In this document: in pieces, positions 1 to 64,000 of the stretch
Numbering within the stretch: position 1 is the stretch's first letter
Layout: each line of letters starts with the position of its first letter
Assembly (NCBI GenBank): GCA_030704615.1
Contig: CM060733.1
Location: 310,001-374,000, forward strand
Length of the DNA stretch: 64,000 nucleotides
Direction: 5' to 3'
Source of the DNA: Takakia lepidozioides
Taxonomy: Eukaryota; Plantae; Bryophyta
Translations under genes and position numbers: made by a program
The notes under the pieces: generated by a model
What the model saw: only the letters and a program-made list of their open reading frames with translations
Told to the model about the DNA's origin: nothing
The model's database searches: none

Positions 1-956
1 GAGCGTTGCGTAAGGTGAGGGGAGGAGAGGGGATCTGAGTGTAGAGAATTTCAAGCAACTCCTGTTGTCGGTTTTCTTACTCTCCGTCTGTTTGATCTTT
101 CGTATTTTTGGTGGTTCGCTCCATCTTCCTCGTCCGTCCCTCTTCTATGCAACTCTGGGTGTTTCCGCTTTGTTGCATGTCGAAATCGTGTGTAGGATGT
201 CTGTAGTGGAAACCCGTGTACTCCTGCGAGGCAATGTGAAGCGTGGTTGATGAATAAGAAAAGTGTACGTATCCTGGCAAGCGAGGCAAGTGCTGGTGCT
301 CTTTAGGGTTTATGTGCGATCGCTATCTGTTAGTATACGACTCGTTTCTTGTGCCAGTGTTAGATTGTTGATCGATGTGGGTTTGTGATGGGATGGAAGT
401 TGGAACAATCCAGAATGTTGTACTAATTAGACGGTTGGTTTCTTTAGCCTCGTAGTCCTAGAGTCCGCAATCGGGCGAGGGGATGGAGGGAGAGCTGCCC
501 GGGGGACTCTAAAGCCGAGGGGCACTCGCTCCAGTAGTTGGACCCATATACGAAAATGAAGTAGGTTCTGACCAGATTTGCTCGAGAATGCCCCCCTCTC
601 TAGCATCATTTGGGGAGGGAGGAAGATGGAGACACATGGAACTGGATGCACTTAATGCACTGGTAGAAAGGCCAGAGCATCACAGGGTAGTAACCATCGG
701 GTGGGAATTTTTGTGTGAAAGGTACATGGTTTTTGTGTCAGTATGGAAGGTTGCGTAGACCTTGTCAGGAGAACAATGAGTGATGCAGAAAGATGTAGAC
801 GTACTCGCTGGGAGGTAATAGCGTAATTGAGATGTTCATAGAAACCCTACTACAATACCTGATGGGAAAGAGACAAGACAACGGTTTGGGAGCCAACGTC
901 TGACTTCAAGTGATTACCTCTCGCTCACTCAAACACAATCCCTTGCGGTCTTGCAG

Positions 957-3353
957 GGGTGCAGCAGTCAATGCGAAAGTGAAATGACTAAGAGGCGTTT
1001 GTGCGACACCAACATACAAATTTCTGGGGCTGTTGTAGGGAATATACAAATGCAGAGGCAGGAGGAAGTCATTGGTGCTTTCTTTGCAGCTGCACATCTT
1101 TCTGCACAGGGTAAGGAGTTACAAAATGGTTACATCAGGTTGAAAGGTGGTGGCTACCAAGGCATGCCTGGCGGATTTCTGGGAACAGGTCGGAAGATGA
1201 TCGAGGATTTGCCACAGGCGGCCGAGTGGGTAGGAGATGATGACTACGAATATGGGTTCAATGCAAGTGAGAGCATTTACTCGTCACCTTTCCGTCCTGC
1301 TGCCTCTGCATTTGTGGAGTCGATTGTAAGCCCCAGGAAGAGGCTGGCTCTCCTTAAGTCCCGGAAGTGTGATGCGGCAGCTGCTGCAGAGACCCCTAGG
1401 GAAGACCGGATCAACAGTCTACCTGACGAGTGTTTGTATGAGATATTTAGATGTTTGCCCAGAGCTCGGGACCGATTTGCATGTGCCTCTGTTTGCATGC
1501 GCTGGCTCATGCTGCAGAGCCACATTCATCGACACGAGCTCCATAGTGGGCAGGGCAGGTGCAAGGGGGGCTGTCCACGTGACACTGGACGCACCGATGG
1601 GTCAGGGGGCTTTGCACAAGGTGCTGAAAATGTGCAGAGAGCTTCAGAAGTAACCCCTGAAGGTGTCGAAGAAGGTTCTGAAGAATCGCATGGGTTATTG
1701 CGAGACTCAGGTAGGGGAGATGGCTGGGTTGGTTCTGGGCGTGTTGGGGGTGGTCAGCCACACAGGGATGAGGCAAGAGTTGAGCGGCAGCCCCAGTGGG
1801 CCATTGGGGATCTCTCTCGCTGCCTGGAAGGGAAGAAAGCCACAGATGTCAGACTGTTTGCAGTAGCAGTAGGAACTCTGGCTCGCGGTGGGTTGGGGAA
1901 GCTATCTATCAAAGGGGGCCCGATCGGTAATATGATCAAGGGGGTCACTGATGCTGGCCTTTCCACCATTGGGGTCTGCTGTTCTGCATTGCGACGGCTG
2001 TCTTTGTGGGATTGCCCTAATGTTGGGGATGAAGGATTGGTGGCCATTGGAAATGGGTGCCGGTTGTTGGAATCTCTGGATCTTTTGAAGTGTGAAAAAG
2101 TCGGAGATGCAGGTTTGAAGGCAATTGCCAAGGGGTGTCCTCTTTTATCTGCCATCAATTTGGAATCTTGTACAGGGGCTGGAGATGAGGGTTTGAAGGC
2201 TGTGGGAAATTGGTGCAGTTCCCTATTGTCTCTCTCGGTCAATGACTGTGGATTGATTGGGGATGAGGGGATTAGTGCAGTGGGGCTAGGTTGCAAGAAG
2301 TTGAAAAAGTTGAAGTTAGAGAAACTCACAGTGTCTGATAACGGTCTGGCCCATTTAGGGGCACATTGCAAATCTCTCATAAAGCTGAAGCTTGCAAATC
2401 TGGAAGCCTGCAGCGAAGATGGATTCATGAGCTTTGGCAAAGGTGCAGGCCTGCAGCAGTTACGTTCCCTCTGTATCTCGGCCTGCTCAGGCATAACTGA
2501 CCAGTCATTGGGGAGAATTGCAACGGTGTGCACAAACCTGAAGCTCTTTGATCTTTCCCATTGTCAGATGGTGACAGACATGGGCCTCAAGGCTTTTATA
2601 CAAGCTTGCCCCTGCTTGGACAGTCTACAGTTGGAGAGGTGCAACTCCATCTCCTACAGTGGTCTTAGAGAAGCACTTGTGTATCAGGAGGGGAAACTGA
2701 AGACCCTGCGCCTCACTAAGTGCAACGGTTTGGGAGATTGGGGCCTCTTTCCAAATGTTTTGGAGTTGACTTGCCACTGTCTGAAGTCACTTCTTGTCAC
2801 ACATTGCAAGGGGCTAGGGGATGGGTGCCTGGCCATGGTCGGCCGGTGTTGTCCAGCTCTGGAGCATCTGGATCTCAGTGGACTGGCTGATGTGAGTGAT
2901 GAAGGGGTGATGGCTTTGCTACAAGGTGGTGGCAAGCAGCTGGTAACGTTGAATCTGAGTGGTTGCAGCAAGGTCTCTAACATGGCTGTAAGTGCAGTAG
3001 CAAGGCACTGCAGTTCGCAGATCAGGAGCTTGGTGTTGGATGGGTGTGGCAAAGTAGGTGACAGCAGCCTGCAGTTGGTGGCCGCTGAGTGCAGCGGGCT
3101 GCAGGACCTGGATGCTTCCCACACTGCCATCACGGATGCAGGTGTTCAGGCGTTGGTGTCTGCACGTGGGCCCTGCCTGGAAACCTTGGCGCTTGCAGGT
3201 TGCGTGCACCTCACAGATCAGTGCCTGCCGCTCATTGAGCAGGGATGTTCATCTCTGTGGGCACTCAATCTGAAGCACTGTCCACGCCTCACCCGGCCCG
3301 CTCTCAACAATCTTGAATCCCATCTGTGGCACTGTCAGCTGTTGTGTCTCTAG
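957..3353 (+). CDS. EBF1: EIN3-binding F-box/LRR protein (EBF1/EBF2 family)
   Basis: F-box DRINSLPDECLYEIFRCLP...CASVCMRWLMLQS; EBF signature LSRCLEGKKATDVRLFAVAVGTLARGGLGKLSI; long run of Cys-containing LRRs; C-terminal WHCQLL. Main exon follows acceptor TTGCAG at 951-956. The start is uncertain: a micro-exon 250..264, ATG 984 or ATG 1164. Confidence 0.93.
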   Translation, partial: GCSSQCESEMTKRRLCDTNIQISGAVVGNIQMQRQEEVIGAFFAAAHLSAQGKELQNGYIRLKGGGYQGMPGGFLGTGRKMIEDLPQAAEWVGDDDYEYGFNASESIYSSPFRPAASAFVESIVSPRKRLALLKSRKCDAAAAAETPREDRINSLPDECLYEIFRCLPRARDRFACASVCMRWLMLQSHIHRHELHSGQGRCKGGCPRDTGRTDGSGGFAQGAENVQRASEVTPEGVEEGSEESHGLLRDSGRGDGWVGSGRVGGGQPHRDEARVERQPQWAIGDLSRCLEGKKATDVRLFAVAVGTLARGGLGKLSIKGGPIGNMIKGVTDAGLSTIGVCCSALRRLSLWDCPNVGDEGLVAIGNGCRLLESLDLLKCEKVGDAGLKAIAKGCPLLSAINLESCTGAGDEGLKAVGNWCSSLLSLSVNDCGLIGDEGISAVGLGCKKLKKLKLEKLTVSDNGLAHLGAHCKSLIKLKLANLEACSEDGFMSFGKGAGLQQLRSLCISACSGITDQSLGRIATVCTNLKLFDLSHCQMVTDMGLKAFIQACPCLDSLQLERCNSISYSGLREALVYQEGKLKTLRLTKCNGLGDWGLFPNVLELTCHCLKSLLVTHCKGLGDGCLAMVGRCCPALEHLDLSGLADVSDEGVMALLQGGGKQLVTLNLSGCSKVSNMAVSAVARHCSSQIRSLVLDGCGKVGDSSLQLVAAECSGLQDLDASHTAITDAGVQALVSARGPCLETLALAGCVHLTDQCLPLIEQGCSSLWALNLKHCPRLTRPALNNLESHLWHCQLLCL

Positions 3354-4328
3354 AGAGCTTGGTTTGGGAGGTGCATGACAAGTTGGCTATGCTGTTTCTA
3401 GTATTCTGGGCCGAGAATCGTCCAGATACGCTACCTCATGAACAGAAAGGTGGAGGAGCATGGTGAGTTGGGGGAGGTGGGGTCGAGGAACTACTCGTGG
3501 AATCCAGGGGACAGAGTTGTGAGAGTTCGGGTCCGGAGAACAGCCTTGAGGCTGTCAATCAAATCTAAGTTCTTCCGTGTTTTTGCAGGCGTCCGTCGGA
3601 GTGACAGGGCCCTGTTTTGTGAGAGGCATCAGGTGTCTTTCAAGGGTGCTGAGCAAGCTCACGTTAATCACTCCCTTGCCTCAGTTGGTCAGGGAGGAGT
3701 TTTTTCATGTTTCTCAAGCAGGCTGGTGGCTTTACTTGCCTGGTAAAGCAGGCTGCTGTAGAAAAGCTGTAGATGGTGAAGTGTGTGACATGTGAGTAGA
3801 AGCTCGCCTCCAGCACTTCATTTGCTGGAGTACTTCAGGGAGTTAGGTTGAGTGGAAGTTACAACTGCGAGTTGTTTTTTAAAGCCCTGGAGTGCAATGG
3901 CATTAAAAAAAATGTACCAAGAATAAGGGATTTGTCTGATGCATGCTACTGCTACTTCAGTATTGTGTGAGGATTTGTGGAACCAGGAAATGTGAAGTGA
4001 TAATATACATGTATCTCTATTCCAATTTTAGTGTATATGCCAAGCTTGCCTTTTGGTACACGCCCTCTTGATCAGAAATATGCACTTGGTCAGAAATATG
4101 CATCCAGCTGTAGTTCATTTGTCCAGGTTTGCTTACAGGGGTCTATTGATTCTGCAGGAAAATTCCTCAATCCCTTTGCATTCTAGAGTGGCAATAGAGT
4201 TTGACCCTCAGGCATTTAGTAGCACTGGGGCTCCCAGCTTTCAGTGGTCTCAAGAGATGTTTGGTGCGGTAGAAGCTGGCTAGAAATCTAGTCTGAGATG
4301 TTTGAACTATGTAGAGTGATTTAGCATG

Positions 4329-4574
4329 AACAACCAACATGTAGCCCAGTTGTAAGGGCATATACCCTCTTACGAGTGGTTGTGGGTTCAGACCACCCTG
4401 TTCAGACCACCTTGTTGTTAGGAAGGTGTCCACCTTCCTACCGGAAGGTAGTGGCCCTTCTGGGTCAAGTGACACCATTAGTTACGCTTGCACCTTCCTA
4501 CCGGAAGGCAGTGGCCCTTCTGGGTCAAGTGACACCATTAGTTACGCTTGCTTCGACAACACGTCCACCTTTTT
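4329..4574 (+). mobile_element. tRNA-derived SINE with internal 60-bp tandem duplication
   Basis: A-box-like TAGCCCAGTTG (4342-4352), B-box-like GGTTCAGACC (4385-4394), 3' T-run, and a perfect 12-bp TSD TGATTTAGCATG at 4317-4328 and 4575-4586. Confidence 0.85.
4431..4550. repeat. 60-bp tandem repeat x2 (1 mismatch) inside the SINE
   Basis: CACCTTCCTACCGGAAGG(T/C)AGTGGCCCTTCTGGGTCAAGTGACACCATTAGTTACGCTTG at 4431-4490 and 4491-4550. Confidence 0.95.
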
Positions 4575-5128
4575 TGATTTAGCATGCCTAGTCTTAGTGT
4601 GGACATGGAGCTTGCCAACTCTGAACTATTGAAAAGAACCTCGACAACAAGGTGGCAATGTAATTCTATTGGATGGGCACGTTCCATATCTTATTCAGCT
4701 CTCTTTTTGGATTTGCTTGTGCTATACATGCATGGAGGTCTTGGTCACTAGTGTATGACCCAGTGGAATGTTTCCCTCTAGAAGGTTTGAACATCACCTC
4801 TAATAGCATCATAGCAGATTGTAAGGCTGGCTTATCGCCATCATCCTCAATTTCAAGTGCCTAGATTTAGTCCATGAGTTTTTCTACAAGTTGATTGTAG
4901 ATAGGGAACATTCAGAGATGGTAATTGAGGCACTGTTAAGCCGCCTTCATATTAGTGCTGAAAAAGTGAAGTGAGCAAACATAGAGCAAGGATCCTGTTG
5001 GAACCATGTAACTAAGAGTAGCGAGGAAACCCGTAAATAGACAAAGAAAGCAGTTCAAAGATCTTTCATATGATACTACCATCTGCATTAATCTGTCTGG
5101 CGTATGAATTTATATGAGTTGGTATGGA

Positions 5129-6043
5129 TCAAGGGCAAAGCCCCAAGGTTTTTGGGTAGTAATTCCAAATGAAGTCATCAGGCAATGCAGTAGGCCCCTC
5201 CTCCTTTCTCTTCTCTTCCTCCTTTTTGGATTCTTCCTTCTTCTCTTGCTTGGGCTCTTCCGGCCAGAGTGATGTGGGCTTGCCAGTCCTGGCTATGCGT
5301 TTGAGCACCTCCTCAGGCTTCAGAATTCCCGTCACCGTCACTTTATCTGCTTCCACATCGATTTTGTACGATTCCACTCCTGACATGTAATTGCTGCCTT
5401 AGTAATTATCCTCCCATCCCTCCAAATCCCCCTTTTGTAAGCTTGAACAATTGCAATCTGAGAAGACGAATTATGAACTACCAAGCTGGAAATGGTCCTC
5501 CAATCTGAAGAATTCTTCGCAAAAAGAAGGCAGTTTGCAGCTCCTCGCTGACCCAGCAGGGATTCATGCATCCTTGAGATTGCATGTTTCCTGGAGTTTG
5601 CCTTCGTAGACAGGGACTATCAGAAACAAGAGCGACAACTAGGCCTGTACAATTTAGCGTGTGCGAATGTTCGAGATCTTCATGCAGGATCTTACTTAAA
5701 AGATGTATTAACAATTGAAAAGTTGACATGTCCATCCTTGAGGCGTAGTCATGCTACAAAAATTTTAACTAGTTCATTGCTCCCAAGATTTTCATCGATT
5801 TAATTCAGGGACCGCCCCATGCTACGGGTCCCGACCACTGTTGCTTTAGACGTGAGACAAGATGCAGTTCCAACAATGTGTAGTGGCCTGAAGCTAAAGC
5901 AACTAATCTACGAAATTGCAGGTGCGAGCAACAAGAAGAAAGCTACCATGCAACTTGTTGATGGCCTTCTTCACAGCGCCCGCACAGCCGTCACAATGCA
6001 TCATCACCTTCAAAACCACCGTTTGCTTTTCCTGTTTTTCCGT
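5129..6043 (-). CDS. Heavy-metal-associated (HMA) domain protein, ATX1/CCH/HPP-like metallochaperone; exons 6043..5947 and 5379..5129, first exon not located
   Basis: Spliced translation TVVLKVMMHCDGCAGAVKKAINKLHG|VESYKIDVEADKVTVTGILKPEEVLKRIARTGK with the MxCxxC metal-binding motif. GT-AG intron in matching phase. No C-terminal CaaX box. Confidence 0.88.
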
Positions 6044-6879
6044 CTGAAAAAGCACTGAATCACCTGTTGGGGGTCCAAGCGAGAAACCAAGAAAGAACTC
6101 CTGAACGGGAGTCCATAAAGCCTAGTTGATGCTTGGACTGTGATACACGAGTTCCATCTTAAGGGTTATAATCATGTCATCATGTGGATGTTACTCGAGA
6201 AGTGAAGAATCTAGATATCAATGCTAGATTTAGAAGATAGATCAAGAGCTGGCGACAGGTTCTGGACAATGGTCTAAAGAGTATGGCTCCATGACAGGAG
6301 TATGAACAAACAGAGAAATTCATACTTGTCAAAATGTCACTCATCTGTTGTGCAGCGCTCATGAAGGCCACAACAGTTACATATGCACGGTGGAAATCAG
6401 GCAGACTACAAGGCACAGGAGTTGACATTCCCCTACTCCTGAGTTTCGCCCGTCCAAATACGGAGCAAGTACAAAAACACAGAACCCACCAGCAAGTTGC
6501 AACCGTGCTTCAAGCATTCAATATCAAGGGAGTGGTCGAATTGCGAAACTCATTAAGTATAAACTGGCCATAAAGATTAGAAAACAGTAGTATGAGAAGA
6601 ACACTGTAGCACTTAGTACCACGACCACTTCAAGCTGCATTTCTGCCACCTCTGGCTCTGCTGTTGCAGTTAATAATTAGGTGAGCTTTGTCCAAGCCAT
6701 GACCAGTATATCGAATTACAAGCGGGAGTACAACAAAGTGAGGCAAGAATCCCGACACCCAGGCATACAACTATGCACTGGGGAATGCACTACTACGTCG
6801 CACGGACGTGTGGAGTCCGAGATCTACTTTAAAATACAGATCGAGTCTGACTTGGTTCCATGCAAGCTGTGTATTCACT

Positions 6880-8338
6880 ACAGATGTGCGTGGTCTCTGG
6901 CATCAAATGTACTATATTCGTTGGCTAGCATGAAGATTACGACTTTTTCCAGGGCTGGGATTTGTCTCCCTTCCTCGTTTCCTACTGCCCGGCTCAACCA
7001 TTGGAGAAGGTAACTTGTTAAGTATCTTAGAGAGGAGTCTGAAGTTTGCACAATGCAAAGACCAACTATCAACACGCAAATCATACTTGTGCTATGTACA
7101 TAAGACTGAAGAGATGACCTCATTCCCAATTTAGTAAGAGGACAAAACGGTGTATATATATGTGCTCAGGAGAGGCTCAGGGTACCTCAGCCATGGTGAT
7201 TGATGGTAGGAGCGCTTGTGTTCTTGCACCGGAAAGGCGTCAACTGATGTGCTTGGGGAGACCTCGGCGACCTCGATTCCAACAATGAGTGGCGATCGAG
7301 AGTGCAAAATATGTAAGAGAGAAGGGCTTGAAAGAGGGCACGTCGCCACCTTCGTTTCCTAACAACTTGGCCTTGAAAGTATGCTGATCAGGCTGATCAT
7401 GACCTTTCGATAAGGTCTACCCGGAACAAGACTGCTCAGGAGGGCTAGTCTACATCCGTCTGTATACAGTAAGGGCATCTCCCGGTCCCACGAGCTGGAG
7501 TTACACACATGCACGCCATTCATGAATATATAAGAACTAGAGGCAGAATTCTCTTACCGATTTAAGGACCGCGGGCCCTTGGGCTTGCACCAGTGGTGTG
7601 CAGGAGCCTTAGACCAGGTCCCGTACACTGGCCCACAAAGCGCTTTGAGAGTTCGCTCGAGTTCACTGAATTTGTCCCTGGCTGGCCAAGGTACCACTTT
7701 CTCAGTCTTCACTTATTTCCAGAACTGCCCTTTACTTGATGGGTTCGTCTCTTGCTGTCCCCCATCTGTCATACTACATACAGGTCTTTCAGAATGTGAA
7801 GCCTCCTCTTTCACGTGACAGTGTTGGGAAGCTTTGTGCTTGCTTCTCAGGCACTCGGGCATGTTAACCTCGATATGTGTTCCGGGCATCCCTCCTTTTT
7901 AATGGATGCCCCCTGTTTCATGCACAATTGTCTGAAATGCATATGGCATTTTTTCTTTTCCTCTTTTTCATCGATAAGGGTGCTATGCGAATTGAAGATG
8001 CTGATTTAAGTGCATGCAGTGAGATCTTAGCAGTGCACTTTGATTGTCAGTGAGACTTCGAGCACACTGATCTCATTCAGTGTCTTTACGAACACCCAAG
8101 GAGTCACATCCTCTCATCTCCGGAAGAAGATATGCAGATCTTCCAGCTTACCTACGTCAGGTGCCACTAGTACCAAACATCTCGTTAATATGCATGAGCA
8201 TCTCCACCAAGTGCATCACATCCTTTGGACTCCGATTGGTGAGGAAGTCCTTGGTTCGGAGAAATCCAGCCTCACTCTTTTTGTACTAGAGGCAGCTGGA
8301 GCCAGGCTCCTAGCAAGCCCCCCTGCTCTTAACGTCAT
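6880..8338 (-). pseudogene. Putative decayed coilin-like gene
   Basis: Fragments in the correct order resemble plant coilin as recalled: KRVRLDF, YLLP, a basic KKRKRKK patch, VVP..PG/QIQ, PGDALTVYRR, FPVQE, EYSTFDAR. Many stops and frameshifts. Confidence 0.35.
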
Positions 8339-8939
8339 ACTAATACTAACACAAGTTATCTTCAAGTTATGGCCGCACCGGATTGTTGGCGATCATGCTA
8401 AATTTAACCCTAGCTAGATCTAGCTAGCAGTCCACTTTAGTTTTAGCAGGCCCCCTCCCGTCCAGCTAAATCTAACCCTCCTCTAAGTTTCGGGCAGCTG
8501 CCCTTGGTACACTCTGGATTGCTGTACAGAGTTCCAACGACCTTGGGCAACAGCCTGGTTTCTACGCGCTGTCTTATGTGGGTAAGGGTGGTTGAGTAGA
8601 GGTGCCAAAGGCAGGTTTTAGACTGGAAATGATCTTTTCACCTGACCAACTCGCCTTGTACGTCAGGTAGTCTCCCTTCCAGATTGAGAGGGAATGAACT
8701 ACATTACACCAGCGTTGGAAATTTTCCAGAACATTCATGTATGCACACCAAACAGCAGAGTGGCAGGACCGGGACGACTGATAGGTTTTGGTGGCATGGC
8801 AGCAGCCGCTGTGACGAATCCGAAGAGTAACCAATGTCCTATATGCGATCTACTGGATTATTGGATCTCACCCTACAGGAGAATACCGAATTAGAGTGTA
8901 CAATATGCGACACTAGTATTGATTTATATGGTAGTCTGA

Positions 8940-9350
8940 ATAAGGGGCCAGGTTTGAAGGGGTGTGTGCGGAGTAGAGAGTGGTCCAGGAATTTAATAGC
9001 GGGTGATATAGTAAGTTACACACCACGACTTGAATTAGGAACCGTCATGTAAGGGGGGTAAGAAAGAAGAAGGCATGAAGCCGACAACTATTAAATGGGG
9101 GAGGGTTCAGGCTGCAAATTGGGTAAGAAGGTGTGGCATGCCGGTTTCTAGGGCAACCTTCTAAAAGGGTCCCACCGCATGAGGATTCGGGAGGGTCCCA
9201 CCACCCTAAGAGGGTATATAAACGAGAGGCCCCTGCCTAGTAATTACTAAGTTACCACTTACTAGTTAATAAGTGGTGGGCTTTGCAGGCGCAGCGCAGG
9301 GCCCCCAAAAAAAAAAAACATAAACACGAACCATAGGTATATTAATTAAT
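8940..9350. repeat. Dispersed repeat with an inverted copy at ~36720-37385; Helitron-like hairpin+CTAG motifs
   Basis: About 270 bp (8940-9210) matches the reverse complement of 37125-37385, e.g. GGGTTCAGGCTGCAAATTGGGTA vs TACCCAATTTGCAGCCTGAACCC. 9240-9310 matches the reverse complement of 36723-36790. Confidence 0.75.
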
Positions 9351-11269
9351 AGGGACAGCACAGTAAGCTCAATATAAGCCCCCAAGTTACTAGGTACTAT
9401 GTACTTTCATATAACACTATTAATTAATATAGCTATGGTACTGTTCATGTTTGGTATATTTAATTGGGCCTACCCGCAGAGCCCACTGAAGCAATTACTA
9501 GTAAGTAGTATTTGGCGGAGGAGGGCACACCCTCTCTTTATACTACACTTGCTCAAGGCGGCCATGCTCTAATCAAGTTGAATCTATAACGATCAATGTA
9601 AGAAGCAAAAAACAACAACGAAAATGTACTTACCAAATATATCTTCATCAGGTTGAGTGCAAAAAAACATCTGGCATTCTCTCTTCCTTGTGAATCCCCA
9701 TCCTTGCCACCACAACCTAGACTAACAGCTAAATTTTTCACATCTTTTGTGGAGAGAGACTTTGTCATCTTCCCAAGCTCTTTCACCCAACTCAACCCAT
9801 GACTACCAATAGCGTTTAGTTGCATGTTTACCCTCCTGGGGACAATACATTCATTCTTTCGACTCCCAAAGCGTACCGTAGTCATGAACAAGGTTCTTCC
9901 CTTTGAATCCTACTCTCTCCTTAGCTGAGTTTTTCCGAATACAACATATTACAATAGGTTTTACTTCGCGTTCGTGAGGTCAAAAAGTACTCTTACATTT
10001 TTCTCAATCTCATCTTTCATCAGTCACTACAAGCCCTTGCGAAGCGATATTGCGTTCGTGAGAGATTTGTTATAAAAATTCAATTGTTTGTAATCTACCA
10101 ACACGGTTGAACCAAATGGCACTGATTCTCCGGTTGAGCAATGGAGTTCAAAACACAAGTGTGTGAGATGTGAATGTTGTCAAGCTCTCCAAACGTTATA
10201 ACAAGCTTTCCAAACGTTATAACAAGCTTATGCTTGAGATGAGGATATTGTCAAGATGTCAGAAATAAATGTTGCGAATGACCCTTGATATATGAAATGA
10301 AGACACAAGACACATCCACCATCCGAGCAAATTATTTGTTGGGAACAGTCACAGTTTTAGGTCAGTTTGATGATTAAATACATTACGAGAAATCAATTAG
10401 CTTTTTGAATTGAGGGACACATACCCATGGGAGAAATGAGGAATCCAATGATTGAAGTGTATACATTGCATATATCACAGCAATTTTTGTACAAAAACTC
10501 ATAAAGTTTTGTATCAGTTTTTTCATAGTCATTTTTTGATTAGTTCAGCCCTTGCTTTTTTTGCTGTTTTTTTTGTCTTGAAGTTAATAAAGATATTTGT
10601 AATATATGGCTGCCCAGTTGCCACATACTCAACATTATCATCCCTAATGCATAATGACATCACTCTATGACCATTATATATGTTTGTGTGTGGATGTTGT
10701 GTGTCTATCTATGATCATGGTACCAAATCATGGTTGCCATACAACATTATATTTGATCTATGAATTGTGAAGAAATGTGAAAATGGATGTTTTGTTCATA
10801 TTTATAACGTCCAGGAATGATGTTGCTTTGCCATCCCCACATTGTTATTTATCCCCTCATTTCTCAACCTTTAAAGGAGACTTTAAAAAAAAAAAATACA
10901 GACCAGGGGTTAGTGGTCCTGGAATTTTATAAAAAAGGTAAGGAAAAATAACCTTACAAAGCCATGGAGGCAGGTGATTGAGGTTCTACTCCGAGCCAAA
11001 AATTGAGGTAAAGAGAAGGAAGGAAGGACAAGGAAGCAAAGAGAAAAGAAGAGAATAGTACAAGGAAGTGCATCAGATCAACAAAACTGAAGCTATACTA
11101 GAACTACATACTTCCTCTGTTTCTTTTAGGAGCATCAAATGAAAGCTGGGCTTTCGATTTTCCTTTCGCCCCCACCTCACCACTTGCAGACTCCACCTCA
11201 GGTTCCGCTGATGCACTGTTAATGACATTTCGCAAAAAAAAAAAGTTGCAAGGAGAAACACACAGTCAT

Positions 11270-12080
11270 GTCTACCATTCCACTTGGAAGATTCTCTTGG
11301 TTAATGCTCAAATTGTTAAGCATCTTCCCCAATCCTTCTTTCAAAGAAGAGAGATGCAACCTCCAACTGGTAGGTCTAGGAGCTCTCTTACCTTAGGTAA
11401 AGCACCGCCTGCACTAATGACCTTTTGTTCCAATATAGAGCAGAACACGTGAGCCTTTATTACGACCCTCCTTCAAGGTCGGGTTTGTTAAGTAACGTAT
11501 GAGTTCCCCTCGAATCTCCTTTGCAAGATCTTTTACATCAAATTTAGATGCATCATAACCCCTCTGAAGCAAGTCAGGTACATAATACTCTCTGCACGTC
11601 CCAAACACCAGTCTGCCCAATTCGCACACCATTGACTGTAACCATCTTTACCATCCTTCTTGTCAATGTAAGACCAGAGTAATGCCATATATGATACTCG
11701 TTCTAAGCCATTATTCAACGGGTAGAACTGAACGTTGTTCTTGATCAGTTCCTCTTTGATCATAGGATGATGCAAATGATTCGTTAACCTGAGCATCAAG
11801 CTCTCAAGGACATCAGCAGCTGCTAGAAACTTCGGCTGGCAAAGCACAAAGTCACTCCATGACTCGAATTGCTCTTTAAGGAAGCTTGAAAAAAGACGTC
11901 CATCTTCTTCTTCACTTGCTCCAACTGTTTTATCCACCTCTTGAACGTCTTAGAGCCCAAGCCCTCTTTCCGCAACACAAGGAGTGCAGTATCTTCATCA
12001 AATGTCAGAGGGGTAATATCCTCATCAGTGAGGGGTTTGACCCACATCTTGTAACAACATCGGTGGCGGTGTGAGAAGCT
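11270..12080 (-). pseudogene. Frameshifted coding remnant of unknown, probably transposon-associated, protein
   Basis: Three overlapping minus-strand ORFs (11823-12047, 11533-11937, 11414-11632) join via frameshifts into a protein-like sequence of more than 200 aa. No family recognised. Confidence 0.4.
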
Positions 12081-13123
12081 GCAAGAGATCTGAAATCTAA
12101 CTTCACCGGTGAGTCATTGATAACATTGCCCACCTTACCCCCCCCCATTCAACGAGTTTCTGCCAATCTCACAACATCCGGGCCCATTGCCATACTAACA
12201 ACATCCCCCTGTGCCATACCGATAGCACCCGTCCCCAACTCCCTACTTTGAATGTTTAGTTGTCATTATCCATGCATGCTTTCCACTTTGTTCTCATGAG
12301 GGAGTGCATGCCGCTTGGTTTTGGCAGCCCCACAAGGACTGGGAGAAGAAAATGGGGCCTCTTACTCAATTTTTTGGATTTTTCACTCAATTTGTGATTG
12401 TAGCTAGCAAGGTTTATTTATTTATTTATCAAAAACAGGATTGTAGTGGTAGGGAGGAGGAGTATGCATGTGGATATTTTGTACATGCCAGTGGAATTAT
12501 GACGCTGTGAAACCCTTAAGGCCTCGACTATAATAGACCTCAAATCACAGGAGAGTCAAGTCAAGTCAAATGACTGATCGACCTATCTTGATTGAACAGG
12601 GCAATGTGTCAATCTATTGTTTAGGATTTAAGGTTGCAAGTTCATTCATGATGTCATGATGGCGATGGTTTTTGTAATATATGTTTCTCCGCGCTGCATA
12701 TTCGTAGTACCTTCATTATGCAATTTGCAATGTATGCGTTGTGTTTTTATGTGTAAGGCTCTGCTTTGGTCCTTATTTTGGTGCAAATTCTAATGGGGTT
12801 CTTTTCGGGTACGATGAGCTTTCACTTTTGCAAGAGAGGCAGTAACATCCATATATGTTGGTGTACTTAGTGTGGTTTTTCAAATTTTTAAGAAGGTGTT
12901 ACTTTCTTCATGTTGCTACTTCTTAGGAGTTTATTTGTTTGCAGGTACTTGTGAAAGACAACAAGTTGTATTTTGCTGAACGGTACTTTAAAAAGAAATC
13001 GGGTAGTTAGTTTCTTAGGACTGGCTGTCATAGGTTTGCCGATCTTTGCGTTCGATTGTTTGAAAATTTCTCTCCTTCTTTGGTGATTTAATCTTTGCTA
13101 TATGTACTAAACTCAATTCCTTG

Positions 13124-14490
13124 TCAACTCTCATGCTCTCGAGGATTTTTTTTGAGTTGACTACGTCTATGCCTCCAATTCACTTCGGCTTTGTTAGCGT
13201 CCAGAGGAGAGCGTCTTGCACTAACGGAGCTATCAGCAGGGTGAGAGACATTTTCCCCACACAACTCTCGAGTCAAAAATTCTCCTGTAGAACATCTTTT
13301 CTCCAAGAGCTGTCGAAGGCAGCGAGGAGCTGGGCTCTCCTTCTATTACCACATTTGGGAAGAGTTGTCATAAGAGCAAACCAAGATTTACGAGCTTCAG
13401 ACACAAGGTCTAAGTGAGCCAAGTATAGAACCTTCTGCAGACAGGGCAAGATCTTTTGGAAAACTACCAAGCATCGCATTTTTCATATTTGCCATAAGAT
13501 AATACCCTTGAGAGACTCCCAAACATGGCAAAAGCAGAATTTGGATGCCATCTTTGATATTTAGCAGCAAAGCAATAGCAGAAAAGTCAGAAAAGAAAAG
13601 ACTGTACTTATTCCAATGAGAATAGAGTGAGAGAGCACGAGTCCAAACAGAAGTTGCAAAAGGACAGAACACAAAACAATGTTCAATGTCTTTCGTGTAA
13701 TTCAGATTACACACAGCACAAGTGGAAGGAGAATCCGAAAGAATGGCACTGACACGGATAAATCTATTTGCAATCTTCCAAAGAAAAGCTGAGATCTTAG
13801 AAGATCTATGTTTTTTCCAAATATCTGCCCATATAAGTTTCCATGAGCCAGTAACGCGGGTCCATTTCTTCGTCCACTTCCTTTCAAAAGTCCGTTTGGG
13901 CATGAACAAGGAATATCCCAGCTTAACTGAATATGCAAAAAAGTGGTCATGTTTGTTGGTAATCCAAAACCACTCTTCAGGATCAAAATGCAACAATCTG
14001 ATGGGCGCTGAAAAAAACCATTTGAAGAAGCAGTTATAATGTTGAAGCTCCTCCGGCGGCATGAGGTTGGATTTCCCCGTACTGGAGCAAAAAAACTCTA
14101 ATAATATCGTAAACAGTACTGTCATGTAGCATAAGAGGCTTGGGATTGTACAATCCAAATGCACACTGAAGCCAATTCCCAAGCAGTTGGGGCTTCTTGT
14201 GACTGCAAAAAAGGCCTTTAGCTCAGAGCCCACTGAAAAACCAAGCCACTGTGGGAAATTCGTGTTGAGAGGTTGAGGTTCTCACCCCTCTTTTTTGTGA
14301 AAATTCATAGAAAAACACTCCCTTTCTTTTGCACAACATGTGCTCCTGAACATTGGCGAATCCAAGTTCGATTGAAGAGCCGCTAATGGAAAGATTGTGG
14401 TCCTGATTGGTGTCGAAACAAATGGTGACTAGCTCATAATATCTCCCGCACAGAGATTGCTTGCTTGTTTGCTCCAACTTAATCCCCAAT
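13124..14490 (-). mobile_element. 5'-truncated L1-type LINE, ORF2 C-terminal region (zf-RVT)
   Basis: WADIWKKHRSSKISAFLWKIANRFI...CAVC...DIEHCFVFCPFATSVW in ORF 13397..14233 is the zf-RVT pattern of plant L1 ORF2. Confidence 0.8.
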
Positions 14491-14728
14491 GACCTACACT
14501 ATGCACAACAAAAGCTTGAAGCCTAATAGATAATTCTCATAGTAGTCTATATTGGGAGTGTTGGAATAGTTACTCCAATTAGATTATAATTCAAAGAGGC
14601 ACAACCATTACTCAAGGGTGAGAAACCCATTCACAAGGTCACATATTGCATCATACGTGCGTTGATGAAATTCTACATTGTGATCACTCTGCAACAATTG
14701 TGGAACTCGGGGTAGAGCTGTAGTATTC

Positions 14729-15018
14729 CAGTTTGCCAACCTCCGGTTCCGGTTTTTTCAGATCTTTTTTATGGAAAGAACCACCGGTTCTGGTTAATCA
14801 TAAGAACCTCAAATAACCGACGGTTTTCATCAAATAACCGACGGGTCTTTGGCGGATCTTTGACGGTTTTTAGGCTGGTTATTTCTAAAACTATGTAACC
14901 GGCGGTTATGAGCCTTTGCCTGTTCTTTTCTTTTTTGGGAACCGCAGTTATACATCCATATACCCTTCTTCGTAACCTCCCGGGTTTGTAGCCGAATCAA
15001 AGAACCTCCCATCACTGG
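14729..15018. mobile_element. Possible degenerate hAT-type MITE with clustered ACCGG/CCGGTT repeats
   Basis: CAGT...ACTG ends and many AACCG/CGGTT motifs. No clean TSD. Confidence 0.35.
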
Positions 15019-16108
15019 TTACTTTTTCCTTGCTTCTCAATATATTCAGGGCATTTGTCCCTTTCCCTTAAAAACAAAAGGGTCCTTGGTCACCCGGTCA
15101 TGATGGCATACCATACTATGGATTGCAGAAAATGGACCCACATTCTACATGCATAACATTCTACATGCATATTGTTGTCAAGGATTAATCCATGATATTC
15201 TGCCAACTTAGTGAATATTTTGCCACGTAAGCCTCCCTTTCTGGACAGAAAAATGGACACCAAATGTGTGGGGTATCTTTTGAGGCCTTCGAGGCCTTAG
15301 AGCAGGTTTGGGCAACCCTTGTTATAAGATCTCCATCTTCTACTTTCCAAACAGAAAGTGGTAAATGGGAAATCCTTTGGGGTGAAGTGACACCATAAAA
15401 TTCCAGTTGCTGAAGCACCACTTGGCCTTGCTTGGAAAGGTGAACTACCTCAACGTTGATGTTGACGCCCACACAAATCCCAGCGAGGTTGTTAGCATCT
15501 GGCCTCACCTTCACACCATGCCAAGTTGACCCCAACGTTGGGTTGCCAGCAAAGATGCCGTGACTCCCACGTATATCCATTCCATTGGGCCCAGTACAGA
15601 TACCTTGTCGAGTCCTCGTCCCCACCATTGCTTCGGACCCCACCCCAAATCCATGGAGATACTCTCCACATGTTCTCCTCAACGAACTCATTTGGACCAT
15701 CTTGGCCCCAGATGTCCAAGTCAGGTGATTGTTGACAGGATAGATAGAAACAGCAACTGAGTTGTCACAATGTAACGTAAGCACAAAAAGCACAAAGCAC
15801 AGTCCCTATTGCAGGTTTGGGGATATAAGTGAAATAGTCTGTGATACATGTAATAGGATACCTGTGGATCAACGGTTCACAGTAATTGCAGATCAAGCTG
15901 TGAGAGGAACACGCATCCATTGAGTTGAAAAAAGGTACAACAAAAATACTCCTTAGACAATTTGTGAGCACAACATACTCCATCAATCAAAAAACTGCTG
16001 ATGCACCTCAGAGGATGTTGTGTACAATATATTCATTGAATGTGAACAAACTCTGGGGATCGCTGAGAAGCAGCACATCACCATGCTAGCATGTTTGGAA
16101 GAGATATA

Positions 16109-18138
16109 TCATGTGCTAAAGCTGACATTTTGCCTTAGTGAGGTTTCCAAATGTTCCAGAGTCATGACAATTTGCCAAAAGTCAGGTCGTTTCTTGGGGT
16201 TGGTGGACCAACAGAGCTGCATCAATTTTCCCAACGGGACTGGGCAGTGATCTGGCAGCATTGGTCTTGCATTCTGCAGCATTCACAACCAAGAGAGAAG
16301 TTACACACTACATCTGGAAACCGACACAGAGCCATGAGAGACATAATTTTATGAGACATGGACAAAAACAATGTCTACATCGATAGCACACAAGTGGCCT
16401 ACCTTATTCACAACAGCAAAGGCTGCCTGCACAGCGGTCATTTCCTCAAAAGGGAGGAGCCCTGTGACAAGCTCCCACAACACAATACCAAAACTGTACA
16501 CATCCACCTTCTTTGAATAGTGCTTATGGCTAATAAATTCGGGGGCCATCCAACGGTAAGTTCCCAAGTCCCCATTTGGAGAGATGCAGTCTGATTCCAG
16601 GCACCCCACACCGAAGTCTGTAACTTTAATTCTGAGGTCTTCGGTAAGAACCAAGTTCTCTGACTTCAAATCCCTGTGAACCACCCCCTGTGAATGCAGG
16701 TACCTCATTCCTCGAGCTACATCCAGTGCCATAGGCACTATTGTCTCCAGAGGGATTGAATGAGGTTCGCGCTTGTGAAGAAATGCCCTGAGTGAGCCAC
16801 CTGGCAGATACTCTGTGATGATGCAACACACTGGAGGCTTCCTGCAAGCTGCCACAAACTACAGACCCCAAAATCCACAGCCAAACATAATTCAAACGGT
16901 GCCTACAGTTGACTGGGAAGAGTACACAATCAACACCACATGAATGAGTCCCACGACAATTCAGTTCTATTTCAATCATGTAAAGCCTCACAGAGTGGAC
17001 GCATTCCATGGCTCAACTACTTGATGACTGTAGTTGGCCTCACAAACTAGATTCTGTTTGGAGTTTAGCATTACAGACATCCAGTAGGGAATTGCAGAAG
17101 AAGAACATTGTGCCACCAGTTCCTGCACATTGAGAAGACAAGTAATCACCTGCACAACGTTTGCATGATGCAGAGCTGACATCAAAGAAACCTCCTGCAT
17201 GAACTGCCGATCCAGCTTCATTGACATTTCCTCGTCCTCGTCATGCTGCTTCATTACTTTGACAGCCACCTCCTGATTTTTATAGACCCCTTGGTAGAGA
17301 CGGCTATGACTTCCAGATGCAAATTTTTTACCAAGAAACAGCTGAGACATATCCACCATCCACTCCTCCCCGGCTTCGACTGAATGTGCTCCATTGGGGG
17401 TCTCAAAATACTGCAAATGAGCAAGAAATAAACTTCAAAATCTCCCTGGTCAAAGATACAAACATATTGAACAGTTAAAACACAGCCTCAAGGAAGGGAA
17501 CCCTGCACCACTACAAAAAAAACTGTCAGTTCTCCTTGTGTGAATGTCTCACGGAAACATAAGAGAACAAAGCACCCTCCACCTTGACAGAATAGCAATG
17601 AAGATTCGCACACCTGAGACCAAGAAGGAGTCCGCTTGATGTTTTCTCCCTCCAGACTTAGGTCTTCATCCGAATCTCTGCATTTCCCTGAAACTTTGAT
17701 CCCATCGAAGTTTTTGTTTTTCATTTTGGATTTGTCAGGACCACTGCCATCTGCAGCTATATTACCATTTGCCCAGGGTGAGAGGGAGGCAATAGACCGA
17801 TCCTTTCCAGTCAGATTGGACCTAATAGGACTGCTTTCTGAAGACCTTGACATCTTTTTTTTTGTCTCATCAACAGCAGGGTCTCCAACAACATGGATGG
17901 GCATTGATTTTGTCTTAGAAACAGGGTCCACCACAGGCGTCGAGTGGCTGTCCAGCAACCTTTGATAAATACACCGAGAGAAATGGGGACGACCAACCCA
18001 GGTTGAATATACCTGGTCAGAGCCTTTGACCTTTTCCTTTTCAATACTACTCTCATTTCCCTGCCCTTTCTGAGCCATAACTTTCTGTTGGAAGTTTTCC
18101 ACCTCTATGGTGTGGCGCTGTGAAGTGATCACCTCCAT
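16109..18138 (-). CDS. Raf-like MAPKKK, subgroup C (HT1/RAF36/RAF43-like); exons 18138..17614, 17410..17150, 16858..16403, 16273..16109
   Basis: SWSQ|YF...[70 protein letters not shown]...[12 protein letters not shown]. Canonical GT-AG junctions keep the frame. Confidence 0.93.
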
Positions 18139-20938
18139 GCGAAGCTCCTCACCTGTGGGTTACAACAGCTTCCAATCAGCCTACAAACTCTCATTAAAAG
18201 AGTTAAGTTCCTTGTGTTGATGGCACCTTCCTGAGTCAAGGCTGTTGCTAGATCACTGTGACTCCACAGGATTCTTCAACATCCCTCTGTACAAAGCAAG
18301 GCTTGATTTCACAATGCTAGAAGCACTCTGCCCACTCCAACTCCTATGCACCCCACGGAGTGTAGCTTGCAGGTTCATTCTAATAAGTGCCTGAAAGAGA
18401 AATTAGTAAGAGGCTGACCCGAGGTCTGACAAGGCCTCCAGAAGGGCAAGAATCTGCTGGAATCGTCTTGCTGGGCGAGCAGAAGGAGTAACAACAGCTA
18501 AGCTAGAGGCACAGAAAATGTGTACAAGAACCACCTGTCCATTTTTCCCTTCCAAAGAGTGCAAACAGAGGAGAGAATACAGGGAAGGTCCACTGTAATC
18601 CTTCTTCACATGGAGATTGGGACAATGTTGTGTTAGTCCATCACTTGGTACTTGATTTAGTGGCTCTTTCATTTCTCTATCCCACTCCAGTCACCAGTAC
18701 ACAAGTCATGGCTGTTGAGTTTGGATATTTTTGGGGGTGAACACAAGCTGACTTCATGACTGAAATTGGATTAAGAGAAATGATAGAGCCTCTGAATCAA
18801 GTACCACCTCGCCCTTTGTGAGCCAGAAAGAGAGAATGAGAGAGAAGAAGACACGATGGATAGATGGAAAATGAGAACGATACTTAGTAGTGAAAAGTGA
18901 GGAAAAAGGTGAGACGAGTATAGTGTGGGAAGGAAAGTAAAGTGACAAACCCGAGCAACACGAAAGTTCAAAACAACTTTTTTTCCTTCATCCCTTCCTC
19001 CTCTCGGGCTGCTTCTCCGACTGAACCATTTCCCCCCACATTGTGTGATATCTAATTATCTGATGGGCACACCATCACAATCGTGCCATGCCCTGAACTT
19101 GTTTTTCCTCTTTGACTGCCACCATCTCCCTCATGTTGGATTGGGAAATTTGAAGTCTTCACACGAGCCATCTTCACGATAATGGATCGTACACTGATCC
19201 GACAAGCTCCTCTTTGGCCTATTCGCTTTCTCAAATCTTTTATCGACACCTCTCTCTACTTTCAATTCAAACCAACCCAACCGCTCCTTTACAACTGATG
19301 AAGAATAACCATGACCCACGAGCCCAGATATGGTGCATTCTCCGATCCATCCTGCCGTGACCTTGAACAACGCTGACCGACCGTGTCTCTTCCAACAACT
19401 GCAAGTGTCCGATCAAGTTAGACACATATGCCATAAATCACCGAAGAAGACTTTGTCGAGAGATCCTTCACCCGACTGAAAGATCTGAGTCTACAGCAAG
19501 CGACCTCGCATTCCCCAATCTGTCCTCCAAATTTGTGTTCTATCTTCCCGAAGAGATACTGTGGCTGTCAGGTCTAGAGATGCGGATGTAGCAATAAGCC
19601 TAACCAGCAAAAACCCATTATTCATCTATTGTCCACATAGTTCATCCATCACCAGTCTCTAGTCTCGAGTCTCGAGTCTCTAGTCTCTACTTCTTTCTAG
19701 CATCGAGACTAGTTTGTGGCGTCTTCGAAGTCAACTTGTTCGGCTGCGGTGCAGAGAGAACCCTTGTGTGCATTCGATTCGACTATGGGAGAGAAACATA
19801 AGCACCCACTACTGGTGACATTTCATAACCTGCAGTTGAGCTTTTTCCTTCTATAGCTTACACTAATGATACTCCAAGACGCCTGCTTCTTGAATCACCT
19901 GCTTGGTAGTCCTTTTCAAGAATTTAAGCAAAGGTCTCGCTTACAATCTCCTTTTCTGTTGCAGACTTTAGAAGCAGAGCACCATCGTTCCTTCTTCAAC
20001 GAAACGTGATACACTCATGGAATGAAACTCATCTGTTTCGATTATGTGTGTGCATAAGTGTGTACAGTGAAAGCTGCTCTATCTGTGTGCCGAGTTTCCT
20101 AGGTTGTTTGTGAACCCAACTTGTTACAGGACAATCTGGACTCATTACTAAATCTGGACCCATTACTAAGTAAAGGCTTTAGGTCACTCATCTAGTTCTT
20201 GGTCCCTCTCTCCGACCCTCCTATTGAAGTCTTTCTGCCCCGTGGCTTCCTGCGGACGTAGGAAACTTTTTTCTTTCTTTCTTTGGCCTGGGACTCGCTT
20301 AAAATCAGCAAACCATCGGCTCAGCAGTTCCCTAACTACTCTCGCTCTCACGCTCTTCTCATGCCTCTGGTCCATGAAGTCCAAGCATGCACTTGGAGCA
20401 GTCAACTGCACCCATGCCTCGTGAATGTACTGAAAGAAAAACAAGAGAGCATGCACTTGAGGTCACTCGTTTTTGACAGATCCAAAGGTCAACATGAACA
20501 GTACAATCATACAGTCAGTCATCATACAATGGACCAAGATTGGTGCTCAAATTATCTGAACAACATCTTGACAATCTGTCTTCTGTTATGTATGGTCAGC
20601 TGCAAAGTGCACTGGCGCACTGTCTACGTCCATTTGTCGAGTCTTTTGGCTTGTCCGGACAATAGCACACTCATTACAGACTCGAGATCTTAGGGTTATG
20701 GTTTGCTTCCATGTGAGAGGCACATGGGGACTGTCAAGCTTAGAGAACTTTGCAGCTACTGATTTATCCATAATATCCTTCACCATTCCTGAGAAATCTG
20801 GGTAGTTTGTTTCAGTGGAGGTCTGTTCTCCCCAACTTACTGTTCCCATGCCTCAATGACTCCCTCTTGTCGACCTTAAGGAAAAACCCTGTGGGGATCC
20901 TTATTTCATTGAGCATTGGTATAAACTACCGTATAAAC

Positions 20939-21887
20939 CAGTGTTGTGCGGGTTCTGCCTTTTTACGGAACCCGCCGGGTCCGGGTGCGGGTTTTTTTTC
21001 GGAGCCAAGTCCGGGTCCGGATCCGGGTTTTTGAAATTTGGAAAATCCGGGTCCGGGTTCGGGTCCGGGTTTGTCAACACGAACTCGGGTTAGGGTCCGG
21101 GTAGTTGTTGGGAAATATTAGCGGGTTCACGGGTTCGGATCTGGGTCCTAATTTATTGATTAAATAAATTAGAAAAATTAATATTAATTAGAGATAAATT
21201 TATTTTTGGCTGGAAAAAAATTTAAATCTTAATAATGAATTTTATTTTAAGAGACATTCCTTCAAAATATACCATGAATATGAATATGTATACTATGAAT
21301 AAGAATTAAATTAAGTTTGATTTCCATTTTCTATTTTTCAATATCAATTCTTTAAACATGTTAAGAATAGTAATATGCCTCAAGGGTAGATCACTATAGC
21401 ATGGATGTGTGGGATCTGGCATAATAATAATATATGACGTCTCCTTTGGGAGGTGTAAATTATGGTCCCGGAGGGCACAACTTTGTGACACCACTCCGTG
21501 GATTGAACCCACAACCGCTTTTGAGGTGGTGTGTGGGCATTACCACTGGGCTACAACGTGGTGGGGCTGGCTGCTGCAGTGGCCTATTGCTGCTCGTCCC
21601 CTCCACACATATGACAAAACCTACCAGATCTAAGGTGGACCCCGTATGCCCCATCTAAATTTAAGTCCCGGACCCTGACCCGCTACATTGGCCCCGGGTA
21701 GCGGGTTTAACGGGTTCTGGACCCAGCAGGCGGGTCCGGGTCCGGGTCCGGTTCCGGGTTCATTTTAGACATGAATCCGGGTTAGGTCCGGGTTTTTTGA
21801 GATAGCACGGTGCGGGTGCGGGTGCGGGCAACAAGGATCCTAACCCGCCGGGTACCCGCCTTCAAAACCCGGACCCGCACAACACTG
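20939..21887. mobile_element. Non-autonomous hAT-type element (MITE)
   Basis: 15-bp TIR CAGTGTTGTGCGGGT / ACCCGCACAACACTG; dense subterminal CCGGGT/CGGGT repeats at both ends; degenerate 8-bp TSD GTATAAAC vs G-ATAAAC. Confidence 0.85.
21421..21560 (-). mobile_element. tRNA-derived SINE nested in the hAT MITE
   Basis: Minus strand reads TGTAGCCCAGTGGTAA...GCGGTTGTGGGTTCAATCC (A and B boxes, same head as the SINE at 4329) and ends in a (TAT)n tail. Confidence 0.7.
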
Positions 21888-24800
21888 GATAAACGTTCTT
21901 TGTTGTGGTATTTCACGGTTCATTAATATGCTACCACTGTTAGGTACACTTAGGCTCCCATAAACTCCTCTACATCCGGCCCAAACCTACACCAGACACA
22001 TGAGCACTACATGGGTTATCTTCGAAGGCAGGATTTAGAGGTAGAGTAATTGGCCCGAGCAGTTGGTGAAGGTGTCGTTGAAGAATTCAGTGACATGAAC
22101 TCCGGTTCTCAGTTTGAAAGGCAGAATCTGACAACATGAAATTAAGTTGTTGACTGGTAGGTGCACCATGCCTTGGTCGTGGCTGTCCTCACACTCTTCT
22201 AGCTCACCACACTGTTCCCACCTGTCCACCAGGGCCTCGGGGTTCGTTCGTTCCCTTTTGACGAAGACGGTTGTGTATGGTTAGGGTTACTAGTAGACAG
22301 TGTGTCGGACAAAAAACCATAAGTCATAGACGCACAGTGGGTCAAAGCCCGGCCATAAGATATTGTCTCCCACAAGTGCCATTCCTTTTGTCTGGTTGAG
22401 AGTCGAGAGAGAGCTGCAGTGAGGAAGAAGATCAAGTACTGGGTACAAGAACGTGCACAATCTCATTGTTCGTGGGTTTGAATTGAGTCAGAAATGTGCA
22501 GGGCCCAGGCCCCTGTGCCGGCCTCCCACCAAAACCCACGACACAAAACAGCCCAACATTCAAAAGCTTGGCAGGCTACATGCTTGCAGAACAGTCGCCG
22601 TGGCAAGTCGGTACCATATTCTCCTGCCTTACTAACTCCAATGCTCATATGCTCTGCAGCTCTGCAGTGCAAGATTATGAAGCGTGATCTAGCGCACACT
22701 GTCTCCACAGAACATGTGCCAACATCTGTCAGAGCCTTTAGCTCGCGGTTGCCAAATTCGGGGAAGTGGGTACGATTCCAACATTGGGCAGCCAACAGAC
22801 TCGCGCTGATAAATGAATTGCGTGGCAGATCTGCTGCTTGTTCAAATTTAAACTTACTGCAAGCAAAGCTGCCCTGGCATCACACAACCCTAACTTAATA
22901 ATCCTCAGACATATTCCATGTTCAAATTCTGACTTCCTGTTTCCCAACAGCTCGCTTGCGAAGTGGCAGAGGTGCGTGAACATTCAAACGTATGTACAAG
23001 ACGCCAGCCATTGCTCCTGCGCTGGGAGACGGAGAAACATATTCTATTCTCACAGACAGCTCACAGCACCCCCCTTTAAACTTTAAACCAACTTACTTTA
23101 CATATTTACGTACATACTTCATGAGGTGAAGTGGCTCCGAGTTCCGTTGACCAGTAGACTCTGTAAATTCGGTGGAACGTTGTACACACTTTAGCTTTTA
23201 CTTTAACCTTCTCTACGTGCCGCTAGGTAACAATAGACGATATTATCTGCAGCATAAATTATTGTTTCACTTTCTGGGTCCTACATATCCGGCCATATCA
23301 GAAAAAAGGGAGGGGACTTTGTGATCTATGTGATAATCATATACATGCCCCCACTTGCTGCCTTTTTGCTCATCTATTTCCCAATCATTGCTTTCTTTCT
23401 GTAGCCTTCGGATTCATCCTCTCACTGCGTCCTAATCTTGAGGAACAAATAAGTTCAATACTTGCATTTCAGTAGAATTGATTTACTAACCCACCATGAA
23501 TGGCTGAATGAATGATGACAGGGATCGATGACGAATGGTTTATCCCATCTCTGATGGAGTCACCCTGTTCGTGTCGAGACGTCCATATGATCAACCTTTT
23601 CTTTTCTTCTGGAGCCCTTTTTTTTTCCTTATAATCAAAGGACTCTGGAAAAATAACCCAGCGGCAAAGCGTAACTCAACAACTCAACGTCAACTACTCA
23701 ATAATATCTTAACTTTCTGGATATTGGATTGATCTTTATGACAATCCATGAGATTTCATTCTTTCACCAAAAAGCGGCCCTGTATGCGGACTGATGAGTA
23801 AGTATGATAAGTTATTGAGCCACTTTAGGACCTGATCGCATCGTGGATGCCTGAGTCTGTAGTTGCTCCCATGTATAATGGCTATATATCTCTGTATATA
23901 TATATAGAGAGAGAGAGAAAAGGGGAGGACGCCATTAGACCTGAGCACCTTTGAAAACTGTTTTATGTTTCTTGAAGCGGAATTTCGCAGTCGCCGGACT
24001 AGGTACGTCGCTCTGCCCCGGCCAGTTCTGGATTCCAGCCCTCCGCCCGCTGCATTCTGGTAATTCGTTTTCTCTTACGTTGCTCGGTCGGGGCTGGTAT
24101 AGACTAGGTATGTATCGGCTCGCCCTAGCAACACATATCTTCCACCGGACTTCACAACAGATAATACTCCACGAAAGTCCAACCCTAAGAGTTTCACCTG
24201 TCAAGTTCTCTCTATAGTTATTTTTAACTGTTTGATATTGCTAGTATAATTTTTAAAAGGAAAGGCATGGGCAGGCATGGGCATGGATGATGCAGTAATG
24301 AGGGCAGCATGCGGCCGCGCGCCGCTTTCACGCCGCGATTGCGCTACCGCTTTACACTCCACACTCATTGCGCCTCCTTTGCCTTTATCATCCTTCCTTG
24401 CTCTGGCTCTTGCCTCTACATTCATCCACTATCGCTTGATGGCGGTTCCCACTTTATCTTTATTCATCTATGCTACATAATATCGTGGCATATCAATGAT
24501 AATAGTAGTTACTACTATTTACATCCACTCGACAAATCCGGCAGACATTATGTGCTCGAAATCTAATTGCGAAATTACGGGTTGGACGAAAGTTCTAAGT
24601 ACGGTTGGTCCACGTGAGTGGAAGTGAAATGGATTAACGTTTTACCTACCCGCTGTGCTGTTTTACTGAGGAGGGAAGCGAGGTAAGAAAGGAGTGCAGT
24701 TTGTGGCAGACTGCAGAGTGCACAACTGCCCGCGCTTCGTCTAAGTTATCTCTCTCGCTTCGCAAATGCCGTAGAGGCGACATGCGCTGTGAATAATGGA

Positions 24801-26323
24801 GGTTTTGAATGCGCTTTCCTAGGCTGGAAGTGGCTGTGCATTGAGCTCCCTATGGCTGGCATTCATGGTGCGCGGAATGAGGTTTTTGATGTCTATCAAT
24901 CTGCGATACCTGCTGCGTTGAGGGGGTCACTGCTACCGGGAGTTGGCAACCTGACCTGACTCTTTTACGGTGCAATTTTTTTTATAAAGGCTCTCGTGTT
25001 GTGGTTATCTGTGAGTCTGTGCACATGGCGCGTGCTATCTCATTCCTGCTCGGTGGTTGAGGGGTTGAATTCGTAGCGTCCTTTGCGATCTAATCCAGTC
25101 GGTGTCTCTGTAATAACTGTGGCGTTCATGATAGATTCGTGCTCTCAAGGACAGTTTTCATTGAGCTCCCCGTGGATTGCACTGACACAAATAAGTTATT
25201 TGGAAGGCTAATTAGTCACCGTTTCTTTTCATCCAATAGGTAGTCGCACTCTGTTTCCAAATTTTAGGGGGCGAGAGAGTTCTGGGACCAGGAAGCAAGG
25301 GGATTCAAGGATTTTCTAAATAGCCTTCGTGAGTGAGGCATTCGTGAAAACATTGGCAAGAGAGAGGTCAATCAGTAGCCTTGGCAGTCAACAATTTGCC
25401 TTTTCAATACCAAAAGAGAACAGTTTTCCAACTTTTATCATCGCGATCGTTAGGACACAGGAGTCAAGAATAGATTTCAGATCAACATTCTCTCATTGGG
25501 AAGGCAGAGAACTTTGATGATGGGAGTTATTGAGAAGAGAAGCAGCGAGATTTGATAGGCCTATTGCCATCATCACTGGCGTGTTTCTTGTCGATTCCCA
25601 TGCACATGGATCTCAAGTTTTGATATATGGTGTGAGATGGTTGCATTTTGAATTATCTGCAGTAGACCTGAGAGGGAGTTTGACTACGAAGACAGTCAAG
25701 ACAGAATCGCAGACTGGTGAGTACTTCCGAGCCCTGGACAGTCGTGCACACACAAATACAAATGTGTAGACTGAGAAGGAAGCAAGGTGAAATCGGGCGG
25801 ACAGGTCTACAGTGTTTTATGACAGCAGACAACATCTGTCTCATTCCCAAATGCTCTCAGTACTGTATTCATTGATCTAGCTCGTGCAACGGAGCCAAAT
25901 TATTAAGCGGCTAATGATACCATCATCTTGGGAATTTTTCAAATTGTACTGAATTTTGACAACAGTAGGTTCGTAATGCAGTGTCAACTGCGGCATTGGT
26001 CTGGAATCTGAGCGATGGCAGCAATATTTGCAGCTCGTCTCATTTCTCCTTCTTCGGCACACATTCTGTTTCAAATCACAGAGGAACTCTTTGCGTGAAG
26101 GTGGTTGTCGTGGCAGTCTTTAGATTCCACACTTGGCTCCACAGTGTCCTGTTCTACAAACGAGTGTGCAGGCCATCTTCTTTCATGCCATGAACATGCG
26201 AGGGCAGTACTATCGAGTATGTTGGCAGAAGGAGATGGTTCACATGAGTGGAGTAGGTGATTGAACGATTCTTGAACCGCTATTTTACTGCCTCAAGGCC
26301 GTTCTCTCTACCTGTTTGTGTTA

Positions 26324-29300
26324 ATGGCATCAAACGTGAGAGATGGTCGAAGTGGCAGCAGTTCCAGCAGTAGCGCCAGCACCTGCACGCGCCTTACTCC
26401 TGCTCCTGTAGCTCTTTCTCCCTCTCTCACTATGGATTACGATTGTACAAATTGTGGCTCATTTTTGTTTGGCCAGCGCGGGCGGATGCGACCGCGCCCT
26501 CATGGTGTCCGGAGCCATCATCATCCGAGAGCCAACAGGGCGGAGGACACTGGCCAGGTATGAAGCGTGTAGATCATTTCTTCACTGCAGTCTCTCACTT
26601 ATATAGTGCCTTATCTCTTTCTAAGAGGCGTTGACTACATGTTATGTCTGCGTCTCCATACTTTGGATCTTGCACTTTTCTTGTGCCTCGTCATCTTGAC
26701 ACAGGCTGTCCACATCAAGCAATCTCTCGAGGTTTCATTTGTTCTGGTTGTTTGTTTGGGGCCCCACTTTCCTTTCCTGTTTTCCGGTTTTCTTCGACCA
26801 ATAGGATCTTTGAAAATGTGTAGACCTTGAAAAGCAACTCACCACTAATATGCAAGTCCTGATGTCTAGGTCTCGAAAACAGGCTTCAGAATTCTCCTCA
26901 ACTTGCACCCTATATATTACTTTGTGTTTCTTGACATCCATTTCACTCCTTGAGTGGAAGAGATGCCTACCTCTGAAGCCTGGTCGGTCCTTCTTCACAT
27001 CTACTCTCCAGAGCCTTTAGGAAATTTGCTATGAGCAGCATTAATGTCTCATTGACTATTTCAAACATGGAAAGGCAATCCTGGGGATTGCATATCAGCC
27101 AGCAACTATGTTACATCAAGCAACTTGGTTTTTTCTTAAGGGACCTGTTCAACTCTTTTCTTGTGGAAGGACACAAAGATCCCAGTTGTGAAACCTTTCA
27201 CATACCATGACACGAAGTCTGACTGTGGAACATTTGATGCCATGAGACTGCTCTTTGTTGCACACCTGCTGAGAGCCCACCCATTCATAACCCTGTGTAG
27301 TGGACACCATGAAACCAGGGGTATGTAACATTTCCATGTGTGGAACATTTACAGCAATTGTATCCCTTCAAGTCTCCACTGACATTGATGAGCTCCCCCA
27401 ACTTTACCCTCACCCTGAAAATATGTAAGCCTAGATCGCCCAACAAGAAATCCTACCTTGTAGCTTGCAGTCTGATTACATTGCTGGATGCCTGCTTGAT
27501 TGGACAGCATAAGAGTGATGATAAAAAAAAGTACCTTGATTGGCAGGCTCATGCTCAGAGGCTACTTCTAGTTGGCCCCTCGCCAGTACATCACCCTTTT
27601 TCAAATGCAGTTTCCCAGCATTTGGTGGTGCCGCAGAATGAACAGCTTTCATCTTATCAGCACCCTGTGGAGGGTGAGGATCCTCGTGGCTTTCTGGACA
27701 TGGGCTTTCAAAATGACATCAGTGACACAGGCTCCATACAGGGTTCAGATGATGAAGGAGATGAAGTTAGCAATGAAAGAGTGATAGATTATGTGGCATG
27801 TCATGGGAGCGAGCCTGTCTTAGTCGAGAATGTGAACGATGCATCCTCGACACTTGCGGAGATTTTTCGGTGCTTTATTTGCCTGGGCAAGGTGCAATGT
27901 CCCCTGCATATTATACTTGCTTCCTCATTATCTCAAGAGAACATAACAGATGATGGTAATTTGGGTGATTGTATGTTGTTCCGTGGGGTCCTACACTATG
28001 AGCCCAGGCAGCAAGGGCCAATGAAGGCAGAGGGGAGGGAGCAAGGGAGGTACCAGGGTAGAGACTTATTGAAGATTAAAGTGCGCAAGGTTAGGGAGGT
28101 GCACGGCTGGGTGAAGGGAATCTACTGTTGCTCAAGTGCAGGTCATTGATTGTTGCTGTGTATGCCCCCCCATAAAATTATTGTCCTCTTTCTGTCTCCC
28201 CTGGCAGGTGGTGGATGCTCAACTCTGTCCATGTTGCTCCAAGCTTGTCTGCCATCCTTGTATCAAGGTCAGTGGTTCCTTTTGCAGCATAATACGGGAG
28301 TTTGGGAGCTCCTTAGGAGCTGATGAAAAAACTTCTATGCACAGAGGACAGCACTGGGCGAGGAAGGATCATGTGGGAGAATAGTCAGTTTTTGAATTTC
28401 TATTCAGTTTTTGTAGCTTTATTATCTGGTTGTGGCAATTGTAGTCACCGATTTGTTTTCTCCAATGTTTTCAGAGGTGGCTTACGGACCAAAAATCCGA
28501 ATGCCCGCACTGTCGTGCCCCACTTCTTGTCTCACAGCTCGTGAGCTGCCGCTTCATCTCAGAGATCTCATTGGTGAGCTCCAGATGCTCTTTGATTTTT
28601 GTGCTAGGTGAATCTCATAATGAAGAAAATATTATGGAAGGATCAGACACTTGAGAACAGATTAGAATGCCAGACTGCCATAGGACAGGAGATTGTCTGG
28701 GCCTTCAACAATCCCAGGCACCACCATTGATCTCCTGTATTGACTGCAAGCAACTTGATTCTTGAAGAGTCATTCAAGTGCACGGCAACTCAATTTTCAG
28801 GAAGGTGATGGAGCGACTAATGTCGACAACTGTAATTGGTTGGAGGGTTTCCAGGAAGTTGAGAAGATTCAGGGAAAACTTGGAGACAATGCCTTGGAAA
28901 AGGTTTGGTCATTTCTCACGTCTCTCCTGTCTCTTGCTTTTACATCACCTTCATCAACTAAATTCTCTTTGTATGAAACAAATTTGCTGAGAAACCTAGA
29001 TTGAAAAGCAGACGAACCCCATATTACATTATCTGTCTTGCAAGATGTCTCCCTAGATTCTATTGTTTTCTGACTTCCATCTCATGTCTTACTTCTGGTA
29101 ACCTCCTGTGTGTTTCCTTCCCAGTGAGCTAATATGCGTGTGTTGATGGTTGGTGGGGAAATAGCAGTACTGTCCAACACACGATAGCCCTCTTCTCTAC
29201 TTTTGTACTACATGCTCTGTGGCTGTTTGCTCTGACTGTGCCGTCTTGGTTGAGGTATGCAGACTCTGTATTTCTTTGTAAGCTAAAGGCTCTAATCTTT

Positions 29301-32300
29301 CGTTGGATACTTTGGGCTGGATGCAAAAACCTTTTGTTTCTCCCTCTTTACCCTGTCTGTCTACGGCCATTACCCCAGGGTGCCTCACCCCCTCCCTTGG
29401 ACCAAATCAGTACGTAGGGTGCTGCATCCACAAGGCTAGAGTGAAATGCAGAGGTAGTTCTGAGCATAGTACCTTTCACTTAGGTTGCATGGTGTAGCTT
29501 GCAATGCCATATACAACAGCCTAATCAAAGCAAAGGCAGGTGCACTCCTCTTAAGACAAGGATCAATATTGGTGTCTCTTCTTCCGGAAGGGCCACTACC
29601 TACAGCCTAATCATTGCTTGTTGCTGATTTCTGCAAATATGTTGTTAAGATCTCCACGACAGATTACAGATCTAATATCCACTTCGTGTCTGAGCTGAAA
29701 GAGGGGCTTTTATTGTGAGTAAAAAATAGAGGACAACCCTTGCATTAAAATTCAATCCCAGCAGTACACACTAAGCTGTGAGAGACACCTGTTTGAGCCA
29801 GTAGATCTTTTTTGTATTTGATCAAGCTATGTGGTTTCTTGTCATACTCAGGATCACCGGAACCACACCTTTGAGAAGCTAAGTGTGGCCTATGGGCGCC
29901 ACAAGAAGAAAATTCGTGTTGAAGCTGCTGGTTTGCGGCGGCGCCGAAAAGTAGAGTCATCCACCTGTTGCCTAAGAAAATAGCTTTTTGTCAGGCAAAG
30001 TGGTCTGGGGCTTCCCAGGCAGATGTGTTCAAGTAGCCAGAACAGTCCTCCAGAGCACTACATCGTTGTTGAAATGGTCAAGCTTTATATGTACTATCTC
30101 AGTGTGTATGTCTCTTGGGAGACGGGGTGCTCGGAGATGGTTGCATGAAAGGTGATATTGACTCTTCCTTCTATCTGCATGCTGCAGGAGCTGTCTGCAC
30201 TGGTGGCATCTGTCGACAAAAATATAGAGAGTGTGCTCAAGGTGTGCTCATTTTCTTACTGTCCCTCAGACTTTTACATGCTTGAATGTCCAGGTTTTCA
30301 CTTAATTTCAGCAAGGAACTTCTCCCTGTGTGATTGAGTTTGCATTAATTTAGGGTGCCCAGTCTCATGCATTTTCCTAGTTTTTTGATGTGCCTGTTAT
30401 TGTTTGAGAGGAAATCATATGCACATGAGGGTTTTAACCCCTGTGAGTGACTTGCTATTGTTGGCAATCAATCATTTTATAGGTGGTAGATGTTTTCAGT
30501 ACTACATGATCTTTGAGTATTCTGCTGGTGGCTGGTACCTCTCTGTTCTGTTTCCTTTTTCATGTCCATATTACCTCTTGTGATGGCAGTCGAAAGATGA
30601 ATCTGCGGTGGAGCTACAGGTGGCATTCAAGAGGATGCAGGTATGTTGACATCAGCCCAAATGCAAGTTTATGTCTGTCTGCACCTATAGTTTACATGCT
30701 GACTGAACCCCATGCTTATCTGTAGTCAAGCATCTCAAGTGTCACGTATTGGACTGCAGTCACGGCTGGAAGAGCAGCTCAAATGCAAGTTACTGGCTCT
30801 ACTTGCACAGAAGGGCTCCATGACTCAGGAGGCAAGTGACCCGCCAACCCCAAACTCTCCCCCTCTCCTTAGTTCCCATTAGCCCATTGGACTTCCATGG
30901 CTCCAGCAGAAATTGTTTCAGTCTTAAGTACACCCTGGTGGGAAGAACCCATAGTCGGCTCCAGCAAGCATGATATCTGTCATTGCCACCATTTGCACAT
31001 ATGCCTTTACCAGTATGCTTTGCAAGCATCACTAAAAATAAAGCGCCAGTTCTCTTGAAGGTTTGACTATTGCAAGTTCTACTTGTGGTCCAATCTTTGG
31101 TACAAACATGGAGTCCTTATTCCTTCCGTTCTAACGAACATTCAGCTATTTATCTGAGGGTACCTTTGCATTGTGGATGCAGATGGAGCTGTTGGAAACC
31201 ATACTGCATGAGTTAGATCAGCAGCTAAACAGCATTCCCAAGAGTGATCTAATTGCCCAAGAACCCAACATGAGCAGCATGCTCCAGGTATGCATTTGTT
31301 AGTTCTTGTTTCTAGATTTCTTAACTTCTTGGATTATAGGAGAAGTTGACTGTGATGAGCTGTAGTCTATCCACCAATTTGCCGTGTTCTGTTGCTGATT
31401 GCTCATGTTGTCTATGTTTGAATTAGATGTGTACAGTGTATGACGTGTCCAGGGTTAGCAATCACTAACCTGTATTGCAACAGCTATCAAATGAAATTGC
31501 TACTGTGGATGGGATGGAGTGCAGGACATTCGCACGCGCACATTTTCAGACATTTCGCGAACTCCAATCTCTCCAGACTTCACTTCTGAGGTTTGTCCCT
31601 TTCAACATCTCTCATTTCCTCTCTTGGGTGATTTGCATGATGTGCTAGTAAGCTGTTCGAAGCTGTGGGCCTAGAAATTCCAAATGTTCATAAAAATGGC
31701 CAAGAATCTTCAAAGTGGATACATGTGAGGGGGCTGATAGGATCTCTAACAAATCATTTATATAGAGTTAATCAGCTTGCAGACATACTTTGCAGGTCGT
31801 GCCAGCATATGAGTATGGGGAACTTGTCCTTAAGAACTACAAGACAAATCTCAGCCAAGTCAGGCCCACAGTATTTGGCCTGGGTGGCAGCCACAGCCCA
31901 AGAGCGTCTATCAGCTTCAGCAAAGACGTTGTCTTCAGTGAGGTGGACCTTCAGAATTTCTGATTGGGGTGCATTGTATGCATTAAGTTGCTTGACAGCT
32001 ATGGTGTCAAATTATCTCAAATTTCCAGATTGTTCATCTTGTATCGATGATGAAACTCACTGTGGTGGTGTTGGATGCAGCCTGTATGTGCCTCAGGAGT
32101 TACTTGGCGGCTCAAGGTAACCATGTTTGCTTGTTGGTGTCTTCATCACCATTGACTCGTAATTCAACGTGAATTCATGCAGTTGAGGTGGTTGCTTATT
32201 TGTCTACTCACAAGACACCACATCTTCAATGATTTAGGCCTGGTTTCCATTTCTTTCTTTCTTTTTAAGGGGTATTGCCTTCCCCCAAAATTTTGAAGTA

Positions 32301-34947
32301 CATCATATCAACCATTTATTTCGAGGGTCTATCAGTCTGCAGGGAGACATGGCTCAAGTGGTTATGTATGTACAGGTGTATCCAAATGGCAGTGGTGCTT
32401 CCCAGGGAACACATCTCTCTGTATTTCTGGAGGTTAGTGAACATCCTTCATGAATTGGTTACCAGACCATGTCTGTTCTCTTGTCTTATTTTATACTCAA
32501 GATGAAGTCTTTAATTATTCCCTTTAGAGTCAGAAAATTGTTGACGCATGTACTTGTGGTGAATGCAGATGGTAGAGGGAGGGAATGAGCCAGCAACATA
32601 TGAATATGGTATTGAACTACTCCATCGAAGCCGCCCCAATCAGCGCGTTGTCCGCAAATTCTCCTCAGATTTTGAGGCAAGACAATTATCCCTAGGGACA
32701 AAAATTGACACATGGTTCCCATCTCCAAAATAAACAGATTTTATTCTTATCATACCACTAAAAGGCAGAAATTTGTCCACTGGAGGAAATAGCTTTCAAC
32801 TGTTCATTAGATCTCTCATCACACTGCAATGCTGTTCTTGCACTCTCTGCCCTGAGCATGTCCATGGATTGTTGAAAAGCCCGGTATTTCACAAGCAGTG
32901 GCTGATAAACTAGCCTGTACTTAAGCTGCTGGTTACATCCACTGTTGAACTGTCCTCAGGCTGGGGCATGTTGGGGCTACTATCAATTCTTTCGGATTGA
33001 TTTACTGGAGAAAGATGGCTATCTTCTTCCAGAAGAAGACACCATCACCTTGCGCTTCTACGTCCGAGCTCTTACGTGAGGATTTTCACCAAGCACTTCA
33101 CACTTTGTTTGTTTTCGACAAATGTAGTCCTTGAAAAGTTTGCAGTAATATCTACAGATAAACCACTCCCATCTTGGATTGTCTTCTCACTGTTTTGTTT
33201 CCAATGATGGACACCCTCTTCTATCTACCCAAGTCCTTCTCTGGATTTTAAAAGTTTATTTCTCTCTTTATAAAGTATCATTTAATTTCATTTATTTGTT
33301 TTCCTGTTCCAGAAGCTCTTTGCTAAAGTTAATTAGTTTCTTTCCTTCCTTTCTTTTCTTTCATCTACAGGAGGCACTCCGCCGTGGTGCCATATTGAGT
33401 GATTCTTCGTTTGCACAGTAATTCTCTTTTCAACACTGGTTCTTTGTGCTCTGTGTCCATTGGGTCCTTTGGGCCTCGGATGTAAGGAAGTTCGTTCTTT
33501 CTTTCTCTCCCTTGTCCATAAGCTCTTGGAGCTTGTGATGGACATTATAAAGTTTCTTTCTTTCTTTCTTTCTGTATGCAGGGTCTGGCCACCCAGTTTA
33601 TGGCAAGTGAATACGTGATTTTTGTACAAGTCCATCTGTAGGCTTGCTCATGCACATGTACTAAAAAACTATGATGTAAATGCAAGTGGTGTTCCCTACA
33701 TTAATTGGGACTGGGTGCGAGTTGGCATGCTTGCAGATATCAACAGCAATGCCAGGATTTGCGAAGGGCACTTGCAACTATACAAGTTGAGCGGGACGAT
33801 TCAGCCACTCAGGTGATCTCATAATAAAGAGTGGAAATATGTATGAGAGAGTGAGAAACTCAAGATCTTGATCAAGATTGTTTAGAGGCCTTGGGGTCAA
33901 ATGCAATTTGCATATCCTTCTAGCTCTCACAGTAACTGTGTTCAGGTTGCGGTTATCCGACGAGCTTTTGCAGCAACATTTTTCCAACGAAGGCGCCGAA
34001 GGAACAGTCGGGCAGTTCATGCTGATGGCCAGCCGTCATTTGCCCAAGCTGTTGCTGGCGCAGTGACTAACCTGGCATCCCCGACCCTTGGAACAAGAAA
34101 AGCTCACATGTCCAGCATCAAACATTTCCACCTCAAAATGCAGGATTACAGTGGAAGTAAGTCAGGAAAGTTGATACCGGGAATGTGGGCTAATACTGAC
34201 AATCAGAGGAATATGGTTAACTCAGAGGTGTCAAGGTCTGCAGAATTTGCGGCTGCACTGGAAGGAACAGATTGCATTACTAGCCCTGTGCATGCATCAG
34301 AACCAAATGTTCAACATTCCTTTGGTGAGGAATCCATTGTGGAGTTTTTGGCAAGGTCAGAGCACATGAATTTGCCAGGTGTTTGCCTGCAAGACGATGA
34401 GGAGCTTCCCCAAGTCGAACATGTAGGGATACCCATTGATGCTAGAGCCAGAGAGAGACGGGAGGTATGGTTGAAGAAGCGTGAAGATTTTTTCCAACTT
34501 CCAGCAGCAAAGTGTAGGTTGCATAAAAAACTGCGAAATCGGAAAGGTCATAAGCTGCTATTAAGCTCCGAGGCGATGCCTTTTGGGGACGTCACAGAAC
34601 TTGCAGGCCAACTATCCATCCTTTCTGTAGAGGCAGGTCCTTCAGTAATGAACACATCTTCACCAACTACCAGCAGCAATATTGAGAAGTCCCTGGGGAT
34701 CCTGTCTCTCCCTGTGGTTTCAATCTCTGAGGAGCGGAAGCACACTCCAAGGGAAAAGTACAGGGAATACACTGACCCTGAATGCCAGAGCTCCACTCCC
34801 TGGGTTTTGAATCTTGGTGATAGCGGGGCTGTAAATGGTGGCAGGGAAACAGAAACTAAGGCTTCATACAACTTTCCCAGCACTGCCTCAGCTCCTACTG
34901 GCTCACTCTGCACCCCAGAAATTGAGGACTGGGGGAATGTGAAGTGA
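26324..34947 (+). CDS. TRIM37: TRIM37-like E3 ubiquitin ligase (RING, B-box, coiled-coil, MATH/TRAF); 19 exons
   Basis: Exons 26324-26557, 27547-27891, 28208-28267, 28475-28573, 28855-28902, 29165-29254, 29852-29950, 30188-30241, 30590-30640, 30760-30831, 31183-31287, 31525-31590, 31796-31942, 32081-32116, 32376-32432, 32569-32676, 32960-33075, 33737-33812, 33946-34947 splice in frame. RING [46 protein letters not shown], B-box CPTH..FCTTC..VCSDC..HRNHTF, PDFTSE, MATH WRLKVYPNG..HLSVFLE..CWGYYQFFRIDLL closely parallel animal TRIM37. Confidence 0.9.
29528..29601 (-). mobile_element. 5'-truncated SINE 3' end in a TRIM37 intron
   Basis: Perfect 12-bp TSD ACAGCCTAATCA (29516-29527, 29602-29613). 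Insert shares AGGTAGTGGCCCTTC..GACACCA with the SINE at 4329. Confidence 0.75.
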
Positions 34948-34984
34948 ACGCCTTAACAGGTGGTCAATCAGGGAAGAAACGAGG

Positions 34985-35990
34985 AAATGCCCCATCAGGG
35001 AACCTTACTCCCTCAACAACCAACTTGGCAATTTAAGCCACTGACCATACTTTATGGTAGTCGCATCTTACTCTCTGAGTGCAGCAAGCTGTCAGGCAGT
35101 AGTATTTCACTGAAGAAGTATTGTGCATGATCCTTTGCCTTCGTGAGGTTGGGCACAAGGTCAACAAAGAAGAGAATACAATGAAAAACAGGCATCTATA
35201 TCTCCCCACTTTTTGGCCAAGTGGACAGGTCATGGGTAGCTGGGAACTGTTGCCAATACTGCAAAACCCTGTCTGATTGAAGCCACATCCTTCACAGCTC
35301 CATAACAGAGGGCTGGCATGGTGGTGTCATACCGAGATGCGAAGTGTGGAGGGCTATGATTCTGAGGTACTAAGCACACCGCTTCTCTTACCTTGTCATT
35401 TTTTAAGTGGTAGGCTGAAATTGCAAGGGATGTAGTAAATCCTGTTACATGGTCACTGGTTTTACTTTGCGTTTGGTTGTTCGATACAATAACTACTATC
35501 AATAGGCATGCTGGTTAGTTTTTTGGGTGTTGACAGCCTGGTAGAGGTTAGAGAGGTGAAAGAGATTCCCTATCATGATGCCATTCAGGTGCTTTGTTTT
35601 GCCTACCAGGTTTGGAGCGCCATGGATAAGTGGGAAGAGGGAGAGTTAGATGTCACTTGGTCTTAAACATGAGGTAGCGTGGCCATACTGTAAGGGCAGT
35701 TGCCTTTTCGTAGCCTGCAACTAGAAAATCATGAAGCTTACACACGAGTTGGCTGTATTCGATATCCAATTGTGCAAGTTGCGGCCATACCTTTCTGTCC
35801 ACCCAGTGTGTAGACCGTATAAACCCTGACCAAATGTCCTTCAAATTTGCAAAACGTTGGACATCGACGATAGGAGAAGGGAGGATGCACACCAACCCCA
35901 GTTGTCTGTGTGGGCCTCCCGTGGATGCCATCAATATATTCTCTCACCTCCTTTCACCATAGTTCCCACTAACCTGATCAAGTTAGGTGT
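34985..35990 (-). pseudogene. Possible decayed cytochrome P450 (CYP85-clan-like) fragments
   Basis: Ordered remnants RTFG/RVYTVYTLGG, GFTTSLAISAYH..KVRE, FASRYDTT..ALCYGAVK (I-helix AGxDTT-like), VVEGVRFPDG. No heme-binding Cys motif seen. Confidence 0.25.
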
Positions 35991-36719
35991 GTAACAGTTC
36001 CGCGAACAGGCATGTGTTTTCTGTATAGAACCTATTAATCCCGTACCATTTCTTAATTGCAATTCTGTACCCAAGGGTACCTTGAGGCGCAAACGGCCCC
36101 TCATGCCTCGACGCTCATGGCACCGATGAGTACATTTCGCGTGAGCAGCAGTGTTGGCTGACAGCGAATTCGGAAGTGTACAGGAGAGGGGTGTGGAGCC
36201 CAGCAGTTGTCGTGGCCTCTTCCTGCGACTGAGAGGGGGCGCGCGTGATAGCGTTTGATCACCTCCCCTTGACCAACTCCTTCAAGAGCAACGCCTCACA
36301 CGCACCCCCTCCTGCAAGTACTTTACTCATCAGCATGCCAGCCAGTGTTTTCTTTTAATTTCCAAAATCGCTGGCGGAACCACATGTGCATTCTACCCGG
36401 TGCCCACGTGGCCAGACTAACGAGGCGGCAGGGTTAGAAAAGTGGCTATTTACCAGGTGGCACGATTTAACTGGTCCTCGCAGGCTCTTGATATTGAACT
36501 ACTAGTAAATATTCCAGCAGCTCACACATTTTCCAGGTCGAAATCTGGCAGTTTTCAGCCAGAAAGAAAAACACTGTGCCGCCATCGAAATTACATCAAC
36601 CAACGTCCTTCCGGCCCTTTCATACCCTACTTGCAGTTCAGATCTAGCAAAAATTAATTGAAATCCGAGTTGCTAACTACCGTATTGTGGTTTCTATTAA
36701 TTAATAGATTCATGTTTGC

Positions 36720-37385
36720 TGTTTTTTTTGGGGCCCTGCCTCTGCAGAGCCCACTACTTACTAATTTAGTAAGTAGTAAGTTACTAGGTAGTAAGAGGTC
36801 TCAAGGGGTAGGGCTTTCTAAGAGGTCCCAGGGTCGGAGGGCTTCTAGAAGGGTCCCTGGACACATGTGAGCCCTATCTAAATTTGGCCAATTTAATACA
36901 TCTGGCGTTCCTCCCTTCTTTTTTTTGACCCCTTATCTTATTCCTTAATACATTGGTCTTATTACATAAGCCCCCCCACTCTAACTCCTGGGCCACAGGG
37001 CTCAAATGAAACATGGAATTGTTCTACATGTTTTGGAGTGTATATGAATTAATATACCTATGGTTCCTGCTAGTAAGTTCTACGCAAGGGCTCTCCATGG
37101 TAGGACCTTTCTAGAAGCCCGCCCAATCCTCACGCGGTGGGACCCTTCTAGAAGGTTGCCCTATGACCTGTGTGAGCCTTAGAAACCGGCATGCCACACC
37201 CTACCCAATTTGCAGCCTGAACCCTCCCCCATTTAGTAGCTGTCGGCTTCATGCCTTGTTTACCCCCTTACATGACGGTTACTAATTCAAGTCGTGGTAC
37301 AGTTTACTATATCACCCGCTTTTTAATTCTTGGACCACTCTCTAATCTTCACACCCCCTTACAAACCTTGGCCTCTTATTTAATT
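36720..37385. repeat. Inverted copy of the 8940-9350 dispersed repeat
   Basis: Reverse-complement match to 8940-9350, with blocks rearranged. Confidence 0.75.
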
Positions 37386-38661
37386 TGGGGTGGAGTTAAA
37401 AGAAATTCTGGTGAACATGCAATTCACAGTAACCCTTAAGCACGTGCATTGAGCAAATTTTATCCCCTAAAAAGCCTAACCTCTGGCCAATGAACTGAGG
37501 CAAAAAACCTACCTTGTTACACTCAATAAAATGGACCTTACTATATCAGGTACATATTCACTCCGATTTCATATAAATTTGGTGTAGTAGAGGTATATTG
37601 CGTTGTAATGGAATCCAAAATAGTGCATTGGAGATGTAATTTCGAGCAGAAAATTCACCTTTGAATACGGATAGCGTGACATGATAAAAATACAGGTGGG
37701 CATAAAACTTGTCGGTTGTTATACCAGCTCGTATATCAGACACATGATACTCCTAAGAAGGTTATAATGAAGACAAATCCACCTATACACTTCAACTTCA
37801 AAGAAAGAGAGAAATAGGTAATGTATAGCCGGACCTTAAACATCATGCCAATGGGCCCTTGCTGTTGCTTGGTGCGTGCCCTACCCACCTTGCTACAACG
37901 ACCCTCCCTCTCCTCTTGCACTCCCTCTGCCTCTTCTGCGCTCCGTAATGCACCCTCCATCTCTTCCTAAGCTCCCTCGTTGACTATAGCTTGCCAAAAA
38001 TGACTGCTTAATGTTTTTTGGGGGTACATATCCAGCTTGTCTACCATGTCAACCCACTCAACAAATTGTGGAGAAATTCACCATAGGACAAGAGAGATTT
38101 TAGTGTTTTAGTGGGTTTTGTATTTTGGATTTTGCAAAATATGAAATTTGAGCTTTGACCTTGAAGCTGTTTGAGTAACAGGTTTCAATTTTCCTATTCT
38201 TGCCTCTCACATAGAAATCTGGTATGCTATTGTTAAAAATTTCAAGCCAAACAACCTCTTTTTAAATTAGGGTAACCTAGTAATTCAAAGTGAGCCCATG
38301 CCAAAAGTGAACTCTTTGATAATGATGAGTTGTTTCACCCAATCCGGTGTGGTGAGGGTGTGGACAGCACTAAAAGAGTGAGGTTGGTCTTCTCTCTGAA
38401 TTCTCCATCCAAAGGTGGAATTTACAAGTGTGCGCTCAGACCCACACATCGGCCAATTATGACTTGCAGCGCATAGGGTCAACTATGTGTGGTCCCTGTT
38501 TGTTTAAAAAAAAATCTAAATAGTCAGATTTCTACTTGGAAATGCCCGATCAGCTACTCATACAAAGGAATTATAGGGGGTGAAAATAAAAACAATTCAT
38601 TAGAATGCGTCCATATTCGCATGGCAGGAGCCTGATTTTGCCTACATGGACCTGTTAAAAC

Positions 38662-39446
38662 CAGTGTTGTACCGGCATATAGGGTATTCCTTGGTATGTG
38701 CACAGGTATATGTATCAAGGACCCTACCAGCCTGATATCAACCAAGAGAAATACCCCGGCTATGTACAAGTTGCCCCCAATAAGTCCCAAATTAATACCC
38801 TGGCTTGTACCATACCAGTATGGTATTGATTAATGTCATATCCTTGTAGATACCAGTACTCCCCCCTCGGTGTGGCGAAGTCCCTAGAGTATTTGCTGTA
38901 TAGCATAGGTGGGGGGGGGGCTCTTCAATGTCCAGTGTAGTGGCTGTAAATTTTACTTCAGAGGCTGATATTGTGGAGGATCATGAAGATGAATTGCAAG
39001 AGGCTGGATATTTTGATGACTTGGGAGATTAGACTTCTTAGCGTGCTACTAATAGAATTGATTCCATCTAAAATTGAATCAAATTTTGCAACCACTCAAT
39101 TGCTCTAGAGGCACTTACAATTGTATTTATGGTGACTTCAAGAAAATACTTCTTTGATTTAAAATATATATTCAGGAATTTTGTTACGACAAATTTGCTC
39201 TTATTATTTTAAGGTGTGCAATGATCTTATCTAATACCAGACCCGGATATATGTATCACCCAAACAACTACTCTATATTTATACCAGATCAAACAAAACT
39301 ACTCACTTCTATTTATTTATACCAGTCCAGTATCTAAAAAATTTAAATTAATGTAATACCAGGACCTGCCATATCTCAAATTTAGTCCATAATTCAATAC
39401 CAGTACTAGTCTGGTATGCCCAAATTTTAATTTTGGTACAACACTG
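38662..39446. mobile_element. Non-autonomous hAT element
   Basis: 12-bp TIR CAGTGTTGTACC / GGTACAACACTG, perfect 8-bp TSD GTTAAAAC on both sides, subterminal ATACC(AG) repeats. Confidence 0.92.
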
Positions 39447-39582
39447 GTTAAAACATTCTACTTGTTCTATAGCCACTTCTCTAACCTTGTCATCTGGTTA
39501 TTCTTGTCAGATGGGTGCTGGGTAGAATTTACATGTGGTCTTTGTGCTGATTTTGGAAAAAATAAACAATAAGGAGAGAAAC

Positions 39583-39622
<40 letters not shown>

Positions 39623-40482
39623 ACACACTGTTCGTCTTGCATGCTCCAACTTCATCACCCCGGCCTACGTTTTCTAAAGCATCTACGTGTCGGAAAATTC
39701 ATAAGAGTTTACTGCTTTCAATGGGAGAGGGTGTGAAGATCTGCAAAAGGTCTGAGTAGCATATCAGAACATTAAGAAAGAGCACCAGAGGAGCACCCGT
39801 AAGGGTAAGAGAGTTCAGTAGGAAGCGGCCGATGGGGAACGGAGCTCTCAGGGTGACCATGGGATTTTCTCCCCTCTGGCAATGTACTCCCCCAACCCCA
39901 AAGGTTTCCCCTCAAGCTCTGGTAGCTTTTGGGCTCTCTCCTCTGTCAAGTTATTTTACCACTAGTGTGAAACTAGCTAGGAAATAGCTAGCTTTTACAT
40001 ATTGACATTTGGGATTGGCCCAAGTATCAATCCAGGGGTCAAGGCAGATTTAGGCCCTGGAGTGGTTATCTTCACGGAAAGCGCGGGAGGCTTATCTTTC
40101 TCGAGTTGAGCCTCACCGCGCTTAGCTATGGCGCCGTAGTGTGGATTCCCCATGGCGTGGGGTGCACTTGGCTTGACTTGTATTTGAGTGATGAGGTTAT
40201 ATATGCATGAGTTTATGCTTCAGCTTTGTGAGCTCGCATGAGCTTGTGCTTGTATTCTTCTTCTTTATCACTCGAGAAATATCAGCTCGTATCTGTGAGT
40301 GCCAGATACGAGTTAGTTGTAGCACTTGTGGTTTTTGCTTGAGAATGAGAGAAACCAGGTTGTTATGCAAGGAGCATCGTGGAGCCCTTGGTTGTTAGAA
40401 GCGGAGGTGATGTGGGTTACGAGGTGGTAGACCTTGGCATTTGATCTTCAGCTTCAGAGATGAAAGCACCATGCTGCAGGTT

Positions 40483-40830
40483 GCATGTGTGGAGCATGTA
40501 TTCAGCTCATTGAAGCTTCCATCTTCAAGCTTGGAGGGCAAACAAGGAAGAGGGAAGGGCTGACTTCCCTTATGTGAGGGCAATGCATGTGTGGAGCATG
40601 CTTTCAGCCTGTTGAAGGCTTGTACTTTCAGGTTTGGGAATGCAAGAAAGGAAGCAAAGGGGCTGATTCTCTTGTGGTGAGAGTGGGGCATGTGTGGAGC
40701 ATGCCTTCAGTCCATTGGGCTTTTGTTTTCAAGCTTTAGAGAACTAGAAGAGAAGGTAAGGGTCTGATCTGCTCTTATGTGACAGTCCGACACTTGTAGA
40801 GCGTGTTCTGAGTTGGGGTTTCAACCTCAA
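40483..40830. repeat. ~102-bp degenerate tandem repeat x3-4
   Basis: GCATGTGTGGAGCATG recurs at 40483, 40585 and 40688, followed by similar TTCAG..TTCAAG..AAGGG.CTGA blocks. Confidence 0.85.
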
Positions 40831-41217
40831 GCCTAGATAGAGCATGGCTCTTGAAGTGGCAGGTATAAGGGGCTGGAATAGGCTCTAAGACAGATGCTAT
40901 GGCCAAGGAAAGCGCTTGAATGAGTGCTCACAAGGACTGGAAACCAGCAAGGCTTGGTTGTTTGCCATTGAGTTTAGTGGCGTGTTTGGGGAGTCTAAGT
41001 AAGAAAGAAGGTTTGGTTTGTGACAACCATTTTCTTTATGGCTTAGGGCTACTATTGGTGGTGTGTGGGAGCCGAAAGAGCAAGAATACCTTGCTGATTT
41101 CTTCACAGCCGCCATAGCTCGGTGCAAAGAAACCTAGAGTTCAAGAGACACAAACCTTAGCTTGGCGTGGCTAAACCCCTTGGAGAAATGGCTAAACTGT
41201 CATGTGTGGCCATGGAT

Positions 41218-41630
41218 GGGGCTGTGAGGGGATAAGAGGGGCTGTGACAGGCTGTGACAGGCTGTGGCCTTTGGGGCTGTGACCTGTGTAAGGCTGTGAC
41301 AGGCTGTGATGGGCTGTGAGGGGCTGTGCCATGTGGCCTGTGGGGCTGTGACGGGCTGTAAGGGGCTGTGACAGGTTGTGCCCTGTGGCCTGTGGGGCTG
41401 TGACGGGCTGTGAGGGGCTGTGACAGGCTGTGGCCTTTGGGGTTGTGACCCCTGTGACCTGTGTAGGGCTGTGACAGACTGTGCCATGTGGCCTGTGGGG
41501 ATGTGATGGGCTGTGAGGGGCTGTGACAGGATGTGGCCTTTGGGGCTATGACCCCTGTGACATTTGTAGGGCTATGACAGGCTGTGCTTGTGGCCTTTGG
41601 GGTTGTGATGGGCTGTGACGGCTGTGACCA
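41218..41630. repeat. Minisatellite of ~10-bp GGCTGTGACR units upstream of gag
   Basis: Dozens of GGCTGTGA/GGCTGTGG variants with higher-order periodicity. Confidence 0.92.
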
Positions 41631-42649
41631 GTGATCTGTGTGGGCCTGTGCTGGTCTGTGGTGGCCCGTGTTGACTCGTGGACAGCCTGTGCTAACTCGT
41701 GGAGGCACTGGTGGACTGCCTAAGGACTGGCATGTGGTCTTGAAGGCCGAATTTTGAAGCTCGTGGAGGGCGGTTTGAGGAGTATCTTCATGATATTCCG
41801 ATGGTCATGCAAGTGAGGGAAGAGATGAGAAAAAGAGTGTTGGGATGAGGGCATGCTGGGGTTAGGCATTGCTTTAGCTTATCTTAGTTTCCACCCTCTC
41901 ATTAGGCCAAGACTTTTCCGTAGGTGGAGGCAAGAGTCAGTCCGGGTTTGGGCTGGGGTGTCCTTGCAAGAGCAACACCGTGGAGTTGTTTTTTGTGTGG
42001 GGGAGTTGTCGTTCTGATTTCTTGTGTTTGGATCCCCTCCATACTTGCATGCTTGACTGTGCGCCATGCTAGTTTTGTGTGGGCGCTTGTTTTTATAGGT
42101 GATTGGTCCGGATTTGATCACTGGCCAGTCCTAGAGCATGTTGTCGATGGTGAGGCTGGGGTGATGACCAGCCAGACCATCATTGTTTCTCTTGTGGTGA
42201 GGTTGGAGGTGATGACCAACCAACCATAGGAGTGCTTGCGGTGGATGCAGGTACAGGTGTAGGCTATGTTAGGAACTTAGTATTCCAAACCATAAGCCGC
42301 AACAGGTTCTCTACCCGGTTACCTTGTGGAGAGGGGGTTAGGGACATGTTCATGACCGGTTGAGTGTCAACACGGAGGTGCCACTAGTTGCTGGGGACAG
42401 TGCCGGTTCGAGCACTAGCGATACTAGTAGGTACACGAGACAAGGTGTGCGGTTTAGGCCACCTTCACCTCCTGTGTCTTCTACAGAAGGTTCTGATTTG
42501 GATTGTGAATCGGGAGGACTCATATCGGCGGTGCAAGTTGTTTCCTTGCCATTGTTGTGGGACACAATGGAGGAGATGTATGGAGCTACTAAGGGGCCAC
42601 GAAGGTACTCTGGGGCGGTGGGCACCATCGAGTTGGATGGTGGAGGAAC

Positions 42650-43326
42650 GAGTGGTCATGGTGGGATTTGCTAAGGAGACACCACGGGGTAGTGGTGCTC
42701 CTAGCCAACCACTACCTCAACGTGCTCAAGGCAACAATGGGGCTCAGGTGAAGCTCAGGGAATGGCAGAGAGGACCTCAGATGCAGGGGTCTCTCCCTTC
42801 ATTTGCTGGCCAACAACGGGCGGATGTGGTGTGCTGGACATGTGGAGGACCCCATGTCAAGAAGGATTGCCCAGAGGGAGGTAAAGGGCCGGCACATGCA
42901 TAGCCTGCACAGTTGCAGTGTGGGCATTGTGGCAAGCACGGGCATGGAGAGGCCCAGTGTTATGGTTTGCACCCTGAGTTGCGCCCAGGCCAGTTCGAAG
43001 GGAATAATGGTGGTCAGGGGCGAGGTGGAGCAGCCCAGAGAGGACGAGGTGGCCAGGCACGAGGTGCAGGCCAAGGGCAAACTCAACATGGCCAAGGACG
43101 CGGAGGTCAGGGTGTTGACCAAGGCATGGCCAACCGGCTTCAGCAGCTAGAGCAAAGACTTGCTGCCATAGCTACAGCTCAGGTGGTACCAGCTCCAAGG
43201 CCGGATGGTCCACCTCTTGCTCCTGAGGGAGGAGATATGGGAGGTATGGGATTCATGTGCGGAGCAGCACTACCACTAGTGCAGGTGGAGTCTGCTGGAG
43301 CCGTGACTGATGGCACGAGTTCCTGA
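42650..43326 (+). pseudogene. gag: Gag nucleocapsid region with two zinc knuckles and an RGG-rich tract
   Basis: CWTCGGPHVKKDC and CGHCGKHGHGEAQC separated by TAG at 42901, then GQGRGG repeats. Confidence 0.85.
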
Positions 43327-44257
43327 GCCACGAGGTGCAGAGGTGGAGTTGGATCCACAGCGTGGGGAGGCAAGTCATCAGGCTAGGCTTCCTCAGTCAT
43401 TCACATTGGTGGAGACAGTGTCGACGCCATCCATGGCACCTAGTTCTCGCCCGATTATTACCGAGGCGGAGGTTACTATGTCATTGGGGAGAGCTACACG
43501 GGTAGCACCGTCACCTAGTTTTGCCAAGGCTACGGCAGCTAGTGTACTGCTGGGAGCGGGCACATCTGTGTGTCAGGCTCCATTGTTCTCAGCTACTATA
43601 ATTGCGACGTTGGGGGTAAGACCAGCTGAGGTGTTTAGGCTGGCAGCTACACTCTGTGAGAGTGGGGAGGTTACTTCATCTTCTGCGGAGATAGTGAGAG
43701 GTGTAGTGCCGGAGGAATCCTCAGATTTGAGGGTCAAGACTACCACGGCGGCGCCATGGCAAGCTGCAGCTGCCAGGTTGATGGAGCTGCCAGCTAGGCC
43801 AGCCATTGAGCGCGCCATGGTGACACCTGGAGTTGTCATGTTAGACAACCAGGATGTCATTTTCTGTTTGAGTGGACCGGCAGGCAAGAGGTACCGGCCA
43901 CTGCGGGTCTTGTTGGACTCGGGAGCTCAGCCATTGATGCTGGGCAAAGCTGCTATTGCAGGCTTGGGCCTCACGGAGGCAGATATGGAGCCTTGTCCTT
44001 TCCAGATACAGAGGTCTCTGGGAGGATCGGAGCAGGCTCGGGGCATGACACGGCGTGAGTTGGCTATCAGACTACGGCCGGATCACCCTACAGATGGCTC
44101 AGTGATGCGAGCCAAGGCCATTGTGACAGACGCGGTCTCGTACAATGTCCTGGTTGGTGGGGCAGTATTGTACCCCATGGGCTTCACCCTGGATTTTTGG
44201 GAGGAGTTAGCTTCCTATAGGCGTGGATGGCAGTCAGGGGAAGGCCGGCGTGTGTAG
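43310..44257 (+). pseudogene. Retroviral-type aspartic protease region of pol
   Basis: RVLLDSGAQPLMLG (DSG catalytic motif) and distal YNVLVG. Confidence 0.85.
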
Positions 44258-44515
44258 CTCCCTGTGACATTCATAGGAGGAGTTGCAGTTGCCCAGCGGG
44301 GCAAGATACCGACACTAGCAGCATTCACAGCTGCAGTGACTTGGCCTGCAGAGTTGCTAGAGGGCAACGCTCATTCAGAGGATGTGTCACCTCCGGGAGA
44401 GCAGGATGATATATATGGTATGGCGGAGTTGCCTGCCATGGTTGCTCAGACTCCATTGTGGGGCACGAGCAAGGATTTGCAGCGGGTTGCTGATCGACGG
44501 GTACAATAAGCCTGG

Positions 44516-45877
44516 GTGGAGGCTTTTGTACCATCAGGAGAGGAGGAGAGTGCGGGGATTGCACCAGGACCACCTCCGTTGTCACCATTGGATACCACAC
44601 CTATTGTGTGGCAGTATCCGGATGAAGGCATTTGTCTTCTGGACTTGTTTGGCGGGATCAGCACCGGATTGGCTGTTGTGTTACAGACAAGTGTACGAGT
44701 TCGGTGTTACCTGTATGTGGAGAGGGATGAGACTGCACGACGCGTTTCACTTCGCCATGTTGCTCAGTTGGTGCAGCAATATCCTGAGTTGTTGTCGGTG
44801 TCTGCAGTTCGTGGATATCAGCAGGCCTTGCCAGAAGACATTTCGTTGCTGGGGGCGCAGGATTTGGAGCGGGTTGGCTCCATTGATCTGGTAGTGGCAG
44901 GTTGGCCCTGCCAAAGGCATTCATCAGCCGGGCATGACAATGGATTGCGAGACTCGAGGTCGAGTCTGTTTTGGGAGATAGTGCGGGTTTTGCGCCACTT
45001 GCAGCTTCATCAAGCTATGTCTCCAGCATACATTTTGGAGAATGTGCCACTGATGGGCGATTCTCGGGCTAGGGTGATGGCCAGTGTGCATCAAGTCCGG
45101 TCGTGGCTTGGGTCAGCAATGTTGCTAGATGCAGCTACAGTGGGGTCACGGGCTCATCGTCCACGGCTATGGTGGACTAACTTGATGCCACCCGCACTGC
45201 TCAAGCGTGCATTTGATAGGGTGCAGTGGCCAGCACACCTCACAGTGGATAGCATTTTGGACACAGGGAGGCAGTCTCAGCTTGTGAGACACGATGACCG
45301 TTCGCCTTTGGCAGTGGTCAACAGGGTGGGTCAACCACGAGCAACATTACCTACACTGCTCAGCTTCCCAGGATCGCATGCTTTCCGGGATAGTGGACCT
45401 GGCCTCCTGTGGGATGCTCAATTGCAGCAGTTAGTGGAGCCTAATGCTGATGAGCGTGAGCGGGCGATGGGTTTTACCACTGGTACCACGGCGGTGTCGT
45501 CTCTTTCTGAGGCATCACGTCGTCAGGTGTTGGGGCAAGCAATGGATCTCAATTGCTTGACCTGGATTATCAGCTTGGCTATGGCTGAGCAACGCAGAGT
45601 GCGCAGTACACTTCCCTCGATGGTCTCTCTGCGTACCGAGACGGTACAGGCAGTGTGTGGGGGCGAGCATGTGAGGACCACGGGGTGTAGGCATCCATGG
45701 CATACATGGGAGGTGCTCGAGGTTCAGAGGGAGTTGGCAGCCAAGGTGGCGGTGATGGATGAGGTTAGGGATTTTTCTCGGGTGGAGAAAGTCCTTGAGG
45801 ATGAGATGATGGGGCAGGATGAGGCCTTGTCACTGACTGAGCAGGTAGGGAGTACTACTCAAGAGGTTGCAACATAG
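44516..45877 (+). CDS. Retrotransposon-encoded C5-cytosine DNA methyltransferase, DNMT3-like (domain ~44630-45580)
   Basis: Motif I LLDLFGGISTG, II YVERD, III EDI, IV IDLVVAGWPCQ (Cys codon 44909-44911), V GLRDSRSSLFWE, VI YILENV, VII LLDAA, VIII AHRPRLWWTNL, IX ERERAMGF, X RRQVLGQAM. Same frame as the protease (43310) and RT (46037). Confidence 0.92.
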   Translation: MEAFVPSGEEESAGIAPGPPPLSPLDTTPIVWQYPDEGICLLDLFGGISTGLAVVLQTSVRVRCYLYVERDETARRVSLRHVAQLVQQYPELLSVSAVRGYQQALPEDISLLGAQDLERVGSIDLVVAGWPCQRHSSAGHDNGLRDSRSSLFWEIVRVLRHLQLHQAMSPAYILENVPLMGDSRARVMASVHQVRSWLGSAMLLDAATVGSRAHRPRLWWTNLMPPALLKRAFDRVQWPAHLTVDSILDTGRQSQLVRHDDRSPLAVVNRVGQPRATLPTLLSFPGSHAFRDSGPGLLWDAQLQQLVEPNADERERAMGFTTGTTAVSSLSEASRRQVLGQAMDLNCLTWIISLAMAEQRRVRSTLPSMVSLRTETVQAVCGGEHVRTTGCRHPWHTWEVLEVQRELAAKVAVMDEVRDFSRVEKVLEDEMMGQDEALSLTEQVGSTTQEVAT

Positions 45878-46036
45878 CAACCACTAGACGCGTCCTCTAC
45901 CTCTAAGCCCACTGGACTTAAGGTTGCAGTTACGGAGAACAATTGGGAGCCTGACATTGGACCCATTGTCACCGGAGGAGAGAGATGACGTATACGGCGG
46001 TTCCTGAGGGCTTACAGGAATTGCTTTGCCTTCAGT

Positions 46037-47386
46037 TTGAAGGACTTGGGAGCACTGAAGGGTCAAGAGATTCGTATTGAGTTGGCCACTGACACGCCAA
46101 TCTTTCGGAGACCCTATAGATATAGTGACATGGAGAGGTCTTTGATTCAGATGAGGACTCGAGATCTCTGGGAGGCAGGTTTGGTGGAGCTCTCTGGTGG
46201 AGAGTATGCTTCAGCCACAGTGATGCCAACCAAGAAGGATGTCTATGGCAATTGGACGGAGAGACGTATGTGCGGTGATTACCGGCCTGTAAATCGTCAG
46301 ACCAAGTCCGATAAGTATGTCATGCCCACACCGGAGGAGATCTTTGATGCCATTGGGCATGCTAAGGTCTTTAGCACTTTGGATTTACGATCCGGATATC
46401 ACCAGTTGCCGATCAAGGAGGCGGACAAGCAGAAGACGACACTCTGGGGGATCAATGAGCACGGCAAGGATTGCCTATATTAGTGGCGGTTCTTACCATT
46501 TGGGCTTAAGAACGCTCCTGCAGAGTTTCAGAGAGTCATGGATAGGATTCTAGCAGGGGTGGACTTTGCTCAGTGCTACATAGATGACATCATCATCTTT
46601 AGTGCTACGGTGGAGGAGCATGAGAGACACCTTTAGGTGGTATTGGAGCGCTTGAGAGCGCACGGATTGAAGTTGCATCCGGGGAAGTGCAAGTTTTTCC
46701 ACAACCAGATTGAGTTTTTGGGTCACATGATATATCCTGGAGGATTGGGGGTACAGCAGACTAAGGTAGAGGCCATTGCACAAATTCCACATCCCACGGA
46801 TGTGAGCCGAGTTCGAGCTTTCATGGGGTTGACAAACTATTATAGACGGTTTGTCAAGGGATTTAGTGCCATTGCAAAGGCTCTAACCAAGCTGGCCAAG
46901 GTGGACCAGGAGTGGCAATGGGAAGATGAACAAGAACGAGCTTTTCAAGAGCTCAAGGCGAGGTTGACCTCGGCGCCTATCCTGAGACGACCTATCAGGG
47001 GGCGTCCCTTTCAGCTGCATACGGATTGGAGCATGTTGGGGCTTGGAGCGGTGCTCACACAAGTGGATGATGAGGGAAGAGAGTTCGTAGTGGCTTATGC
47101 TAGCCGCTCGAACAACGCTGCAGAGGCTAAGTATAGCTCATATGAGGGAGAGTGCTTAGTTGCAGTGTGGGCGGTGGCACACTTCAGGTGCTATCTATAC
47201 GGCAATCTCTTCACCCTTGTCACGGATCACCAGCCACTCAAGTGGTTGATGGAGTCAGACAAGCTTACGGGGAAGCTTGCACGATGGGCATTCATACTCC
47301 AGGAGTATGACTTTCAGGTTGTGTATCGACCGGGTTTGGTCAATCGGGATGCGGATGGATTGAGTCGCAATCCATGCACGAGCTAG
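46037..47386 (+). pseudogene. Reverse transcriptase and RNase H
   Basis: RMCGDYRPVN, FSTLDLRSGYHQ, LPFGLKNAPAEFQR, YIDD, KC.F; RNase H LHTDWS..LGAVL, YASR, E, LVTDHQPL, RWA, NRDADGLSR. TAG stops at 46481, 46634 and 47384. Confidence 0.95.
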
Positions 47387-47759
47387 CAGGATGATACTGG
47401 AGCTCGGTGGCATGGTGAGACGGACGAGGAGACGGTGTCGGGATGGCATGCATCTGCCTTTTTGTGTATCTTGGCATCGGGAGGTCAGGTTGGACCTACA
47501 ACAGGGATGACTGTAGACGGAGTGTCTGAGGACCCTGAGGCTAGTGATAAGCCAAGTGGTACCAGAGATATACATGAGGATTCGACTATGTTGGACTACC
47601 TCCGTACTGGAGACATGGCAGCCACTGTGACTGCCAAGGAGAGGGATCGGATCCTGCAACGAGCCAAGAGGTTCAAGTGGGAGGGGATACATGTGCTCCG
47701 AGTATGGGAGAATGGTCGGATGAGGATTGTGCCTCACCCTACACAGCGTGCACGGTTAG

Positions 47760-48860
47760 TGCGGCATGCCCATGAGGAGTTGGGGCATTTTGGAGTGTGA
47801 CGCACTCACAGTTTACTGTAGGGGCGGTATTGGTGGCATGGTATGCATACAGAGGTGCAACAGTTCGTGGCTAGGTGCATGGTGTGTGACAGGGTGTGTG
47901 CTTCATTCAACGCCCCTACACCACAGTTGCATCCTTTACCAATCATAGGATTGGGCTACAGGTGGAGTCTTGACTTCGCAGGACCGTTGTCACTGACTAT
48001 GCGCCACCACAGATATGTGTTGGTGATGGTGGAGCACTTCTCCAAGTGTTGGTTCCATTGCCTGACAAGGCTAGTCAGGGGGCTGCGTATGCATTCTTGG
48101 ATCGTGTGCTTAGCCGATTTGGTGCTCCAGCTGAGGTACTCACGGACCAAGGGAGAGAGTTCTTGGGGGAGTTTCAAGCTTTGTGTGATAAAGCATTGAT
48201 AGACCACCGCACCACTTCTCGGGATCATCCTGAGGCCGATGGCTTGGCAGAGAGAGTTGTTTAGACGGTGAAGAGGGGTTTGCGCAAGTATGGCTTGCAG
48301 AAGGGACACCTAGGAGATTGGGATCTTCAGGTTCCTTGGTTAGTCATGGGCTACAGGTTCAGCAAACAAGCATCACTTGCCTCTTTCTCACCATATTTCA
48401 TTCTCTTTGGCCGAGTGCCGGATTTGCCTGCAGCCATTCGTAGGGACACTGCTCAAGTCCTTAACCTTGACGATCCGGACATGTGGGTACGTACATGTGA
48501 TCAGCGTGCAGAGTTGTTCAAGAAAGTCATGCCCATGGCTTTTGAGAACCTTGTCATTGCACAGCACCGTGATACGTTGAGGTATGCCACTATACGTGCT
48601 GGAGGATATCGTCATGGGGTTCGGAGGTTTAGCCCTGGTGACTATGTTTATTTGCAGCAGACTGCTCCTACGACTCTAGATATTACTGCAGGGCGTGTTA
48701 TTCTGAGGGTTCGAGAAGTGTTGCCCTCAGGGGTCCTGATCTTGGAGGGTCGGGATGGCATGACTTGGAAGGACCATGTGCGTAATTGTGCGCCATGTCA
48801 CCTTCCCAATGTCGATGGCAGAGTTGACCCAAATTTGGCAGTGGTACCTGCAGGTTTGAG
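47760..48860 (+). pseudogene. Integrase (HHCC zinc finger and DDE core)
   Basis: HEELGHFG...CMVC; WSLDFAGP, VEHFSK, VLTDQGREF, HPEADGLAER. Stops at 47798, 47819 and 48262, frameshift near 48048. Confidence 0.93.
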
Positions 48861-48861
48861 G

Positions 48862-48996
48862 AGCATGCTCTGTGGGTCTGCCAAAGGGGCAGCCACCATG
48901 ATGGTGTGTGATCGATGCTCAAGGGGTTGGCATATGGGATGCTTGACACCACCTCTTGAGAAGGTTCCTGACGGAGATTGGTTGTGTCCACATTGC
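48862..48996 (+). other. PHD finger at the integrase C-terminus
   Basis: (S)MLCGSAKGAATMMVCDRCSRGWHMGCLTPPLEKVPDGDWLCPHC fits C4HC3 spacing with the first Cys read as Ser. Confidence 0.92.
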
Positions 48997-51900
48997 TTGG
49001 AATAGTGGTAGTGGACATGACTGGAGGCAGCTAACAAGACATGGGAGGCTAAGCTCATAGGAGTCAATACACGAGATCCCAAGCTCAAGTTCACAGATTG
49101 CAAGACGGCGACTAACGATGGGGCAACTCTTGCACCCGGCCTCTTGATCTATCGAGTTTGAGTGTAGTAGGGATAGTGGTGGAGGACTTAGTGAGGCTAT
49201 GGTCACTATCACATCTTGTGGCTACCTGGACTTAGAGGGACCTAAGCACCAGCTAGGGGGACGATTGTGTGGACTAGTGACTGCCATAGTGGGCAGCATA
49301 GTGGCAGCCTAGTGATTGACTATTTGTAGCCTAGTGGTTGGACTAGTGGTGGACTAGTGGTATACTAGTGTGTGGTGTGCACATATGTTGTGTGGTTTTG
49401 GACAACGATGTACTACCTTCCAGCTGAAAGAAAAAGAATGAACGGCCAGAGCTGCATCACCTATCAGGGATCCGTCAGCAGTGTCTCCATCGGCCTTGCC
49501 CCTGCTTCCATGCAAGTAGCCACATTTGTTAAGACAACTTGCTAGATGTCCAGGCCTCTTTGCGTGCTAGTAATTTGTTTTGAACGACTTGGGACATATT
49601 ATCATAAAATCAGTGTAGACTCAGACGGCGTCGTAATGGAACATAACAAGCTCCGTTGCAAATGTAATTTTGGGCAGAAAAATCATAGGCACATACAGAT
49701 CTTGCAACATAATAAAAATATACGTCGACATATAACTCGCCGCTCTGATAAAATCCCAATCCCCTGTATAACGTAGTTTAAGAGCTTCCACCCTCCTATT
49801 CGTAGCCAACCACTCTCATAAAGATCTGTATGAAAGTAAATGAACTAGCTAATATCTATGAACTATAGATAGTATGAAATGAACTAGTAAACTTCGTTTT
49901 TGACCATACCAAGCCTCACCGGACTTCCCTGGATCTCCCTCCTCATGCTGGTCCTCATTGCCGCCAGCCCCTAAGGGAGACGAACCTTAAATGGACAGTC
50001 TACCTAGTTCGCATGGATAGAGTGAGCAGGACAATATAAAAATAATTTTCATGGATTAGCAAATCGAAAAGAAGTATGACCCAATTTTCTAGTTGAATTT
50101 ATAGTGATAATATGAAATAGATATGATTTTTCAAAGTCTGGGACTCGTAGACACCTATTTGTGGCACATAGGCCCCCCCCCCAAAGCAAACAAAAATAAT
50201 CCTATTATGGTTACTTTGTCATCCAATTTTAATTTTAATTGGTCCTAAAGTAGACATGAACATAGCCTTATGTGAATATGGTTAGACCTTAAATGGACAT
50301 CATTGATGGCCAATGTGGCCCAACAGAGTTAATGTATCATGCTACTCTGACCCTGGCGGCCCGCATGAGGGAGCGTTTTTCTAAAATATCCCAGCTAACA
50401 TCCCCTAAGGCCTAGGCTGAAGACCATCAATTGACCAATCACCCTAATAAATATGTTTAGCCCTCAGAAGTGGTACTTGATATTGCATTAACCACACGTT
50501 GTCTTGAGCGAAACTCCTAGCCCGCTGTCCCAAAAATCCCAATGATTAACATATGTGTAACCCTCTTTGATCCTAAATCGGTCACATATTCCCCTCAATG
50601 TGGTCCCATTTCCTGAATGTCACTATAATGTAAAGGCATTGTCACTTTAAGGTCAAAACATAGGTGTCCATCAACATTTTTTTTTTTCATTTAAGAACTT
50701 GAGCCACGTTGGCTCTTGGCTGGCCTATGAGGAAGATCAATTTGGTGACTCTGTGGCATGTGATCTCGAACCGGTGGCAACTGTCAAGAATGTTTGAGGA
50801 GTTTTATGCGAACTCAACTCATGTAGTGTTCGGTTTGTGGGAGCGACAAGGGAGGTAATTTTTTCTAAGCAACAACAAAGCCTAGCACAACTTTGTCACA
50901 TGGATACAATCCATTGACAAATATGACTAATCTTGTGCAAGATCAGCAACTCTGCTCAAAGCCTCATGTGCCAGTGCAAGAGATGGTGCAAGTCTGCTTA
51001 AATGGAGGTGCATGACACGGATACTAGGCGGGGAAGCGAAACCTAAATGAGAGTTCCCTCCATAACTCGACCCCTTGGCGAAAGCGGGAAGAGTTTGAAC
51101 CCAAGGATTTGCTCCTCGCGTTGGCAGGGTGGTAGGGTTTCTAGAAATCGATAGGCAAGATCATCTAGATCTAACGAACCCAAATGGCATGTGGCTCTTT
51201 CCATGTGCGACAGTTGTACAAGCGGCGTCCTCATTGCAACGACATGATGGCCTTAGGGAGGGCAGTAATGCAAAACAGTGCCATATTTTAACCCATAATT
51301 CCTTTGTAAATTTTGTGAGGCCAATTTCTGGATCGAAAAGTGGCGAAATTTCGGGCATAAAAAAAACGCTGGTGTCCATTTAAGGTCACCGACCATTTTA
51401 GATACGTCTCCCTTACCGCTATCTCCCTCCTCCCACCGCTAGTCCTCATTGCCGCCAGCCCCCCACAAGCCTCCACCACCATCACCCCAGTGCGATGTCG
51501 TACCTCTGGTGGTACTGTACAGCCACAAGCGGCTATCGAACACCAGTCTACCACACTGCTCCTCTGGTACTCCCTCTACTCTAGAGCCTTTGCCAAACTT
51601 GGCTTGGGCATGCACTAATAGCCATGTGCTCCTTGGAGCAATAGCCCGGTTCATGCCACTGCATGCTTGGAGCGCCTCTCTCGGGCATGCAGTGCCAAGG
51701 TGCCCCGCCATGCAATGGGCATACATGCCCACATGGGGCCCCACATGCAATAGCCACGACGCGCTGCTCACTCCTCCTCGACTTCCAGACACCGGCTTCC
51801 ATGTCGACTGCCCATTGAGGGACTTTTTTTCCATTCAACTTGGGGTACATATATAGCGGCCGTTCCTAAGTGGACTGCCCCTATTGGCCTGCATCACTGT

Positions 51901-53168
51901 GCTGTTTTCCACTAAAAAGATGACCATTATGGTGTCTCGACTACTCAGGACGACTGCCTTCCGTTGGAAGGTGCAGACTTTGAATCCTAGATCACCGTGG
52001 TTATGCAGAGGCAAACTCCCAACCACTCGCATACCTGCTCCAGTGCTCATGTCTCAAATGTCTATCTGCAGTTGGTGTGCCCTCATAATATAAGGAAGGG
52101 AGCCATGAGTCAGCCTGGCCCACTCTTGAAGCCATCGCACTGCTGGCTTGCACGGCAGCTGTGCTCTTGTCCTCTCTCTCTTAACTTACTTGTTGCACTA
52201 CACCACAGTGTGCGAAGACCCACATGACAGATTGACAGAATCAAAATCTCAGGGGGTGTTAAGAATTACTGTTAGTTATCATCATTCCCATGGAAGGTGC
52301 TCTTTTGTACCTCCTCAACAAACTAAGTACTTGAAGAAAGTTATCTGACTGCTGGAGCGTCCACCCTCCCTCATGTCTGTATTAAAGATTTGGATTCATG
52401 TTTCTCTCTCACAGCGCCCTGTGTTCCGACTTTGTAGCTCTCTAGGGGCGGGGTGGGCCCTCTGCAGATTGCCCTTCGACATTCCACTCTACTCTACCGG
52501 AATTTTTACCATCTCTTTGCGTGCAAGTCTGGACATAAAGTGACCATTCGTCACTGTCAGTGGACTTCAGGAGATCTATGCTCTGTTCTTCTCTCTGAGT
52601 GTGGGTTTCGCTTTGCATGAGCGCTGTGTATAACTTCAAATACTACAGTCTACTCTACGGCAAGACTTTCCTCTTCTACGATGTTTTGTGGAATTCCATA
52701 TTGTCCCAGTGGAACCTATGATTTCTGTGTCTGCGAGGACAATGATTCTGTCTCCAGATCAGTTTCTCTGGATAAAACACACTTTGGAATGCGAGGATGA
52801 GTTCCTCGATTCCATCAGTTTGTTGTTGTCTGATCTCCAGCTATCCCTGGGATGAGGTTCTTTCGTCACCCAAAGGCGGCAGGAGATCTAGACGCCCAGT
52901 TTATCAAACTCCACCTCACCATCGCGGAAAGAACAAAGTGAGGAGTTCGTCATCAGTTGTAAGTATCCCAATCGCGCTCTGTAGAGTGCCTTCCTCACTA
53001 CCAAGTTACTCGAGGACTGCTTCCATGAGGTTCGAAATGTCCCTTTATCTTACAAAGAACTGTTTGTAGAAAGGAGGTCGTAGCTACAGGAAATGGGGTG
53101 GAAAACACGGCTCTCATTTAAGTAGTGATTGCCACATTTTTCAGGGTGGCAACTTCCTTGATCGCGTC

Positions 53169-56100
53169 ATGGCTGCGGCACATGCTAGCCTTTGCCAATC
53201 TTATATTCCCCTGGCTGATACATCTGCGCCAAATGTAATACGAGGGAAGGACGCCACTGCATCAAGCACACTAGTGTCCATTTCCATTTATAGCAATTTG
53301 ATGGGGCGCACTTATTTAGCAAGACCACAGAAACTTAGATTTGATCAACAGCTATCACAAGGATTGCAGCGAGCATCTGGAAATGAAAGGCTTCGTGTAT
53401 CTGGCAACCACTTGCGGAGAAAAAATAGTGCAAAAGAGATCAGTTTTAGTCCGGGAGGGCCGAGTGTGTCAATCCAATTTACAACATCCATGCATTCAAA
53501 TCACCAAAGAAAAAGCCGTCAACTGTCTCTCGCTGTAGCGCCCCTAACCTTTCTCGAGAAGTTGCCAGGGCCATCGCGTTCTCCCGAAAAAGTGGCCAGC
53601 GGTTTAACTTCTTTGAAGAATGTAGCGCTCCTTCAAGACAGCCTGGGCACTTTGAGCCGATCCATGGCTTCAGTGGTGCAGAAGGCAACAGAGTTCTCAA
53701 ATGTGCCCACCCCTTCTCCAAGCCTGCAGTTACTTCGGCAATCCTCTTCCAGTCTCTGGCAAGCTGCTGCAACTGTTACCAAGTCAGCGAGTGTTGGACA
53801 ATTAAGTCACTCAGCATCCATGGTGCTGCACAATGCTCAGGCCCTGACTTCTGAGATAGGCTCGAGGGTCGCCCACCTGGCATCAGGCAGCTTAGAATTC
53901 CACACGCCCTCGCTGTCTACTTCAGCAGAGCATTTGGCTAGCCAGATTGGGACAACTGTAGGAGGGTACTATGAAGGGCTGGGCATAGAAGCCGCCCCAA
54001 TGACCACAACAGCTGTGCTCGCCACCATAGCCACCTCATCGGTTGTTGTTTCTTCGCTGCATTTCACCGAAAACAAGAAGGCTGTCGTGGAGGGAAAAGA
54101 TTTACCTTTGAGATACAACCCCGATGCAATTGCTTCATATTTCAAAACAAGACCAATTGATATAATCATACGGTCCGTCAAAATCATGTTCGAGTGTTGC
54201 ACATTGACGGCCAACATTCTGATTGACAAGTACGTTGGGCGGGAACAAGATAATCAGAGACTCCGCGCAACGCAGCTAGTGGAGCTGGTGGCCAGGCTTG
54301 GACCCACAGCTATCAAGGTCGGGCTCTGAACATCTCCATCTCAAGCACTTGCACCATCCTGAATACAATACAAATGTCAAAAATTGAGAAATGGGTCACT
54401 TATATAGTTGTAGGCTTTCTTTGTGCCCGGAAACCTTGTACTGATGCCCAGCTATCCAAGTCTCATGCTGCAGGGAGAGAGGATGAGGGAGGAGTGTTAC
54501 CCAATTAACTGTTTTGTACCAAGTATTTGCTTTCTACACTCCAGCAACCATTCTACTAAGGGAGGCGTTGTATGTACAGAAACTTTTCCTGCCAGTAGCC
54601 ATGGGTGCTGGGACCGTGATAATTTTGCCATGTCTTTCATAAGCTCCTCTTTCTTCAAATTAAGTTATAATATTTCACCTAATCCCTTGACGTGGCCACT
54701 GCATGCTTCTATTTCTCCTCATTCCACCCGTCTGACATTGTAGAGGGAGCTTAGCTCAAGAGGCTCAGGGGCCCTATTCAATGTCACATTAGGCCATATG
54801 GATACCGAGGATCTTGCTAGAAAGGTGATTAATGTTTTTAATTTTCTAAACAAGGTTATCGTGGTGGGATCAAAACCTCAGTAAGATGAATGTTCTTTGT
54901 CTCGGTGGCTGTGTTAACAGATAGGGCAGGCACTGAGTATCAGGCCTGACATATTACCAGTGGTTTACCTGGAGGAGTTACAAAAGCTTCAAGATCGTGT
55001 CCCTCCATTCTCAAACACAGAAGCCAAGCAGTTAATCCTTGAAGGCCTGGGCAAAGATGCGGAAGAAATTTTCTCTGAGATCTCAGTGGAGCCAGTCGCT
55101 GCAGCATCTCTAGGGCAGGTAGTCACACTTCCACTTCTTTGGATGGTTAGTTAAAGAAAGAAAAATAGTAACTGATAACTTCCATGAGAGGGAGAGAGAG
55201 AAATGAGAGAGAAATGCTATTGTCCAGACAGTTCCATAGATGTTACAATGGCAATTGTCATGGATTCTCACACGAAACATTTCAGGTTTACAAAGCACGG
55301 TTGCAAGAGACTGGAGATATTGTTGCAGTCAAGGTTCAGAGGCCAGGGGTCCTGGAGGGGGTTTCCCGTGATCTCTATCTGCTAAGGACAGGAGCACGGT
55401 TGCTTCAAGCTCTACCATTCATGCAAACAGACTTTGTTGGTCTTCTCGACACCTGGGCTCTCCGCTTTTTCGATGAGCTTGACTATGTGCAAGAGGTGGC
55501 TGCTCAAACCCAAACTCTGTTTGCATCAAATAATTTAGTCCCACCATTCCCCTAGTCCTGCTCCCACTTACCTCCCCCTCTCCTTCTGTTCCCTCAGGCA
55601 CAATTGCTATGGCCACATATCTATAGACGAGGGAATTATGATGCCCACAGGAGGCCAAGATGGCAGAGAGAGAGTATTCATTGGTCTTTCCCTGCGGAAG
55701 TGTATAATCCCCCAAGATACCAGCACTGGTTGCAGGATTTGAACATATATACGGAAGTCACAGGCAATTGCCATATCATCCGTGCATAGCTGATGACATA
55801 TTGGTCATAGGGGATACAGCCTGGATTTGTGGGTTGCCATTTTCATCATGCTAAAAAGCATGACTTTTATTCCAGCACTGCTCTCTAGCTTGCAACAGAC
55901 CTGGGCAGTATATGGCTGTAATTACACCTCAGTGATACTTGTGAGAAAGGGTGGCGAAACTTTGTAACATCCCTGGGAAGCTTGAGCAAAGAAATGAAGT
56001 GATACTTCTATAATGTCTGTTGGGAAGCTATGGGACAAGGGAAAGCATGAAACAAGAAAGAGAGTGGGGCCCTCCACATGCAGCCCGGAAACAACTATTG

Positions 56101-59100
56101 ATCAAGGGATTGTCCAAGAGTGAATGCCTCATGCAGTCATTAACTGAGAGCTCAGAGTGCTCATTGGAGAAAAATACAGAATAAATAAGGAAATCAGCAC
56201 CAGAAACCAGGGCCAAATTTCCTGCATGAAGATGGAGTATCTTGTGAAGGAATGCTGCCTTCAGAACAAGATGCCTCTCCAGAAATGAGCACTTCCTGAA
56301 GAGCGTAGTATCTCCCTCTAATCTCCTACTACATAGGGCAGGAGGAAGAGAAGTGATGTTCTATCGGACAGTGTGCGTCATACAATCTGGGCATTATGTC
56401 CTACTCTCACAAAGTACGGTAAGCCCTCTGCCTAGCTCAATCTGAAGATTGTGCGAACAGACTCTGAGAGCACTTTATAGGGCAGCACATTGATGCTCTT
56501 TCAGAAGCCAGCTGCGCAGAATCTGAAGGCTTGACTTGATGATCTTGGAGCAAAGCTGTGTTATCACTGACAACAAAAATATATGTGGCCACTGTGCAGG
56601 GCAAGAATGCAATCCGGTTCTCAAAGGATATGAGATTTTTGCCAAATGTCACTGTTCCTGATGTTTATCCCTCACACACCTCCCGCAAGGTACGCTACAT
56701 CTGTACGCTGCCTAAGCTGGTTTTGTCTTTGACTTTGGTGTTTTGAGGGAGAACGAGCACATGGCTGTGGAAATACAAAGGCCATGTAAACAATGACATT
56801 TCTTAGCTCTCGTATGTGGGCTTACACCACGTTAACCAGATTACTAAATATTGACTATATGTTGATCCGTAGGTGCTAACAACTGCATGGGTGAATGGAG
56901 AGAAGTTGTCAGAGAGCAATGCGGCCGATTTGTTGCCACTGATCACAACGGCCCTTAATTGCTACCTAATACAACTGCTAGAAAGTGGGTTTCTTCACGC
57001 TGATCCTCATCCTGGCAACCTTCTGCGCACAACCGATGGCCGTCTGTGTGTCCTGGACTTTGGGCTTATGACCGAGGTGCGCACTTTTTGGCTCCCCCTC
57101 CTCTCTGTTTCTCTATTGCGTGTGTAAAATTGTGTTTGATTTTTCAGGTGTCATTTAAAACCGGTAAAGGACTGTAATTTCACAGGTTACTGAAGACCAG
57201 CGCTACACACTCATGGAATACGTTTCTCACCTGGTGAACTCAGACTATGCCCGTGTTGCGGAGGATCTGGTGAAGCTAGGCTTTGTGCCCGCAGAGTTTG
57301 TGGACCCAGAGAAGACTGCTGCAGTGGTGCCACAAATCAGTCGAGTGCTGGGCCAGATTGTTCAAGGAGGCGGGGTCCAGAAAGTCAACATCCAGCAGGT
57401 ACATTGCTTGTTTGGATAGATAATGGAATTTTGTGGAGGCTAGTAAGGCAGGTGAAGAAGTTGGTGATGTACTCATTGCATTTCAAACTCGCATATTGAT
57501 TGTCAGCTGAAGGAAAATCCCCTACACAGATCTTCCCAATCATCTTACCAAACTTTCTTGTAGCATTGTGTAGGTCACAGACGATCTTATCAAGATTTCG
57601 AAAGACTACGTGTTTGTGATCCCACCCTACTTTGCCCTCATACTGCGTGCCTTCTCGGTGTTGGAAGGAATTGGGCTGGACGCTGATCCTGACTACACCA
57701 TTGTCCATGAGTGCTATCCATACATCTCCAAACGACTGCTCACTGATGACAGGTATCTTTGCCAATGTCTCTTATGAAAGAGCTTGCCTGCAGGAGCAGC
57801 TTTGGGGCGGGCGGGGGGATGAGAGAGCAAAAAGGAAATTGAGAGTCTAACGGTGGGGAATGTGTTTCCAGTCCTCGAACCCGCGTGGCTCTACAGTATT
57901 TCTTGTATGGGGGAAAGACCCAGCTGGATATCCAGAGGGTGGAGGACATAACTGCCGGGTTTCAGAACTTCCGAGAGCTCATGGTGCCCACCAATGGTGA
58001 GGCCGGGCAACCTCCCAAACTAAAGCCTATAGATCCATGGACCAAAGAAGCCTTGCTGTTGCTTTTTGCTCCTGAAGGAAGTTTTGTCCAAGAGCTTCTT
58101 CTGACTGAGGTGTGTCCTCTCTCCCTCAAGGGGTGACGTTGCCAGGTTATCTAGTACATACATAGTTCTCATGCACAAGATCTGGACTTCGTGCTGAAGT
58201 TATAAATTTCCTTTCCTTCTTTCTTCCTTTACCATATGTATTTCCATTTTATCTCAACAGTACAACCAGCAGTGCAAGCACAGACATGTGTGACATTAGT
58301 TGTAAGCTAGAGGGCTAAGGAGCAGTGATAGCATTAACCTCATGCTGTGCAGTATACAAGGTTACAGAAACTATAATCATCAATGGACTTTCTCTTGCCC
58401 TGAGTACCTTTATACCAAGGCTCTGTGCTGGCTTGATAAATGGGAGAACTTTCCCTTTGAAGAAAATCCCTGCTTTTACCATTGTAGCTGCCTGAAACCA
58501 AACAAGGACACAAACGAGCTACTTTCATGTTTTCAAAACGCAAGAATAGTGTCCCAGAACTTTTCTGATGGGTCTTTGGGATCTGGCAGCTTGTACGTGC
58601 AGTGGATGCCCTTTCTCGGGAGGCTTTAGCAGAGCTCTGGCACTACTTCGCAACCACGATACGCATCCCTCTCCCAGCATCACTGGTTGCCCCCGGGTCC
58701 TGGCCGCTTCCGCTACCTGGCCTTGTGATGGGGCTCAACCCTGTGGCTAAACTCTCTGAGGAGGACCAAAAGTCGCTCAAAACAGTAAGAAGGCTATGGA
58801 TACTGATTGAGCCCCAGCTCAATCGACAAAGCTCTTTTGCAGGTACGTAAAATATGAACAACTCTACAATTATCATAGTGCGATGTGGGTGGAGTATTAC
58901 TTGGCAGACTAAGTAGTCATTCCTGCACTCGTACACCCTTCCAATGAACAAGCTGTTGGAAGATTAGAACAAATCTCCTTGAGATCCTTGACTCAACCTT
59001 GACATATGAACAAGTGGGGACTTACAACTACCTAAGGGGCATCCCACACTGCAAAGCTGAAGCTCAACTGAGAGCAAGTTAATCCAGCTGGGAGAAAGAG

Positions 59101-59628
59101 ACCCATACGTTTGTAGGCGTGATGGTGAGGATTGTGAGCATTGTCTGATCCAGTCCAATGGGCATGTCTTTTGTGGAGTGTGGCTATGGCCATTGCATGC
59201 TTGATTCACACCCTCGGGGGATGAAGAATCCCTTGTCCAGTTCCATGAGGGTACCGTGAGGGGACTGGCGCCACAAATGTATGAGCAAGCAAAGTCATCT
59301 ATGATTGCCTTTCTAAGTTCTTTTCAGCAATTTAAGTCAGTCTGTCAGTCTTAGCTGATTTTGAATGTGTGATGTTTCAGAGATTGTAGAAGTCGCCGAA
59401 GACATAATGCCCTTGTTGTGGGATCTAGTCCCTGGAGTCACAACGGCTGCTCAACGATTTGCAGTGATGCTTCTTCAGAGACAGGCCCTCCGCTTTGCAG
59501 ATGACCTTGATGGGAAGAAGTCACTCTTGGAGTGGGATAAAGATCCAACAGCCTTTGCTAGACAGATTCGACCGTTCCCACTTGCATTCTCTAAACAAAG
59601 ACTAGCTAGTGGAAGCCTGTCCACTTAG
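53169..59628 (+). CDS. ABC1/UbiB (aarF) atypical kinase, probably plastid-targeted; 10 exons
   Basis: Exons 53169-54317, 54921-55118, 55286-55495, 56600-56688, 56873-57076, 57186-57398, 57574-57752, 57871-58109, 58590-58842, 59382-59628. Motifs LGPTAIKIGQALSIRPD, LQKLQDRVPPF, AAASLGQVYKA, VAVKVQRP, ELDY, HADPHPGN, LDFGLM, IPPYFALILRAFSVLEG. Ser-rich N-terminal extension. Confidence 0.93.
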
Positions 59629-60950
59629 ACGATGATGATCGTGTGCATATGCTTGATCAATAAGAAGGAAGGGCAATTCCAACTCAGTACTTCTACACTA
59701 TGGAAATGTAGTTATATTGCAAGTACAATGCTGCAATTGTGTCTAGCAGGACCTAAACAGTGTTTTCTCTGGAGCTACAAATACATACCCAAGCCAATTT
59801 ACAGAATCTCTTACCCTTCTCCCACCAACCTTCATTTGTTCTATTTCCTAGACCCCTTAGCCCTTCTTCGTGGAGACTCTCAAAGCTGTGAAGAAATTGC
59901 AAACTGGTGGAGGTGTGGATCTATCAAGATCGCAGAACGAATTCACCAAGCATGCGAGAGCCACCTTGGCCCCATTCTTGGCAGATCTCTTCCAGCCCCG
60001 AGACACTGCAACGGGGTGACTGCGACAAGCTGAATCCGAGTGCAATCAATGTCTCTTCATTGATGGCTACTGTTTGGGTCAGTGGTAGCCATGCAACTTG
60101 AGAATTGGCCAGAGACATCCGGGCTGAGAGCCATCACATTTTCACTTTGCATACCATCCATGGACGTCTGTTTATGCCAAGAGATGGTGTACATATGTGG
60201 CCAAGCATTTTTTGGTCCTCGTAAATGAAACACTTGAGCTATTGGAATCGGGTGTCTGGGGAATCCAATAGCATCTGGATATGCACGGCTCTGCATAGCT
60301 ATGGCTGACCGAACAGCTAGTGTGGTCATACCCCACAACATCCGCTAGCTTCCTTCATCAGTCCTAGTATGGTACCTGCCCTGTAGTCTATCTAGGCGCT
60401 CTCTCTCGAAGCTGCTTTGGATGTAAAGGCGGCATTTCGGGCCAGCACCATGTCTGCGAAAGAAAAATCCACTGCTACATACTGACATCCGCACTTCCTC
60501 TTCGTCCTCTTGGAGTTCTACCATCACTCATGGAACAAGCGACGGAGTCGAGGGTTGTGTAGCAGAGAGCTGTCTGTCATTTAGAGCAACCAGGCTCACT
60601 GTGCAAGCTGTTCCATACGATGTAACCACCCTCTGCCCCTGCAGTGGGCATTCTAATTCTAATTCGCAGGAGGTCCTCCCCACTCAAATTGCAGTACCGG
60701 GTTCTAGATCTACTCCATGGCAAAACAAAGTCTAATATGTCTCTTCTCTCTCTCTCCTTCCCAATTGCATTGAAATCCCTAGTACCTTCAGAGAAGCAAC
60801 CTCTTCATCTTCAAAACCTTGCATGCCTTTGTCCCTGCCAAGCTGTAAGAATGCACCTCTTGTAAACTACACCATAACTTCGTAGTGCAGTCTCTCTCTG
60901 GCTCAATATCAATTGGCGATGGCGAGGAACTGTCGCCGAAGCTGCTACAA

Positions 60951-61326
60951 TAGAGTTATCCGTAAAGTGAGCCTGAGTTTGGTACCCTGTTTGGACCCGA
61001 GTTACGGGTTTCATCCCGAGTTTGAGTTAATCCGTAAAGTGCAGAAAACTGAGCACGAAGTCAGAAAAGAGGGCACCAAATCATAAACTGGGGATGAGGG
61101 CAACCGCTGCCATGGCGCCAGCTCGTGAGCTCTGACCGCCTCCGCCTGGACGACTAACAAAACTCGGCACCAAACTCCTGCCACCCCCATTTTCCTAGTC
61201 CTGGCAGTTTGGCCCCGTGTTTTTTTCTAGTCGTACCGCTTGATCCTGAGTTTGGAGTTTCATACCGAGTTTTGGCCAAACTCAGGGTTCTCATGCCGAG
61301 TTTGGGACCCTTTACGGTTAACTCTA
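60951..61326. mobile_element. hAT-like MITE
   Basis: 17-bp imperfect TIR TAGAGTTATCCGTAAAG / CTTTACGGTTAACTCTA with internal CCGAGTTT repeats. No TSD found. Confidence 0.65.
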
Positions 61327-61532
61327 ATGACCCTTTATCTTTATGTTTATGAAAACAGGGGAAAGTTAAGATGGTCTTGTGGGTTCGAATGAGATTGAAC
61401 CCCGAAACTGACCAAATGAGTTGGGGGTACATAGTAAAGTTATCCCCGATACAAAGTTTAATCTGCAAATGTTTTGGCTCTTATATTTTCTGGGAAATTA
61501 ATGACGTGCCATTCCTCCTGTCTGCTTCCTGA

Positions 61533-62306
61533 TCAGTGCAACTCCTCTACTCTGTCTGTGCTTGAGACTAGTTTTTGTCTGGCGATGGCAGCAGCTTCAG
61601 CTGCCTCTCGAAGTTGCTTCGCTATGGAAGGGCCGCTCTGGGCCACCATGTTTGCAAAAACATGGTCAACACTCCGTGTGCTCTCAGTTTTTCCCTCTTG
61701 GAGCTCTGACATCTCTGCGCCCATGGAAGAAGTTTGAGGAGTCAAAGGTTGCAGAACTGGGTAGAGCAACACTCACTTCCAATCATGTGCAACAGATGTG
61801 AGGTAAGTGGCATCTCCCCTGCGGCTTGTGATATTCTCTCTCATGACTACTTTGTTTCTCTCTCAGTGCATTGGTATTCGTTCAGTACCTCTATTCGCCC
61901 CTTTTAGGCTCACACTTGAATCGAGCGCAATCTTGGGGATTTTACGTCAGAGGGTTCTTGGAATTGCATAGAGAGTGTTCATCAATCTGGGGCAGGAGCT
62001 ATCAATTACCCAAATTCAGGCTAATCTGCGTAGTAACAAAGCATTATCCCCTAGAGAACATGGTTTATTCAAATGAAAGGTGTCAAACCTGCACGTCTCA
62101 GAAGATTGAGGGGAGAATCAAACTCAGCGATTCGGCCTTCTTTGGCCAAAACCAAAACACGGTCACAGTCGATGATGGTGTCGATGCGGTGAGCGATGGT
62201 CAGAACAGTGCAGTCATGGAAAACACTTCGCATGGCGGTCTGGATCAACTGGTCCGTCTCTCCATCGACGGCTGCAGTTGCTTCGTCCATCACTATGATC
62301 CGTGAC
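61533..62306 (-). CDS. ABCC (MRP) ABC transporter, last two exons (62306..62089, 61756..61533); rest lies upstream or outside the window
   Basis: [20 protein letters not shown]...[31 protein letters not shown] (Walker B, D-loop and H-loop of NBD2) and terminal [10 protein letters not shown]. Confidence 0.88.
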
Positions 62307-62720
62307 CTTCACAAGGAGAAAGCAGGTTAGCTGATGCACCACCATAAAGGACTTGAGGGAAGACATGTACTGTTTGGCTGTTCCTTGCAAACGCTACCTA
62401 TGACGTTGAGGGCATAGTCCTGGCAGGATGCTTAACCTCGTGGCTCTGCCTGGTGGGGCTTGGGCCACTGAAGGTATGGAGCTCCTGCTGAAATTGAGAG
62501 AGTAATAGAGAATATACTTAATATCAAGGGAAGTCCCCCACTTACCGGGCCTCCCTGTAAGTACCCCACTACCAGAGTGAGCCCCTCACAAAGGTAGTGT
62601 TGGTTCTGTTCCCTTTAGTTCCACTCAAACTGGGCGCAGGGTCTATGGCATTCACAGAGGCACTTGTCTCTCTTGAGAGAGAGAATGTACTCACAAGACT
62701 TTGTTTCCTGTAGCCTTGTG

Positions 62721-63587
62721 GCATAGACCCCGAGCCCAATTTTGGCAGAACAAAAGGGAGCAGATACTACCTTTGTGATGGGCTCACTCCAGTAGTGTGA
62801 CTTAATACAGACAGTTAGTTACGGTTTTCCAGATATCCTGTAGAAAGCCCTTCACACAAGCATCAACTTGCTACGTGTGAGCTGTCAGCAGTCAGACCCC
62901 AAGAAGGCAAGGGCTTTAGCCTCAGCCTCAAGATTGGTGGAGAGATTGTACTCATAAGACGTTGTTTGCCGTAGTCTTGTGACCATTGACCCCGCGCCCA
63001 GTTTGAGCGGGAACAAAAGGGACAGAACCTACCTCTGTCAGGGGCTGACGTTGGTAGTAAGACTTACCTTCATATATAGAATTAATCCGGGTTTTCCAGA
63101 TATCCTCTAGAAATCCCTTCACACAAGTATCAATCTGCTGTGTGTGATTTGCCCAAAAACTAGGCCTCAGGAGGGCCTGGGCTTTTGGCTCAGCCTCGAG
63201 ACTTTCAAAGTTGGTAAACAGGGGTACAGGCACAATTCCCTTGATAGATTTGAAGAGAGCGTCTCTTTGGTGAGAGAACCCCGGACAGTGTATCAGAAAA
63301 TGAATACTGTCTTCAGATTGCCCACACAACGGGCAATTGCACTCTCCCTTTCCTCTCTGCTTCTGTTTGCTGTTCAAAGGTAGGCTTCCTGCCCTGAGTT
63401 TAAATTTCAGTCTAGTGCCGAGAGTGGGTAGACCCTTGAGGTCATCCAAGATGTCCTCCCCCATGTCACTGAGCAGTAGCACAGCTACAAATGAAATGAA
63501 ATGGTACTTTATAACGTCCGCGGAAAGCTCATAGAGCTTATGGGACAAAATGGAAACATGAGAGAGGAACAAGTCCAGAAACCACAA
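62721..63587 (-). mobile_element. Non-LTR retrotransposon 3' end with C-terminal CCHC zinc finger, plus a tandem partial duplicate, in an ABCC intron
   Basis: GTRLKFKLRAGSLPLN...CPLCGQSEDSIHFLIHC. 62721-62935 duplicates 62988-63200. Confidence 0.75.
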
Positions 63588-64000
63588 TTAATGTTCTAGC
63601 GAATGTCGAAGGGTGAAGGCCTCGTGCAGGTAGGCTGCCAAGCATTTTTGATCCTCATAGTGGAAGACATCAGTGAGAGTTTGGGTTCCACTGAATAAAC
63701 AGTGGAATCTCCCACGGATCTCGTAGTATAGAGGGCAGTAGAAGAAGAAGTGTTCTTCAGTTTCGATTTCCTGGCTGCGCCCTATGCAAGCTGGACATAG
63801 GCGGTCCTCCCGTTGCAGGTTTTCCCATCTGCCAGTCTCTATCCGTAGGTTGTGGGAACCCACCCTAACCGCCCCAATGCCCTCAGGAGGGAAGGAGATA
63901 AGGATGCTGAAAGGTAATTTGGTCTCAAGATTCTATTGTCGCGGAGCACCAAGAATGTCTCTCAATAGAAGTGGAGCTTTGTTGTGAGATTGGGTAGCTT
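63588..64000 (-). mobile_element. Second non-LTR retrotransposon 3' end (RTE-X/CR1-like)
   Basis: GSHNLRIETGRW...RLCPAC...IETEEHFFFYCPLY..IR is a typical LINE ORF2 terminal zinc-finger pattern. Confidence 0.8.

Follow-up and report, generated by a model that had tools for sequence, protein, structure and literature searches.

Organization of the locus

The window, that is, the whole stretch of 64,000 nucleotides of Takakia lepidozioides DNA analysed here, holds a decayed Gypsy retrotransposon with a DNMT3-like methyltransferase (DNMT) domain, truncated at its 3' end (39944..49412, forward strand, as for all features below). Its extent was drawn from contig depth and from a loose contig end at 49412; we infer the exact 5' end, where TGTCA at 39944 resembles the starts of relatives. 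Other copies were studied through public contigs aligned to window positions 39000-50500 (runs X1, X3, X6 and X13) and through related loci. A host F-box gene also lies in the window, its nearest named relatives being from Ceratodon (52%) and Physcomitrium (50%), with lycophyte and liverwort sequences at 48%, which places the host among the land plants and likely among the mosses.

Downstream of a 5' non-coding region with degenerate tandem repeats (40482..41661; units of about 102 nt and of 52/103 nt), the gag remnant (42567..42990) comprises the gag start, an internal deletion at about 42638 and then zinc-knuckle-like Cys/His motifs. Residues 1-24 of a Marchantia Gag (P0122) match, followed by the knuckle region, most of the capsid region being lost; loose contig ends lie at the deletion (42637-42639). 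The aspartic protease (PR, 43820..44254), with LLDSGA at 43910, had a profile match below the cut-off (Asp_protease_2, E=0.029) and was 55-61% identical to the PR of close relatives. Beyond the methyltransferase were found a reverse transcriptase (RT, YIDD at 46577) and RNase H (RH) with putative decay stops (45989..47383; RVT_1 in pieces, RT_RNaseH E=8e-35), a DDE integrase (IN) with H2C2 and core regions, two stops and a frameshift near 48047 (47543..48800), and a PHD finger C-terminal on the integrase (48856..49005; PF00628, E=1.2e-10). The D, D, E integrase motifs were present in the related loci L052, L081 and L069. The order Gag-PR-RT-RH-IN with a DDE integrase is that of Ty3/Gypsy elements; a chromodomain after the integrase, as in chromoviruses, was not found by Pfam, and the PHD finger stands in its place. 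The solved structures nearest to this finger were those of CHD4, KDM5B, PHF12 and PHF21A, whose PHD fingers read unmethylated H3K4.

Nine in-frame stops interrupt the PR-DNMT-RT-IN frame of the window (44255, 44507, 45875, 45986, 46481, 46634, 47384, 47798 and 47819). Those at 44255 and from 45986 to 47819 were sense codons in every covering relative, and at 44507 L014 has a sense codon, L052 and L081 have a gap and the decayed L009 has a stop; on this comparison, all of the nine except 45875 look like decay. Because of the frame stops, the integrase frameshift and the loss of most of the capsid region, the window copy is a dead element. An earlier note on this DNA had described a single polyprotein frame: the DNMT does share its frame with PR and RT-RH and has no introns, but with nine stops that frame is not open.

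The methyltransferase domain

The DNMT domain (44621..45571) is carried by a stop-to-stop frame of 455 codons (44510-45877, +), which matched the PF00145 profile with E=1.7e-13. Motifs I (LDLFGGISTG, 44639), IV (GWPCQ, 44900), VI (LENV, 45035), VIII (AHRPRLWW, 45152), IX (ERERAMGF, 45452) and X (LGQAMDL, 45530) follow one another in canonical order, excluding for the window domain the DRM-type permutation (VI-X before I-V); motifs II, III, V and VII, which are weak, were covered through the DNMT3A-like fold match rather than one at a time. The top match of a PDB sequence search was DNMT3A (E=6.5e-10), at an identity of only about 21%, with bit scores of 42 for DNMT3A, 33 for DNMT3B, 29 for DRM2, 26 for M.HhaI and 16 for DNMT2. 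An AF2 model of the domain, built from a 76-row alignment, reached a pLDDT of 95, and with this model Foldseek ranked DNMT3A first (E=1.2e-20, TM 0.83 of target), all 31 rows listed being DNMT3 structures. A search of the ESM Atlas returned further clusters, all PF00145, and added nothing else.

The catalytic Cys was present in 75 of the 76 alignment rows, the Glu of ENV in 72 of 76 and the two Arg of RxR in 71 and 72 of 75. Two residues past the catalytic Cys, the window copy carries an Arg that is absent from all other rows. Judged by sequence and by modelled fold, the window domain is a genuine DNMT3-like C5-methyltransferase, nearest to DNMT3 among the characterised DNMTs; the first assignment of the domain as a non-permuted, DNMT3-like enzyme with PC, ENV and RxR is thus confirmed, through the six motifs found and, for the rest, through the fold.

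Terminal repeats

Repeat comparison found no normal, matching LTR pair within the window, and split direct repeats were found in its place. Repeat unit A is present in its 5' copy (39944..40269); a polypurine tract (49255..49264), recognized by its sequence and by its equal position before B in L040, adjoins unit B (49264..49412), which lacks its last bases, and the second A and B are missing from the window copy. Other copies in the same species (runs X1, X3 and X6) join 40269 to 49264, forming an A|B junction that was likewise found in L040, L068, L070 and L072. These four relatives have the layout A-coding-B-A-B, and L013, L027 and L043 have A-coding-B. The palindrome at the junction, CGACA-GC-TGTCA, is conserved in distant lineages.

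The relatives start with TGTCA and end with GACA or AACA (TG...CA type). Both ends were covered in seven relative loci (six insertions), with a 4-bp TSD that was exact in three and had one mismatch in three, read by eye; the TSD of the window copy is not readable because its 3' end is truncated. A hairpin lies just past repeat A (40286-40312) and might allow self-priming. No repeat pair or separate ends were found around the DNMT domain, as a nested insertion with its own TSD or LTRs would have. By its sequence organization, the element is one of split direct repeats, Gypsy-like in its working and atypical in its ends.

A high-copy family with a fixed methyltransferase

In run X1, summed contig depth was 2e5-1.1e6 over approximately 39.9-49.4 kb vs. 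about 5e2-1e3 in the flanks, a measure that marks a highly repeated element and is not a copy number. DNMT bins were as deep as RT bins in host contigs, and a 5009-nt contig under another species label (X13) covered 44327-49015 with about 91% identity. Protein searches gave 152 matches of similar length (120 of the 152 listed) and 53 longer ones; named homologs among the listed matches were from Marchantia, Calypogeia, Riccia, Sphagnum, Klebsormidium (KFL_009030040) and Closterium. None of the named protein matches came from vascular plants, which is no proof of absence, as TE ORFs are often unannotated. The proteins scanned among the best 150 matches of a 50%-identity search were retroelement proteins.

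Eighty-one relative loci were collected, made up of metagenome loci (the best 80 of 141) and one MAG contig (L081). The order gag, zinc knuckle, PR, DNMT, RT, RH, IN, PHD held across them, with RT downstream of the DNMT wherever the contig reached. L081 was the single relative among 356 matches in GTDB, where it sits in a cyanobacterial MAG; a cyanobacterial origin was rejected and the contig was read as eukaryotic contamination of the MAG. IMG/VR gave 56 pattern matches and no relatives. The earlier note had allowed that other copies might lack the DNMT; the domain was instead kept across the relative loci, at a depth equal to that of RT. Sequence comparison thus indicates a high-copy Gypsy family (gag-PR-DNMT-RT-RH-IN-PHD) to which the DNMT belongs as a constant component.

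Of the between-lineage pairs, four had a finite dS, and these gave dN/dS values of 0.119, 0.069, 0.112 and 0.173 for the DNMT (0.03-0.04 for RT), while dS was saturated (infinite) and gave no ratio in 12 of the 31 domain comparisons, including all four DNMT pairs of the window. Among decayed near-copies of one subfamily, dN/dS was about 0.5 for the DNMT and 0.23-0.56 for RT. As estimated from these pairs, the DNMT is under purifying selection between lineages (0.07-0.17), and not near 1 as a recent one-off retrocopy would be.

Trees were quick and unrooted, with 39 rows (all 17 PR-DNMT-RT rows and 22 of 56 RT-RH-DNMT-IN rows, without host DNMT3s). The 17 PR-DNMT-RT rows formed one side of a branch with support of 99 in the DNMT tree and 100 in the RT-RH tree, and the 12 stop-bearing rows did the same with 92 and 99, respectively. 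In the RT tree Klebsormidium came first and Closterium next, followed by the 12 stop-bearing rows, including the window and Marchantia. This order fits a descent of the element from algae to land plants and argues against an independent land-plant invention, placing the family as a land-plant branch of the Klebsormidium element (de Mendoza 2018). CpG observed/expected was 0.55 in the element vs. 0.48 in the host background, with a range of 0.27-0.78 in relatives; neither CpG nor CHG ratios separated elements from host DNA, and no footprint of self-methylation was found in them.

A conserved stop after the methyltransferase

The remaining stop opens the sequence UAG-CAA-CCA (45875..45883), a TMV-type readthrough context at the end of ORF1. 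Counted from gag to PHD, the corresponding stop is the sole one in 2326 codons of L052 (TAG CAG TTA) and in 2172 codons of L081 (TAG CAA TCA), in both after the DNMT tail; the alignment called 45875 sense with respect to these two loci because the linker is poorly aligned, but both carry the stop. Taking the window together with the 81 loci gives 82 rows, of which 59 include the end of the DNMT as well as the beginning of RT. The stop lay 22-51 codons upstream of RT in 56 of the 59 and was followed by CAR-YY in 51 (strict CAR-YYA in 7), counts in which about 45 rows come from a single subfamily of near-copies (its matches are Sphagnum proteins; some rows are one insertion in two assemblies) and the independent lineages number about 6-8. 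Decay stops inside domains had CAR-YY next in 5 of 903 cases. No stop was present in the RT frame of L027, L044 (with a Tyr codon at the site) and L061, and in L055, L057, L059, L060 and L073 the stop context differs, owing to a frameshift, an insertion or decay. In the largest subfamily (43 rows) the stop is followed by CAA-CCC, a single base away from strict CAR-YYA.

The post-stop codons vary in meaning (QP, QL, QS) while CAR-YYA stays, synonymous sites being near saturation between most lineages. In the host's own copies no variant reached 4% at 45875-45883 in four runs; the neighbouring positions 45872, 45885 and 45886 varied at 57-99% (run X1). Five Marchantia proteins of 1278-1281 aa consist of Gag-PR-DNMT, keep the motifs intact and terminate at the corresponding position, and in L052 Pfam assigned PR and DNMT to ORF1 and RT, RH, IN and PHD to ORF2. 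From these alignments, the stop at 45875 is family-wide and programmed, not decay, and by its conservation the DNMT ends ORF1 (Gag-PR-DNMT), an ORF that does not extend to RT. The domain had been placed inside pol; it is part of the element and not a stray host gene, but it lies on the Gag side of the stop.

Since UAG-CAR-YY matches the TMV-type signal, ORF2 (RT-RH-IN-PHD) is very probably made by readthrough of the conserved stop; UAG-CAR-YYA is described as a tested TMV readthrough motif in passages of PMC2754532 and PMC3159437. Folding further predicted a long-range stem 3' of the stop (45888..45991, arms at about 45888-45903 and 45973-45991), a candidate readthrough stimulator. The predicted stem was found in all five lineages folded, beginning 10-14 nt past the stop and closed by an arm about 100 nt further along, with z scores of -4.0, -2.7, -2.4, -1.7 (window) and -0.6 (L014), weak in the last two. 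The post-stop segment ranked first of 27 ORF segments in L081 and second of 29 in L052. When arms were swapped among seven lineages, the cognate pairing of 5' and 3' arms was the most stable of 5040 permutations, a rank that is no strict probability, as the lineages are related. A single column-wise consensus stem over all lineages was rejected, the register shifting between groups, and no two-sided (compensatory) pair changes were found within four close rows.

Proposed mechanism and alternatives

Our account is that the dead copy in the window belongs to a high-copy Gypsy element with the DNMT at the end of ORF1, a leaky stop, enzyme made at Gag-like levels and probable methylation of the element's own cDNA; taken as a whole, we consider it somewhat more likely than not. 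Most ribosomes would stop past the DNMT, giving Gag-PR-DNMT, and a minority would read on into RT-RH-IN-PHD, so that the methyltransferase would be made at Gag-like levels. Carried into the particle with Gag, the DNMT would be released there by the protease and would methylate cDNA, and new copies would integrate already methylated, without host RdDM or DNMT3b. Intact copies are probably catalytically active. The related Dnmt3 domains of Symbiodinium DIRS elements carry out de novo CG methylation in yeast, and the Klebsormidium Gypsy DNMT gave no methylation there, a result called inconclusive by its authors (both in passages of PMC5890265). For packaging, release by the protease and cDNA methylation before integration, with copies arriving methylated independently of RdDM and DNMT3b, we see a little better than an even chance. 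The PHD finger would steer integration to chromatin with unmethylated H3K4, favouring silent chromatin, a suggestion drawn from similarity to the fingers named above and their specificities, and offered with little confidence. A fuller history is tentative: a lineage from streptophyte algae would have come to mosses and liverworts, a leaky stop would have moved the DNMT to the Gag side and loaded particles at coat-protein levels, and pre-methylated copies, cut from circular cDNA at the internal palindrome, would seed de novo methylation without RdDM or DNMT3b.

The leaky stop may also be real while abundant free DNMT acts in trans on chromatin in the nucleus, whether at the insertion site, at older copies or at rival elements, and tunes silencing, which we think unlikely. 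Gag-side expression would presumably far exceed the enzyme need of one cDNA, the PHD reader on the integrase points toward chromatin, and passages of de Mendoza 2018 (PMC5890265) consider that chromatin at the insertion site, and the host, might be affected. As part of a Gag fusion, however, the domain is expected inside the particle, no targeting domain was found on the DNMT side (PR and DNMT are the only Pfam matches of ORF1), and algal relatives keep the DNMT in one ORF with RT (P0354). It is less probable still that the domain is kept for binding (of RNA, cDNA or the palindromic end-to-end junction cut by the integrase) or methylates RNA: the near-invariant Cys, ENV and RxR and a fold that is DNMT3A-like and not DNMT2-like speak against it, although the Klebsormidium homolog was without activity in yeast (PMC5890265, as above), CpG is not depleted beyond background and the junction palindrome is kept in distant lineages.

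Bypass of the conserved stop by splicing, as in Ogre between GAG-PROT and RT (PMC6317226, in its passages on this group), or by re-initiation is very improbable. Gene models in Marchantia and Sphagnum (P0124, P0127 and P0146) join DNMT to RT, perhaps as stop-avoiding predictions, and frame-keeping G|GTR..YAG pairs occur in four of seven lineages; but no such pair exists in the window, L081 or L069, those of the rest share no common position, the region is about 50% AT, and splicing leaves the kept CAR-YY and stem unexplained. For re-initiation, the first in-frame ATG lies 117 codons past the stop, within RT, in both open elements (L052 and L081). Finally, a one-off host DNMT3 retrocopy or nested insertion without function for the element, which the decay of the window copy and the dN/dS of about 0.5 in decayed subfamily copies might recall (though RT gave 0.23-0.56 there too), is already refuted by the equal position of the domain in bryophyte and algal elements, by congruent trees and by the low dN/dS between lineages.

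Programmed readthrough with the DNMT on the Gag side remains our preferred reading. A retrotransposon that carries its own silencing-type enzyme has been a puzzle since 2018, the earlier cases being in algae that are hard to manipulate. What is new here is the land-plant range, the open Marchantia copies and the readthrough signal that places the DNMT Gag-side, the capture itself being known from algae. The signal predicts Gag-like, not Pol-like, enzyme levels and favours a role in the particle. In Marchantia polymorpha, five or more Gag-PR-DNMT ORFs are open and appear in the annotation as hypothetical genes, which makes the idea testable; because of the conserved readthrough stop, gene callers split or mis-splice such elements. 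If active, the family could contribute de novo methylation to bryophyte genomes through a TE-encoded enzyme, and its cassette would be a natural plant readthrough signal outside RNA viruses.

Comparison with known systems

No publication was found on bryophyte members, on six Marchantia gene ids, on the readthrough site or on the ends (outside subscription journals and Repbase). The main text of bioRxiv 10.64898/2026.05.21.726589 uses the name "streptophytes (Gypsy-DNMT3)" and does not mention land plants, mosses or Marchantia, though its supplementary DNMT tree may hold bryophyte members, as might the supplements of bioRxiv 10.1101/2021.11.30.470311. According to a passage of a 2019 review (PMC6338049), such elements do not occur in "land plants, such as tracheophytes", whereas the present family does.

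Host DNMT3 enzymes (human DNMT3A/B; moss PpDNMT3b, in passages of PMC6453930) share the canonical motif order and include the closest solved structure, but the window DNMT is without PWWP, ADD or any other host domain, is intronless and lies inside a retroelement. SymbioDIRS-Dnmt3 and EpiLTRs are likewise retroelement-borne C5-methyltransferases, those of Symbiodinium being active on CG; in the passages of PMC5890265 and of the 2026 preprint they are described as independent captures, in tyrosine-recombinase elements or as a DNMT4-related domain at the pol end, and differ from the present family in this.

Two-ORF plant Gypsy groups, Ogre among them (Neumann 2019, PMC6317226), also have the protease on the Gag side of the break; in its passages Ogre is given an intron of about 274 bp, whereas the two ORFs of the present family share a frame and are parted by one stop, the DNMT being part of ORF1. 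Passages of that survey on "methyl" and "PHD" name no methyltransferase or PHD domain. The stop itself resembles a TMV type I readthrough signal in having UAG followed by CAR-YYA and the downstream ORF in frame (PMC2754532 and PMC3159437, in the passages cited above), and differs in belonging to a retrotransposon and in following PR-DNMT rather than Gag. Stem stimulators of alphaviruses have, in the passages seen on them, a spacer of 8-12 nt and a loop of 100-150 nt, compared with about 10 nt and about 70-80 nt here; a passage of Firth 2011 expects stems mainly where CAR-YYA is missing, whereas here both occur.

By sequence and trees, the family is the land-plant branch of the algal KnitGypsy-Dnmt3 of Klebsormidium nitens (PMC5890265), a variant and not the same family. 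Passages of that paper describe the element as acquired in the K. nitens lineage and assign the TE copies of Klebsormidium to a divergent clade related to Dnmt3; its genome table includes Physcomitrella and Selaginella and not Marchantia or Sphagnum. Both elements have a non-permuted Dnmt3-like domain between PR and RT, DIRS-like split repeats (compared with the legend of Fig. 4c of that paper; here A-coding-B-A-B) and purifying selection, and they form one clade in both trees, the Klebsormidium protein P0160 (KFL_009030040) being 44% identical. They differ in that the algal-side proteins run into RT (gene models P0160 and P0170; P0354 as a single ORF of 2188 aa), while the present family has the conserved UAG-CAR-YY stop, a home in land plants, a very high copy number and a C-terminal PHD finger, a domain absent from the main text of PMC5890265.

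Terminal repeats and integration

The internal junction between the two terminal repeat units, B and A, carries a conserved end-to-end palindrome (CGACA-GC-TGTCA) in relatives of the Gypsy-DNMT3 element, at positions 14620-14650 of L002, 5175-5200 of L005, 7051-7075 of L081 and 8656-8680 of L052 (related element loci). The two halves of this junction are also the outer ends of the element, where they are flanked by a 4-bp target site duplication, and together these sequence features suggest that a circular cDNA is integrated by a DDE integrase through a cut at an internal site. The relatives showed only the layouts A-coding-B-A-B and A-coding-B; A-B-A-coding-B was not seen among those whose ends were compared. 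The assembled sequence of L081, a single-stop element, is circular and 9,158 bp long, its termini overlapping by 127 nt; it was located in a cyanobacterial MAG, most likely as plant or algal contamination. Shortly 3' of repeat A, a hairpin (CTCGTATCTG...CAGATACGAG, window 40286-40312) occupies the position expected for the primer-binding site, and self-priming from it is possible.

Host genes and other repeats

Three host genes were located in the window: an intronless EIN3-binding F-box gene (831-3353, + strand), whose nearest named relatives were from mosses, and, identified by eye from ORFs, a protein kinase gene (16349-18159, - strand) and an ABC1-like kinase gene (53070-57500, + strand). 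A fragment similar to the zinc-finger region at the C-terminus of a LINE ORF2 was noted by eye at 13397-14281 (- strand). Short degenerate repeats common to the flanks of the element (37600-37709 and 49627-49737; 49932-49971 and 51421-51462) are probably other repeat families.

Related methyltransferase-bearing elements

A large sister group (P0149-P0169 and P0349-P0479, proteins from metagenomes and Logan) carried the same kind of DNMT, but between RNase H and integrase: RT-RH-DNMT-IN-PHD, the order in 56 of the 73 proteins having both domains. In the DNMT tree as well as the RT-RH tree (unrooted), a single branch separated this group from all other rows. EC replaced PC in motif IV in 18 of the 76 DNMT rows aligned, and a single sister-group protein (P0356) had an extra Tudor-like domain. 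No description of this order was found in the parts of the literature examined.

At the conserved stop position between DNMT and RT, one decayed copy (L044) had a Tyr codon. Tyr is also the residue inserted at the UAG of TMV (PMC2754532), a match which may be due to chance.

Follow-up and report, generated by a model that had tools for sequence, protein, structure and literature searches.

The window, the whole analysed stretch of 64,000 nucleotides from Takakia lepidozioides, contains a copy of a Ty3/Gypsy retrotransposon. Its domains lie within 42567–49005 and comprise gag with two zinc knuckles, protease, a cytosine methyltransferase (DNMT), reverse transcriptase (RT), RNase H, integrase and a PHD finger. 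They are encoded in a single frame: ORF1 specifies Gag, protease and DNMT, a stop codon follows, and ORF2 specifies RT, RNase H, integrase and PHD. The closest named relatives are from Marchantia, Calypogeia, Riccia and Sphagnum. The features of the copy are listed below.

39965–40271, plus strand: part "A" of the 5' terminal repeat; start approximate
42567–43179, plus strand: gag remnant with two zinc knuckles; one frame break and one stop (42901)
43787–44254, plus strand: aspartic protease region with an LLDSG motif; Pfam Asp_protease_2, E 0.029, weak and under the cut-off
44618–45595, plus strand: DNMT3-like C5 cytosine methyltransferase domain, the final domain of ORF1; PF00145, 51.1 bits
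45875–45883, plus strand: conserved in-frame stop TAG with CAA-CCA, predicted leaky, between ORF1 and ORF2
45887–45992, plus strand: predicted RNA stem 3' of the stop; arms 45887–45904 and 45972–45992
46061–47350, plus strand: reverse transcriptase and RNase H; Pfam RVT_1 and RT_RNaseH, 119.6 bits
47760–48795, plus strand: integrase with H2C2 finger, core and C-terminal GPY/F-like stretch; start approximate
48862–48996, plus strand: PHD finger at the integrase C-terminus; PF00628, with the ORF stop at 49003–49005
49255–49412, plus strand: polypurine tract (49255–49261) and truncated 3' repeat part "B" (49264–49412)

Copies of the element in the host were read via contigs of public sequencing runs. 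Part "A" was assigned by eye from loose ends of host contigs before 49264, which match 40246–40270. Its start was inferred from the length of A (307–342 nt) in the relatives L005 and L064. Part "B" was placed by host contig cover, which stops at 49412 with loose ends beyond, and by homology to loci at 49096–49269. The right end of the element is lost at 49412, and a repeat search of the window found no terminal repeat pair. Using tblastn, residues 1–24 and 236–415 of the Marchantia-labelled protein P0112 aligned to 42567–42638 and 42637–43179, respectively; by this comparison ~211 codons of the gag capsid region are gone. The Asp_protease_2 match has an E value of 0.0002 in the intact relative L026. 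The integrase, located by Pfam Integrase_H2C2 and tblastn of P0004 domains, carries three stops and one frame break (48046–48049). Four more stops interrupt RT and RNase H (within 45986–47384). In all, there are 10 in-frame stops beyond those at 45875 and 49003, plus 3 frame breaks. The window copy is dead and, in itself, ordinary.

A PHD finger stands at the integrase end, in place of a chromodomain, as the preliminary description had recognised. PF00628 matches 48862–48996 with 41.7 bits (E 1.2e-10, cut-off 24). The C4HC3 finger follows the integrase core and the GPY/F-like stretch, and the ORF stop lies right behind it. No chromodomain was found in the window copy, in L026 or in 30 family proteins scanned. 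The window copy retains seven of the eight zinc ligands; ligand 1 is Ser (AGC, 48862). At 48862, host copies read T in 825,698 of 825,759 summed depth (run X1, 80 contigs) and three other runs concur. Hence, the host's other copies encode Cys and the Ser is private to the window copy. The earlier treatment of this residue as damage, to be repaired to Cys, agrees with this.

The finger is maintained. L026 and L034 are each open from protease to PHD save one stop. Compared with one another, they give dN/dS values of 0.042 in the PHD (48 codons), 0.112 in the DNMT, 0.037 in RT and 0.025 in the integrase core. PHD and DNMT are thus both under purifying selection. Because selection on the PHD is strong, some function has been retained in the land-plant subclade. 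An AlphaFold2 model of the finger, built on a 6-row alignment, had a pLDDT of 50.8, a quality too low for fold comparison. Complex prediction with an intact family PHD and the H3 tail scored 0.19 against a mark of 0.34, and was not weighed for or against any reading.

In PHD fingers that read H3K4me3 (ING and BPTF type) the invariant cage Trp is found two residues before the His. In the window, G-W-H (48925–48933) places Gly at this position, and the absence of the Trp had been noted from the start. Feature counts were made on the 125 of 156 PHD matches that fitted the pattern used. Gly occupies the position in 16 of 16 subclade fingers and in 91 of 103 others from the family; Trp never does. 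Hence, an H3K4me3 aromatic cage with Trp is absent from the window PHD and from all family PHDs fitting the pattern. The 60 PDB matches listed, of 81, all belong to the cage-less or double PHDs, among them CHD4, KDM5 (PHD1), BHC80, ATXR5, AIRE, BAZ2 and UHRF1. No ING or BPTF entry was among these 60.

Two features mark readers of H3K4me0: acidic residues clustered N-terminal to Cys1, and a hydrophobic side chain ahead of Cys3 (PMC3241642). The acidic cluster is missing from the window PHD and present in just 3 of 16 fingers of its subclade, versus 83 of the 103 other family fingers. Net charge averages +1.6 in the subclade and -3.6 outside it. The window PHD does carry V-C-D and P-D-G-D-W, so that Cys3 is preceded by a hydrophobic residue and followed by Asp, and the last Trp is preceded by Pro-x-Gly. 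Across the 16 subclade fingers, these features recur as hydrophobic before Cys3 (16), Asp after Cys3 (15), Pro at W-4 (15) and Gly at W-2 (14). The residues kept include those by which ATXR5 contacts Ala1 and Arg2 of H3 (bioRxiv 2020.10.15.341198): the Asp binds Arg2, and the Pro and Gly belong to the pocket for Ala1. The second Arg2-binding Asp of ATXR5 is missing from the subclade PHDs. A conserved Asp/Glu ~12 residues before Cys1 could supply acid.

Our best guess from these residues is that the subclade PHD binds the H3 N-terminus and has no room for trimethyl-Lys4. The earlier assignment to the H3K4me0-type readers holds in part: the cage is absent and the nearest solved relatives are readers of unmodified H3, but the acidic patch is gone in the subclade. 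A clear preference for H3K4me0 is less sure than was first proposed. Alternatively, the subclade finger could have drifted off Lys4 reading. It would then bind H3 whatever the state of Lys4, or another host factor or DNA, and act as a mark-blind tether for integrase. The lost acidic patch and reversed charge fit such drift, as does strong purifying selection, which shows that some function persists. However, the Ala1 and Arg2 contact residues are retained, and the conserved upstream Asp/Glu could provide the acid. Furthermore, ATXR5-type fingers sense Lys4 largely by main-chain and hydrophobic contacts (bioRxiv 2020.10.15.341198). We consider drift of this kind unlikely, and favour binding of the H3 N-terminus.

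The second chromatin-related domain is the DNMT. Motifs I, IV (PCQ), VI (ENV), VIII (RxR) and X are present in the window copy. When the L026 domain was compared with the PDB, the best 29 of 45 matches were DNMT3A, DNMT3B or DNMT3C. Catalytic Cys, Glu and both Arg residues are kept in 31 of 36 domains located before RT, and in 44 of 44 located between RNase H and integrase. The Klebsormidium DNMT was inactive in yeast, in an assay its authors deem inconclusive (PMC5890265). The CpG ratio of the elements (0.53–0.70) gave no trace of self-methylation, depletion being no stronger than in the whole window (0.47).

Family members were collected with integrase-PHD (110 matches), DNMT (54 matches) and RT-RNase H (best 150 representatives, and best 120 of 1,738) queries. 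Part of the set came from PHD or DNMT queries and is biased towards elements with both domains. In a 164-row RT-RNase H tree, 130 rows form a clade with SH-like support of 97 (FastTree, no bootstrap). Labels in the clade include Chlamydomonas eustigma, Haematococcus, Klebsormidium, Closterium, Marchantia and Calypogeia. Its range takes in green algae, Klebsormidium and Closterium, along with liverworts and moss. The tree's three proteins with a chromodomain fall outside it, as do elements carrying Dam. A C-terminal PHD is found in 75 of the 130 rows. The other 55 stop short of the region where it would lie, so every row with a complete C-terminus has the PHD. P0079 owes its missing PHD to an apparent frameshift. 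Rows P0162, P0163 and P0062 have long branches and are unsure on all trees.

The DNMT is less settled in position. In 22 clade rows it precedes RT, and 45 have it placed between RNase H and integrase; the DNMT tree sets these two layouts apart (support 87). P0067 and P0077 extend from protease to PHD and contain no DNMT. Together with P0057 and P0075 they form a group nested within the second layout (support 100). The tree indicates one loss of the DNMT, with the PHD retained, in the P0067/P0077/P0057/P0075 clade. P0091 starts with the apparent end of a degenerate DNMT and so was not scored as a loss. Among 77 metagenome loci selected by RT, a tally that left out the distant L073, L078 and L080, both domains are present in 24, another 42 do not extend far enough to judge one domain or both, and in 11 one domain is missing. 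The 11 were rejected as true losses since the copies are broken or deleted. PHDs also occur in Dam-bearing relatives that have no DNMT. The proposed co-occurrence of DNMT and PHD across related elements is hence borne out as linkage through the clade. However, the linkage reflects one inherited event, with two DNMT sites and one DNMT loss. Single inheritance in one clade cannot show that PHD and DNMT cooperate.

Between DNMT and RT lies TAG (45875) followed by CAA CCA. This stop, which the preliminary description had missed, is conserved in host copies and relatives, and is not decay. Across 45873–45883 there were zero variants at a level of at least 5% in the four runs covering it. As a control, host copies read C in 767,378 of 773,380 at the decay stop at 45986. 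Junctions could be measured at 42 loci, excluding L017, L060 and L075 (large indels), and 41 have an in-frame TAG or TAA with CAR. In the intact L026, 1,369 codons for Gag, protease and DNMT are followed by TAG CAG TTA and then 1,047 codons for RT, RNase H, integrase and PHD, and this is the sole stop between ORF1 and ORF2. The first Met of L026 ORF2 is residue 117, within RT, and no Met precedes the RT core in either L026 or the window copy. In 16 other family proteins, some of them gene models, DNMT and RT follow each other in this order within one ORF, and in 45 the DNMT lies between RNase H and integrase. Hence, the ORF1/ORF2 split is not family-wide.

The context of the stop predicts that it is leaky. 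CAR-YYA is the TMV signal, which gives 6–10% readthrough in transgenic plants (PMC2754532). Strict CAR-YYA follows the stop in the window copy, L003, L019, L022, L026 and L034. Across subfamilies the codon after CAR is CCA, CTA, TTA or TCA. Because all four YYA codons and both CAR codons occur, the amino acid varies but the base signal is kept. Of the 42 loci, 34 belong to the most frequent subfamily, which has CAA-CCC rather than CAR-YYA, with ATG directly next; in 6 of these 34 the stop is TAA.

A predicted stem starts ~13 nt past the stop in 6 of 6 folded sequences (single-sequence z-scores -0.6 to -2.4). Such 3' stems boost readthrough in viruses (PMC3159437). In the window copy the duplex has -20.3 kcal/mol, a value reached by none of 200 other segments and by a single one of 500 synonymous recodings. 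For 4 of the 7 sequences compared, 21–53 of 500 recodings pair equally well. The arms, chosen by eye from single-sequence folds, covary between subfamilies: duplexes within groups have -10.7 to -24 kcal/mol versus mostly -5 to -13 kcal/mol between groups. RNAalifold did not find a consensus structure on the MAFFT junction alignment.

These results bear on the coupling of the two domains. The preliminary description had envisaged that the element rebuilt the logic of DNMT3 and its ADD within one polyprotein. Briefly, PHD and DNMT would be a single ADD/DNMT3-like unit, which would seek out H3K4me0 chromatin and methylate it where the element inserts. In animal DNMT3A, the ADD adjoins and regulates the catalytic domain. 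The window element is similar in that it combines a DNMT3-type catalytic domain with a cage-less zinc finger. Unlike the ADD, its PHD is a canonical PF00628 finger on the integrase, beyond the stop and 1,089 codons past the DNMT, with RT, RNase H and integrase in between. Adjacency of the ADD type was thus not borne out, three enzymes and a stop parting reader from catalytic domain. Nor do the domains simply share a polyprotein: the DNMT ends ORF1, the PHD ends ORF2, and a common chain needs readthrough.

The argument for one unit has several strands. Co-occurrence is near-complete, with no clean loss of one domain at any metagenome locus, and both domains are under purifying selection. The two could also share a pre-integration complex without being a single chain. 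In 45 algal-type proteins the DNMT directly precedes integrase-PHD in one ORF. Hence, a DNMT-integrase-PHD fusion is possible there, and the ADD comparison is most tenable for this layout. In the window's subclade, however, the conserved stop and the 1,089 codons divide DNMT from PHD. Co-occurrence traces to one inherited event, the DNMT has moved and was lost once while the PHD stayed, and Dam-bearing relatives have the PHD but no DNMT. Moreover, the ADD is described as specific to animal DNMT3, land-plant DNMT3 having DUF3444 in its stead (PMC12344493, PMC6453930). A single ADD-like unit is, in our judgement, quite improbable.

Instead of by readthrough, ORF2 could be translated by re-initiation or from an RNA that is spliced or shortened, such that DNMT and PHD never occur in one chain. 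Packaging of RT and integrase normally requires fusion to Gag, there is no Met ahead of the RT core in L026 or the window copy, and 41 of 42 loci preserve both the frame and CAR. We regard this route as very improbable, despite TAG-CAA-CCC-ATG in the commonest subfamily and the precedent of Candida Tca2, a known case whose route past the gag stop was unclear (PMC2194720).

The reading that we prefer is that PHD and DNMT of this dead green-lineage Ty3/Gypsy element worked apart. Probably, the PHD steers integration and the DNMT methylates element cDNA. In outline, ribosomes would pass the stop ~5–10% of the time, given the TMV-type CAR-YYA context and the covarying 3' stem. DNMT would then be made at the level of Gag, roughly tenfold over integrase-PHD. 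The protease of Ty3/Gypsy elements cuts the polyprotein. Cleavage would leave the PHD on integrase, apart from the DNMT. Since the conserved stop separates the two, the methylase is probably produced in amounts like those of Gag and free of the PHD; that level, and the 1,089 codons to the PHD, argue against ADD-like coupling.

DNMT that is packaged may methylate cDNA inside the particle, an idea put forward by de Mendoza et al. for DIRS elements (PMC5890265). The PHD would bind the free H3 N-terminus (Ala1, Arg2) and could not hold trimethyl-Lys4. In consequence, it may bias insertion away from active promoters, much as the chromodomain does for chromoviruses. Insertions of the PHD-bearing Gypsy-7a_cRei fall between genes 2.6 times more often than expected by chance, by targeting or selection (PMC9940879). 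A more elaborate version is tentative and, to us, somewhat doubtful. Here the element, of an ancient green-plant lineage, would be a self-camouflaging transposon, in which the leaky stop loads DNMT at capsid level and pre-methylated cDNA is landed by the PHD on H3K4-unmethylated nucleosomes. It would thus reach quiet chromatin in an already silenced state.

The nearest described element is KnitGypsy-Dnmt3 of Klebsormidium nitens. Like the window element it is a Ty3/Gypsy retrotransposon whose DNMT3-like domain lies between protease and RT (PMC5890265), and it corresponds to "Gypsy-DNMT3" of streptophytes (bioRxiv 10.64898/2026.05.21.726589). Klebsormidium-labelled DNMT-bearing proteins share the 130-row RT clade of the window element (SH-like support 97). 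The split A...B-A-B repeats of KnitGypsy-Dnmt3 are seen in the relatives L005 and L064; the window copy is cut at 49412. In KnitGypsy-Dnmt3 the DNMT was placed in the Pol ORF (PMC5890265), whereas in the window's subclade it ends ORF1, before the conserved leaky-type stop. Hence, the window element is a variant of KnitGypsy-Dnmt3. The main text and three supplementary text files of that paper do not mention a PHD, although the architecture figure may show one (PMC5890265). The clade reaches further than KnitGypsy-Dnmt3, to land plants and to chlorophytes, in which the DNMT sits between RNase H and integrase. A single-alga curiosity is thereby widened to a clade of green algae and non-seed land plants.

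PHD-bearing Gypsy elements have precedents. REM1 (Perez-Alegre 2005) is reportedly one such element of Chlamydomonas. Gypsy-7a_cRei, also from Chlamydomonas, resembles the window element in having a Gypsy polyprotein with a PHD, for which a role in keeping insertions off harmful sites was suggested (PMC9940879). Compared by description, it differs in that no DNMT is named and the legend puts the PHD before integrase (PMC9940879). PHD-bearing retrotransposons have been called widespread (PMC6673714). Chromoviruses likewise have a histone reader at the integrase C-terminus, a chromodomain there and a PHD here (PMC6317226). Neither PHD nor methyltransferase is mentioned in the consulted text of the REXdb paper (Neumann et al. 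2019, PMC6317226). EpiLTRs are also LTR elements with a chromatin reader and a cytosine methylase. However, theirs are a chromodomain, Dam and a DNMT4-related enzyme at the pol 3' end, while the window copy has a PHD, a DNMT3-like domain and no Dam (bioRxiv 10.64898/2026.05.21.726589). The PHD is a third kind of reader fixed at the integrase end, beside chromodomain and MBD.

New in this work is the stop, in a leaky context, that splits DNMT from RT, RNase H, integrase and PHD. In the largely open-access literature that was covered, we found no report of readthrough in the Gypsy-DNMT3 family, of PHD-DNMT pairing or of the land-plant range. An in-frame UAG with CAR-YYA, as in the window, is found in TMV-type readthrough and at the SIRE1 pol-env stop (PMC2754532, PMC2194720). 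The stop of the window comes after protease and DNMT rather than after Gag, and readthrough here is a prediction. Its position makes testable what retrotransposon-borne DNMTs methylate: Gag-level expression would yield methylated cDNA in particles, while ADD-like coupling would yield methylated flanks.

The repeat parts A and B of the element lie in the order A...B-A-B in both complete relatives, which are metagenome loci selected by reverse transcriptase (RT) relatedness (L005:1768-10971 and L064:1676-10805). The L064 copy starts with TG and ends with CA. The L005 copy also ends with CA, and its start is altered. In both loci these ends are flanked by 4-bp target duplications, AAGG and TCTC. 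In both loci, the element ends fall mid-repeat, within the repeat 3' of the polypurine tract. The ends and target duplications are consistent with a permuted-LTR reading.

Some algal-type relatives, in which the DNMT lies between RNase H and integrase, have D12-class adenine-methylase matches after the PHD. These occur in P0050 (residues 1738-1770) and P0076 (residues 868-904) but are weak and below cut-off (E 0.003 and 0.002, respectively). If the match is accepted, P0050 would combine DNMT3-like, PHD and Dam-like domains in one protein. EpiLTRs carry a chromodomain, Dam and a DNMT4-related enzyme (bioRxiv 10.64898/2026.05.21.726589); P0050 would be their PHD counterpart, should the weak Dam-like match count. 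Neighbouring Gypsy lineages beyond the 130-row RT clade (P0288, P0377, P0379 and P0394) encode Dam 5' of RT; their PHD is placed after RNase H and before integrase, and they have no DNMT. Other extra domains in algal-type members (P0070, residues 1552-1606; P0039; P0150) are a weak PTM/DIR17 Tudor match after the PHD and precomputed PF01585 matches.

Many Marchantia gene models annotated as 'DNA methyltransferase' or hypothetical correspond to ORF1 of this element (Marchantia-labelled P0111, P0112 and P0114-P0122).

The element's family is abundant in the host. In all, 8,782 contigs of public sequencing run X1 fall on 1 kb of the copy (window 48500-49412), 2,411 of them at at least 99% identity, a depth that does not give copy number. 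The copy is intergenic in a gene-rich window. Its long 5' leader contains a degenerate tandem array, and a second repeat has 103-nt spacing. The names of the two kinase genes were assigned by eye.

Repeats and genes in the window
831-3353, F-box/LRR gene, flanking host gene
8939-9352 and 36694-37380, small repeat, two inverted copies 28 kb apart
13397-14281, LINE remnant, recognised by zf-RVT
16349-18159, kinase gene, flanking host gene
40480-40800, second repeat, 103-nt spacing
41190-41660, degenerate tandem array of the 5' leader, units of ~52/103 nt
53070-57330, ABC1-like kinase, flanking host gene
62567-63201, repeat cluster, hairpin-like
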